DNA of 63,516 nt, counting the filler, from Squatina squatina (taxonomy: Eukaryota): NCBI GenBank assembly GCA_031763465.1. It is 4 parts of 4 records of this genome, joined end to end, with 100 filler letters (N's around TTAATTAATTAA, not from the genome) between each part and the next. Parts side by side here need not be neighbours in the genome. Positions count along the whole stretch, not along the records: positions 1 to 15,889 come from JARFOE010000073.1; 3 more parts are not named here. The stretch is one strand, 5' to 3'. The translations under genes were made by a program, and so were the position numbers. Of the stretch, positions 1 through 63,516 are shown piece by piece. Within the stretch, counting starts at the first letter, position 1. Each line of letters starts with the position of its first letter. The notes below the pieces were generated by a model. The model did no database searches. It was given only the letters and a program-made list of their open reading frames with translations, and was not told the origin of the DNA.

Positions 1-970
1 TAATTTCTGTCTGTTGAACTTGGCAAGTTGACTGCACCCGTTACATTGTATGGTAGTAGTAATTCCTATCATGTACATCAGAATCATGTTTCTAAGTTGA
101 AGTGAGACAGTGGTCGTAACTTTTGTTCCAGCCTCCTAGAGCCTCCTACGAGTCAAATTGTTCAATAATGAGTAGAAAGAAAAGAAGGTTTTATTTACAA
201 AGCATTTTTCTTTTTGTTGGGGGAGGGTGGTAGGAATTCATGGAACTGTACATGAATCATCTGTGCAATAATGACTTGCCATTGGTGGACAGTGTCTGAG
301 CTGCTCCATGTACTACTGCAGCACATGTGTGTGACATACTGACCTGGACAATTTTAATAAGCTTATCATCTTCGCCCTCCCCCCAAGTGTGTTGTGGTGT
401 CTTACAGTTTAGCAGTATTTCACTTTTTTTTGCTATCACGCACTAAATGTCTTAGACGTTTTTTAGGATTTGCTACTCACAGGTAGTCACAAAGAAACTT
501 CACAAATAATAAACCCAGTTGACCAAAAAAAAAGGTGTCATTTTTGTACACACGGCTTTACGCTACCCATTCTTTTCACTGTGATCCACGTTTCGTAACT
601 GTTTTTTCTTGGTATTTGTTAGAAACTGGTTGAAACTTGTATGGCTGGCAGTAGTGGAACCTGCTCCCTCCATTGGCAGAAGTAGATTTCTTTCTGTCTC
701 TGGTGATTAGCCATACAGCATACTCTGTTCTCAGCACTGTAAACAGTCCCTATATGATATGGAGAAGCAATATCACTGTATGAAACTCACATGATGTATT
801 ATTCACTAGCACCCTAGGTGTGATAATTGAAGTAAATATCTTTTATACAAACACAGCACTGGCCTGCATTGTCTTTATTTATGCATAAGCCCTTGAAGCA
901 AACATTTACTTTGTGATGTTACAAAGAGGCTAAATGGTCATGTGTTATTTCTGCACTATAAAGTAAAATG
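1..970 (+). other. 3'UTR-like AT-rich unique sequence, possibly the end of the CUX1 homeodomain-isoform 3'UTR
   Basis: No ORF, T-runs, TGTACA motifs and AATAAA near 508. It lies upstream of the CASP terminal exon, where the CUX1 p200 last exon sits in mammals (inference). Confidence 0.3.
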
Positions 971-1995
971 ATTTTTTTTCCTCAAACTCCTTTATTTGCC
1001 TCAATGAATATCCTTCTTTTCCTGTTAAAGGTAATAACAGCATTCACTCTGAAAAGCGTGAACCCAGCATGTAATGTTTTTAGCTTCGCCCTCACCGCGC
1101 TGGTGTCCGGGTCCGATTATCTGGGTCCAAGCTGACAAACTAGGAATCAATTTGTTTCACATATTTATGTCTCAACTAACCAGTGGCAGATGCTCGGTTG
1201 TTCTCTCCCACAGAAATGGCAGGAGATTCACATTGCCCAGCCTGATGGAGGTTTTCTGTGTCATAGCCCAGGTAAGCAACTCCACCCTGCTTATACCTTT
1301 TAGGTCAATTCTCAGTAGCTGCAAATATCCAGCTTTAGTTAACTTGTGGTTGNNNNNNNNNNNNNNNNNNNNNNNNNNNNNNNNNNNNNNNNNNNNNNNN
1401 NNNNNNNNNNNNNNNNNNNNNNNNNNNNNNNNNNNNNNNNNNNNNNNNNNNNACATCAATAGAACAACGTTCCTAGTCTGTCCTTCATTTCAATTACTCT
1501 TAGAAAAAATAATCAATGCATAATCATCTATCATAGCATGCACATACTGTAGATGCTTAATACTGCAGAGCTAAATAGTCAAATAAAGCAAAAACTGCCA
1601 CAGCACCATAGCATGCGCGAAGAAAATCTGTGCCTGACACACCCTTCAAGGGCTTGTATTGAGAACACTGCATGGTGATCAAGGTTGTAAAATCGACTAC
1701 TGCAGCAAACAGTTACTGCATCAGCAAGAGTGCAAATGATCAATAATACACTCCCATGATAGTTACTGTGTGCTGTGCCAGAACTACAAAAGATGCAGCC
1801 AATGCACAAAAAAAAACTGCAGCAATCAAGTGAGATTTGATCTTTCCTTCGATCATCTCAGCACACCGAATAGAATTATCTAACAGTCTTTGCTATCTGC
1901 ATTTCTAGCTTTGACCTTGAAAGCTAAAAATCATCACTACTTTCCTGCTGCATAAATTCAGGATAAATAGTAATATCTATGCAGCTAATTTTAAT

Positions 1996-3629
1996 AACTT
2001 GCATTTATGTAGCACCTTTAATGTAGTAAAAGAGGTAGGTTTTAGGGAGCATCTTAAAAGGAGAAAAGAGGTAGAAAGGTTTAGAGGGGGAATTCCAAAG
2101 CTTAGGGTCTAGGCAACTGAAGGCACAGTCGCTAATAGTGGAGCGCTGAAAATCGGGGATGTGCAAGAGGCTAGATTTGGAGGAGGTTACACAGATAGGG
2201 CTGGACAAAGCCATGAAGGATTTGAAAATAAGTATTAGCATTTTAAAATCAGGGCGTTGCCAAATCGGGAGCCAATTTCAATCAGAGAGCACAGGGGTGG
2301 AGGGTAAACGGGACTTGGTGCGAGTTAGGACACAGGCAGCAGAGTTTTGGATGAGCTCAAGTTTAAGTAGGGTAGAAGTTGGGAGACCAGTCAGGAGAAT
2401 GTTGGAACGGTCAACTCTGGAGGTAACAAAAGCATGGATGAGGGTTTCAGCAGCAGATGAGATGAGGCAGGGGTGGAACCAGGCAATCTTATAGAGGTGG
2501 AAGAAGGCAGTCTTGGTGATGGAAAGGATATGGAGTCTAATACTCATCTCGGGGTCAAATACGACACTAAGGGTGTGAGCAGTCTGGTTCCGCCTCAGAT
2601 AGTGGCCAGGGAGAGGGATGGAATCAGTGGCTGTGGAATGAAGTTTGTTGTAGGGACTGAAGACAATAGCTCCAGTCTTTCCAATATTTTGTTGAAAGAA
2701 AGTTTGCTCATCCAATACTGGATGCCGGACAAGCAGTGTGACAAATCAAAGATAGTGGAGGAGTCAAGAGAGGTGGTGGTGAGGTAGAGCTGGGTATAAT
2801 CAGCGTACATACGGAAGCTGCTGTGTTTTCGGATGATATCACTGAGGGGCAGCATGTAAGTGAGAAATAGGGGGGGACCAAGGATAGATCCTTGGGATGT
2901 ACCAGAGAAAATGGTGCAGGAGCAGGAGGAGAAGCCATTGTAGGTGATTCTCTGGCAATGACTGGATAGATAATAGAACTAGGTGAGGGCAGTCCAGCTG
3001 GATGATGGAGGGAAAGGTGTTGGAGGAGGGTGGTGTGGTCAACCGTGTCAAAAGCTACGGACAGGTCGAGAAGGTTGAGGAGGCATAGTTTACCACGGTC
3101 ACATTTAATGGTGACTTTGATAAGAGTTGTTTCAGTACTGTGGCAGGGGCAGAAACCTGATTGGAGGGATTCAAATGTGGACTTGTGGGAAAGGTGGACA
3201 GGAATTTGTGAGGTGATAACACGTTCAAGGACTTTGGAGAGAAAAGAGAGGTTGGAGATGAGTTTGCAAGGACAGAGGGGTCAAGCCTGTTTTTTTGAGG
3301 AGAGAGGTGATGACGGCAGATTTTGAAGGGAGAGCAAAAGTACCTAAGGAAAGGGAACCATTAACAGTATTAGCTAACATGGGGACCAAGAAGGGAAGTT
3401 GGATGTTGAGTAGTTTGGTGGGAATAGGGTTGAGGGAGCAGGAGGTGGGCCTCGTGGACAAGATGACCTCGAAGGGGGCATGAGCTGAGATAGGAGAGAA
3501 ACTAGAGAAAGATGCAAAATTCAGAACTAGGACAGGGAGGGAACTTTAGTGGAAGTTTGGCCTGGTGGGCTGGGGAAGGGAAGGGAAGTGGCTGAGGCAG
3601 CTGATCGGATAGTCTCAATCTTAGTGACA
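1996..3629 (-). mobile_element. L2-clade LINE, degenerate RT and 3' tail
   Basis: Minus-strand ORF fragments MYADYTQLYL (YADDTQLY motif), AAETLIHAFVTSRVD..N.LL.GLP and SCSLNPIPTKLL, with frameshifts; 3' tail ...ATAAATGCAAGTT. Confidence 0.9.
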
Positions 3630-3904
3630 NNNNNNNNNNNNNNNNNNNNNNNNNNNNNNNNNNNNNNNNNNNNNNNNNNNNNNNNNNNNNNNNNNNNNNN
3701 NNNNNNNNNNNNNNNNNNNNNNNNNNNNNCGAGCATTCATGTCTAGAACTATGAGGTATCCCCCCCTCCCCCCATTGACTAATAATATGTTTATTGTGTT
3801 ATGGAGCTGGTTCTAATGGCCATGTTTTAAAGCACTGAGGAGTAATACATCGAGGACATGTTTTACAGAAATGTGAACAGTCCTTCAGTCAGCACCACCA
3901 GCAA

Positions 3905-4082
3905 GACGGATTGTCTGTGCGTTATCTCATTGCTGTTTGTGAGATTCTGCTGTGTGCAAATTTGCTGCCATGTTTCCTACATTGCGACAGTGACTACACT
4001 TCAAAAGTACTTCATTGGCTGTAAAGAACTTTGCGACGTTCTAAGGTCGTGAAAAGCGCCCTAGAAATGCAATTCTTTCTTT
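3905..4082 (+). mobile_element. Deu-domain SINE (SacSINE1-like) 3' part
   Basis: TTGCTGTTTGTGAGA..CTGTGTGCAAATTTGCTGCCATGTTTCCTACATT..GACTACACTTCAAAAGTAC; several other copies in the window. Confidence 0.75.
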
Positions 4083-4424
4083 ATGCATTTCAGCAATGTG
4101 CTGCTTTTTAAAACACCTTTGGTTTGTCTCTTTCTGCTATCTTAACCACTTCTCTCAAATCAGGTTCTGGCCAGTGATATTGACGATATTGGTTACGCTG
4201 GTCTATAAAAATAAATGGGCTTATATATTATTATAGGTAAAATAAATGATGTGTATTTGTACTTTTAGATAATCTTCTTCATCTTGATATGTTGTGGTCA
4301 GTTTCTGCGGGTGATGTTTAGGAGTTGCCACATTTGCACTTGTGGTCTCAGTCAGTGTTGTACATTCTGCGTAGTGTTGCTAATAGTTTTGGTGCTAGTG
4401 ATCTGATTTGTTTCATTTCTCTAG

Positions 4425-4485
4425 GTATTCTGACCATCTGCACAAGTTCCATGAGAACGGTGACGCAAGGGATATGTGGCAGTGA
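4425..4485 (+). CDS. CUX1: CUX1 CASP isoform, terminal coding exon (K)YSDHLHKFHENGDARDMWQ*
   Basis: Acceptor ttcatttctctAG at 4423-4424 and stop TGA at 4483-4485. The peptide matches the recalled CASP C-terminus KFADHLHKFHENDNGAAAGDLWQ and lies upstream of SH2B2, as in mammals. Confidence 0.88.
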
Positions 4486-4880
4486 AGCGGAGGATTGTGG
4501 GNNNNNNNNNNNNNNNNNNNNNNNNNNNNNNNNNNNNNNNNNNNNNNNNNNNNNNNNNNNNNNNNNNNNNNNNNNNNNNNNNNNNNNNNNNNNNNNNNNN
4601 NAGGAGAACAACCCCAGCTTCTCCAACCTAACCTCGTAGCTAAAATCCCTCATCCCTGGAGCCACTCACCAAGCCTACTTTCAGTCAGAGTGCAATTACT
4701 ACTGTTATTTTTAATCAGAATATACCATCTCACACTGTTGCTCCTCTGATTTTTAGATAGCTGCACTGTTACTTGGTTCGAAGGATGAACTTACATTTAT
4801 ATCCTCGATGTCCTCAAGCACCATTCCGCCAATGAAGCCTGGTCACTGTTGTAATCTAGGCACAAATGTAATAACCTACA

Positions 4881-5207
4881 ACCCCAGTGCTTGTTGACCC
4901 ACATTGGCTCCTGGTCCATCAATGCCTCAATTTTAAAATTCCATCCTTGCTTTTAAATAGCTCCATAGCCATGCCCTGACCCCCTATCTCTGTAACCTCA
5001 GCCGGCCATACAACTCTCGAAGAACTCTGCATTCCTCCAACTCGGGCCTCTGGTGCATCCCCACTAGCATCTTTGACCAGTCGTCAGTCACCTGCCCGAC
5101 TGTCTCTTTCTCTGGCTCGGTGTCAATATTTGGCTGATTATGCTCTTGTGAAACGCCTTGGGCCTTTTTACTATATTAATGGTGCTATATAAATGCAAGT
5201 TTTTGTT
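4881..5207 (+). mobile_element. L2 LINE 3' fragment
   Basis: CCCAGTGCTTGTTGACCCACATTGGCTCC...TTTAAAATT..., ending in the TATATAAATGCAAGTT tail; related to the element at 1996-3629. Confidence 0.7.
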
Positions 5208-6110
5208 TCTTTCTTGCAAGCAGCACTGAAACATGTTCGAAGCAGGTTCATTACTGACAGTCGATAGCCACCAGGGCTTTACACAGTGGTAATGTAATGT
5301 CAAATGTAATTAAATTATCAAGCTACGCCTGAACAGTCCTATCACTGGACCCAGTGTGCTGCATCACAGACACTCATATCTCCACCAAGAAATTAGGTCA
5401 CACTTTCAACTAATTGGAAATGTGTTTTTAATTGTTGAGACAGAAGACCATTTTTAATCATTTCAATAGTTTTCTGGCATTGAATTAATTTAATTTCTAA
5501 AATAACATTATTGAGCTGACTGCTGAGGTAACCCGCACAAACTAATTATCCACCTCATTCACCAAACCAGTTTATGCTTGAAAAGCTTAAGAAATCATTG
5601 CTGTAAAATTAATATAGTTTGCGTTTTCACCTCATTAATTGTGAATCACATTTATTGAACACAGTTGGATGAGTCACAATATTTTAAGTAGGCCAGCCTT
5701 AAAATGAAAAGTCTTGTCTTTCTATGTATAAAACTCATTATTTGAGCACAACACCAAACAAAACTTGAGCAAAGGAAATTCAGTCGGGTGAATGGCAGAT
5801 GCCATTATTGTTCTGACCACATCATTCTGTTACAATATCCAAGTAATGCCATGTAATTAGGGTTATTTCTCTAGGTAAGTGTTATTTAAAAGCTGTAATA
5901 TTTAATTTTAAAGGTCACGTTCAGAACAAAGACTTGATAAGACACAGACAATTTTATTTACTGCATGCTAGGACAGGCTGGGCATTTGAACATGTGTTGC
6001 TTAGTTACTANNNNNNNNNNNNNNNNNNNNNNNNNNNNNNNNNNNNNNNNNNNNNNNNNNNNNNNNNNNNNNNNNNNNNNNNNNNNNNNNNNNNNNNNNN
6101 NNNNNNNNNN

Positions 6111-6272
6111 GATTCAATAGTAACTTTCAAAAGGGAATTGGATAAATACTGAACAGGAAAGATTTTCAGGGCTCTGGAAAAGAGCGGGGGATTGAGACTA
6201 ATTGGATAGCTCAACCAAAGAGCACGATTGGGCGAATGGCTTCTTTTGTGCTGTATCATTCTATGATTCTAT
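6111..6272 (+). mobile_element. CR1 LINE 3' end
   Basis: DSIVTFKRELDKY, a GGGCGAATGGC hairpin and a (TTCTATGA)n tail. Confidence 0.8.
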
Positions 6273-6438
6273 GGCGCAGGATCTTGGTTCTGAAGTGCAT
6301 TTGTTGCTTAATATTTCTAGATGAACAAGGTGTTGGTTTGTATGTTGGGTGTTCATTGTAATACTGTCAAGCAGTAGATATAACAAAGCCTTTTTCCCCC
6401 TTCTTGTACAGCTTAATTGGGGCTTCAGTGAAATAGCC

Positions 6439-7287
6439 ATGAATGGTGATTCTGAAAGTCAGGATTCTTTACAACAAGTTCCAGACTGGAAGGAGTTTTG
6501 TGAGGTGCAGGCACGAGCTGCTGCAACCCAATTCGCCCAGAAATTTCGGATATTTGTAAGTGAAAATCCCCATTACGAGTGTCCAGGAATAGAGACCAAT
6601 TTCTCGCAACATTTTGCCTCCCATTTTGTCGAGTACTTTGCTTTGGAGGTGAACAGGCCGTATCTCTCAGATTCCCCGATCAAATATAACATTGCTCCAT
6701 TCTCGGACATTCAGAATTGTCAGCTGCCTTATGGTAAAGAAGTTCTCCAGAGAAAGGAGAATTCAGATTCTCTTGAGAGCATAGACAACACGCTGAACTC
6801 AAGCAGGTACCTGAGACAGGTGCAGGTCCGGGACATGTCTAATTTTGGCCATTCCCGGAGCTCGGAGGACGTTTCTGTCAGTGCTTCTGCCAGACCAAAG
6901 TTTAAGAAAGGGTTTTCTCTGCGGAACATGAGCGTGTGCATGGTGGATGGGATGAAAGAGATCTTGCAGTGGAGGTCCTCGGCAGAACCTCTGCTGGATG
7001 CTGGGCAGAGCAGGAGGCCTGAGGGAGACGACTCCTCAGGGAGTAAACTCGAAAATGATGTCCGCGACAAATGGAGCCACAAATTGGAACGTTTACGTCT
7101 AACAAGGTCATCATCTGCTAAAGTGGAACTGCTGGACATCCAAAGGGAAGGCACGTTGAGGTACATGGTGGCTGATGACACTAACTGCGTGAGCAGCACA
7201 CAATGGCAGAAGTGTCGACTGTTGCTGCGGAAAGCTGTGAGACTGGAAGGAGAACGATTCCTCTTGGAATTTTATGTACCACCCAAG
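6439..7287 (+). CDS. SH2B2: SH2B adaptor protein 2 (APS), first coding exon: Phe-zipper dimerisation domain and start of PH domain
   Basis: MNG..VPDWKEFCE..AAATQFAQKF, KGFSLRNMS and WQKCRLLLRKAV..ERFLLEFYVPPK. Acceptor at 6410-6411, ATG at 6439, donor GTAAGA at 7288. Confidence 0.93.
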
Positions 7288-7349
7288 GTAAGATCAGAAA
7301 CCATTCCTATCAGGACCCCCGCAGTGCAAGAACTAGAAGGAGATTGTTG

Positions 7350-7594
7350 CCTCGTGCCAAGGGTACAGTACAGCTTTACCCGAATTACACCAGGGATTAA
7401 AGGGTAAAATTCTGAGGACAGGTTGCATTAACTGGGCTTGTATTCCTTTGAGTTTCGAAGGTTGAGGGCTGATCTGATCAAGCTGTTTAAAATGATAAAG
7501 GGGTTCGATGCGGTATATTTCCTCTGGTGGAGGAATCCGGAACGAGGAGCACAATCTTAAAATTAGAGCCAGACCCTTCCAGAAATCTGGAACT
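7350..7594 (+). mobile_element. CR1 LINE RT C-terminal fragment
   Basis: LGLYSFEFRRLRADLIKLFKMIKG-like and HNLKIRARPF sequence. Confidence 0.75.
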
Positions 7595-8378
7595 NNNNNN
7601 NNNNNNNNNNNNNNNNNNNNNNNNNNNNNNNNNNNNNNNNNNNNNNNNNNNNNNNNNNNNNNNNNNNNNNNNNNNNNNNNNNNNNNNNNNNNNNATAACC
7701 TCAAAGTACATTGCCGCCAGTTGTGCAAGTGCAAAGTCTAGACGATAGACTATACCTTAAAGTCTCATTGTGAGCTTTGCAATAACAATGGAAGATACAA
7801 GACTGATAAAGACTACTGCAGTCCACCTGTGTAGTCCCAGTGTCCAAGAAATATCATATCGTCGAGTTACAGAATAACAAAGCAGGTCGTATTTTGTTGC
7901 AATTTATGAGGGTTGACCCATTTGAAATGATTCCTTTCACCNNNNNNNNNNAAAATTGTAACGCGAAATGTAGCATGTTTTTATGCTAATTCCCCTTAAA
8001 CCTTTTTTTGTGTAAAGTGCGTCATCTGGTAACTCCGTGCTATTTTGCGCTATCATTTTAATGCTGGAATAAATGTTACAAATTGATGACAGCTTCCAGC
8101 TGCAGCTTTGATCATTGCCGAGCCCCGTGGTGTAGAAAGCTGATACAAGGTCACGCCTGAGCCTTGAGCTGTGCTGGATATGAACCTCCATTAAGCATTC
8201 TGCAGGTCTGCTGACTAATTAACACAGAGCAGAAAGAAAGAGTTGCAGAACCACAGACCGACTTGTCCTCAGAAACATTATCGAATGTAGTGAAAATATT
8301 GTAACCGTATGCGCGTGATTATATTTTGATGTAAAATCCTAGACTACTGGAAAGACTCTGTGATTTGTTGTGTGCCAG

Positions 8379-8470
8379 GTGGAGAATGGTGCAGAGTACA
8401 TCCTGGAGACGATTGACTCCTTACAGAAACACTCGTGGGTGGCTGACATTCAGGATTGCATAGATCCAGG
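8379..8470 (+). CDS. SH2B2: SH2B2 exon, PH domain C-terminal part
   Basis: VENGAEYILETIDSLQKHSWVADIQDCIDP(G), flanked by AG and GTAAG. Confidence 0.92.
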
Positions 8471-8949
8471 GTAAGAGCAACGTTACTGCCAGTTGCAGGA
8501 CTAAGGGCATTCTCTGCTTAGATATTTATACATACAGAAGGGTTCAGTGGGAATATTTTACATAAAAATCGATAATGCTGCAGAGTGTCGTGAGGCCAGG
8601 AGGGCCACTGGGTCGATGGAGTGGGCTCAGTGGATTATTCTCATCTGCAAGGGTGCACAATTATACAAGAGTAAGCCTGTATCAATGTTCCTCTGGTTAA
8701 AGTCTGCCATACATACGGAACTCACCACAAGTAGGAATGGGAATACCCCAACTTTGATTGCTTGGGCCGGCCCACGTGATCCCAGGGACACTCGCGAACC
8801 ACCTGGCCTTTGTGAGCCTTTACGCAGGCCTATGCCTGCAGGCCCAGGAGCGCAAGAGTCCAAAGATACAGAGGCACCAGGTAGGTGCATGCTTTTATTG
8901 TGGACCAAAGGCATTCGCCCGTGGAAAGTCTCCAATCGCAATTTTAAGT

Positions 8950-9304
8950 CCAATATTCCTGGTTACCAACTATTCAGCGATGATAAAGAAGGAAAAAACA
9001 GGAAGGAGTGTGGCAGTATATTGATTAAGGATAATGTTGCAATTCCAAATAGAAAGAATACACTAGATGGTTCTTGGACTGAATCGATTTGGCTTGAATT
9101 GAGAAACACAGGGAAAGCTGTTACATTGTTGGTCGTTCTTTTTATAGAGCTCCAAACTCTGAGTAGATGAGCAAATTTGTTGGCAAATTTCAAAGGAGTG
9201 TAACAAAAATATAGTAATATTAGGAAACTTTAATTACCCTAATACAGACTGGGAAAAAAATAATGCTAAGCGTAGGGAAGGAGAGGAATTTCTGATACGT
9301 GTAC
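8950..9304 (+). mobile_element. CR1 LINE APE-endonuclease fragment
   Basis: NIPGYQLF..., ESIWLELRN and a GNFNYPNTDW-like motif. Confidence 0.75.
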
Positions 9305-9489
9305 NNNNNNNNNNNNNNNNNNNNNNNNNNNNNNNNNNNNNNNNNNNNNNNNNNNNNNNNNNNNNNNNNNNNNNNNNNNNNNNNNNNNNNNNNNNNNNNN
9401 NNNNGAGCAGGCTCGAAGGGCCGAATGGCCTACTCCTGCTCCTATTTTCTATGTTTTTATGGAACAAAGGGATATTCAGAACACAAGGA

Positions 9490-9845
9490 CATTCGGAACA
9501 TAGGGACATTCGGAAAAGGAGACCAGTCAGCCCCTCGAGTCTGCTCCACCATTTAATCAGATCATGGCTGATTTCCACCCAGCTCCATTTATCCGCCTTT
9601 TCTCCACATCCTTTGATACCCTTCCCCAATAAAAACCGATCTATCTCAGGCTTGAAAGCTCAATTGACCCCCAGACTCCACAGCTTTTAGGGAGAGCAAG
9701 TTATTGATTCCGCAACCCTTTGTGTGAAAGATTGCTTCCTGATATCACTCCTGAATGGCCGAGCTCTAATTTTAAGATTATGTTCTCTTGTTCTGGATTC
9801 CCCACCAGAGGAAATAGTTTCTCTGTATCTACCCTATCAAATGTA
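9490..9845 (-). mobile_element. CR1 LINE 3' fragment
   Basis: Reverse complement of the CR1 RT tail and 3'UTR (KGIKGCGEKADKW). Confidence 0.8.
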
Positions 9846-9974
9846 GATTTTAAGCTGAGGGTGAATAGTAAATCCTGGGAATCAGTTGAAAGTGCGTGAG
9901 AAGCATGTCTTAAGGTTGACTATGTACTAGGGCACATCCAACTCACTAACTTTGTGTTATCTTCACTGCCTCAG

Positions 9975-10142
9975 GTGTTGCCCAAGTCCCAGATAAGATG
10001 TGTGCTAATCCTGATTCTGCTGTCACTGTCTCACACGTCAGACCGAAGGAACTCCAAGTGCCGGAGCCTCCCGCACATGTTCCTCTGGAAAACTTCCTGC
10101 AGACTTTGCATTCAGAAACCCCAAGCACCACGTCCTCTGCAG
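9975..10142 (+). CDS. SH2B2: SH2B2 exon, PH-SH2 linker
   Basis: ..HVPLENFLQTL.. matches the recalled SH2B2 HVPLETFLQTL; 168-bp phase 1-1 exon with AG/GT. Confidence 0.85.
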
Positions 10143-10851
10143 GTAATATAGCGACATCCAAGCCTGAGCTTAACTGCTGCCGGGAAACCATCGCACGACT
10201 GGTGACACTTATTGCACCAAGAATGATTGAGTTAATTTGGGGGATTCTGGAACTCTCACTGAAAGCAAGCTAAAAGCTCGATGATTGGTTAAACTGACTT
10301 CATCATCTATATTTTCTCTTTGCATGTTGAGACTGGATTTTAGTGGGCTTTAGGTGACTGCTGGGGCAGTGCCAGTCACAACTCCTTCTTTCCCTTAACT
10401 TGTGTTGCCTCCTTTAAATTCTGAGGGAATTATTTTGGGGAAGGGATGAATCGAGGTGCTAAGTGGATGCTGTGCTCCTCAGACATGCCTGTTTAAACGT
10501 CTGGTTTTAACCCTCAGTTTTGGGGCAAATTGCTGATCACCATGATTTAAATGTGTCTGGAGGCGCCAAGCCGGAGACTGCACATTTANNNNNNNNNNNN
10601 NNNNNNNNNNNNNNNNNNNNNNNNNNNNNNNNNNNNNNNNNNNNNNNNNNNNNNNNNNNNNNNNNNNNNNNNNNNNNNNNNNNNNNNNTAACGCGCCGTT
10701 ATTTTGCCAACCAATTCTGGCCCATTAAAATAAAATGACCTTGCACCAAGCTAAGCTCATATCCCCAGAGGCAAGCGAGGTGTCCAGAGAGCAACAGTCC
10801 TGTGATACTGCACCGGGAGACATACCATAGGCCCCACTGAGAACATCCTGC

Positions 10852-10962
10852 GAATAAACAGGAACTCCACATAGTTGCGTAGTGAGTAACGCTTACCTTG
10901 CTGAATAAACAGGAACTCAATGCAGTTAGACTACCTTGTTGGATAAACAGGAACTCCACACA
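10852..10962 (+). repeat. Three dispersed copies of G(A/G)ATAAACAGGAACTC
   Basis: Copies start at 10852, 10903 and 10941; copies 2 and 3 share an upstream TACCTTG. Confidence 0.7.
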
Positions 10963-11658
10963 ATAGCTGAGCTGTATTGCCAAATCGTACCAACAGATAT
11001 TGTCATCCTAAAGCTGTGCAGTCCCCTGGTCAGGCTTGTATGCAATTCAGGAAAGAAATATCCAAAGTCTAGAAGCAGTACAGAGAGGTGTCAGAAGACA
11101 GGGTTCAGAGGAAAGATTAGAAAGAATCCGACTCTTCAGCTTGGCGAACTGAGTGAGGGGCAGGGGGGACCTTGTGGAGGTCTGCAAGCTGTGAAATGGA
11201 TTTGAACATGTTAATCTGGAGCACCATTTCAAATGCTATCATGATTGCAGGTCAAGGGGACATAGGTACAAAGTGGTAAAGACAAGTCAAGGATCAATAT
11301 CAGGAAAGATATCTTCACAGAGAGTGGCCAATACCTGGAGTGATCTTCCAGGCTAGGATAATCGGTGAAAAACCCTGNNNNNNNNNNATCATTCAGATGC
11401 AGTTAGGTACAATGATAAATTTTGATGGAGAGTTAACGCCCTTCCTCGTCTGTACTTGGTGACCTTCACAAAGAGAGAGATGGAGATAGTTAAAATAGAA
11501 TTTCATGACAGGTGACAGAAAATTTGAAAGCCTTTGGAGAGGCTTGAAGAGCATTTCTTTTTTTCATCCTACAATCTACTGGTCTCCGTGTTTTATAATT
11601 CCTAGTAATTCTTTATGCAAGAAATGTATCTTCCAACAAATGTATTTATCCCTTACAG

Positions 11659-11969
11659 AGATGAGTACTTCACACAATGCCACACCTCCAGCTGCCCCTA
11701 CACAGCCCAACTGCAGAAGTGATACCCATCAATCACAGCACTACTTTGCCAACTCTGTAGGTGACAGCCTTCAATCTGCTGCCCAAGTTGAAGGGACATC
11801 TTCCACCATCCATCCGGCACCCCACAGATCAGAGGCCGTTGTCGCCGTTCGTAACAGTAACTCCGAGCGTTTGCTGCAACCTCCAGCTGCGACCTCAGAG
11901 GACTACCATGACAGCGATGGATCGAGGAACCGAACACGAGCTGTGGAAAATCAATATTCTTTCTACTAA
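11659..11969 (+). CDS. SH2B2: SH2B2 terminal coding exon
   Basis: Ends RTRAVENQYSFY*, the SH2B2 C-terminal Cbl-binding tyrosine motif; acceptor ccttacAG at 11657-11658. Confidence 0.92.
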
Positions 11970-13034
11970 CACAAGGAAATGCAATGAAGCAAGGCTTGGA
12001 GAATGCTGATATTTAAGTGTGGATATTTGGCAAGGTGCATCTGTTCAGCAAAAAGGAAGCAAGTTATGCATTATGGTAAAGAGACAGTATCCCTGTCATT
12101 TGACTACTAGTGATGAAAGTGAAAACTACTACACACAGACTGAGTGTTTAATATGAATTATAGGGTGTTTGATGCCACAGCTGGTTCAAGGCCAAGTGGC
12201 AAAGACACACTTTCCTGATTAAATGTGTTCTTTCTAGATATTTGTATCTGCACTTTTCACTATTACTGTAAAGAAAGAGTTTCAATGGACTGTGTACAGA
12301 CAATGAGTGAGGCTGAAATGTTTTACTCAATATCTTCTCTGTAGTGTGATATTTTTAGTGAGCCTGTTGGTGATATGACCAGATAGTTTGTATGACATTC
12401 CTTCGTCCAGTTAACTTTAGTGGTGGTGCTGACTGATTTTAAAGTGAGCAGTAATTTCTAGGCCTGTGTGTGATTTAAACTGTTGGACTATGCTACTGAG
12501 GTCAGATGAGAGATTAACCTGTTTAAGTGTGAAGGAGTATTTCAATATCAATCTAAATTCATATACCAGTGTCTCAGAAGCTCCAGTATTTGGAGTTCTC
12601 AGCTTCCAACCATAGGGTAATGGGTCCATGCAGCCCCTCGTTCAGCACCGCACTTGGCACACACCCCAGGATGTTTGATGGTCAATGCGTTCCATCTCAG
12701 TGGAGGAGGAGACCATTGTCCAACTCAGCTCTCTCACCCCGCTTAATGAGGGAGTGACGTTGGTAATGGTCGTGAAGAACTGCACCATCCAGTGTGGGAT
12801 TCTGGATTCTGGTCTTCCAGAGTGAAAGAGTAACTAGGAGAGAAAAGTGAGGTCAAAAAAAGACAGATTAACTTTGGAGACAGTTCACTGCAATTGTCGT
12901 AAATTAAGAAATATTTCATAATTGTGACAATTTGTACTTTATAATACTGATGTACAATTTTGAAAATTTTATGAAAAATAATGAAGATTTTTACTCTCTC
13001 GAAGGTCCCATAAGACATGTTTGTAATCCCTGCC

Positions 13035-13040
13035 AATAAA
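13035..13040 (+). terminator. Candidate SH2B2 polyadenylation signal
   Basis: AATAAA about 1.07 kb after the stop, following UTR-like sequence. Confidence 0.45.
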
Positions 13041-13320
13041 CAAATACCGTCTGTGTGGAGCAGTCGGAAGTTAGAACGTGATTAGTATTGTACAAAAGAG
13101 CTTCTTTTTTATTTTGTCTTTCTTAATATTAACAAGCAAAGTTAAAAACTGTGTCTAGAAAGTAACAACGAGACCCTGTAAATGACACAGACTTCAGTGC
13201 AGGATAATAAGAAGAGATCTNNNNNNNNNNNNNNNNNNNNNNNNNNNNNNNNNNNNNNNNNNNNNNNNNNNNNNNNNNNNNNNNNNNNNNNNNNNNNNNN
13301 NNNNNNNNNNNNNNNNNNNN

Positions 13321-13821
13321 TTTCCTAATTTTTGCTGTACCGTTCTGTGATTCGTGTACAAAAACAATCAGGCCCCTGTGCATATCAACATTTCTCAATC
13401 TCTCAGCATGTAAACAATATTCTGCTTTAATATTTTCCTACCAAAGTGGATAGCTTCACATTTCCCTACATTATATTCCATCTGCCATGTTCTTGCAACT
13501 CACATAGCCTGTCTATATCCCCCTGAAGCCTCTTTGCATCTTCCTCACAACTAACATTCCCACCTAATTTTGTATCATCAGCAAACTTGGATACATTACC
13601 ATTCCAAATCATTGGTATAGATTGCAAATAAGACCATAAGAAATAGGAACAGGAGTAGGCCATTCGGCCCCTCGAGTCTGCTCTGCCATTCAATAAGATC
13701 ATGGCTGATCCAACTTTCTTCAAGTCCACTTTCCCACCCTATCCACATAACCCTTGATTCCGTTACTGATTAAAAATCTATCTATCTCAGCTTTTAATAT
13801 ATTCAAGGTTTCAGCCTCCAC
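13321..13821 (-). mobile_element. CR1 LINE fragments (RT plus a 3' end)
   Basis: SKFADDTKLGG..CEEDAKRLQGDIDRL; 3'UTR GGCCGAATGGCCTACTCCTG. Confidence 0.85.
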
Positions 13822-13921
13822 NNNNNNNNNNNNNNNNNNNNNNNNNNNNNNNNNNNNNNNNNNNNNNNNNNNNNNNNNNNNNNNNNNNNNNNNNNNNNNN
13901 NNNNNNNNNNNNNNNNNNNNN

Positions 13922-14362
13922 GGCCTGCTTGCATCTCGCGGGCGGAATTCACCCGCGGGGGGCGGCCACAGTGCAGGGCGGTTGCAGGGACATTAAAACC
14001 TGTCGCTGCAACGGCCCCCTTAAAGGGGAGGACCTGTGCGCCTGCAGCCGCCATCTTTATTTTCTGTCCTACTTCATTGACGGCCCTCGGCCGGATCAGG
14101 CCACCATTCCCTTGCCTGGCGTCCCAGGCTGGTGGCCCAGTCACCGGCGTCCCTGGTAGCCCAGGATGCTGTCAGGATGGCCGACGGCCCTCCCCTTTAA
14201 GGAGGCCTGGCCGGGCAGTGCTGCTGACGTCGCCACGCAACGACGCTGACACCGCGGTTTTGAGTGCCACACCAGCGGTGTAAGAAGGCAGCCGCCCCAG
14301 TGCAAAAAGTGCTGGCTCCCACCCCGTGAGTGCCACCAAGGGTTGCAAATAATTTCAGCCCC
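13922..14362. mobile_element. GC-rich non-autonomous DNA element (Harbinger-like MITE), one end visible
   Basis: GC/CpG-rich tract ending AATTTCAGCCCC followed by TTA (TWA target site typical of PIF/Harbinger); the other end is in a gap. Confidence 0.5.
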
Positions 14363-14488
14363 TTACATTTACTAGGAAGGTTCTCTTATTCTTCTTTGAG
14401 GGTTGGATTAGGTATAAAGCATCAGCGGCTGAGATTGCATTGTGCTGTTCTTGTCAAACTCTTGATGCACCTGTTAATTTGTTCACAG

Positions 14489-14687
14489 GTAGCAGTACTG
14501 CTTGTCTGGTAATTCTGGACAGACAGAAACGCTGTTTGTACACCGCGAACTTGGGAGACTCGGGCTTTCTCATAGTACGTGATGGGAGGATCATACACAG
14601 ATCAGATGAGCAACAGCATTACTTCAACACTCCCTTTCAGCTGGCAATTGTACCACCTGAGGCCCAAGGTTCAATCCTCAATGACAG
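14489..14687 (+). CDS. PTC7-family (PP2C) protein phosphatase exon, PPTC7-like
   Basis: (G)[40 protein letters not shown]; 199 bp with AG/GT. Confidence 0.92.
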
Positions 14688-14792
14688 GTAGGNNNNNNNN
14701 NNNNNNNNNNNNNNNNNNNNNNNNNNNNNNNNNNNNNNNNNNNNNNNNNNNNNNNNNNNNNNNNNNNNNNNNNNNNNNNNNNNNNNNNNNNN

Positions 14793-15370
14793 TAAGTTTT
14801 CAATTGACCCAGTCTCAACAGCTTTTTGGGAGAGTGTGTTCCAGATTTCTGCTACCCTTTGTGTGAAGAAGTAATTCCTCACATCACCCCTGAATGGCTT
14901 AGCTCTAATTTTAAGGTTCTGCTCCCTGTTTCCCCACCAGAGGAAATAGGATAGCTGGAGAGAAAGTATCAGCTGCTTTAATCATCTTAAACACCTCAAT
15001 TAGATCACCCCTTAATCTTCTGTACTCCAGGGGATACAAGCCTAATCTACACCAAGCCTAATTTAGGCCTGGTAAATGATGACAGGTTATTTAGGCTCCT
15101 GCTCCTAATTCTTGTGTTTTTGTGTATCATTCTGGTGAATGTGCGCTGCACCATCTCCAAGGCCAATATATCCTTCCTGAGGTGCGGTGCCCAGGACTGA
15201 ACACCGTACTCCAGATGCTGCCGAGCTAGAGCTTTTTTGCAACTGTCGCCCTTTGTATTCCAGCCCTCTTGAGATAAAGGCCAACATTCCATTAGCCTTT
15301 GTCGTTGTTTTGCACCTGCCCACTAGCTTTTAGTGATTTCTGTGCTTGGACTCCTTCATTTTTCTGCTCC
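14793..15370 (-). mobile_element. CR1 LINE RT fragments
   Basis: KANGMLAFISRGLEYK, HLEYGVQSWAPHLRKDILALE and RNYFFTQRVAEIWNTL. Confidence 0.88.
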
Positions 15371-15410
15371 CCCACCATGTTAATGAGTAATTTATTTTTG
15401 TATTCTACAG

Positions 15411-15534
15411 CCCTGAAACAGCAGAAGGCTCCACGTTCAATGTAGAAGTGGGTGATATCATTCTTACAGCGACAGATGGGCTCTTTGACAATGTGCCAGA
15501 CTACATGATCTTGCAGCAGTTAAGACAACTGAAG
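15411..15534 (+). CDS. PPTC7-like next exon
   Basis: (S)[41 protein letters not shown] with the PP2C DGLFDN motif; phase compatible with the previous exon; not in the ORF track. Confidence 0.92.
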
Positions 15535-15798
15535 GTACTGTGTGTGTAGCCATTGGAGTTTACAGCTCTCCAATAGTTTGTGCTAACTTGTCAATTCTGC
15601 CTGCGCCGCCACATTTGGGTGCCCTGTTGTGTCTCAAACTCGGGGTTATGTTAGGACTGACATTCCCTTAAACCTGCACTGAGGGGGACGCTGATTTCGC
15701 AGGGAAGTGAGGCTGGCTAAATGTTGCTGCATTCGTAGCAATCCCATTACTGCTGCATGTAGTAACGTTCTCACCGTTAAAACCATCGTCTGAACTTT

Positions 15799-15889
15799 CA
15801 CATCTATTGGGTGACTGTGTGTGAGAGAGTGGGAGACCACATCTATCGGGTGGCTGTGTATGGGAAAGTGGGAGACCACATCTATCAGG
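15799..15889. repeat. 39-bp minisatellite truncated by the scaffold end
   Basis: Units CACATCTAT.GGGTG.CTGTGT..G.GA.AGTGGGAGAC start at 15799, 15838 and 15877. Confidence 0.85.
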
Positions 15890-15989
15890 NNNNNNNNNNN
15901 NNNNNNNNNNNNNNNNNNNNNNNNNNNNNNNNNTTAATTAATTAANNNNNNNNNNNNNNNNNNNNNNNNNNNNNNNNNNNNNNNNNNNN
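15890..15989. other. Artificial scaffold linker N44-TTAATTAATTAA-N44
   Basis: Exact 100-bp structure with a six-frame stop 12-mer, seen three times. Confidence 0.97.
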
Positions 15990-16026
15990 ATATTGTGGAA
16001 GTGGACAGGGTGAGCATTAAGGGATC

Positions 16027-16190
16027 CTGGAAAAACTCAGGTCAGGCAGCATCTGCGGAGAGGGAAACAGAGATAATGTTTCAGGTTAACTGTTTCTCTC
16101 TCTGCAGATGCTGCCTGACCTGCTGAGTTTTTCCAGCACTTTTTTGTTTGTATTTTAGATTCCAGCATCCACAGTATTTTGCTTTTGTAT
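16027..16190. mobile_element. Palindromic repeat (inverted Penelope-type terminal repeat)
   Basis: Arms at 16027-16070 and 16090-16136 are near-perfect reverse complements; same family as 54287-54410. Confidence 0.6.
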
Positions 16191-16573
16191 TAAGATATCC
16201 TGAGTGGTTTGCGATGCAGTTGCTTAAAACATTGATAGCTCCAGAGATTCAACTTGTATGGAAGTGAAAGCGAGAACAATGGAAAGAAGCAAAAGACAGT
16301 GATGAAGAGTAATGCACAAAATGAGACAGCAAAGATCTATAGGAAAGACTGGCAGAGACAGAAGGAAGGGAAAAATGGGAAAAGAGATTGTCATCAAAAT
16401 AAATACTCTGACCTTTTATTCACTAATATTTTCTCATGTTAGCATTACTGTGGTGCAAGTAATGACTTGGATTACTGAAAAATAAACTATTAAGCTCCAT
16501 CATGTACTATTATAGCAGCTAAGATTTTCATAATTGTACAATGTAATTGTAGTTGTGATTTGTTTGTTTTTAA

Positions 16574-16768
<195 letters not shown>

Positions 16769-19056
16769 TTGGGACAGTGGACAACGGCTAATCAAGACAC
16801 ATCCACTGAGGACAGAGAACTGTGCTGGTGGCTGCCCCAAAGGAGCAGAGNNNNNNNNCCCCGAGTCCCCTGTGATTGGCTCCAGGCCTCCTGCGACCCT
16901 GTACTGCATAAGCAGTATAGAGAATGAAAGTAAGTGAATGGGCTAGATTGGACATAATCGTATTGTTGCCGTATGTGCTGTAAAATACAGTAATCACACA
17001 CAGTTGAAGTATTTTAATGCAGACAAAGCAAAAAAAAAAATGCTAGACGGAATAAAATTGCTGTTCTTGGTTTTATTTTATTGTCATCATGTAGAATACT
17101 TGTTTTGTTACAAGGAAATTTATTGGTGGGAAATGTATTTTGTAACGTGAATCCGCGACCTTGCCACGCTTGAGTAAAGATTGAATTACTGATTTGGATA
17201 ATGTGCACAGTGACACCTGGCAAGAATAATGGATTGAGCGGAAACTGTACCAAGGGGCTCTGTGCTTGAATTGACTTATTTTTATAAAATGGAAACTACC
17301 ATAACTCCCTGTAAATATTTAAGATGGCAGTTTGCAACCTATTTTCGCCATTGTCGGTGGAATAAATTTACAGCTCTGCAAGTAAACACTGTCTGGAAAG
17401 TTGATTAGATTGTTATCCATTCTGATGGCACAAAGGGAATTGGACCAAGTCTGTCGCAGGCAGGTGTGTGTGCTGGCGTGATAGTTGGGAGTGTAAAAAT
17501 CCTTTTGCAAAGAGCATTGAGCAGGTTATCCTGGCAGTTTGGTCACTCGCCATCTCTTGATTGTCCAATGAAAGCCTCTGTCTATATTTGTGGAATGCAG
17601 ATGTGTTTTGATGTGTTTTCTGTGGTAAGCTGTACTTTAATCTCATGATTCATGATGGCATGGGCCAGAAGACAAATGTCCAGCAGCTAGTTGATCCAGT
17701 ATGAGTCGCCATCCTGACTGCTCATGCACATCCTTACTACTGTTACCCCTGCATCCTCTTTCAGTGAAAGGCAGGGAACAGTGCTGGGGACTTTGGGATG
17801 TTTTACCTTTTCCTTGCAGTGTGAAATTGCTATGATTTCAATTTCATAATTCAATTATGGTGGAAGCAGCAATATGGAGACAGGACACAAAAGAAATGGA
17901 GGGAAAGGACTGAGCAAGTGATGAAGGTGGCCACGTGGGACTGAGATGTCTTTGCCAGGAGAAAAATGCTTCTCTTTGTCCTTTCAACAAGTTCTGTTGC
18001 TTTGACAACAAAATTGAGAAAAGAATGCAGATATGACTCCCTCATTGCATGAGCAATCAGCCTTTAACTCGCTCGCCTTTGTTGCACTAGTGTTACAGTA
18101 CTTGCTGTCCTCCACAAGAGGTCATGTGCAGCATGTTGCTGAATTTGCGAGCACATTCAGTGGCAGAAATCCGGTACTGAATAGTTAAAGATAAAAGTCA
18201 AGTAAAATTTGAATTTTGTTTCTAATTTAAGCTAATTTGCCTTCTAAAATCCCCTAAAATCATGGTACCTGTTGTAAAATTCCCAAATGACAGCAAAGCT
18301 ACTCAATTTCTGGGAATGCTTTGTTACTGTTGAACAGGGTAATAAAAATTAAAAAATCATAATCTTTTTATATAAAATACTGAAAGTTTTCCTCTACCAC
18401 CAACATTTCCTTCAGCTGGGACTCTTGTCTTCAAAAAAGATGTTTTCTGATTGGGTTAAAAGCAGTTCTGTATGACTGTGCAAGTTTGAACTGATTGTGT
18501 CAGTGGAGTGCCCAGATTAAAGAGCTGACTGTATCCTGTGGTGGTGTCTGGTCATCCTGGCATTTGAGCAGTTAACCTGTTGCTGCAGAAGTAAATAATT
18601 GTGTTTGTGATGCTGGAAAGTTACAGTGGTGTGTGTTGCAACCTAATAATAAGCCTGGTACAGGTGGGGAAGTGTGGTCATTGGTTAAGCTTCTAACTGT
18701 ACATACTGTAAGCATCTTTTATGCTGGGAGGCAGTGTTAGCTGTGAGGAGGATGCTAGGAGGCTGCAGGGTGACTTGGATAGGTTAGGTGAGTGGGCAAN
18801 NNNNNNNNNNNNNNNNNNNNNNNNNNNNNNNNNNNNNNNNNNNNNNNNNNNNNNNNNNNNNNNNNNNNNNNNNNNNNNNNNNNNNNNNNNNNNNNNNNNC
18901 AAAGCTGGTCAAGCATTAATCGAGTTGATCAGTTATCTGAACAGGGCTCTAAAACTGAACTGTACACATATATTGTACCAGTGTCAAAGAGGCGCCTGAA
19001 GTATAACTGTATGACTTCCCTCATGATGTTATCATAAGGTTTTGTTCTTGTTTTAG

Positions 19057-19325
19057 GAAGATTAAAAACGATGAAATCACCAAGATCCACATGAACCTCT
19101 GCGCTGCCTTACTTCTTCTAAATGTGAACTTCTTCACCAACGTATGGCTCAGTACGTTGAGAAATGACGGTCTCTGTAAGACCATTGCTGTGTTTCTGCA
19201 TTATTCATTGCTGTGCACTTTCACCTGGATGGGAATCGAAGCATTTCATCTGTACATGATGGTGATCAAAGTGTTCAACACCTATGTAAAATACTACATA
19301 CAAAAACTGGCTTTTATTGGTTGGG
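19057..19325 (+). CDS. Adhesion GPCR subfamily G exon (TM2-TM4), ADGRG3-like
   Basis: KIHMNLCAALLLLN..LCK.IAVFLHYSLLCTFTWMGIEAFHLY..IKVFNTY..KL..IGWG with AG/GTGAG. ADGRG1/3/5 are 16q-syntenic, like MBTPS1 and FA2H. Confidence 0.85.
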
Positions 19326-19589
19326 GTGAGTATAAAGTATTCTACTTTCACTTTTTGTTGCCAGATTTATTGACCCCATTTTGTGCTTTACGCATTGAAC
19401 ATTAGTTACCCCAATACAATATTTTTCAAAATACTATGCAGAGGTCAGATGCCCAATGGATATCTAAGTACAATTCCTAAAGATAATACTGTTATGAGGC
19501 CTACTTTTCTCCCATTTCTGTCACTGGCATCAGTTATAAGATTACAAACCATAGATAACTTGGTGACATGCGAGATGAATACTCAAATG

Positions 19590-19868
19590 GCCCAAATTTG
19601 AGGAGCGCAGGTATATCGGTGGGGTATGGGGCTGGAGGAGATTACAGAGATAGGGAGGGTCGAGGCCATGGAGGGATTTGAAAACAAGGATGAGAATTTT
19701 GAAATCGAGGTGTTGCTTAACCAAGAGCCTGTGTAGGTCAGCGAGCACAGGGGTGATGGGGATTTGGTGTGAGTTAGCAGCAGAGTTTTGTATGACCTCA
19801 AGTTTATTGAGGGTATTACGTGAGAGGCTAGCCAGGAGTGCATTATAATAGTCAAGTCTAGAGGTAAG
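19590..19868 (-). mobile_element. L2 LINE fragment
   Basis: LADLHRLLVKQHLDFKILILVFKSLHGLDPPYLCNLL. Confidence 0.85.
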
Positions 19869-19910
19869 AAATAAAGTAAATATGTAGATTATGCACTAGA
19901 GTCGACATGA

Positions 19911-20212
19911 AAAAGAAATACTTGCATTTATATAGCGCCTTTCGGGACCACAGGTCCTCCCAAAGTGCTTTACAGCCAATAAAGTACTTCTTGGAGTGTT
20001 GTCACTGTTTTAATGTAGGAAATGCGGCTGCCAATTTGTGCTCAGCAAGCTGCCTCAAACAGCAATGTGATTATGAGCAAATAGTCTGATTTAGTGATGT
20101 TGATTGAGGAATAAGTATTGGCCAGGACACCTGCTGTTCTTCTAAATACTGCCGTGGGATCTTTTGCACCCACCCGAGGGGGCAGACGGGGCCTCAGTTT
20201 AACATCCGAAAG
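19911..20212 (-). mobile_element. Deu-domain SINE (SacSINE1-like)
   Basis: CTTGCATTTATATAGCGCC..CAGCCAAT.AAGTAC..GCGGCTGCCAATTTGTGC..GGCAGACGGGGCCTC. Confidence 0.8.
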
Positions 20213-20232
20213 ATTAATAGGTTTGATCTGAT

Positions 20233-20357
20233 AGCCACTAAAGAGCCATGGTTGCAAAGTGACCAAGGTTGGGAACTAAATATTCCAGGATACTTAACTT
20301 TTAGAAGAGATAGGAAAATTGGAAAAGGAGGAGGGGTAGCCCTGATAATAAAGGATG
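20233..20357 (+). mobile_element. CR1 endonuclease fragment
   Basis: WLQSDQGWELNIPGYLTFRRDR..KGGGVALIIKD. Confidence 0.85.
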
Positions 20358-20785
20358 NNNNNNNNNNNNNNNNNNNNNNNNNNNNNNNNNNNNNNNNNNN
20401 NNNNNNNNNNNNNNNNNNNNNNNNNNNNNNNNNNNNNNNNNNNNNNNNNNNNNNNNNTTAGCAGTTGAAAGATAGATCTGTTCAGAACCCAAGTGTGTGC
20501 AATGTTTTCACTTACGATGAGAGTTAGGTTTGTAGTAAAAAAGGGAGACTCAAACCCATCTAACATCCATCCTTTTAGTCCACCACCAAGTGGAGACCCT
20601 TTGGCAGGTTAAGGCACTGTCAAGCTAGCTGGATTTCAGACAGTATTCCTGCATTTCCACAGGCACTAAAGTTAGGCTGCCACTGAAAGTCAGATGCCAG
20701 GGCAATTTCTAAGGTGTAAGCAAAGTCAAAAAATTGTACCAGGAGATAGTAACAGTGCTGAGTTTTCACAAGACAAAAAACTTAC

Positions 20786-20940
20786 GTGGTCTTTGGCTGT
20801 ATTGGGAATTTAAGCTGTACAGTTCTCTCCCGATAATATACACAAGTGAAGTCAATTGCTTCAGAAGGAAGCCTGGTGATGATTCCAGTCATATGTTTAG
20901 TCTGTAATCCATTCATATACATGATGTGTGTAGCATTACT
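20786..20940 (-). CDS. ZPD-like (EGF+ZP domain) gene, second ZP-N exon
   Basis: SNATHIMYMNGLQTKHMTGIITRLPSEAIDFTCVYYRERTVQLKFPIQPKT; acceptor cttcttctAG and donor GTAAG; in phase with the 22020-22225 exon; not in the ORF track. Confidence 0.85.
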
Positions 20941-21499
20941 CTAGAAGAAGTGAATTGGACAAGCTTTACATTAGAAGCTCTAAACTGTAGTCCAAGGTCT
21001 TCTTTCTAGACCTGCTCAGAAAAGTTTAACCACACTTAGTGGAGCTATGAGCTACTTCTAAATAGAAGAGAATGCTCATGATTTAAATTCACATGGAGGG
21101 TGGGGTGACAATCATTTGCCCCATCAGGTTCTGCAAATTGGTTTAATATTGTATATCTACATTCAATAGTGTTTGATTCCCTTGGAGTTTAAGCCAAGGA
21201 TTAATTAGCATACAGTAAAACCAACCAAATCTATTAGTCCACAAAAGTTACATATTCTCTAAAAGTTATCCATCCCTCCCAACAGATGCCAGGCATTCAA
21301 AGGATGTTCAAAGTGCAGTTGAGAGAAGCACTGTCCACCTCCCCACAGCAAGTTCCCCTTCCTACATGGGTCACCTCACATTGGTACACAAGTTTAGTTT
21401 CAGGGACTGAAATTTTCCAGAATTCAGGTCACCTTCAAATTTGAGTTAAACTGTACACAATTCCATATTTCTTGACCCTCCCAAACTAAGTTGGTCGAT

Positions 21500-21825
21500 A
21501 GCTGGCACCCCATCCAGCACCTTAAACATTCACTCCACCACTGGCTGCAGTGGTTTTATCATCTACAAGATGCACTGCAACAAGTAGCTGAGGTTTAGTC
21601 AGCAGCACCTTTCAAACCCACAACCTCTACTTAGGAGGACAAGGGCAGCAGGCACATGGGATCACGACTAATTTGAAAATATATTGCTGGTCCTTCATAG
21701 TCACTGGGTCAAAATCCTGAAACTTCCTCCCAACTGCATTATGGACCTTCACCACAGACTGAAGGAGTTTCCCCCTCCCAAGGGCAATAAATGCTGGCCT
21801 TGCTAGTGATGCCCACATCCCAGAA
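21500..21825 (+). mobile_element. LINE 3' end fragment (CR1/L2 superfamily)
   Basis: ATCTACAAGATGCACTGC..GGGTCAAAATCCTG..GGGCAATAAATGCTGGCCTTGC..CCCACATCCC; the same tail occurs at 48750-48800. Confidence 0.65.
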
Positions 21826-22019
21826 CAAATTGAAAGTCACTTAATGCTATACATGTTGGATCAATTGCAGTGATAACCATGTATGTAGCTGGTTACTGCT
21901 CCCAAATCAGCTATATTTTAGCTAACTGTCTAGAATTCGTGTGACCTTTGCCCAAGATAGGTAAAATGAGCATGCCATGCAAGAGATTTAACTGAATAAA
22001 CAATTAGTGAAATTCTTAC

Positions 22020-22225
22020 CAGGACAACAGTACCACAGCTGGTGTAATTATTGTGGTGTAGAGTGACAGCATAATATTCTTCTCCATTTACAAATTCTAT
22101 TGTAGCTTTGCAGGCACCCTCAAACAATTGTACAGAGTCCATGCTTACATTTTTCCAGTCAAAGTAATCCTTAATAATCAACACTTTTATGTAAGTCTGC
22201 TCACACATCACCTCCATTTTTATCT
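22020..22225 (-). CDS. ZPD-like gene, first ZP-N exon
   Basis: EIKMEVMCEQTYIKVLI..L.EGACK..YYAVTL..NYTSCGTVVL shows the ZP-N cysteine pattern; canonical splice sites. Confidence 0.88.
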
Positions 22226-23220
22226 CTGCAGAGAAAAAACCCAAATTTATTGATAAATCCCTCCCCACCATAGAAATGTTGTGTAGTTATGCACAATTTT
22301 ACACTCCAACCATAATCAGTGATATGACTAATCTGTATAGGCTAAAGCTATCCCATGAGAGATGAAATATGAAGAGACAAGGAAGTGATTAAGTGCCTGG
22401 AAATCAATTAATTACAACTAAATTTATAATTGGAATAAATTATAAAACCTTAAAACAAAAAATGAGAAAGTTTGTAGGCCACTAGCATGGTAACTGAATT
22501 GATTCTATGGAGGAAGGTCTACTGGACTGGAAGCAAGCAATTGTGGTACCTATGCTGGAGGGGAACAAACTTTACTAAGGCATTTACAGATCCATTAGCC
22601 CAGTTATAAAATATTAAGTCTGAATAGTAAACAGCCAGTCCATTAACATTAGGAACCCATCCGATGGTAGAATTCATTAAGTTTAAAAAAAATAATAATT
22701 CCTACTCGATTACTGAAAGAGTTGGCAGTAAGTCCCACAGAAAGATTGCAGTTAAATTAAAAGCCACAGGAATCCCATGCAGAAAACTATTTGATAGGCT
22801 CCATTTCAGACAGGTGGGGAAGGAATGAAGAATGAGAGATCATTTTTGAATCCCATTTTAAAATCTAGAATATTTCAATGTCAAACAATTATAGAAAAGC
22901 ACAATAGTTAAGATTAGGCAGCACAAAATAAACTTTAAGGGAATTGAAAAGGACAGATACCAGTGGTGTTGAGGATGGGGGAAGGAGATGACAATAGAGG
23001 CCAAGCAGCTTTTCTATAGCCATTACTTCTGTTGTGTACACAAGATTTAACAGATAGATAATTCTTCAAAATGATATTTAAATTCAACCAGTCAGTCTGA
23101 TGGAAATGAAAGTCAGGCCAGTCATTGTACATCAAGTTTCAGTGCATAATAGGTCTTGGACTTGCATCAAAACATGAAATAAGTCATATGACTACACAGA
23201 TTAAGTAATAGCAGTTTTAC

Positions 23221-23322
23221 CTTCACATGTCTCTCCTTTGAGCCCATGAACACAATTGCATTGAGCAACTTCATTCACAATAGTACAGGTCCCTTCATTC
23301 TTACAAAGGTTGGGATCACAAT
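23221..23322 (-). CDS. ZPD-like gene, EGF-like domain exon
   Basis: DCDPNLCKNEGTCTIVNEVAQCNCVHGLKGETCE (six cysteines); 102-bp phase 1-1 exon that joins the ZP-N exon in frame. Confidence 0.88.
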
Positions 23323-24074
23323 CTATTGGATAAATCAGTACAACCACATTAGGGGAGAAGACATTAGTTCCATTTCCCCTCATTCAGCCTTTATATACCA
23401 GTAGAGGGAAGCCACTCATTTATTGCAAATTGGGGTCAAAGAGATAAGCCAGTCAGGTAAAGTAATTTGAAAATTTCACCAAGGAAACCATAGGAACTGT
23501 TAATTGTGGTATTTGTTTGGTTTCAGTCTCATCCCAGATCACTTACTGAGGATCTGGTTTATGCTCCAGTTGAGCAAACTAATGTATAAGCTGTTGTAGT
23601 TACTAGCTATGAACACGAGTAATCCATAACCAAAGACCGCTGGTGTAAAACATGCTGGAACAGCCAGCCCTAGACTGGAAATCCCCAGTTAAAGTTCAGA
23701 CATTAAGTGATTCGAGGTAGGATATGGCCTAAATGCATCTCATTCCAGTTTAACATGGATTTCTTATTCCCGGATATGTTCTGTTTAACTTTGTGGGTTA
23801 AAGGTTTGATAAGGACCGTTTGCCTTATTTAAGGTTTGTACTTAAATTAGAGAATCAAGATATCAGTATATGACATACTCTATGGAGAGAGTGTAGAGTC
23901 CAAATTCAGTTTTGACAGCATTAGTTTAACAAGCTACATAACGGTAAGAATTAGAGAGCGTGATTGTGGAATGTNNNNNNNNNNNNNNNNNNNNNNNNNN
24001 NNNNNNNNNNNNNNNNNNNNNNNNNNNNNNNNNNNNNNNNNNNNNNNNNNNNNNNNNNNNNNNNNNNNNNNNNN

Positions 24075-24287
24075 CTACCGAGTCCCCATTTCTGAAAGGG
24101 TGGTAGAGGTAGAAATCCGCATAACATTTTAAAAGTACTTAGATGTGCACTTAAAGTGCCGCAACCTACAAGGCTACGAACCAAGAGCCGGAAAGTGGGA
24201 TTAGGCTGGATAGCTCTTTGTCAGCTGGCGCGGACACGACGGGCCGAATGGCCTCCTTCCGTGCTGCAACTTTCTATGATTCTATAG
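24075..24287 (+). mobile_element. CR1 LINE 3' end
   Basis: GGGCCGAATGGCCTCCTTCCGTGCTG followed by a TTCTATGATTCTAT tail. Confidence 0.8.
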
Positions 24288-25737
24288 TCAGTTTTAATGG
24301 TGGTGATTGAAGGNNNNNNNNNNTTAAATAATGCCATGGGATCTTTTATGTCCATTCAAGAGAATTTACAGGGCCTTGCTTTGACATCTCATCTGAATGA
24401 CTGACCTCTAACAATGCAGCACTGCTTCAGTCAGCCTAGATTATGTGGTTTAAGTCTCTGGAGTGGGGTTTGAACCATGGCTTCTAACTCACAGTCAACA
24501 GTGCCACCACTGAATAAAGACCAACAATGCACCAGAGCAGACTTAGAAATTTCCACTGCTACTGACATCATCGGTGGGGCTACATGCAGTGGGCATGTGA
24601 GATGCAGTCTGCATATAATCCATCTGACATTAGAGCTACTGTACCTGGAAACTACAGACCAAGCATATGCTCAGATATGAATTTTCTTGCCCCTCTGCAA
24701 CCCTGGAGGATTTTTCTTGAAGACCATTCAGATCTATCAGTTCGATAATACTGAAATTATATATTGAACATAAATACTAGAACATATAGCTATTAAAAAT
24801 AAGTTATTAGTGGTTATTGTGGACAGTATTTTACAGTTGTGCGCATTAGCAATTTAAAGTTATTTAATTCTCTAAGTCAAATAGCAGACAGGATCATCCA
24901 CTGCAATCACCAGTGCATCCTTGATTTGTCATAGGCTACTCCTGGTGACAGATGAGGGGAGCTTCCATTACATTTGCAAAACATTTAGCATTTTGACTTT
25001 GTAAAAGTTTTACTTTAATTATGTAAACACTGAACTTACATTTGCTAATGTTGTTGAAAGAGCAGTTTGCAAACTATCCAATTACCCAAAACAACGCAAT
25101 ACACTGAAATTCTCGATGCCTGTTGCACTCGCACTGGGAGTTTCATGCAAGTTTCCTGGGCAAATCACTTGCACATAAGGTGGTGTAAGTTCTGGCCTAA
25201 TTGCGTTCTGAAAGTGCAGTAAGCAGCATAAGCTCCAGTAAACGACTGAAGTCCATCTGCCCGATACTGACGTTTCTCACAACAGTGGCCTATGCCAGTG
25301 CTCCTCACAGTACGATGCCTACAGATGGTGGCAGGTGAGGCCAGGCTGCTCAGGAGCTCACTCCAGAGAAACAGCCAGCAGCGGATCCCCATTAGGAGTC
25401 AGCCGCCATGGGTAAAGTACCACCTCAGTCCCACGGCCCTTCTGTACAGCATGTGGTGCCACTCATCACCTGCCAGCCTGGCCCTCAGGTAGCACACTGG
25501 AAGTGACACCTCGTCACCAAGATAAATCAGGATGTAAATAAGGAGTACGATGTTCATTTGCTTCAACTGGGAAACATGTTTTTATTACTGTACATTTTGC
25601 ACTGATCTTGTGCTTGGCTATTGATGAATATTAAAGTCATTCAGGAAAGGGAACATTCAGTTAGCGTGAACATTTATACTCAGCTGATAAATATTGATTA
25701 AGCTTTCTGTAATCTACGTAGTATTATTTCTCACTCC

Positions 25738-25942
25738 TCATAGAAACATAGAAGATAGGAGCAGGAGTAGGCCTTTTGGCCTGCTCTGCCATTCAGTGAG
25801 ATCAAGGCTGATCATCCAAAATCAGTACCCTGTCCCTGCTTTCTCCCCAGATCCCCAGATCCCCAGATCCCTTTAGCCTTAAGAACTATATCTAACTCCT
25901 TCTTGAATATATTTAATGATTTGGCCTCAACTGCTTTCTGTG
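25738..25942 (-). mobile_element. CR1 LINE 3' end
   Basis: QKAVEAKSLNIFKKELDIVL; internal (CCCCAGAT)3 slippage. Confidence 0.85.
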
Positions 25943-26785
25943 NNNNNNNNNNNNNNNNNNNNNNNNNNNNNNNNNNNNNNNNNNNNNNNNNNNNNNNNNN
26001 NNNNNNNNNNNNNNNNNNNNNNNNNNNNNNNNNNNNNNNNNNCCACACACACTCAACCTTTCATTCCCTTTACCATCTCACCTTCATCCCGAAGAGGTTA
26101 AAATTTCCTTCTCACCTTCTGCCATCCTTCCCTAGAGATTCATTGTATCTACAGGGATTTCCAATGACAGAAGAGGACACTGAGGAAAAGGAGGAGACGA
26201 ACTGCAGCCCAATCTCAGCAATGGAGCAGGTAGTTAAAGTTCTGGAGGAGGAGAAGGAAAGCAGACAGCAGAGAACAAGCCATGGTACAGAACCAGCATA
26301 CTGATTCCATCCAGTCTATCTCATTCTCAACTCCCCCGAGTTTGTCATCCATGGAAGTTGCTTCCTATCTCACTGGCACGAGTCACCGGTGAAATCTTAC
26401 AGCTTGGAGAAACCGGAGGTATGGGAGGTGAGCAAGGAGGTGCCCTCTTTCCAGCGGAGACTGAGACAAAGGCTTCAGGGTCATAGGACCCAAAACTCAT
26501 GTCCACTCACCTCAAAAGAAAAAGTTTGATAAACATCCCAAGTATTTCAACTTGATTATTGCACATTTTGCACTTATCCTGTACTTTGTTGTTCATAGGC
26601 ATTAAAGCAATATTTGAAAGAGAGCATTCTACTGGAGTGTGGATTTATATTCAGAGAACGAATATTGGCACAGTTCTGGCAGAGCATTGAGGACTGCTCG
26701 GCAGTCATGTGCTAAGATTGGTAGTGGTTTCAAGGAAGATCATTTTCTTGGTAACTGGCACAGAAGGAGGTGATACAGTATACCA

Positions 26786-27417
26786 TCAGCGGTTGAACTC
26801 CTCCTGTACAATCTGATTTTGGATGGCCCTTGCAGCATCCAGGGATGAATCCTCTGACAGTTCATCCTCCTCAAACGCTGGGGCCTGCAGCTCCCTTTCC
26901 TCGGGCAACAGTGGCTCCTCGTCATCTACACTGAATAGGTGGCCTTCCTGCAGTGCAAAATTGTGCAGCACACAGCATGCTATGACGATTCTCGCAACCC
27001 TTTGGGGTGTGTACTGCAGTGCTCCACTGGATCTGTCCAGGCAGCGAAACCTGCTTTTCAACAGTCCTATGGTCCTCTCCACCACTGCTCTCGTTGCTGC
27101 CTGGGCCTGGTTGTATGCATACTCTGCCGGCATTATCGGTTGACTCAGTGGAGGCATGAGCCATGTCTGCAGCGCGTACGCCTGGTCTCCGACGAGCCAC
27201 CCTTGGACATGGTTGTCTTCGTGAAAGAGGTCTGGAAGTGTTGAGTGCTGTACAATTACAGCGTCGTGACAGCTGCCAGCGTGCTTGGCATTTACATACA
27301 AGATCTTCTGGTGGGCATCGCAGACAATCTGAACATTTAGCGAATGGAACCCCTTCCTGTTCACAAATATAAGCGGTTGTTCTGCTGGCGCCTTCAGTGC
27401 TACGTGTGTGCCACCTA
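26786..27417 (-). mobile_element. PIF/Harbinger (HARBI1-like) DDE transposase, C-terminal part
   Basis: GTHVALKAP..FVNRKGFHSLNVQIVCD, GSCHD, WLVGDQAY, YNQA..TRAVVERTIGLLKSRFRCLD and ACCVLHN; the 5' part is in a gap. Confidence 0.93.
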
Positions 27418-27544
27418 NNNNNNNNNNNNNNNNNNNNNNNNNNNNNNNNNNNNNNNNNNNNNNNNNNNNNNNNNNNNNNNNNNNNNNNNNNNNNNNNNNN
27501 NNNNNNNNNNNNNNNNNTAAAGTTCTCCCTTAGTGGCTCAACAA

Positions 27545-27930
27545 ATTAAGGCAGTGAGTAGTTGGCCTGGAAGATTCCATGTTCAATCCAAGAGTGCGCT
27601 GCGTTAGTTTATTAGCACGGGGCAGTGGTAGATGCAATTGGGTGCAAGGTACCTGGGTTAGGGAGGGGTAAGTGAGGCAGGGTATCCAGTGACCCCTGCA
27701 AGGAGCAGCACATATGGACATCGGGTGAGGTCAGGCACAGGCTTGGCTGTGATGCCCTCTCACCGTCACCACATTCGATAGCCCAACAACATTCACCAAC
27801 TCAACTCACACCCGAAGAATGGCCATTTGGCCAAGGTACCAGAGGGTAGCTACCAACTGTGGAACCGTAACCCAAGAAAGAGTCAAAACCTTCAGGAGAG
27901 GAAGGAAGGGGAGAAAATTTGTAGAAAAAA
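27545..27930 (+). mobile_element. Unclassified SINE-like interspersed repeat
   Basis: tRNA-like head (AGTGGCTCA..GTTCAATCC) and a body similar to reverse copies at 52414-52975; related heads near 51010 and 57870. Confidence 0.45.
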
Positions 27931-29763
27931 GAGGAAAAATAACAAACACCAGAGACTCGTTAACTTGGCAACATCATGTTTGGAATGAACTTTTTAAATT
28001 GCACCTATGCAGATAAGACATTTATGGCAGCTCATCTGGAATATCATGCAACTAAAATAAATTTTACAGCACAGTTTTTGCTGGCACAATAAAGAGAGCA
28101 GATAGCTGACTAAAGCAATAGGTGCACAGGTCATGAAAAGAACAAAAAGATACCCTGCAATTGAAACTGTCTCCTTACGTATGTTTCTACTTACTTGAAT
28201 AAATGTGGCCATCTATTCCTCGATTGCCTGCCGCGTTCAGCACTCAGATGAAGTATCACAAGTTATCGTTGGTGCTCCGCTAATTTTTGGCGATGCAGCT
28301 GCTGAGGAGTTGTTTGAAGAACCTCTCCTTTTATGTGAAGTTTGCTGACCACGTAAGAGCTGGCGGCCAATCGAGTTGGCATTAGCTCACCCCATCTGCC
28401 ATTGTGCACCTGCTAAAACAGTGATCTCACCCCTCTCATATTTCTAAGACTCAGGAATTCAAAAGCTGAACAAAGATACCATTTCAGACCAGGGGGAAGT
28501 GTACTAAATAAACAAATCAATTATTTAACTATATCGTTATTGACAGAGTAAATTTAGATGCTGGGGCATTCAGTTTACACATATGAGCAAATGAATAAAA
28601 AATGACATTACATTTAAAGTTTGATGTTTGCAGTTGAAACATTTTAACATTAGAAATTCTTCTTAATTGTGGCTTTTGTGAACCCTTTGAACTAAGGTCT
28701 ATTTTAGTAAAGCATGTGTACTATAACTGATACCTTTTGTTCTGCCGTTTACAATAGCTCTTAGAACGTCAGCAGTTCTTAGTTCAGACTAGAAATTATT
28801 TGTATGTTAATGAGAGCAAAATAACCATTGGAAATTTTGAGCAGTCATTTCCAAGATGCTGCTTTGAAACATTGGGGGTAATTTTGCTGCCCGAACGTAA
28901 AACTGGCATTACAGATCGTCTGCCTGTACTAGAAACTGCTCAACTTTCAATTCCATGGAGATTAAATATCGGGCAGTTTATTTAATGGGAGGCCGAACTA
29001 CAACACCAGTGTTGTGCCTGGGTGGCAAGTNNNNNNNNNNNNNNNNNNNNNNNNNNNNNNNNNNNNNNNNNNNNNNNNNNNNNNNNNNNNNNNNNNNNNN
29101 NNNNNNNNNNNNNNNNNNNNNNNNNNNNNNTGTACAGTGCTGGTGCCTGTACTGACAGTATAACTGACACCTCTGGGTGATATGATACCAGTTAGGCTGC
29201 ATAAGTCTGGCACAGATGTGGAGTTCTGTAGCTCACTGGGCTTATGGTTTATTTAGGCGAGCAAGGGGGAAAATTAAACTGGACCTCTCATTCCTGATCA
29301 CTCTCGTGACCTTTTCTGGAAAGTCTACAGGTATGCATGTTGGTTTCAAAAAATGTTAAGCCTGGAGGGCTGTTGGTGTTTGTGGACCTGAGTCATTGTT
29401 TAGTGATGGGGTGGGCAAGGAAAATCTGAAGCTTTATCTTAGTTGTAGATTAGACTTCTGTTAATTAGAAGTCATTGGAATTCTAACTGCTTGTATTACA
29501 GAACTGCTAAAAGTTAAGAGGTTCCTATAATAGCTTGGCTCCTGGTGCTGTAGTATCTGCCCTTTTTAATGCAAGGGAATGGATTACACAACCCTCGCAG
29601 GAACAGAAACAGCAATTTGCGATTTAACTTTTCTGGCTATCACGATTTCTCTTTTTTGCCCTGAGTGCCCCTGCCCCCCACCCCGGCCACCTCAGTAGCT
29701 AGGAAAGGTATGTAGAAACCATGGCTTATGTATCACAGCATTGGCCTGTCGTGTGTGGTGGTT

Positions 29764-29979
29764 ATGGTTGCCAACTCTCCAGGAATTAAAGATTAATCTC
29801 TTGGACACTGAGTGCAACCCAGGAGAGAAAAATCACAAGAGCAATAAAACACTACTTTTCATTTTTCTTTGAAAACTTTTGTTGGCGGTGGGGGTAAAAG
29901 CCCATTTCACTGGATGGGGCGGTTGGAGGCAGTAGTGATGAAACAGCCAGGCGAATGGCTAACCAGAGCTGGCAACCCT
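29764..29979. mobile_element. Small MITE with GGTTGCCA terminal inverted repeats
   Basis: GGTTGCCAA at 29766 and TGGCAACCCT ending at 29979. Confidence 0.55.
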
Positions 29980-30242
29980 CGTTGAACATAGAACATACAG
30001 CACATAACAGGCCCTTCGGCCCACGATGTTGTGCCGAACCTTTGTCCCNNNNNNNNNNNNNNNNNNNNNNNNNNNNNNNNNNNNNNNNNNNNNNNNNNNN
30101 NNNNNNNNNNNNNNNNNNNNNNNNNNNNNNNNNNNNNNNNNNNNNNNNTGTTTAGGTGGTTGTTTCATGAATTCTCAACCTAAGCAAACCTGTCATGTCA
30201 ATACTTAAATGTATCCTCTCTCTCTCTCTCTCTCCTCTGCAG

Positions 30243-30495
30243 TCTCCATTTGATGGTTCACGTTTGGTCTTTCCGCCTGTTCCAGCGTCACTCGTTGTAG
30301 GGTTATTTTTTGCTGCTTTCCACTTGCTTGCTCCAGGAGCAGTCGGCAGGTCTATCTTTGTTGGAGGTCTATGTGGCTATGTTGTTTATGACATGATACA
30401 TTATTATCTACATTATGGCTCTCCAAAGAAAGGCAGCTACCTCTATGGACTTAAAGCATACCATGTTAAGCATCATTTTGAACACCAAAAATTAG
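30243..30495 (+). CDS. FA2H: Fatty acid 2-hydroxylase, penultimate exon
   Basis: [44 protein letters not shown] with His boxes; AG/GT. Confidence 0.96.
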
Positions 30496-31847
30496 GTACA
30501 TATAACTTGTTTCTGACATGTTGGTATTTTACTATTAATAACAGCAGAATTTACAAACTCTTGCTTTTTTCCCATTTGTGCCCAAGAGATGCGAGTAAAT
30601 TCCAAGCTGAGTTTGAGTATAAAAATTATTTCTAAACTGCATGCACAAGTTTGTGGCTATAATCTATATTTGTGTTTTCATGTAGTAAGGAGTTATGTAT
30701 TCTGAAGGGACAGTAGACTGTTCTATTGGTTCAAATAGGCATTATGAAGATACCGTCGGCACAAGTTGATAAGGAGCTGGGATTTCTCCTGCGTGTTCTC
30801 CCCAATATCTCCACCTCTTTTACTCCTCCGGTCTCTTGCTTCTCTCTGATCCAGACCGAGGTTTTTTTTGTTCCACCTTGTTCTTCGCTCTTCTGGTCCC
30901 TGATTTGACAATCTGGGCCGTTGATATTCTTCAGGGCTGTTGACCCAGTAATCCATTGTAACTCTCATGACAGACGGGTAGCACCCTAAAAACAAAACCA
31001 GTGGAGACCCCGCAACGTGTCTTGAGGCGGTGGGTGGGGGCAAAGGGGGCGAGGTCGGTGCGGGGTGGTNNNNNNNNATGTGCTTACCTAACCTTCCATG
31101 GCTTGATTTATAGGCAATGCAGAGCAGGCAATGCTGGCCTAAATTTAGAAGCAAGGGAACGAAGGGATAATCTTCAAACTGTTAATACTCCGTCAGGTTG
31201 CAAGCCACTTGTGCCTAGCAGAAGGTCCAATATAGCTGAGAAAAGATCTGAAGACAAATTGCTGAGGTATTCTCATCTTTTGGGGGGGTGAGGTGAATCT
31301 CATGCAGAAGGGGAGATACTGGGAGGATTTTTTTTGAGGGTGGGTAAGACTCCCAAAGACTGATCACCTGCACCTGCCTTTTCAAATATCTCATTAAATT
31401 ATCCTACTTTCCCTGGGGGCGATGGTTTATTTAGGAAAGCTTTCCAAGATGCTGAGAACTTGATGTGATTTCCCCTCAGTTCTTCATGTGTCAATCTGGA
31501 CAATGAATTTCTGCAGGTCATTTGGGGAATTGGGGTGGGTGAACATCATAGCCAAACCTGATCAGGTTGTGACTTATATTCTGCATGTGTATTTTTTTTG
31601 GGGTGGTCAATGGATGATTCGGGTGGGAATCCCAGCTTTCCCTTTACCAATCCAGAGAGAGTGTCTAATTGAAGTGCCCAGCTAAGATTAGTTGAGACTA
31701 GAGAATTAGACTGGAGCCCTCCAGCACACAAGACTCAATGCCATTCTGCATTGTGTATTTATATGTATTCTTCAAGTCTAATTGGGAATTTCTCAAATAT
31801 AACGCAACTTCTAACCTGCTGGCATTTATTTCTCCTCTCCCATTTAG

Positions 31848-31927
31848 GATTTGGAATTACTAGCAGGATGTGGGACTACCCATTCCATACCTTAATTCCA
31901 GAAGAAAAATTTGAGAAGAGTCACTGA
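31848..31927 (+). CDS. FA2H: FA2H terminal exon (G)FGITSRMWDYPFHTLIPEEKFEKSH*
   Basis: In phase with the previous exon and matches recalled GFGISTKLWDYCFHTL; AATAAA at 32312. Confidence 0.93.
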
Positions 31928-32363
31928 TGTCTGGTTGCAAGATCCACACTATTAATCAGCCAGCCTCGTGAGAATTTCTATCCAGATACATTCCTACATA
32001 TGGCCAGACTCAAGTCTTATCTTCAGCTACATGCAGGATTCCTTCTAACCCTACAGAATGTAAAAACCTTCACCTGCTTTCTGAATTGTCCAAATTATAC
32101 CCAAATGTTTTCTAACAAGTGCCTGATCTCGGGGAGCTGTATTGCCTGTTGATCAATATTTATTAATTGTTAAATGTATATTTTTTGTTTTGTAATCTAA
32201 ATTAATGTGTATTTGACAGAGTGGAGCTGTACACAATGGTAGTGTTGTGGCTGCAGTGGTCCACACTATATTGAGATTATGCCACAGCAAATTGTTGATT
32301 TTAATTTTAATAATAAAGGTTCATCTGCTCTTGTAATAGTTTTGTAGAATTACTCCTTTGCAT

Positions 32364-32463
32364 NNNNNNNNNNNNNNNNNNNNNNNNNNNNNNNNNNNNN
32401 NNNNNNNTTAATTAATTAANNNNNNNNNNNNNNNNNNNNNNNNNNNNNNNNNNNNNNNNNNNN
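32364..32463. other. Artificial scaffold linker
   Basis: N44-TTAATTAATTAA-N44. Confidence 0.97.
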
Positions 32464-34689
32464 AATATTCTAACATCCAACTAATGCTAACTCTTTTATT
32501 TCCACCTGTCAACTAATCTCCTAGCATCCAAAACACACCTGCCACAAGGATGTTTACCACTATAATTGCTGACCAGGAAGCAATTAGTTCCTAATTCTAT
32601 TAATAGTTAATACAGGCAAATTAAGAGTTAATGCTAGATTTTTTTTAACTTAATGCATTATGTCCATATTTGAAATATGCAAATACATAATGACCTGCTA
32701 TACCTGTGGTTAGTAAATAATTTTGAGTTGGCTGCCCTGATTCTTCAGGTTACAAAGCATGGTGTTTTGAATAGATTGCTTTATGCAATACAGCAACACG
32801 AGCACCATTTTGACCACAGTTGGACTGGCTGTGAGGTGAATGAAGGGATTGTGTCTATCTGTCTGCTTTGGCAACATTAGGCAGCTGGTGTTTGTAAAAG
32901 GGATATTCCTAGCCAATGAAAAGGAAGGCAGACTAATCAAGAAAAGAATGGATTCCTCCTGCTGTCTCCTCTAGTTCTCCTCTCTTTGTACAGAACAATG
33001 TCCAACCGCACTTTATTTTAGAAAAAATATCAATAGTTGTGAATATTACATCTTCCTGGCTGTGTCTGCTAAAGAGTGGTATTTGGTTCATTCCCCTTAA
33101 AACTAACTTTAGCAATATACATCGACGATGCTTCGGTCTACTGTAGAAACCATATTGAGATACATCTATTCAGTTACTAATCAATATACTAGATCAATCA
33201 ATCATCAGGGTAAAAGTTAGTCTGTGTAACAATACTGTAAACATGTTCAAGGAGATTTTATCCATTCATTATTGTTGGAATATTGCACTACTTATGCAAA
33301 ATCCTAAATGTATGACATGCTTGTGATCTTGCCACCAATACCAAACATCAGGAATCTTCAGAGACCAGAGAATATCTTGATCCAGGATATACCACCTGAT
33401 TTTACTGGATATTATTTGCTGCCTTTGAATGCATACTTTTTATTTCTTTTTAAGTTATCTTGAGAGGTAGAACATTTGGATGTTTCAATATTTGCCTTTA
33501 GCTTTGACTTGACATTTGATTTGCATCCAGTCTGAATCCCAACCCAGCTGAGCAGAAATGCAATGAAAGCTACTATGAATAAATTATAGATGGTATCTTT
33601 GCATTTCATTTACATAAGTTTCAGCCTAGCTTAGTTGGTAGCACTGTCATTCCAAGACTTGATCTCGGTTGACATTTCAAAGCTATATTGTTGGAGCTGC
33701 CATCATTCAGAGAAGATGTTAAACCAAGGCCTCAGCAGCTTATTCAGGGCACTGACTACCAGGTTTGCACGAACCTATGTCAGCTGTGCCAACTGTGGCT
33801 CACTAGATAGCACACTAAGTCAAAAGGTTGTGAGTTCAAAACCCACTCCAGGAATTTGAGCACAAAAANNNNNNNNNNNNNNNNNNNNNNNNNNNNNNNN
33901 NNNNNNNNNNNNNNNNNNNNNNNNNNNNNNNNNNNNNNNNNNNNNNNNNNNNNNNNNNNNNNNNNNNNTCATCTCTCTGTGGCACCCTTTGACAATGTAT
34001 CTGCCACCACCTTCTTCTTCTCAGCAGGTACCTCTTAAGATGTAGCAACAGGAGATGGTCCACTGCCAGGACAGCACCCATGACGCTACTTCAATAGTTC
34101 AGCAAAATGGGCTTGAAGCCAACTTCTCAGTGAAACTTGGGTGACCTAGGACTCCAGAGTTGTTGAAGGCTCGTGCTCAGGGTTATGCTGGCTACTGAGA
34201 GAATTGTTCCATTTCTTCTAATTATTGTGAGTTTGCCTTTGAAATCTTCTTCCAAGTTGCTGCTTTCCACTGAAGTTAAGAACATCGATTAACAGGGCAA
34301 TTGAAATAGACGCTAAAGGCAACAGCTATTTTCTCAGATAAGACTTTTGAGGAATAATGGCATCCAGATCGTCAGTCGATTTGGTGAATAAATCTTGTGA
34401 AGCACAATTTTATTTGCTGCCAATATTGGCTCAGCTGATTGAGTTGATCATTTCAATGAGATTTTTGTATGTGCCTTAGGGGTCTGGAACTAATTTGCAA
34501 GGAAAGTTTGTTAACGATGCAGTAGTTTTATTAAAGTTCTCATGGTTCTAAGCTAATNNNNNNNNNNNNNNNNNNNNNNNNNNNNNNNNNNNNNNNNNNN
34601 NNNNNNNNNNNNNNNNNNNNNNNNNNNNNNNNNNNNNNNNNNNNNNNNNNNNNNNNNCAAAGTGAATGTATATGAGCTGGTGCTTGTGT

Positions 34690-35250
34690 GTAAGAGAGGC
34701 GTTGATGGTGCGTTCTCAATCTTTTCCTCCTCCTCCTCCTCCTGCTCCTCTTCCTCAGTAGTCAGAGCAGTCTCTCCTCAAGGTCAGAGAGGGGGGCAGA
34801 TTCATTTCCCCTCCCCCAGCCTGAATCTGCTGCATCCGGCTGTGGGCCACCTTTCCCTGCAACTGAAAGGAAGGTTTGTTAGCATCATTGAAGTTACTTC
34901 TGGTGAAAGAATGCATGCCCTGACTGATTAGCACTCAATGTAGGCAAGACATCAAATGAGCATGAATCTGTGAGTAGGGACAGATGGATGGAGCAGCCTT
35001 GTTGGGTTGGTGCTGCATTGAAGACTGCAGAGACAGAAGAGGAGGATTGGGAAAAGAATGACACTCCTACTCACTTTCACGACTCAACCACTATGGCAAT
35101 TGCGGCTCATAATGCCCTGAATTGCTGTGGGGCTGGCCGCCTGCCAGACGGTGGGTACAGCTGTCCCCTCCGTGACTCTACCCCACCCACAAACCTTTCC
35201 AGAGCAACGTTGCTGAATCACCTGGTCTGCTGTGACAATGAGGAACTCAT
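34690..35250 (-). pseudogene. Degenerate Harbinger ORF2 (Myb/SANT-like) with two exons
   Basis: Exon 35250-35075 reads M..R*FSNVALERFVGGVESRRGQLYPPSGRRP..AL*AAIA with donor GTGAGT; the exon from 34856 reads GKVAHSRMQQIQAGGG..LSDLEERLL; stops and a frameshift present. Confidence 0.65.
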
Positions 35251-38200
35251 AATTTAAACCAGTGTATTTCAATATCCAAAATTCTGAGCAGAGAGGTGCT
35301 GCAGAAGGAACCAACAACAGGCCCTTTATGAGCTGGAAGCTGAGTAGCGCTGAATGGAGGTAAGTTGCAGTAAGAGTGCCCCGCCTGCGAGCTGATGAGG
35401 CCATCAGCGCCTCCAACAGTGCCGCGCTGCGAGTTTATTTTATAGGTGTGCAATGTCGAGGCGCTCTCCAGACTTTTGCGCCGGCCACTGATTCTTGAAA
35501 AAAATAAAGTGTGCTTCACGAATGCACCGCCACATAACTTCTATTTATGAAGCTCAATATCCCGTATGCTTTTTTAACTGCTTTCTCGACCTGCCTGCCA
35601 CTTTCAATGGCGTTGAGGTAGAAGATCAATCTTGTCGAATGGTGGAACAGGCTTGAGGGGCTGAATGGCCTACTCCTGCTCCTATTTCTTATGCTCTTAT
35701 TCTAAGGAGGCATTGGCCCGTTTAACGTAATATGCATCAGTGTCCGACAGCGTAATTTCAGGTCCTATGCATGTTTTACTCACTGAGGCTAAGAAAACTA
35801 TATTGTATATAACTTGTAGATTTTATTTAGGTTACTTTAGCTGTTGTAGAAATAATTGTTAACAAACAAGAAAATGTGAAAGGCCCTCTGGAGACCACAG
35901 AAATATCATTAATTTTGTAACAGCCGGAAGCGTTACTAAAATCCATGAACATTTATTTAGTACATACAGTTCCAGCAAGTTTCTTTTTTCAGCATGTATG
36001 CAAAAAGAACAACACAAATATATGTCATTCAATTTCCGATCAAATCACTGTCCAGTCTCACATAAATGCACTATCCATTTACGGAGCACTCTATTTGAAA
36101 TCCTCCCTCGTTGCTCACTTTCTTCCTTATTGCTTACCCAGTAATAACACATTGGAGAACATTGCTTATGCCCGCAGGTTATGTTTTTGTAAATTGTGGC
36201 ATGTAATAGAATCATAAAGGACACGCATTAGGAGCACCACAGAATCACAATGTGTATTGCCTGCTACGTGAGGCTGTATAATTCCAATTCATTTTACAAT
36301 GCATTTGAGTGCAAATGCTTCTTCACTTTCAAGATTTACTGCTATCAAGTTGCACAGTCTCAAATGAACCAAAAGATTTCTGGGATGAACAGTTCATAGA
36401 TATTGTTCAATAATTGCAGAGGGCAGTTTTTAATGTACTTACTGTAAGAGCACTATATCGTGAACTGAGCACACCTTCAGGCAAAGTAGTTAATACGTAT
36501 GTAATCCCCGTCAAATAGCAAAAAGCATACATAAATCTTCGGAACCCTAAATCCTATTCTGATGGCTTATAAACAATACTATGGCAGCTATCTCTAACTT
36601 AAAGTAACACGGTGCTGTGTACAGTAAGTCAAAGAATATGTTTTATAATAAAATTATGCTATGTAACACACAATATTATATAATGATGAAGGGAATGGTT
36701 ACACCTTGATGGCCTTTCCTAATAGGTGTATAGAACTGACTTGAGGAAAGCCGTTTGCTGTGAAGTTGGAGCTGTGTTTAACCTAGCCTCTACCTCTAAA
36801 GAAAGAACTTGCACTTGGATAATGCCCTTTCAAATTCCCATGACACTCCAAAGTGCTTCACAGTTAATGAACTGCTTTTGAAGTGTAGTTACTGCTGTTA
36901 TGTGGGTTCAATAGTAGTGAGATAAATGACCACTGTTTTACCAATATCAGTCAGAGCACCAGGAATGCTCCCCTGCCCTTGAAATGGTGCNNNNNNNNNN
37001 NNNNNNNNNNNNNNNNNNNNNNNNNNNNNNNNNNNNNNNNNNNNNNNNNNNNNNNNNNNNNNNNNNNNNNNNNNNNNNNNNNNNNNNNNNTTTTTAGTTT
37101 ATCTCCTAACTCCCTAAATTCACCTTGTAGGACCTCATCCTGTTTTTTACCTATATCGTTGGTACCTTAAATATATACAGTGACAACTGTTTATCATGAG
37201 CTCAGGTATAGATAATCTCGAACTATAGTGAAAAACATTTGAGCGAAATGATTACCTGCTTGTATGCGGCAATCTAAACACCAGTCTTTTAACTTTCAGT
37301 AGACAGATAGCAAACAAGTAGAATCTGGGAATATGATCTGAATTTGAAATAATGAACTCTGAGCTATTATATTTATAATATTTTTAAAAATTTCTGTATA
37401 TACTTCCTGTCAACTTTTTCCAATATAGATGCCTATGTGTATATTTACATTAGCTATAAGCTATATAACAGATTTAAACAAATATCTAAATAACGTTATG
37501 TATAGGTACTATACATAATTGAAGCAATTTAAAGTTTGAGCAGTGTATAAGACTTTAATCTTCATGATAGCTTGCATAAAATTTGCCTCTTTATGACAAA
37601 AAAATTCCAGTTAGGTTATATTTAAGAAATTTAGCTTCATGAATATGGAATTTACCCAGCTGTATAAGAAGATTAATAGCAATCTGTTTTATATAGCATG
37701 CGTTTGATCTAAAGCAGCAAATTATATCCCCAAGCTCTAATTTTCGCAGGATCTTTAAATTGGTGCAAAAAAGATTAAACTCATTCCAAAATATTTCACT
37801 ATAGCAGTGAGTGCTGAATTGTATCATTATTATGAAATGTGCGAGATGGAGACACTGCTCTGCGGGTTATTCATTATTGGCAACATTCTATGAATGTCTG
37901 TGAACTAGAAGATTTCCTTCACTTTGAATCTTCAAAATACATTTTCTTTAACTAGCCATGATAAGTCACCATCTTTGCCAATAAACTTTTCCAGACAGTT
38001 CTCCCCTTTTCCTTATATACTTCACATTCCAATAAACATTTTTTTACATTAATATTACGGTACTTGTGGCCTAAGTTGGTAATACCATTTAAGGCATTTT
38101 AACTGGATTATTATCCGCTTGCTGAGTCATGAATCTATTTAACTAATGTTGAGCATTAAGAAATTATTGGAAAAATTAGTTAAGGAATTTCATGTAATAT

Positions 38201-38843
38201 TAAGTCTCATTATCAAGTGCAATTGGAAAGAAATTATTGGACACCTGCTAGAGTTCTTGTAAAAACATAAACCAGGAAAACATGATGCAAACTGCTAGGT
38301 GAGCTCAGAGATGAAATGTCTATCTTGAAATCTTTCCCATGTACTATATTGTATTCCTCTGTTGAATATCTGTCCTCATCAAGGTGAGGAATATCAGTGC
38401 AAGAACTCTTGAACTACTCCAGCACTAAGGTAGCTTACATCTTTGTTGTACATGTGCTGCCTCAGGATTCCCTGGGGCTTCCCCAACAAATATAGCTGGA
38501 CCTGAATCTAATGAGGCGGAAGGGAACATTTTCAGCCTCATTTTACTCAAATCATGATCGTTGGGTGCCCCAGCAAAGANNNNNNNNNNNNNNNNNNNNN
38601 NNNNNNNNNNNNNNNNNNNNNNNNNNNNNNNNNNNNNNNNNNNNNNNNNNNNNNNNNNNNNNNNNNNNNNNNNNNNNNNCAATTAACCCTGTCTTAAGAC
38701 TTAATAACTGACTGTAGAACAGAGGAGATGTTTTCAGTTAAGAAGGAATGGGACAGAGTAGATAGAAACAGACTGATTCCAATGGTTGAGAGGGTCTAGG
38801 ACGAGGGGATGGAGATATCGCGTCAACATTTCAGAATAGGTTA

Positions 38844-39152
38844 AAGAAAGAAAGACTTGCATTGCTACAGCATCTTTCATGACCACCGGACATCCCAAAT
38901 CAATTTGCAGCCAATGAAGTACTTTTGAGGTTTGTCACTGTTGTAATGTAGGAAAAGCGGCAGGCAATTTGCGCACAGCAAGGTCCCACAAACAGCAATG
39001 TGATCAATGACCGGATAATCTGTTAAGGGATAAATAATAGCAAGGAAATCAGGGTATAACTCCCCTGCTCTTCTTCAAAATAGTGCGATGGGATCTTTCA
39101 CGTCCACCTGATGGCGCAGACAGGGCCTCGGTTTAACACCTCATCTGAAAGG
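38844..39152 (-). mobile_element. Deu-domain SINE (SacSINE1-like)
   Basis: Same family as 19911-20212. Confidence 0.8.
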
Positions 39153-39764
39153 GTAGGGGAACTGCAGTTGAAAAAAAAACACAAACCTCACATTTTTAGT
39201 TATTATATCTAAAAACAAACAGACCTGTTTTAGATATTCTTCAATCAATTCAGACCCTTTAGATATCACAAACTATTTTGCACACATTGTTTTTGACAGG
39301 TTCAACAACAGTTTTACTGTTCAAGAATAAAAACCTTGGTCACTGTCTTCTTCTGGAGTTTACAGGAAAAGCACAAATGAGGGACAGAGGCTGAAGGTCA
39401 ATCTGCCGCGCAACAGCATTGCAATCCAATCTTCCATGAAAGGCCACATCACCAAGTCCGACAAAGAGAAATGATCGGAGTCTGCGGGAGAGACGAGGTG
39501 TGACTCGGTGATGCTGAAGTCCAGTGATGCTGAAACCATGTTCTACTTGCCCTTGAAGACTTTTACTCAATCCAGGGGAATGAGACTAAACGCTGGACAC
39601 AAGCTATTACCGCTTCTTCTGGTTAAGAGCCTTATAACGTTTTTAGTCCACTCTACACCAGGAGNNNNNNNNNNNNNNNNNNNNNNNNNNNNNNNNNNNN
39701 NNNNNNNNNNNNNNNNNNNNNNNNNNNNNNNNNNNNNNNNNNNNNNNNNNNNNNNNNNNNNNNN

Positions 39765-39857
39765 TTAGTTTAAAGCCTTCTCTACTTCCCTAGTTATTCG
39801 ATTCGCCAGGACACTGGTCCCAGCATGGTTCAAGTGAAGCCAGTCCCAGCGGAACAG
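39765..39857 (-). mobile_element. CR1 ORF1 (esterase-like) C-terminal fragment
   Basis: DWLHLNHAGTSVLANRITREVEKALN*. Confidence 0.7.
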
Positions 39858-40002
39858 CAAACAGTAAGTAACACCACAGAAGGAGGCCATTTGGCATTGG
39901 CATTCCACTCCCTCATAGTCACCCTCTACAGATGTAACCCATCCATTCAGTATACTCATCCTATCACTCTCATTCAAACTTCTCTTCTTTCCCTCCTTGC
40001 AG

Positions 40003-40144
40003 GAAAAGAGAGCCCAGAATAACAGGGAGAGCGAGAAAACCGGAAGTGGTCCTCCAGTCTTCGCACAACTAACAGCAGCAGAGGAAGCAGTTCTGGAGAT
40101 CTTGGGAGTTGCAGACATGGAGAAGGGTACATCCCAGCAACCTG
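40003..40144 (+). pseudogene. Harbinger ORF2 (Myb/SANT-like) exon relic
   Basis: EKRAQNNRESEKTGSGPP..LTAAEEAVLEILG resembles the KTGGGPP..LT..EE..L motif; polypyrimidine acceptor. Confidence 0.7.
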
Positions 40145-40924
40145 GTGACAGAATCACATCTCACAAAGCAACATGGCATACAGCAGTCACTCATATCGTG
40201 AATGACATCAGCAACCAGTGAATTGTCATCCTGTGCATAATGGTAATGTTACCCATTTTTAATATAGCACTTCTATCTTCTCAATAGTATTTTTTCCCCC
40301 ATAATGGAATGCGCTCAATAGTAATAATTACAGCAGGAAATCTGTGTTTGTGTCCCGATTTGCTGCCCTTTTCACCTATTTTCTTTTTGCTATTTTGTTC
40401 TAGTCTTATCCATGGTATTTTAAATTGGACTGACTGTTTTTATGATTTGGCTGCAAATTGTGATCGGCATTTAACATGAGAGGTGAGGAATATTTGTTAT
40501 TAAAATATTGATTTTAGCTCAAATGGCCATGTTGCTGAGTTGACTACCCTACATCTAAAACGCTTGGGTTAAGTCAATTGTTGTCTTCACTGCTGGACAG
40601 ATGCCCTTTGCCTCCTTCCCATGCAGTAGCTGTACCTTCTACTAGAGAGCTGGATGTGAGGGCCTAGAACTGGATATGGAGGGGCTGAACTAGAAACACT
40701 TACTACTCCACCGGTGATGGTTATATATTAGTGGAAAGAGAGTTGATAGCACATTGATAAATACGGATGAGGAAAGAAAGATGGAAAACTTGTAGTTCTC
40801 CCCCATCACTCTATCTGGCTACTTCAAGTGTTGATCGCTCTTTGTGACGTTCTTCCTGACAACAGTCTTAAGATTGCCTTTCACCAGTGTAGTCCTGTCC
40901 ATCCTTGTTCTCCTGCCGCCATAC

Positions 40925-41337
40925 TTTAGAAGAATGAGAGGGGATCTCATTGAAACTTATAAAATTCTGACAGGTCTGGACAGACTAGATGCAGGGAGGA
41001 TGTTCCCGATGGTGGGCAACTCCAGAACCAGGGGTCACAGCCTAAGGATACAGGGTAAGCCTTTTAGGACTGAGATGAGAAGAAATTTCTTCACCCAGAG
41101 AGAAATGAACCTGTGGAATTCTCTCCCACAAAAGGCAGTTGAGGCCAAATCATTAAATATATTCAAGAAGGAGTTAGATATAGTTCTTATTGCTAAAGGG
41201 GTCAAGGGATATGGGGAGAAAGCAGGAACAGGGTTCTGAATTTGGATGATCAGCCATGACCGTATTGAATGGTGGAGCAGGATCGAAGGGCCGAATGGCC
41301 TCCTCCTGCTCCTATTTTCCATGTTTCTATGTTTCTA
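40925..41337 (+). mobile_element. CR1 LINE 5'-truncated copy (RT tail, 3'UTR, TTTCTATG tail)
   Basis: RRMRGDLIETYKIL..RTRGHSLRI..RNFFTQR..LWNSLPQKAVEA. Confidence 0.93.
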
Positions 41338-44300
41338 TTAGAGTCTCATGACAAAAAGAAATTGGGATGGTGCGATGTTAAGGGGAAATATATATTTTGC
41401 ATCTCCTCAGCATTTTTTGGACAAACTTTGAATGTCAGCAACTTATGCCATAGGAAATAAAGCACATGGATATAAAAAACACAACTCTAGCTTTGTGAAG
41501 AATAATGTATTCAGATCTGTCAGGACAGGTGCCTCCCTTTACTTTCGAAATAATATAATTAAATACCCCCACAAACTTTCCTCTGATGAACACATCAAAG
41601 TGTCATAGAGAATAGGCAGAACAAATCGAACCATTTATAATTCAAATAACAATCATCTTCCTATTAATTATTTTTTTCTGATTTATATTCCTGAGGATAT
41701 TTGTCACAGCAGGGTTTGGTTGCAGCTGAGTTAAGAAGAAAAAGAAAATACTTTTCACATCGCTCGGAGCTGATTGAAGTGCATACTGATAGACCAATTG
41801 TACATTACTCCACTGTAGTCTGATAAGTACAATCAATGCAACTGTGACAACCTTTGATATTCAATGTAGAGTACTCGCCAGCGACATTGAGCTGACATTA
41901 CTTCAGATCTTAGTAAGCATTTGTGCTTTTGACAGGCAGCAACAATGACGTTAATGTCTACTGCAGGTTTTACAATAACCGTCGAAAGAACTCACGTGCA
42001 ATTAGCGGAAAGAAGTCTCTAGGAGAGATAAAAGTCAAGGAAATAAAATTACAGGGCAATTAGAGATCATTATGGGCCCCGGGGCCTGTAGACGACATTA
42101 GCCAGTTTCACTTTTAAAAGTTTTTCCCGGCACTGGTTATAGACTATTACATTGTACTACAACTGTGATGGATGAACTAGAGAATGAAACATGAGCTTCA
42201 CATTCCCTGAGGGAGAGGTTAAAATCCACCATACTTCTGGGCATACTGTATAGAGTAGAAAGCATTTACCAGGGACCTTGTTAATCAAAGTGTTTATTTA
42301 AAGTGAGCACGCTGGCCTCCAATGCATTGTGCCATTCAATGGTAGACTGCGGCGGCGGTGGGGGGTGGGGGGGAGGCATGAATGACAGAGAGCTACTTCC
42401 CACTACCACGGCGGCACAGCATAAGTTGATGGCACAGTTGAAAGCCAGCTTTTGTCCTCTTTGGCGGCAGAACCGAGCTTGACTACTGGCAATGATTTCT
42501 GTTTATACTATCAGCCTCACTTGCACTGGGTTGCAGTTTTAACATGTATTACGTGACTACAAAGACATAAAGGACAGATTTTGAAAAAGAAAACACAAGC
42601 TTATTTCTTTAATATTTAAATCTTTAATAATAAAGATTTACAAATCTTTAACAACCCTTAAAAACGTTTGCTAATTTTTACCCCTTGGTCCGCACACAAN
42701 NNNNNNNNNNNNNNNNNNNNNNNNNNNNNNNNNNNNNNNNNNNNNNNNNNNNNNNNNNNNNNNNNNNNNNNNNNNNNNNNNNNNNNNNNNNNNNNNNNNT
42801 TAATTCCTGCGTCACCACTGGAATTCCTGCTCCGCTAACAGCGAGCTTCCATTCAGTGACATTCTTCATGCCCAGAGCTCACTGAAATTACAGCAATGAA
42901 GTTGCCTCCTCATATAATCAAGCTCTGTTGGTGGACTCCCACTGAGTCCACCAACAGAACCAAAATTCAGCAGTGCCAATTTGGCTAAATTAGAGATGAA
43001 AACCTTAGGGCTGAATTTAGCCTAGGAGGGCCTAATTTCTGTGATTATGTACAAATTTCATGTGTATGTTGTGGTTCCTTACCGTGTTAATACTGAAGTC
43101 CCAATTTCTTGGTGNNNNNNNNNNGACAGAGCAGTTTTGGTGATTTTGCCATTGAACAAGAGGTCAGTGGTAGATACTCTGCGGTTCAGTTCACAGTGGA
43201 TGTACTTAATTTGAAATGGTGCTTTTGGGCTTGCCTATCTGTAGCCACTGATTGAACAAAGTACAGCGTAATTGAATTCCTGAAAACCTTCAGCACTGCA
43301 AGGATCATGTATTGGTCAAGGAAAATTGCTTAATGAAACTATTTGTTTTGCCCTGACCTAAAATTCATACTCTAAGCTGAATTTTGCAGACTTGACATAC
43401 CTATTCTTCATTGGTAAATTCCAAACAGCATCAAATTTAACACCAAACAAACAGTATTGTGCAGACAGACACCAAGTCCTTCCAGTTGTCACGGCAACCG
43501 CTACATGAAAGCAGACGCTCTGTTGAATTCACAATGGATTCCTTTAAAGATTGGGGAATATCATTATTTCTCAATCACAGAGCTGCTGGTCTTTTCCTTG
43601 AGGATCTGAATGAGCTTTGCCAAGGACAAAGCTGGCAAAGCAAAGCCACAACTGGAGACATTTCAAGAAATTTGCAGATGGTCAGATTCTTCATGCACAG
43701 CAGATCAGTAAATTAATTCCTTACATGATGTAAGAGATTCGCCTTGAGACCTGTGTAATAGGGGTCCCGTATCCCCAGCTCGGCTCTACTGCTGAAGAAG
43801 AACACAATATAAGGAAGAATTATGGTTATGTCGCTCATGTTGGATGTTTCATTTTTATTTCTGGAAATTCTGAATTAAGTAGCAATAGCTACAACATGTA
43901 AAGAAAAATAAAACCTGGGAAAAATTACAAATAATGAAAAATAAGGAAAAAAGATTAATATCACACTATAGGTAGTAGAACAGCGCTATTAGAAAATGTA
44001 ACAAACTTAAATACAAGGTCGTAATAGTTGCACTGGAGGCAAGGTTAACAGTAGTGTATGGTACTCAAAGTCCTAAACTGAGGAGGACCATAATCAGTTT
44101 ATTAAAATCTATTGGTAGTGGAGGTTTGGACCAAGAAAGCAAATCCTAGAAGTTCCACTAAGAAATGTCTGAGACCTGATTCTATAAGCACCAAAGCATT
44201 GGTTCAACAACAGGAATGAGTATTTGCACATCACAACTACAGGAGGATAGACATTAGAGGAAAATGAGCAAACAGTATATGAGGAGGGGAAAGAACAGGT

Positions 44301-44636
44301 ACAGCCGGGGTAATGCCAGGCTAACAGCCTACCATGTAATAAAATGGAGAGGAGGAACATAGAGCCTTTCAGAATGGCAGTATCATCAAGTCTAGGCCCA
44401 GAGCATACTCAATATCAACTCCAAACCAAACTAGGTGGCATTATTCTCTCCCTCCAGTGAACTGAAATACGATATAATGCCATGAACCATTGCACCACTT
44501 TATTTCTCCATTGCATACAGCTTAAACATACAACTGAACACACAATATCTTCTCCATCACTGTCATTCCTCTGTCACTTTTTCCATCTTTTGCACAATTC
44601 CAAAATCTGCCTTCTTTCTGTTTCTATTTTCTATGT

Positions 44637-44800
44637 GCAGGGACAGAGGGACCTGGGGGTTCATGTGAATAGATCTTTGAAGGTGGCAGGACATATTGAG
44701 AGAGTAGTTAGCAAAGCATATGGGATCTTGGACTTCATAAATATAGGTATTGAGTACAAAAGTAGGGAGTTTAGGCTGAACCTTTATAAAGCTCTAGTTG
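44637..44800 (+). mobile_element. CR1 RT fragment
   Basis: QRDLGVHVNRSLKV..KAYGIL.FI..GIEYKSRE..LNLYKALV. Confidence 0.88.
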
Positions 44801-47062
44801 NNNNNNNNNNNNNNNNNNNNNNNNNNNNNNNNNNNNNNNNNNNNNNNNNNNNNNNNNNNNNNNNNNNNNNNNNNNNNNNNNNNNNNNNNNNNNNNNNNNN
44901 ATCACTGAATGCTTTTAATGAAGGCACATTGGTCTTTCAACTCCATCTCATTGGGCTGTGATGCGAAGTACAGCTCCAGTCCCTTGTTTCCCCTATGTAT
45001 GCACTTACTGTAACTGAATGCTCATGGTAACCACTGAAAGATAAGTATCCTGATTTCTCAATTCTGCTCTGATTTTGAAGTAACATAACATACTGTTACA
45101 GACCCATTAGTTCCAAGCCACTCTTTGTAGCTGTGCGGCTGCATGTCAGCCCTTGACCCCAATTTATATGGTCCTTTATGTAGTCTTTTTGTAGTTTAAA
45201 ACACATTTTCCCTCAAATAGACTGCTTATTTCAAAGCCTCTGCCAAGGGTAGGGCAATGTATTGCTGGACCAAAGTTTTTTTCCATTTACCACAATTCAC
45301 AGTAACTGATGCACTGAAATAATTTAATACCTATTTCAGCTCAAGTTGTTCCTATACATTGCACTGGCTGCTGACTCTAATTTTGAATGAAATTCTTCAC
45401 TCCATTAAAGGTCTCATCTATTACTTCCAAATGCCCACTGATTGGTGAATTATAGCTACGTCATGTCTCTGGAAATGAAATTAAACTAATAATGGAAATT
45501 AGTGCGAATTTTCTGTACGTTTGTTTTCTTCGTAGATCTGAATCCTGATTGATCCAGGTTTAATTTTCCATGGAATATTATGCACGGCTTGCACTTTTAT
45601 CAGAGATTTTAAATGCTGCAGATCAAATCAGCTGGTTTTCAGGTCTCTACCATGCCCTCATTATTTGTCCATTCATCGATTCCTTCTGAAACAACAGCTA
45701 AATTCAATGCTTGAGAACTTACACTTCTACAATGCGCAGTTGGCTCCAGGTGAAATTGGCAGTGTNNNNNNNNNNNNNNNNNNNNNNNNNNNNNNNNNNN
45801 NNNNNNNNNNNNNNNNNNNNNNNNNNNNNNNNNNNNNNNNNNNNNNNNNNNNNNNNNNNNNNNNNTGCACACTGCGTATCCATGAAATCACACAAGATAC
45901 CATGTAGCCATGGGTCATTGGGTGACACTGTCTCTGCTCCAACATAAGTATGTTTTTTAATCTGCTAACAAAAAAAGGCCGCATACAACAGATGAGACCA
46001 AATGTGGACTGACAGATATCACCTGGTGACTCTGTATGAGAGGAGAGAGCCTTCTGAATTCTGGACCCACAGGCCATAGGGGACATTGGAATGCAACTGT
46101 CAAAAGAAGTTGCAAGGGCATGAATGATGTTGCACGGGTATAACTGGTGTGTAAAGATAAGAATTCACCTGTTGAGTGTTCAGGGAGTACTTGCTCAGTA
46201 CTTGGAGACTGGCTGACTTTCAGTGGAATGGCAGAAGCTGTTTGAAATCTGGCTTTCTGACTGAGAATTGAGGCCTGTGAAACTTGATAAGAGCATTTTC
46301 AAAAATATACATAATGCAGTCAGATGTTTCCCTCCTGCAGAATTCATTCCATGAATATTTCACCAACTTCCTCGAAGTCCCTGGGATATAACTATTAGTA
46401 ACATCTTAAGTCTGATACTAATGACGTCCTGGCTGTTCCGGTGAAAAGTCTGCAGCATTTATGGAACATATTTTAAAATTTGACACCTTACTTAAATATC
46501 ATTAATTTATTTTGTTGTAATTGAATAATGTTAAAACAACGGATATAAAATTAGCATACACTGATCATTCTCTCCCTGTGGTAAACTGCAGATAAAGCAC
46601 TCAGCAAACCTGCAGTGACGCAATTACAATCATTAACCTTTCAGCAAGGACATCATTATCACTAGCTGCATGAATCCTGGCTATTAGAGCAGGTTAAAAA
46701 AGGAGAAAGAAACCCAGAACAAAACCACCCCACCAGAGTCAGTGCATATCTATTAGCAGAGCCGAGGATAGCTGTCCTATCTATATTATGCTATCGGTCA
46801 GTCAGAGAAAATGCTGTCTATCCCATGTAACACACAATGAATTATCTGGACCACTGACTTTAGGTGAATATGCCAAAGTGCATTTTTATTTCACAGTATT
46901 GTAGGAGTGTTCATGATACATTTGGGCTTAAATTCCGTGATTATGCACACATTTCTGTATGANNNNNNNNNNNNNNNNNNNNNNNNNNNNNNNNNNNNNN
47001 NNNNNNNNNNNNNNNNNNNNNNNNNNNNNNNNNNNNNNNNNNNNNNNNNNNNNNNNNNNNNN

Positions 47063-47605
47063 GGCATCAGTGTGCAGAGCCATGGCCATACAGCAGCCTT
47101 ATTGGGGACAGCGACAGGGCAGAGCCCATGCCATGCCGATGGGTCCCCATCTCAGTGGCCCCATCATCGCTGCAAATTTTTTGGGGTCTGTTGACGATGC
47201 CTCAGGCGCCAGATCGCCATCAGGCAAAAACCCTGCACCCCTTGAAAGAGAAATCTCAGCCCCCAATCTTTAGCGACTTCAACAAGATGACGGCCGGAGC
47301 CGTCAGATAAGTGTAGCGCTGACTTTTCTTGGCATTGCATTTGGGAGGACTCTTTTGGCGCTCAGTTTAGGGAATTTTGAAACAGAGCGCCAACGAGCCC
47401 CGCACGCACTGATGACGCCATCGGAGGCCCTAACTCGATCTCGCCTGGCCTTGGAGGCGCAAAAGCTTAAGGCCTGAAATTTTACCCTAGCAAATTTTGC
47501 GGGAGGTGCAAAAAAGTGATTTAACGCCTAAAGAATTTTTAACGTCCCGTTAACGCCTCAAGTAGGCATTAAGCGAATTTCGCGCCATGCCGAATTTCAC
47601 CCCCC
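47063..47605. mobile_element. GC-rich Harbinger-like MITE sequence
   Basis: CpG-rich tract ending in two TIR-like ends, GAATTTCGCGCC (47586) and GAATTTCACCCCCC (47605). Confidence 0.45.
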
Positions 47606-49389
47606 TAGAGGGGAGATGAGGAAAAATTATTTCACTCAGAGGGCACCCGAATTGCTGAGCACAAAAATTTGCACTCAACAAAGATGAAAATTAACTTTGA
47701 ACTCTGCATTCCAATGGTTAATACCACAGACTCTGCAAGATAGGGCAAATTCCATTTACTGATAATCAAATGGAATTTTTTCCCCCAGCTAGTGCATGGA
47801 ATTTGTGATAAGGCTATGCAATGATGATTTGTTAGAAGTGACCTTTACTCGTCTACAAGCACCAAGCCCCTTAGAACATGATCCTTTCTTTATGTGTCTT
47901 TTACTTTTGCTCCTAGTGCTGCAGAATGGCGTTTTCGAAGTATTTAGAAGTACAACCACCTTTTGCAATTACAAACTGGATGTGAGCCAAGCATATCAAT
48001 GAAGTCTTTTGAAAGGTTTGGCGCACTTTTCCTCCACGGTAATATTTCTCAACCTTTAGTGCACATTTGTGTCATATTCCATATGCAAATCTGACATTTA
48101 TCCAGCACAATTTGCTCACGCTGACTGATGTGTCTTTAACATACGTGCTTAGATTAACAAGTCTCCATCGCCAAAGGGTGTTTACTGAATATGTTTAATT
48201 TCCTGTGGATTTAAAATGAACACTGCTTAGAGAGCTGCAGGCAGGTCATGCTTAAAAAACATTCCACATACCTAACAATGGAATATGGGTTTACGTTTGC
48301 AGTTCCTTAGATGAGCGATTCGAGAGGCACGGATAGGAGCTGAGGTGTGAAGCAGAGGTGAAGTTTATCCCCACAGGGACAGATTGGCAAATGATAAATT
48401 AACGTGCAATTACTCAGGCAAATAATGGGACCATTTGAGAAAGAAAAGGACTATTTTAATTAAATGTGATGATGGCAAGAATTTTTCGTAAGGGAGCTGT
48501 AAATTCACAAAGCTGTCGCAGGTCTGCCTCTTGACAGCATGTTCCAGAGTACAGGCCGTATTCAATCTATTGTTTAGCAGCAATCCCAAAATGACAAAAT
48601 ATCAGAGGGTTGGAGAGCAGCTGTGCACCATTGAACATAACAANNNNNNNNNNNNNNNNNNNNNNNNNNNNNNNNNNNNNNNNNNNNNNNNNNNNNNNNN
48701 NNNNNNNNNNNNNNNNNNNNNNNNNNNNNNNNNNNNNNNNNNNCGTTCTCATGGGCAATAAATGCTGGCCTTGCCAGCGACACCCACATCCCATGAATGA
48801 ATTAAAAATTCCTCAATTGAAGCCCAGTTTGCAACATAAGTCATTCGATAATAATTATCGACTGATTTTTCCCTTTCCTCGCTCTGGTACACTGAGGCCA
48901 GTTGCCATCCCCCAATTGCTGCTTCTAATATTTCCGACTGATTATTATTGATCATATGTCCGGGCTGACTGAGAGAGAGGCTGCGCTTTATTTTCCATCC
49001 AACCGATTCCCGTATGACTGAGTTGAGAGGCAGTCCAGATAGACAGTGTGGTACAATGAGGGGAAGTGAGACTGCATCAACCACGTCCCTGCATTCTGCA
49101 GATAACTGTGGGCCTGCTGTTAATATTTTACGATTGCAAATGTGAATTGTGAGGTCACAGTTTTATAAATAGATAAACACTGCATTTTTATTATTACTGG
49201 AACAAGATATAAATCAGTGCCTTGGGATTCAGATGGAGTGTGTTATGCAAATATGTTTTTTAATGTATAAGCAATGTGTGGAATGGACTTGTTTATGAGA
49301 ACTGTCAGAAGAGTCCTGGCCTACTTCCCTCAGTCGTGTCTGCTACAACCATAGCAGCTGTGTAAAGAGGATATTTAACACCCCAGCAT

Positions 49390-49489
49390 NNNNNNNNNNN
49401 NNNNNNNNNNNNNNNNNNNNNNNNNNNNNNNNNTTAATTAATTAANNNNNNNNNNNNNNNNNNNNNNNNNNNNNNNNNNNNNNNNNNNN
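49390..49489. other. Artificial scaffold linker
   Basis: N44-TTAATTAATTAA-N44. Confidence 0.97.
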
Positions 49490-49654
49490 GAATTCCAAAG
49501 ATTCACCACCCTCTGAGTGAAGAAATTTCTCCTCATCTCAGTCCTAAATGGCCCACCCCTTATTCTAAGACTGTGACCCCTGGTTCTAGACTCACCAGCG
49601 AAGGGAAACATCCTCCCTGCATCTACTCTCTCAAGCCCTGTAAGAATTTTGTAT
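49490..49654 (-). mobile_element. CR1 RT tail fragment
   Basis: YKILTGLERVDAGRMFP..SRTRGHSLRIRG..RNFFTQRVVNLWN. Confidence 0.9.
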
Positions 49655-52606
49655 GCCACTTGTTATTTGCTTCGGTCTAGTCCTTACTCTGCTCCTGAAG
49701 TCTTTCATTGTGGGCATTGATTTCGCACAAGTGTAAGCTGCTCTTTATCAGAGGTTAAGCTTGCCATTGCATTAAAATTTACCTGACACGTGTAAACTTA
49801 CACACCATCTGGACAGGGTCCTCTCCATTACTCCTTGGTTTTTCTTGCTTCGTCACTGCTCTCCTTCACTTCCCTAATAAATGGGTGGGAGTTTTGTTGC
49901 GAGTGCCGCAGCATAGAATGGTTACAGTCCGGAAGGCCATTTGGCCTGTGCCGACTCTCGGCTGGTCCCGCACCCCTGCCCTTTCCCCGTCGCTCTACAG
50001 GTGTTTTTTTTTCCTTCAGATACTTATCCAACTCGCTTTTGAAAGATAAGATAAGCTTCTCTCTTTTCTTTCGTAAATGGAAGCTGGTTCGTATGAAGTT
50101 GATTTTAATTTGAATTCTTTTCCTCTAAATGGAGCGTGTTGGCGAACTCTTTGGGAACCGCTGCGGCAACATGTAAGGTGATCGTCCCGGTGCCTTTCGC
50201 TGCCAACACTGCCCTCCCTCCCTCTCCTGAAGATGCTGCTTGCTGGCTGAGGGATATTCTTGCTGTCATTCGGTTGGAACAATGTCAGCAGATAATGATT
50301 ATAGCCAATGGGAGGAAGGAATAGAAACAAAGACTTGTATTTGTATAGCGCCGTTCACCACCAAGACATCCCAAAGCGCTTTACAGCCAGTGGTGGACTT
50401 TTGAAATGCAGTCACTCTTGGAGTGTAGGAAATGCGGAAGCTACTTTACGCGCACAATGGGCGGCCCATCAGATCCAATCCCGTCAGTTTCCCATTGACC
50501 CGCAGTGTGTATTTCCAGAATTTCTTTTACTAAGCTGAATTCTTGTTGGATGGTCATTTATAATGCCACTACTCGTAAGAGCACGAGACACTTGTCTGTT
50601 AGTTCACGGTGAGTATCTCCTTCTCGCTTATCTTTCATCACAAGGTGAAGGTTACCACGTGGTGTAGTATTGTTGACTTGCTGGCTAGATATCAGAAGGT
50701 TGGGGAGATGTGTTGCATTTGTTGTGTTTAATTCACAGGGCACCGTGTGCGACTCGTGGTTTTGCTCACCCTGCTGGCGCTCAAGAAGATTAAGAACCCT
50801 TCCCCTAACCTTTTCCTGGGGGGATGTTGACAGCATAGTCTGAAGATGTACACTATGATTTTTCCTTTGCTTAGTTGGTGAAGTGCTTTGTCAAGTATCT
50901 GTTGAGTTAAAACATTGATCTCCTGCTGTGTTTAGGTACCAAGGCACAGGGATGTAAATATCAAAGGAAAACCTGCAGAGACTGAATAAAAGCAGAATGG
51001 CCTGATGGCCTAATGTAGCGCTAAGCCAAACAGCGGAAAGTCCCTGGTTGGATTCCTCATCTACGCTGAGTTAGCGGATTTCAGCTGAGGCGGCATTTGC
51101 GAANNNNNNNNNNNNNNNNNNNNNNNNNNNNNNNNNNNNNNNNNNNNNNNNNNNNNNNNNNNNNNNNNNNNNNNNNNNNNNNNNNNNNNNNNNNNNNNNN
51201 NNNCCCCCACATTTCTGGTATCATCCTTGTGACTCTTACAGGCCTTTAAAAACCGAAGCTTGGTATCACCGAATCTCTCCTTCCTGTTTCATCCTGCCCT
51301 CTCTCCTATTGTTTTCAGCACTGCCGGTGACCTGCGCTATGGGCCTTGTCCTTCACCTGGGTTTCTCAATGAAAGAAACTGCTGCCTCCACCCACTGTGG
51401 CCTTCACTTTGCAGCTTACACAGTTGCAACGAGATATCATAATTACAATTCTCTGCTCCCAACGAATGCTTGTGCACTTGGAGTACTCAGGCCAAGTTTG
51501 CACAGTCAGCGCGCTCTTGGAAGTCCAGGAACTGTTATTTTCTTGAGCATGTAATGTTTGCAGCTCGGGATATAATTGGCTCATCCATGGACCTCTGGTA
51601 AGTTCATTTCTCAGCTCCATATGGCTGCCCAGAAGGCAGGATGTTTTAAAATACAGAGATCAACAAACAGTGCAGTCTGACATTCACAATAACCCTCCTA
51701 ACAGGAGGGTTTAGCACCATGCTTATGCGGATTAGAGATTATTTTGCCAGTATTTTTAAGTAAAACACAGAGGCTGCCAGTTTAGGATGCCTTTCAGGGT
51801 AGTCTCCATGTCACAGATTAACTGTAGAAAAGGCATCACTCAGTGCCACTATCACAGACTGCGGATGAAATTGGATGCACATTCCTGAGCTAATTCAGCA
51901 CTCCTTACTGCTGTGACCTTCACCTCCTCCGTGTAGGTTTTTAATTAGCGTGGATTAATTTCATGACTAATTCAAAGTTGTTTAAATGATTGATGCAGGA
52001 AGGAATTGTCCTAAGTGTTCCGATATTTAACTCTCTGGCAACTAAATATCCTTAATAGCCCTGGCCAATGTTTTCCATCTGATATTCTCCACAGCAAATA
52101 CCGGTAGATCACTTTAGTGTGGCACCCTTTTATTTATGCACATACACAAAAAGATCAAAACTTGAATCCGCACCTTCATCTTATTTTCCTCACCTGAAAG
52201 ACGTGGCCTGTGCTGGGACAAGGGGGGGCGATTTTAATATAGAAACATAGAAAATAGGAGCAGGAGTAGGCCATTCGGCCCTTCGAGCCTGCTCTGCCAT
52301 TCAATATGATCANNNNNNNNNNNNNNNNNNNNNNNNNNNNNNNNNNNNNNNNNNNNNNNNNNNNNNNNNNNNNNNNNNNNNNNNNNNNNNNNNNNNNNNN
52401 NNNNNNNNNNNNCTTTCTGGCTTTCTCCCTTCCCCTGTTGTAGACGCTGACCCACTCTGGGGTATGATTCCACGGGGCCAGTATCTGACCCAAGTTAACC
52501 ATTCTTCAAGTACAAACCTAGACATGAGTGCCAGAAGGCATTTTGAGCAGGAAGCATTGCGATCAAGCTGATCCTCTACCAACCTGATACTCACACACAG
52601 TACCAA

Positions 52607-52835
52607 ATCGGCTCTCATCAAACTCCCTGCCTAAACCTCTCCGCCTCTCTACCTCTCTTTCCTCCTTTAAAACGTTCCGTAAAACCTACCTCTTCGACCA
52701 AGCTTTTGATCACTTGCCCCAGTTTCTCCTTATGTGGCTCGGTGTCAAATGTTTTATCTCATAATACACCTGTGAAGCGCTTTGGGACGATTCACTACAT
52801 TAAAGGGGCTATATAAATACAAGTTGTTGTTGTTG
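52607..52835 (+). mobile_element. L2 3' end
   Basis: AAAACCTACCTCTT.GACCAAGCTTTT..GGCTCGGTGTCAAAT..TATATAAATACAAGTTGTTGTTG. Confidence 0.75.
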
Positions 52836-53094
52836 GCAGAAGAAATTTTGAGCAGGAAGCACTGCGACGAAGCTGATCCTGCACCATCCTGATACTCACA
52901 CGCATGCACTTTCCAGCAGGAGTCACTAGGAAGTGATCAGGATGGAACCCTGGCTGATTTTTGCAATTTCCTTGCTCNNNNNNNNNNNNNNNNNNNNNNN
53001 NNNNNNNNNNNNNNNNNNNNNNNNNNNNNNNNNNNNNNNNNNNNNNNNNNNNNNNNNNNNNNNNNNNNNNNNNNNNNGGGAGGCCCCGGGCACC

Positions 53095-54186
53095 ATGCTG
53101 GAAGGCACCCAGAACCTGGTGAGCCTGGGGCGAGCGCAAAGCCGCTACTGGACCTTCTTTGGTTTCCAGGGAGACGCCCTGGGGCGCATCCTGGACAAGA
53201 CTAAAATTATTTGCAAGCTGTGCGGGGTACGGTTATCCTACAGCGGCAACACGACCAACCTGAGGCAGCACCTGATTTACAAGCACAGGCATGAGTATAC
53301 CGAGCTGGTTGGCGCCACCTCTGCACCACAGAAGGGAGCAGAGCAGTACCCGCAAGACTTTCCATCCAGAATTGCGACGGGGGTAACTCCTCCCGTCGGT
53401 AGAACGACCAGGGCGATCTCTGAGTTCATCGTGACCGATCTCCTGCCCCTGAAGACCATAGAGGGCGAGGGTTTTGTCCAGATCATGAGTGTGCTGGANN
53501 NNNNNNNNAGATTCCCACCGTAGCCTTCTTTGCTCAGGCCATCCTTCAGGACATGCACGCCCAAGCAAAGCTGAGGGTGATGGACTCCATGAAGTCGCTA
53601 CAGCACTGCGCGGTCAGCATCGACCTCTGGAAGCATGAGTATGCTCGGTCCTACGTCACGGTCATTGTCCACCACATCGACGGCGCCTTCGACTTCAAGA
53701 ACCGGGTGCTGTCCACCCGCCCCGTCACCGAGGAAACCACAGCAGAGAACATCAGAGCAGCCCTCTTGGAAATCGTCAACGAGTGGGGGATCAGAGAGCG
53801 GACCTCGTACTCCGTCATGGTCAGCAACGTTGACGTCAAGCTGGCTGCCTCCAAGTTGGGGTGGAAGGCCCTGCCCTGTATTGGCCATGTGTTGCAGAAC
53901 TGCGTTGACTCCGCCCTGCAGCAGCCCTCTATTCTCAGGGTGCTGACTCGGTGCAAGAGGCTGATGGAGTGCATTTTCTCCTCCCCTTCGTTAAGCGACA
54001 AGCTGGGCTCCAGCGAGCCGTTCCTCAAGGTCCAGTCCAAAATGTTTCTCAGTGGCAGCATGAAGTGGTACAGCACGTACAGCGTTCTGCAGAGCCTGCA
54101 AGAGCACCGTCAGTTCATCGGCGGCCTGAGTGAGAACCTTCAGGAGAAGGGCTTGGCCCTGAGGCCGGACGACTGGCAAGTGATCC
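53095..54186 (+). CDS. ZBED1-like hAT-derived protein (BED finger plus transposase-like body), partial
   Basis: RAQSRYWTFFGF..CKLC..YSGNTTNLRQHL..KH BED finger; FIVTDLLPL..IEGEGF; SIDLW; PCIGHVLQ. Coding continues across the 10-N gap at 53499, and both ends run into gaps. Confidence 0.88.
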
Positions 54187-54286
54187 NNNNNNNNNNNNNN
54201 NNNNNNNNNNNNNNNNNNNNNNNNNNNNNNNNNNNNNNNNNNNNNNNNNNNNNNNNNNNNNNNNNNNNNNNNNNNNNNNNNNNNNN

Positions 54287-54410
54287 CGAAGGGTCATCGC
54301 CCTGAAACGTTAACTTTTGTGTCTCACTCTCCACCGATGCTGCCTGCCCGACCTGCTGAGCATTTCCTGCTTTTATTTCCGATTCCAGCATCCGCAGTAT
54401 TTTTGCTTCA
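54287..54410 (+). mobile_element. Penelope-type terminal repeat with a partial minimal hammerhead core
   Basis: [gap]CGA-AGGG-TCATCG-CCCT-GAAACGTTA followed by the same arm as 16090-16190. Confidence 0.55.
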
Positions 54411-57400
54411 GTATTAGGGTCAGATCTATTAATACCTGCTCTGAAACAAGGCAATGAATGTGTTAAACCCGAATCAGATATGCCTGCTGATGCCAGGCAC
54501 TTTGTAATTAAAACCTCTTTGTGCTGACGTAGAAATTTAGCAACTGGCGTCTATTTTTATGGCAGGCCAGTTCCTTAATTAAATGTTATTTTAATTAAGC
54601 CATTATTTTTTTTTTTGCGTCCTCTCCCGTGTTCTTTAGATGCGTGACATTTTGCTTCAGATTGTGGTTGTCTCTGCTAATTACTAATTAGATTGTGGCC
54701 TGTGCTCACCAACATTGCGGCAACCATCAGGCAGCTATTAATGATGGGGGGAGGGGAGGGGCCAGATGTGAAAAAAGTATTGGAATATGTTAATGACCTT
54801 CCCCACTGTTATTCAAGGAAAAGGGCCAGACGCGTTCTGAAGACCTCTAACCTTGAGTCGAACAGGGGAGATTGCATGTCACGTTTACAGTGACTGCTCG
54901 GCGCTCTGATCTACCGGCAAGACAGCGGTTATATGAGGGCTTGGTGGCGGGATGTTGATATTAGGCCACAAGAGGGACTTAAGCGGTGCGGTGGGGTGGG
55001 GAACTCTGGAACTCCCTCGCTAAACCTCTNNNNNNNNNNNNNNNNNNNNNNNNNNNNNNNNNNNNNNNNNNNNNNNNNNNNNNNNNNNNNNNNNNNNNNN
55101 NNNNNNNNNNNNNNNNNNNNNNNNNNNNNTGGTTTTCCTTGTATATCAGGCACTTTATAGCCTCATCTTCTACTGTGCAGACCGATTTTTGAACTGCTTG
55201 TCAAATGGAAATTGCTGCACAGGGTTACTGATTATTAAAACGGAATTTGTTGTGAATTTTTTTAAATTGTGTTTTGCAGGAGTAAAGGAGCCCATTGTGG
55301 AAAGTCACTAACCACTAACCTCGTTATAAATTTTATTGCCCAATATGACAGTATTGATTACTTTACATCATTATAAAGTACAGTAAGCCTTGCTTATTGT
55401 ATTTTCTTTTATTAATTTAGGCCTTTAGGGTATTAGTTTTAGGCTTGATTTTGGCACGAATTTATCACTACCCTGAGCTGGCAGTGCATTCTGGGACACA
55501 GGGAGGCCATCTTGGAAAATCACAAAAAAAAGATTTTGGGTATTAAATTTAATCAAAAACCCTTTCAATCTATAACATAACACTTGTAAAATTAACAGCT
55601 TGTGGACAACAGCAGCATGTCTCCACTGACAAACATTTTTTCATTGTTTTTTTCTTACTTAATTCAGAGAATACAGTTGTATGGTTCTGTACAAATTTAT
55701 CAAGTTCGACATTATGTATGACATTCAGTAGAAATGTAGAGAAAATGTGTGTGATTGCTATAAGACAGTTGACGAGTCAACGCCAATTCAGAGTTAGTTA
55801 ATGCTGATGTAAGAGCTGTTTAAGCTGCGAGTTCACGCAAACTAGAATTGGGCAAGACTACTCAACCTCGTCATGTAGGAGCCTTACAGCCATCAGCCTT
55901 GGCTGGATTAAAACCCTTGCCCCAGATTGGAAATGACAGCCTTCTATCCCAGGCCCCCCCCAAATACAAAAGTATTAACGATAGTTATAGTGGTCAGTAT
56001 CTGAATGATATCCTGCAAGGATCTGCTTAAACTCTTTTTGCCTCCTGAGCTTAACAATCTATTTAGCTACAATCTGGTTCCATTTTTTGAATGCTTTTTG
56101 GTCAAGAGATCAATAAAATTAATTCCCGTTGGATGGCTTTCATTCCACGATTTTATGCACTTTATTGATAGAATTTCTTTCTGTCAAAAGTATTATTAGT
56201 TTGTTTTTTAAAATGGTGCACGTCAACTGATCAGATCATATCTAAAAAGTACAAAGAAAAGGTAACAGACCAAATTGCTGGGAAGCGAAGTTGATCTCTG
56301 GTATCTCTGCATAGCACAAAAACATAAATAGGGTTTAAGCTAATGTGTTTTACAATTTATTAAAAACAATCCTTCTTCTTGTCCCCTTCCCCCAACCACC
56401 AAATGCTTTCGGAACCATAAAACAGTCCTGCGATGAATAACTCAGCTATACAGACGAGAGAGAGAGGCTCAATCCTCAGCCTGTGCTTAGTTGGCAATTC
56501 TCAGATGGACTGGTGGCAGGGCACTATATGTAACATGGCCTCTTGCTCCTAACTTCATCGCCAGTTTTATACACACTGCTTAAGTGGCTGTTAAACCACT
56601 TCAGAAATGTGAAACCAGCATTAACTACTTTCGCATAGGCTAGAATTCAATAGTCAGCACTGACTATTGAAAGATTGCTTCCAACAGGAAATGTGTGGGG
56701 TTTCGTGTTGAAGAACTTCTGTGGTAAGGTAGACCAAAAATATTAATGAGACCAAAAGCAGAAAAGATATATGCTTGGGAGTAATGAGTGTATGATTTAA
56801 TTCATGTTGACATTGAGATAAGCAGACAGAAATGTCTCTTTCACTGCAGGTACACTGCTGTTCACAACACCATTCTTTCATTTCCTGTCAGTCCCCCTTT
56901 TTCCCTCACTCACCACACAATTAAGCACAACAGGCCAGTTCGCTGAATTTACTTTGGCAACCTGTGCAGTATGCTAGTATTTTTCTCGTGCTTTTTCTTT
57001 ACAGTTTTAAGTTTTTTTTTAATTTCACTTCAGGATCATTATAATAGCAGAGTGTCAATCAGGTAGGTAAATCAATCAGAGGGAGAAAGCAATTTATATA
57101 ATTGGGAGTGACACTTCAGCGGGAGACCTGAAAACGGTAGACAATGAGCTCAGCGCACTGCTCTGGAGCCTGACCAATGCTCAAGCCAGCCAAGAAGTGC
57201 TTAGTACTGTCACTGGATGCAGAAATCAATAAACACAATTTATAAACACCTATGGAATCTGGCAACTTCACTGGAAATAAAAGTTGTATTTCTACTATTG
57301 CCGCACGCTCAACCCCCTTACCGGTATTACTGTGTCTCCTTAGACAGCCAAGCCATTAACTGTTGTGCCTGAGGAAAAAAAGTATCTGCTGCCTGCAGTG

Positions 57401-59089
57401 TGAGCTTTCTCATTTAAAAAAAATGCCATGTACCTGAAGTACCACACTTCGTATCATGACCATTATGAAACAAAGGTGAACCTTTACACTCCTTACTGTA
57501 TTATAGATCCCTCTCTAATAAAAATCTAATGGCATTTACCTTCAAATCTGCCCTTGATCCAATCCTTGTTACTGCTGATTTGCCCGTGGTGTGTTCTTGA
57601 CTACACCACTGGCAGCTAACCCTAGGTGCCACTCACCTCTCAACTGCTTTGCATGCAATTGCCCCTCAGTGCTGTTCTAGATAGAGCTTCTCTCGTTTTA
57701 GCCTTGCAGCTCACCTCTTCCCCCACTTATTTCTATCTCTTACCTTAGGTTGCCTGCTTATACAAATGCAACCACCTGCGTAGAATCATGGGAAACCACA
57801 TTGCATCACATTTGCTCCCACATGCGCAACTGGAGGGTAAGTGAGCCCCAAGGGAATGTCTTTCTATGATGACTCAGTAGGTAAGCACACCACTGGTTTG
57901 TTATTGAGCCATACAGAACAGGAAGGTCCTAGGGCTCAGTTCCTGGCTTGTGCTGAAATGCTGATCTCAGTCGGAGTTACATGAATGCAAGTTGTTGTTC
58001 AGACTCGCAGGTAAAGAAGAGCCACAGGACTTGAGGGCCCAGATGGGCCCCCAGTATGGGCTGCTGCCTCTTCAGGAAAGGAGTGAGAAAACAGTGATTT
58101 TTTTTAACTTAAAAGCAAAAGCAAATACAGAATGCCCTGGAGGCCGTGAATTGTAACACATCAGATGACAACTCACTCCTTTCATTACTCACCATAATTC
58201 ATCCCTTCCCACAATTTTGAACTCAACACTACTGAGTAAAAAGTATCACAATACACGCTTGGAAATTGCCACCTAGTTAATCTTGCCATGAACTTCCATC
58301 AATTCAAAAGCACTTCCTTAATAGGCACACTTTGATGAAGAGAGAATGTTACTGACCGCGATTGGAAGATTTTCTCTCTGTACCATATTGACGATTTTCT
58401 GAATATTGACTCCTGACAAGTCGAATCATCTACCAGGAGAGCATATTGGGAAATCTTGGGTGTATTCTCCATAATTTCCTATCCATTATGTACAAATTCC
58501 TGATGTGCACTCCCACTCTCTGCTTTCCGTCCTGAAGCCAGCTAGCTATCCATTTAGCTATTCGTCCCCTGACTCCGCATTCTCTGACCTTGTTCATCAG
58601 TCTATTATCTTATCGCAGGCCTTTTCAAAATCTAGATAGATTACATCTACNNNNNNNNNNNNNNNNNNNNNNNNNNNNNNNNNNNNNNNNNNNNNNNNNN
58701 NNNNNNNNNNNNNNNNNNNNNNNNNNNNNNNNNNNNNNNNNNNNNNNNNNNNNNNNNNNNNNNNNNNNNNNNNNNNNNNNNNNNNNGAGAGAGAGAGAGA
58801 ATGCAAATAATTGCCAGCATAGCCTGGGACTGTAGGTCCCATTTGTGTGTCAGTAAATTGGACCGATTGACAGCTAGAATACAGTGTCAGGTTGGACCGT
58901 TACACACCTTAATCTGCCAAAATAGTCCTGGGGAGAAGGCGGGGGATGGGGGAGGGGAGTGGCGGGGGCGGGATTAGAGGTGGAATAAAACGTTCAGTTC
59001 TGCGGCCAGTTACTTGCTCCTCGTTTTTTTTTTCCTTCTTTCTTTCGATTTGCACTTGGGCGTCGAGTTGGTGGACTGGCGACGGGCTT

Positions 59090-59573
59090 CTAGATCTGCG
59101 TCTCCTGCACGTTCTCTTTGGAGCTGGATTTAAAGAGCAGCGGTTCGTGCACCGAGTTGTGGAGCGGGTTTTTGGTGCAGTTCAGGGCGCTGCCGGTGCC
59201 AGCGCCGCCGCTGGCGGTGGTGTTGTTGTTGTAGTGGGCCTTGTAGGCCGTGTAGTGGTTGAGGTGCTCATGGTCGACGGCCGGGAGGGTCAGGCAGTTG
59301 TCCCCGGGCGTGGCCTCCGCCATGTCGTCCTCCACGTTGATGATCTCGATGGTGCGGGCCTGGCCGTGGTGCTTGTGCAGCTGGTGCTGCTTGCGCAGCT
59401 TGTAGAAGATGACGAGCATGACGGCGGCCATGAAGGTGATGGCGACGAAGCAGCCGATGATGATCTTGGTGGTCTTCATCACGTCGTCCAGGCCGGCCAG
59501 GATGTTGTCGGTCACCTCGGTGGTGATGGGCACGGTGAAGGCCCTCTCAGTGGACCGGGTGCTGCGGGGGGTC
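59090..59573 (-). CDS. LRRC4B: Leucine-rich repeat-containing 4B (NGL-3), C-terminal part (TM helix and PDZ-binding tail)
   Basis: [36 protein letters not shown] and [17 protein letters not shown] are LRRC4B-type rather than LRRC4 or LRRC4C. Confidence 0.92.
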
Positions 59574-60063
59574 NNNNNNNNNNNNNNNNNNNNNNNNNNN
59601 NNNNNNNNNNNNNNNNNNNNNNNNNNNNNNNNNNNNNNNNNNNNNNNNNNNNNNNNNNNNNNNNNNNNNNNNNCGTGCTCTTCATTTATCTGGGCTTCAA
59701 ACAAAATAAACATTCAGACAAAGTCTTACCCACATGCGGAAAGGAGGAGCTATTAATTTACCCTTTTCATCATAATTATAAACCGCAAAGTATAATAGTG
59801 TGCAGAAAAAATATTCCAATACCCGCTCTTCAAAAACGGATTTAAGATATCACTGTTTCCAGTACACAGTAAGTTTCGCTGTGTCAGTTTTGTATAAGTG
59901 TGCTCACGATTTTGCTATCAATAGCTAGCAATGGGAAGTTTCCTTCCTGGTTTAAAGTATTTTATTTTTTTTCCTATTTGAAGAAGGTAATTTCGAAACA
60001 GTTTTTGACATCAGCTGACATCGAATAATGTCTGTATTCCGCAGTCGTGTTGCAATGGGAGTT

Positions 60064-60369
60064 AAAAGAAAGAATTGCATTTATATAGCACCTTGCACAA
60101 GCTCAGGACGTCCCAAAGTGTTTCACAGCCAATTAATTACTTCTGAAGTGTTGGTCACTGTTGTAATGCAGGAAACGCGGCAGCCAGTTTGCGCACAGCA
60201 AGCTCCCACAAACAGCAATGAAATAAATGACCAGATAGTCTGTTTTAGTGATTTTAATTGAGGAAGGAATGTTTACCGGGATACTGAGGAGAACTGCCCT
60301 GCTCTTCTTTGAAATTCTGCCATGGGATGCTTTACATCCGCCTGAGAGGGCATACGGGGCATCAGTTTA
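60064..60369 (-). mobile_element. Deu-domain SINE (SacSINE1-like)
   Basis: Same family as 19911-20212. Confidence 0.8.
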
Positions 60370-60663
60370 NNNNNNNNNNNNNNNNNNNNNNNNNNNNNNN
60401 NNNNNNNNNNNNNNNNNNNNNNNNNNNNNNNNNNNNNNNNNNNNNNNNNNNNNNNNNNNNNNNNNNNNNAAAACCTACCTCTTTGACCAAGCTTTTGGTC
60501 ACCTGCCCTAATTTCTCCTTGTGTGGCTCGGTGACAAATTTTGTTTGATAATCGCTCCTGTGAAGTGTCTTGGGACGTTTTACTATGGTAAAGATGCTAT
60601 ATAATTGCAAGTTGTTTCTGTTGCTGTTGTACCGACACCTGTAATGTTTGTATTTATTTGCAG

Positions 60664-60709
60664 GAATCATTGGCGACCTGTGCAGTAGCACGTGTCATTC
60701 AAGCGCAAA
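60664..60709 (+). CDS. Stabilin-like EGF exon A (G)[14 protein letters not shown](N)
   Basis: 46-bp AG/GT exon that joins exon B in frame; resembles recalled STAB2 CNGTCHTSAN. Confidence 0.72.
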
Positions 60710-60830
60710 GTACGNNNNNNNNNNCCTTTCACCTGTTGTTTTGGTAATAGATCAGTTTTGAAATGAATTATTTTCACGGTTCACTAATTTGATTGGTGTT
60801 GACACTCTGACCTTTAATCCTCTTGCACAG

Positions 60831-60907
60831 CTGCATCGCGAACACATCTGGCAGCATGTACTGTAAATGTACAGCTGGCTTCAAAGGCAATGGCACATTC
60901 TGTGAAG
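60831..60907 (+). CDS. Stabilin-like EGF exon B [25 protein letters not shown]
   Basis: 77-bp exon with ttgcacAG and GTAAG; resembles recalled STAB2 [25 protein letters not shown]. Confidence 0.78.
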
Positions 60908-60946
60908 GTAAGGTTGGACTCTGAGCTCTTTCTTTCAGAACCGTTT

Positions 60947-61400
60947 ACATAGGATTACATAGGACACACGGCACAGAAACAGGCCCTTCGGCCCAACCAG
61001 TCCATGCCGGTGTTTATGCTCCACTCGAGCCTCGTCCTGTCTTTCCTCATCTAACTCTATCAGCGTAACCCTCCATTCCCTTCTCTCTCATATGCTTGTC
61101 CAGCCTCCCCTTAAATGCATCTCTACTATTCGCTTCAACCACTCCCCGTGGGAGCGAGTTCCACATTCTCACCACTCTCTGGGTAAAGAAGTTTCTTCTG
61201 AATTCCACATTTGATTTCTTGGTGACTATCTTATATCGATGACCTTGAGTTTAGTTCTTCCCCTCAAGTGGAAACGTTCTCTCTCTACTGTATCAAAACC
61301 TCTCATAATTTTAAGGACCACTATAGGTCGCCAATCAGTCTTCTCTTTTCAAGACAGAAGAGACCCGCCTGTCATCCTTTCCTGATAGGTATAACCTCTC
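60947..61400 (-). mobile_element. CR1 LINE 3' portion
   Basis: Reverse (ACATAGGATT) tail, GGCCCTTCGGCCC hairpin and RNFFTQRVVRMWNSL sequence. Confidence 0.85.
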
Positions 61401-63516
61401 AGTTATTCTTCCTGTGCAACCTAGGCACTGAATGTTACCAGGCTACAGTGAAGGGCACAATAGATTGGTGAAATCCTGTGCACATGCATCCTAAACAGAA
61501 GAAACCCAAGGGCCTGGAGGCCATCGGACTGCTACCGTCTCTCAGCTCAGCCTGGGATCTTCCTAATCTGTAAGCGTAACCTTGGAACACATTTTAAACA
61601 GTGCTCTCCTTTTAAACGACCGCAAACAATGCACTAAAAGACACAGACAGGATTGTAGCAACTTTTATGTTGAAATCTGACAAAAAACACAGAACAAAAA
61701 AATTAATATCAAAACATCAATCCAGCTCATATCAATAGTCATTAAAAGAAAATGTCAGCATCGATGGTTCTGCTGTAGACGTCCTCAGCTAGACAATCAA
61801 AAACCATTTTTTAAGCACATGTCACACACAGAGGTCCGTCAACACTGTTTCAATGCTCCTGCAACAACTTAACCTAGCTCTGGATTTGTGAAAAAAAGAA
61901 TCTGATTAATAGAACAGCTTGCCCAACAGCAAGAAAAGAAACACAAAAGAAATGTGCACCTGGATAATTTGACTCTTATAAAGCTTTTCCCGGAGTGAGG
62001 TTAAGGTCTCTCAGGGTATAGGTTTGTAAATACATAAAACAGTTCCAGGTACTTTCCTGTTAACTAGAGATGTCGCAGCATGTGCACCATAATCCACCTA
62101 AACTCCCAACTTTTTGGGATCAAAGATCCATTGCTGCGATTAAACACAGTGCTCTTTTTAAAAGCACCGCAATAAGCGAACTTGGAAACAAGAGGGAGTG
62201 AAGCTGTGAGCAGAACTGCTCCCCATTTAACTGTGGTGTTAAACTAAAATTGCCCCACAGCAGCAGGCACATCGCAACAGTCTCTTTCTGCCTCGCTGCA
62301 GAAGTTCCATCCTTTCCCACCATGACACCCCGAATCCCACGGTAAAATAAAGTCGATGGTTTAGGGACAATTGTTTTACACTCCATTATTAAAACATTGT
62401 CTACCTGTAGATATAAAAAACTATTATATGACCTCTCTAGAACGCTGTCTTTCGGAGCGGCGTGCAAAGACCGGCCCAATCAGGGACGGGTTTCGGTGGC
62501 TTTTCCACTAACATGAAGCTATACGCACTGTGAGCTGGGAATGTCAGAGTACGCTACAGTGAAAACATTCTATACAGGTTCTCTATGTCTTTATAAGTGT
62601 CACTTAAGAATGGGCTTTTGATCTTGCTGCCGACATAATGAAACATGGAAATATATCTCAAAAATACTGTAGATTCATATGCCGACATCAATAGATTTGA
62701 TCCACGTTTGTGGGACTCGATGGAATTCAGAGTTGGGAAGAGAGGGTGTTTGGAAAGCAAAAGCAAACTCCAACGGAGCTGCTGGAGTGGCTTGGTCCGA
62801 ATTCTTAGAAATAAAGCATCTTTAGGTCGAGTGCAGACTCCGAGCTGCCCCGCCAGGTTGTACTTTACTGGGTTTGCCTACATTAGTAGTCCCCAGACCA
62901 GTTTCTCCTTTATCGACTGTTCTGGTTTCTCTCACCCAGTTCACTGCCCTAATGGGCATTGCCAACGCTTTGCCGTTATTCTGAAATCCTATCAGCTTGA
63001 GTTGAACTGCCGAGGAGCAGCAGCTTACTGTATGCTTGCACTGTCCGTAGAAGGCTGGGAATGATGCATGGAATTTTGGCAGAGCTACCGTTCCCCTATC
63101 CAATGTCTTTTAACCGATTCCAATGGGAGTACACCTCATAAAAGAGCAGGTATTTATTGGAGGGGGAACATTCTCCTCTTCCTACATTGCCAGATTTTGC
63201 CCCACAAGTATTTTCAGCTGAAGCAATAAGCGTTTGCACACATCTGCTAGACTAAACAGGGACTCGATGTTCTTGTTCTTCTGGAGAATTAACTAGTAAT
63301 TGGATGCAATCTCCTCCGGCAACAGAACAAATCACTACAAAATTAGTCACTGCAGCAAAATTGTACGCTCATGTGCCCTTCCTCCCTTATTTCCTTTTGT
63401 GTTTGCATGTGGGCATATTGCTGAATTACAGGAACTCGGGTGTTAAATTCCAGTTCTTCATTTGCAGCATTTAAACATTTAGAACTCTAATTTTAAACAG
63501 AAGAACATTTAAGATG

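What the first reader, a model, noticed from the sequence alone, without database searches (positions are those of the whole stretch)
14489..15534. Probable second PPTC7 gene (ohnolog) linked to CUX1-SH2B2
Two intact, in-phase exons keep the PP2C motifs NLGDSG and DGLFDN (seen) but differ from the recalled, very conserved PPTC7, for example [16 protein letters not shown] versus SPDAADSTSFDVQLGD. In human, the single PPTC7 lies near CUX2 and SH2B3 (12q24), whereas CUX1-SH2B2 (7q22) is the paralogous block and has no PPTC7 (established). This may therefore be a whole-genome-duplication paralog of the mitochondrial phosphatase and mitophagy regulator, kept in cartilaginous fish and lost in mammals (inference).
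Basis: partly seen in the sequence, partly recalled or inferred. Interest (0 to 1): 0.7.

Follow-up and report, generated by a model that had tools for sequence, protein, structure and literature searches.

The report
Second PPTC7 gene kept in sharks
This shark carries an intact second copy of the mitochondrial phosphatase gene PPTC7, also found in rays, a chimaera, coelacanth and lungfish, which likely arose in an early vertebrate genome doubling and was likely lost in ray-finned fish and land vertebrates.

Summary
Confirmed. Window 14489-14687 and 15411-15534 are exons 3 and 4 of an intact six-exon, 302-aa PPTC7 paralog (here 'PPTC7B'), joined by splicing in contigs of 4 of 4 runs laid. The genome also holds canonical PPTC7 on another scaffold with CUX, SH2B3, PP1, SERCA and ORAI genes; B lies with CUX1, SH2B2, Rabaptin, SERCA and ORAI, giving five paralog pairs. 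B forms a 100/100 clade of cartilaginous fish, coelacanth and lungfish and shares a chromosome-scale record with SH2B2 in 17 of 17 comparable species. No ray-finned or tetrapod B was among 302 proteins classified. Catalytic aspartates, the BNIP3/NIX-binding Y179/N181 and the predicted FBXL4 patch are kept. Cartilaginous-fish B has a more basic N-terminus and Trp for a nearly invariant Arg84. It is most likely a whole-genome-duplication copy (1R favoured, not settled) working as a mitochondrial PPM phosphatase. RefSeq already annotates it generically; 10 literature searches found no description as a separate paralog. A Pdx2-type retention pattern: moderate interest.

The parts
14489..14687 (+). 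PPTC7B coding exon 3 (199 nt): GSSTAC, NLGDSG, and the HYFN segment with the Y179/N181 equivalents
   Evidence: AG/GT ends; Pfam PP2C; covered by spliced contigs in 4 of 4 runs
14688..15410 (+). Intron 3 (GT..AG; 723 nt as assembled, with a 100-N gap and repeat fragments)
   Evidence: skipped as one GT..AG joint in contigs of X1, X5, X8, X13
15411..15534 (+). PPTC7B coding exon 4 (124 nt) with DGLFDN (metal-binding D223 equivalent)
6439..11969 (+). SH2B2 gene (first coding exon 6439-7287, further exons about 8379-8470, 9975-10142, 11659-11969; others not in the window); syntenic neighbour
   Evidence: Phe_ZIP; top homologs named SH2B2, 93% best; later exon ends read from the sequence
4425..4485 (+). 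Last exon of the CASP-type isoform of CUX1 (label recalled); syntenic neighbour
   Evidence: open exon ending in TGA; no Pfam hit by itself; CUT domain upstream on the same scaffold at C73 about 8.028 Mb

Best explanation
The two exons belong to an intact second PPTC7 gene, likely a whole-genome-duplication copy, that likely encodes an active manganese/magnesium-dependent mitochondrial protein phosphatase working much like canonical PPTC7. Shown: six exons with canonical splice sites give a stop-free 302-aa frame; the gene is spliced in related species; it forms its own clade (cartilaginous fish, coelacanth, lungfish); its scaffold and that of canonical PPTC7 share five paralog pairs; all tested catalytic and partner-binding residues are kept. 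[quoted passage not shown] It evolves about three times faster than the canonical copy, which fits a partly redundant or tissue-restricted second enzyme.
For: Exons 217/180/199/124/130/59 nt, 302 aa, 0 internal stops, 97% to Heptranchias, 82% to coelacanth, 72-73% to canonical. Spliced joint 14687>15411 in 4 of 4 runs, and one X8 contig runs through exons 2, 3 and 4. 12 of 14 listed exon 3-4 differences and 5 of 6 exon 2 differences are synonymous against 23% expected. Tree of 41 rows: B 100/100, canonical 87/89, all vertebrate rows 99/98 apart from tunicates and amphioxus. C73: CUT, SH2B2, PPTC7B, Rabaptin, SERCA, ORAI; C120: SH2B3, CUT, PP1, PPTC7, SERCA, ORAI. B and SH2B2 on records of the same length in 17 of 17 comparable species; A and B on different records in 7 of 7. 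D78, D158, D223, D290, Y179, N181, E125, Q128, K130 invariant in 8 A and 8 B rows; roles from bioRxiv 10.1101/2024.02.23.581814. Model pLDDT 83, best fold match the PTC7-family phosphatase PBCP 6AE9, E 2e-19.
Against: Exons 1, 2, 5, 6 lie on unplaced contigs and the scaffold has many gaps. RefSeq numbers of B and SH2B2 are within 11 in only 7 of 12 species, 27 in one, 176-1853 in four. B lies downstream of SH2B2, canonical PPTC7 upstream of CUX2, so one inversion is needed. Lamprey placement is unstable: with A in 745 of 1000 bootstraps, with B in 824 of 1000 on the domain alone; A+B as one clade was rejected at p-AU 0.037 but not at 0.144. Loss rests on database hits, not genome scans; gar, bichir and caecilians were not seen by name, nor a named canonical copy of lungfish or coelacanth (only 15 members per cluster listed). 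The X8 contig's piece upstream of exon 2 is not exon 1. No activity, localisation or binding was tested; the runs are only guessed to be RNA.
Confidence: 0.8

Rival explanations
1. Same origin, but the two copies have split PPTC7's two jobs: cartilaginous-fish B is imported efficiently and acts mainly as a matrix phosphatase with altered substrate choice, leaving BNIP3/NIX turnover to the canonical copy.
For: Net charge of the first 30 residues is +4 or +5 in 16 of 16 cartilaginous-fish B proteins against 0 to +2 in 86 canonical ones; canonical PPTC7 has a weak 13-14 aa presequence that sets its outer-membrane pool. Position 84 is Trp in 28 of 28 cartilaginous-fish B rows and Arg in 218 of 219 non-B rows with the motif.
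Against: The extra basic residues lie mostly after the reported cleavage site at residue 14; lungfish and coelacanth B have +1/+2 and Arg84; Y179, N181 and the E125-K130 patch are kept; the active plant enzyme PBCP has Ala at position 84.
Confidence: 0.2
2. B arose by a small segmental duplication or transposition in an early jawed vertebrate and landed beside SH2B2 by chance, not by genome doubling.
For: Its position relative to the CUX-SH2B block differs from the canonical copy's; the tree dates it only to the vertebrate or jawed-vertebrate stem.
Against: Five paralog pairs on the two scaffolds; PPTC7(+) is followed by SERCA(-) on both, 68 kb and 120 kb away; intron phases match where both copies are visible.
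Confidence: 0.06
3. Assembly artefact, retrocopy or decaying pseudogene of the single PPTC7.
For: Fragmented assembly (1.15 million contigs); faster evolution, 7.8% against 2.3% mean distance among seven cartilaginous fish.
Against: Six intact exons with introns, spliced contigs, mostly synonymous differences, full-length orthologs from skates to lungfish.
Confidence: 0.01

Closest known systems
Vertebrate PPTC7 (PTC7 subfamily of PPM/PP2C phosphatases; yeast Ptc7, plant PBCP)
   Same: Fold, metal-binding aspartates, Y179/N181, E125-K130 patch, short N-terminal helix, intron phases where comparable
   Different: Separate locus and clade, 72-75% identical, 37 alignment columns with no residue shared between 8 A and 8 B rows, about 3.4 times faster evolution; in cartilaginous fish Trp84 and a more basic N-terminus
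Pdx2 (Mulley and Holland 2010, PMC2944030; abstract read)
   Same: [quoted passage not shown]
   Different: A housekeeping mitochondrial enzyme, not a homeobox gene; also seen in lungfish
Teleost pptc7a/pptc7b (teleost-specific duplicates; names seen in the listing, origin recalled)
   Same: Two PPTC7 genes in one vertebrate genome
   Different: All teleost rows fall in the canonical clade, so they are not orthologs of B

Membership tests
PPM/PP2C phosphatase, PTC7 subfamily | PP2C fold | tested here: met
   Model of Heterodontus B, pLDDT 83; best match PBCP 6AE9, E 2e-19, then SpoIIE and tPphA; Pfam PP2C and SpoIIE over cut-off
PPM/PP2C phosphatase, PTC7 subfamily | Metal-binding aspartates D78, D158, D223, D290 (human numbering) | tested here: met
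   Invariant in 8 of 8 B rows; present in this genome's exons
PPM/PP2C phosphatase, PTC7 subfamily | Mn/Mg-dependent phosphatase activity | not testable with these tools
   Needs an assay
Vertebrate PPTC7 (mitophagy adaptor) | Cleavable N-terminal mitochondrial presequence | tested here: inconclusive
   First 16 residues align with the canonical presequence, 2-3 basic and no acidic residues, similar hydrophobic moment; helix 4-16 at pLDDT about 50; no dedicated predictor was available
Vertebrate PPTC7 (mitophagy adaptor) | BNIP3/NIX-binding residues Y179, N181 and predicted FBXL4 patch E125-K130 | tested here: met
   Kept in 8 of 8 B rows, with L126M; SRPE-bearing BNIP3-family exons exist in this genome
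Vertebrate PPTC7 (mitophagy adaptor) | Physical binding to BNIP3/NIX and FBXL4 | not tested
   The complex predictor was not available
Canonical PPTC7 ortholog | Groups with tetrapod PPTC7 and lies with CUX2/SH2B3 | tested here: not met
   Separate clade; the C120 gene is the ortholog
Ohnolog (vertebrate whole-genome duplicate) | Duplication after the split from invertebrate chordates and before the cartilaginous/bony split | tested here: met
   Both clades hold cartilaginous and bony fish; vertebrate rows 99/98 apart from tunicates and amphioxus
Ohnolog (vertebrate whole-genome duplicate) | Copies on different chromosomes within paralogous blocks | tested here: met
   Five pairs on C73 and C120; different records in 7 of 7 species
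Ohnolog (vertebrate whole-genome duplicate) | Assignment to 1R or 2R | tested here: inconclusive
   A+B without lamprey in 1 and 53 of 1000 bootstraps; p-AU 0.037 and 0.144

The most novel reading that the evidence does not exclude
Cartilaginous fish have divided the two jobs that the single, essential mammalian PPTC7 does at once: canonical PPTC7 is the weakly imported BNIP3/NIX-FBXL4 adaptor, and PPTC7B, with a more basic presequence and Trp84 beside the metal site, is a dedicated matrix phosphatase. It would be a natural separation-of-function allele dating from the first vertebrate genome doubling.
Probability: 0.2. Interest if true: 0.65.

Novelty: new member of a known kind. Interest (0 to 1): 0.4.

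Why it matters
PPTC7 is treated as a single-copy gene whose loss kills newborn mice and causes a human disease (abstract starts of PMC10575892 and PMC12934916). How its matrix phosphatase role relates to its outer-membrane adaptor role, and what sets its dual targeting, is called open in a 2024 review (PMC11555697, passages). A second vertebrate copy kept for over 400 million years offers a ready natural variant for rescue and import tests, and warns that shark, coelacanth and lungfish 'PTC7 homolog' entries mix two genes. Retention of an ohnolog in these lineages is itself a known pattern (Pdx2), so the evolutionary surprise is modest.

Tried and rejected
Complex prediction of B with a BNIP3-family peptide was not available; nothing was folded. 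The protein Atlas could not read the Rabaptin exon; Pfam named it. A genome search with Pfam SpoIIE found nothing. No RNA holder was listed on record (runs are guessed RNA); X13 and X9 gave no cover on exon 2. Genome searches with the SERCA and Rabaptin exons returned only themselves; the C120 SERCA was found by motif scan of fetched DNA, 252 of 470 kb of which read N. The supplement of the 2026 ohnolog database (PMC13450315) and those of PMC9974502 had no hit for PPTC7 or the neighbours; the online database itself could not be seen and may list this pair. No text naming the 1R/2R relation of the two blocks was found. No earlier finding of this scan matched. The 50%-cluster search added two B fragments of cartilaginous-fish type among 140 new proteins and no new lineage. 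A third PPTC7 locus was not seen in this genome (10 matches, two genes). A proper dN/dS could not be computed for lack of ortholog DNA.

Full report
Observation. The first stretch of the pack (1-15889) equals G000:C73:8065804-8081692; its 100-N runs are gaps of the scaffold. Two exons, 14489-14687 and 15411-15534, have AG/GT ends, are in phase and carry NLGDSG and DGLFDN. SH2B2 and a CASP-type CUX1 last exon (label recalled; CUT domain upstream) precede them on the same strand.

The gene is whole. A search of the genome with a full-length shark homolog gave 10 matches that fall into two genes. Six belong to the window gene: exons of 217, 180, 199, 124, 130 and 59 nt, four of them on unplaced contigs (C1001849, C969982, C287505, C494338). 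They give 302 aa without a stop, 97% identical to Heptranchias, 95% to Pristiophorus, 82% to coelacanth, 80% to lungfish and 72-73% to canonical PPTC7. Contigs of 4 of 4 runs laid (four organisms, four studies, guessed RNA) skip exactly the intron 14688-15410. One 4665-nt contig of X8 runs through exons 2, 3 and 4, tying the unplaced exon 2 to the window; its piece upstream of exon 2 is not exon 1, so another 5' exon may exist. Of 14 listed differences in exons 3-4, 12 are synonymous, against 23% expected (binomial p about 1e-6; 18 further rows of the table were not shown), and 5 of 6 in exon 2.

A canonical copy exists. The other four matches are 95-100% like shark canonical PPTC7; two lie on C120 at 4.735-4.740 Mb. 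C120 carries SH2B3-like (4.506 Mb, -), CUT (4.55-4.57, -), PP1 (4.69, +), PPTC7 (+), SERCA (4.86-4.89, -) and ORAI (5.07), the order I recall for human 12q24. C73 carries CUT (8.03 Mb), SH2B2, the window gene, Rabaptin (8.105), an F-box exon, SERCA (8.149, -) and ORAI (11.05). That is five paralog pairs; one inversion of the CUX-SH2B block reconciles the orders. From recall, human 16p11.2 (SH2B1, ATP2A1, RABEP2) is a third copy of the block.

The link is not a scaffolding error. B and SH2B2 lie on records of identical length in 17 of 17 species where both had a length (15 cartilaginous fish, coelacanth, lungfish); species without both values (Leucoraja, Amblyraja, Pristiophorus, Callorhinchus, C. 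plagiosum) were left out. RefSeq numbers of the two genes are 1-11 apart in 7 of 12 species including lungfish, 27 in one and 176-1853 in four (numbering follows position only loosely, own knowledge; coelacanth left out as its numbers come from different releases). A and B are on different records in 7 of 7 unambiguous species.

Phylogeny. In a 41-row tree B is one clade (100/100) of sharks, rays, chimaera, coelacanth and lungfish; canonical rows form another (87/89); all vertebrate rows stand apart from tunicates and amphioxus (99/98). With two profiles, 37 of 302 retrieved proteins were B-type, all named ones cartilaginous fish, coelacanth or lungfish, none from sturgeon, paddlefish, teleosts, amphibians, reptiles, birds or mammals. 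These 302 are the best 120 of 929 and of 3670 hits plus listed cluster members, so loss is inferred. Lamprey joined A in 745 of 1000 bootstraps in one set and B in 824 of 1000 in a domain-only set without tunicates and P0145; A+B without lamprey got 1 and 53 of 1000, p-AU 0.037 and 0.144. This leans to the first duplication, which preceded the lamprey split (Simakov 2020, PMC7269912, passages), but single gene trees can mislead here (PMC13450315, section 7).

Mechanism. Human numbering was set from a mammalian row by D78 and checks at Y179, D223, D290. Nguyen-Dien et al. (10.1101/2024.02.23.581814; passages and section 6) report D78/D223/D290 as active-site residues, Y179/N181 as needed for BNIP3/NIX binding and E125-K130 as the predicted FBXL4 contact. 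All are kept in 8 of 8 B rows, bar L126M. The model has the PP2C fold, nearest PBCP. Canonical PPTC7 has a weak presequence cut at residue 13-14 that sets an outer-membrane pool (PMC11239977 passages; 10.64898/2026.10.16.759620 part 1 of 3; PMC11555697 passages). B keeps an aligned basic, acid-free first 16 residues. I therefore infer a mitochondrial phosphatase able to act in the matrix and, as precursor, on BNIP3/NIX. Nothing functional was tested.

Differences. Among seven cartilaginous fish the catalytic core of B differs by 7.8% on average and of A by 2.3%, B higher in 21 of 21 pairs, which are not independent. Position 84, just after the D78 motif, is Trp in 28 of 28 cartilaginous-fish B rows, Arg in the 4 lobe-finned B rows and in 218 of 219 non-B rows with the motif; more distant eukaryotes vary there, so catalysis should not need it. 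The first 30 residues have net charge +4/+5 in 16 of 16 cartilaginous-fish B, +1/+2 in lobe-finned B, and 0 to +2 in 86 canonical proteins. These are the grounds for the division-of-labour rival.

Novelty. RefSeq annotates B in many species as 'protein phosphatase PTC7 homolog'. Ten searches of the paper library (listings and abstract starts only unless named above) showed no paper describing a second vertebrate PPTC7 outside teleosts; subscription papers and online ohnolog databases were not searched. The retention pattern matches Pdx2 (PMC2944030, abstract). Verdict: a real, apparently undescribed ohnolog; new member of a known kind; interest 0.4.

Noticed in passing
G000:C189:8104034-8104129, C189:1042183-1042284, C219:11632693-11632785, C1:23660565-23660717 (L040-L043): Three different exons with the BNIP3/NIX SRPE motif plus a transmembrane exon on a fourth place: this shark has at least three BNIP3-family genes, more than the two of mammals.
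   Followed up: partly
P0145 (unnamed protein, 317 aa): A long-branch PPTC7 that falls with the vertebrate rows in 812 of 1000 bootstraps but in neither A, B nor the lamprey cluster; it may be a further jawless-fish paralog.
   Followed up: partly
L027:442 (upstream of exon 2) in run X8; P0188, P0191: A transcript-like contig has a piece other than exon 1 upstream of exon 2, and two B proteins begin at the exon 2 border: a presequence-less isoform or incomplete models.
   Followed up: no
G000:C73:8104768-8150301 (L013, L025, L026): Rabaptin, F-box and SERCA exons follow PPTC7B, so SH2B-ATP2A-RABEP microsynteny (recalled for human 16p11.2) is kept here, whereas in human SH2B2 and ATP2A3/RABEP1 are on different chromosomes (recalled).
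   Followed up: partly
window 53080-54185 (+): Open, GC-rich frame with a BED zinc finger (E 3e-11) and a weak DUF659 hit: a hAT-derived ZBED-like gene or young transposase.
   Followed up: no
window 26789-27415 (-): 209-aa open frame that looks like a Harbinger-type DDE transposase (recalled likeness).
   Followed up: no
window 19007-19402 (+), 30171-30632 (+), 59093-59572 (-): Exons that look like an adhesion GPCR transmembrane segment, a fatty acid 2-hydroxylase and an LRRC4-type tail (labels recalled).
   Followed up: no
P0128, P0130: Proteins labelled Lampetra planeri look teleost-like canonical PPTC7 and unlike the lamprey cluster; possibly mislabelled records, left out of the trees.
   Followed up: no
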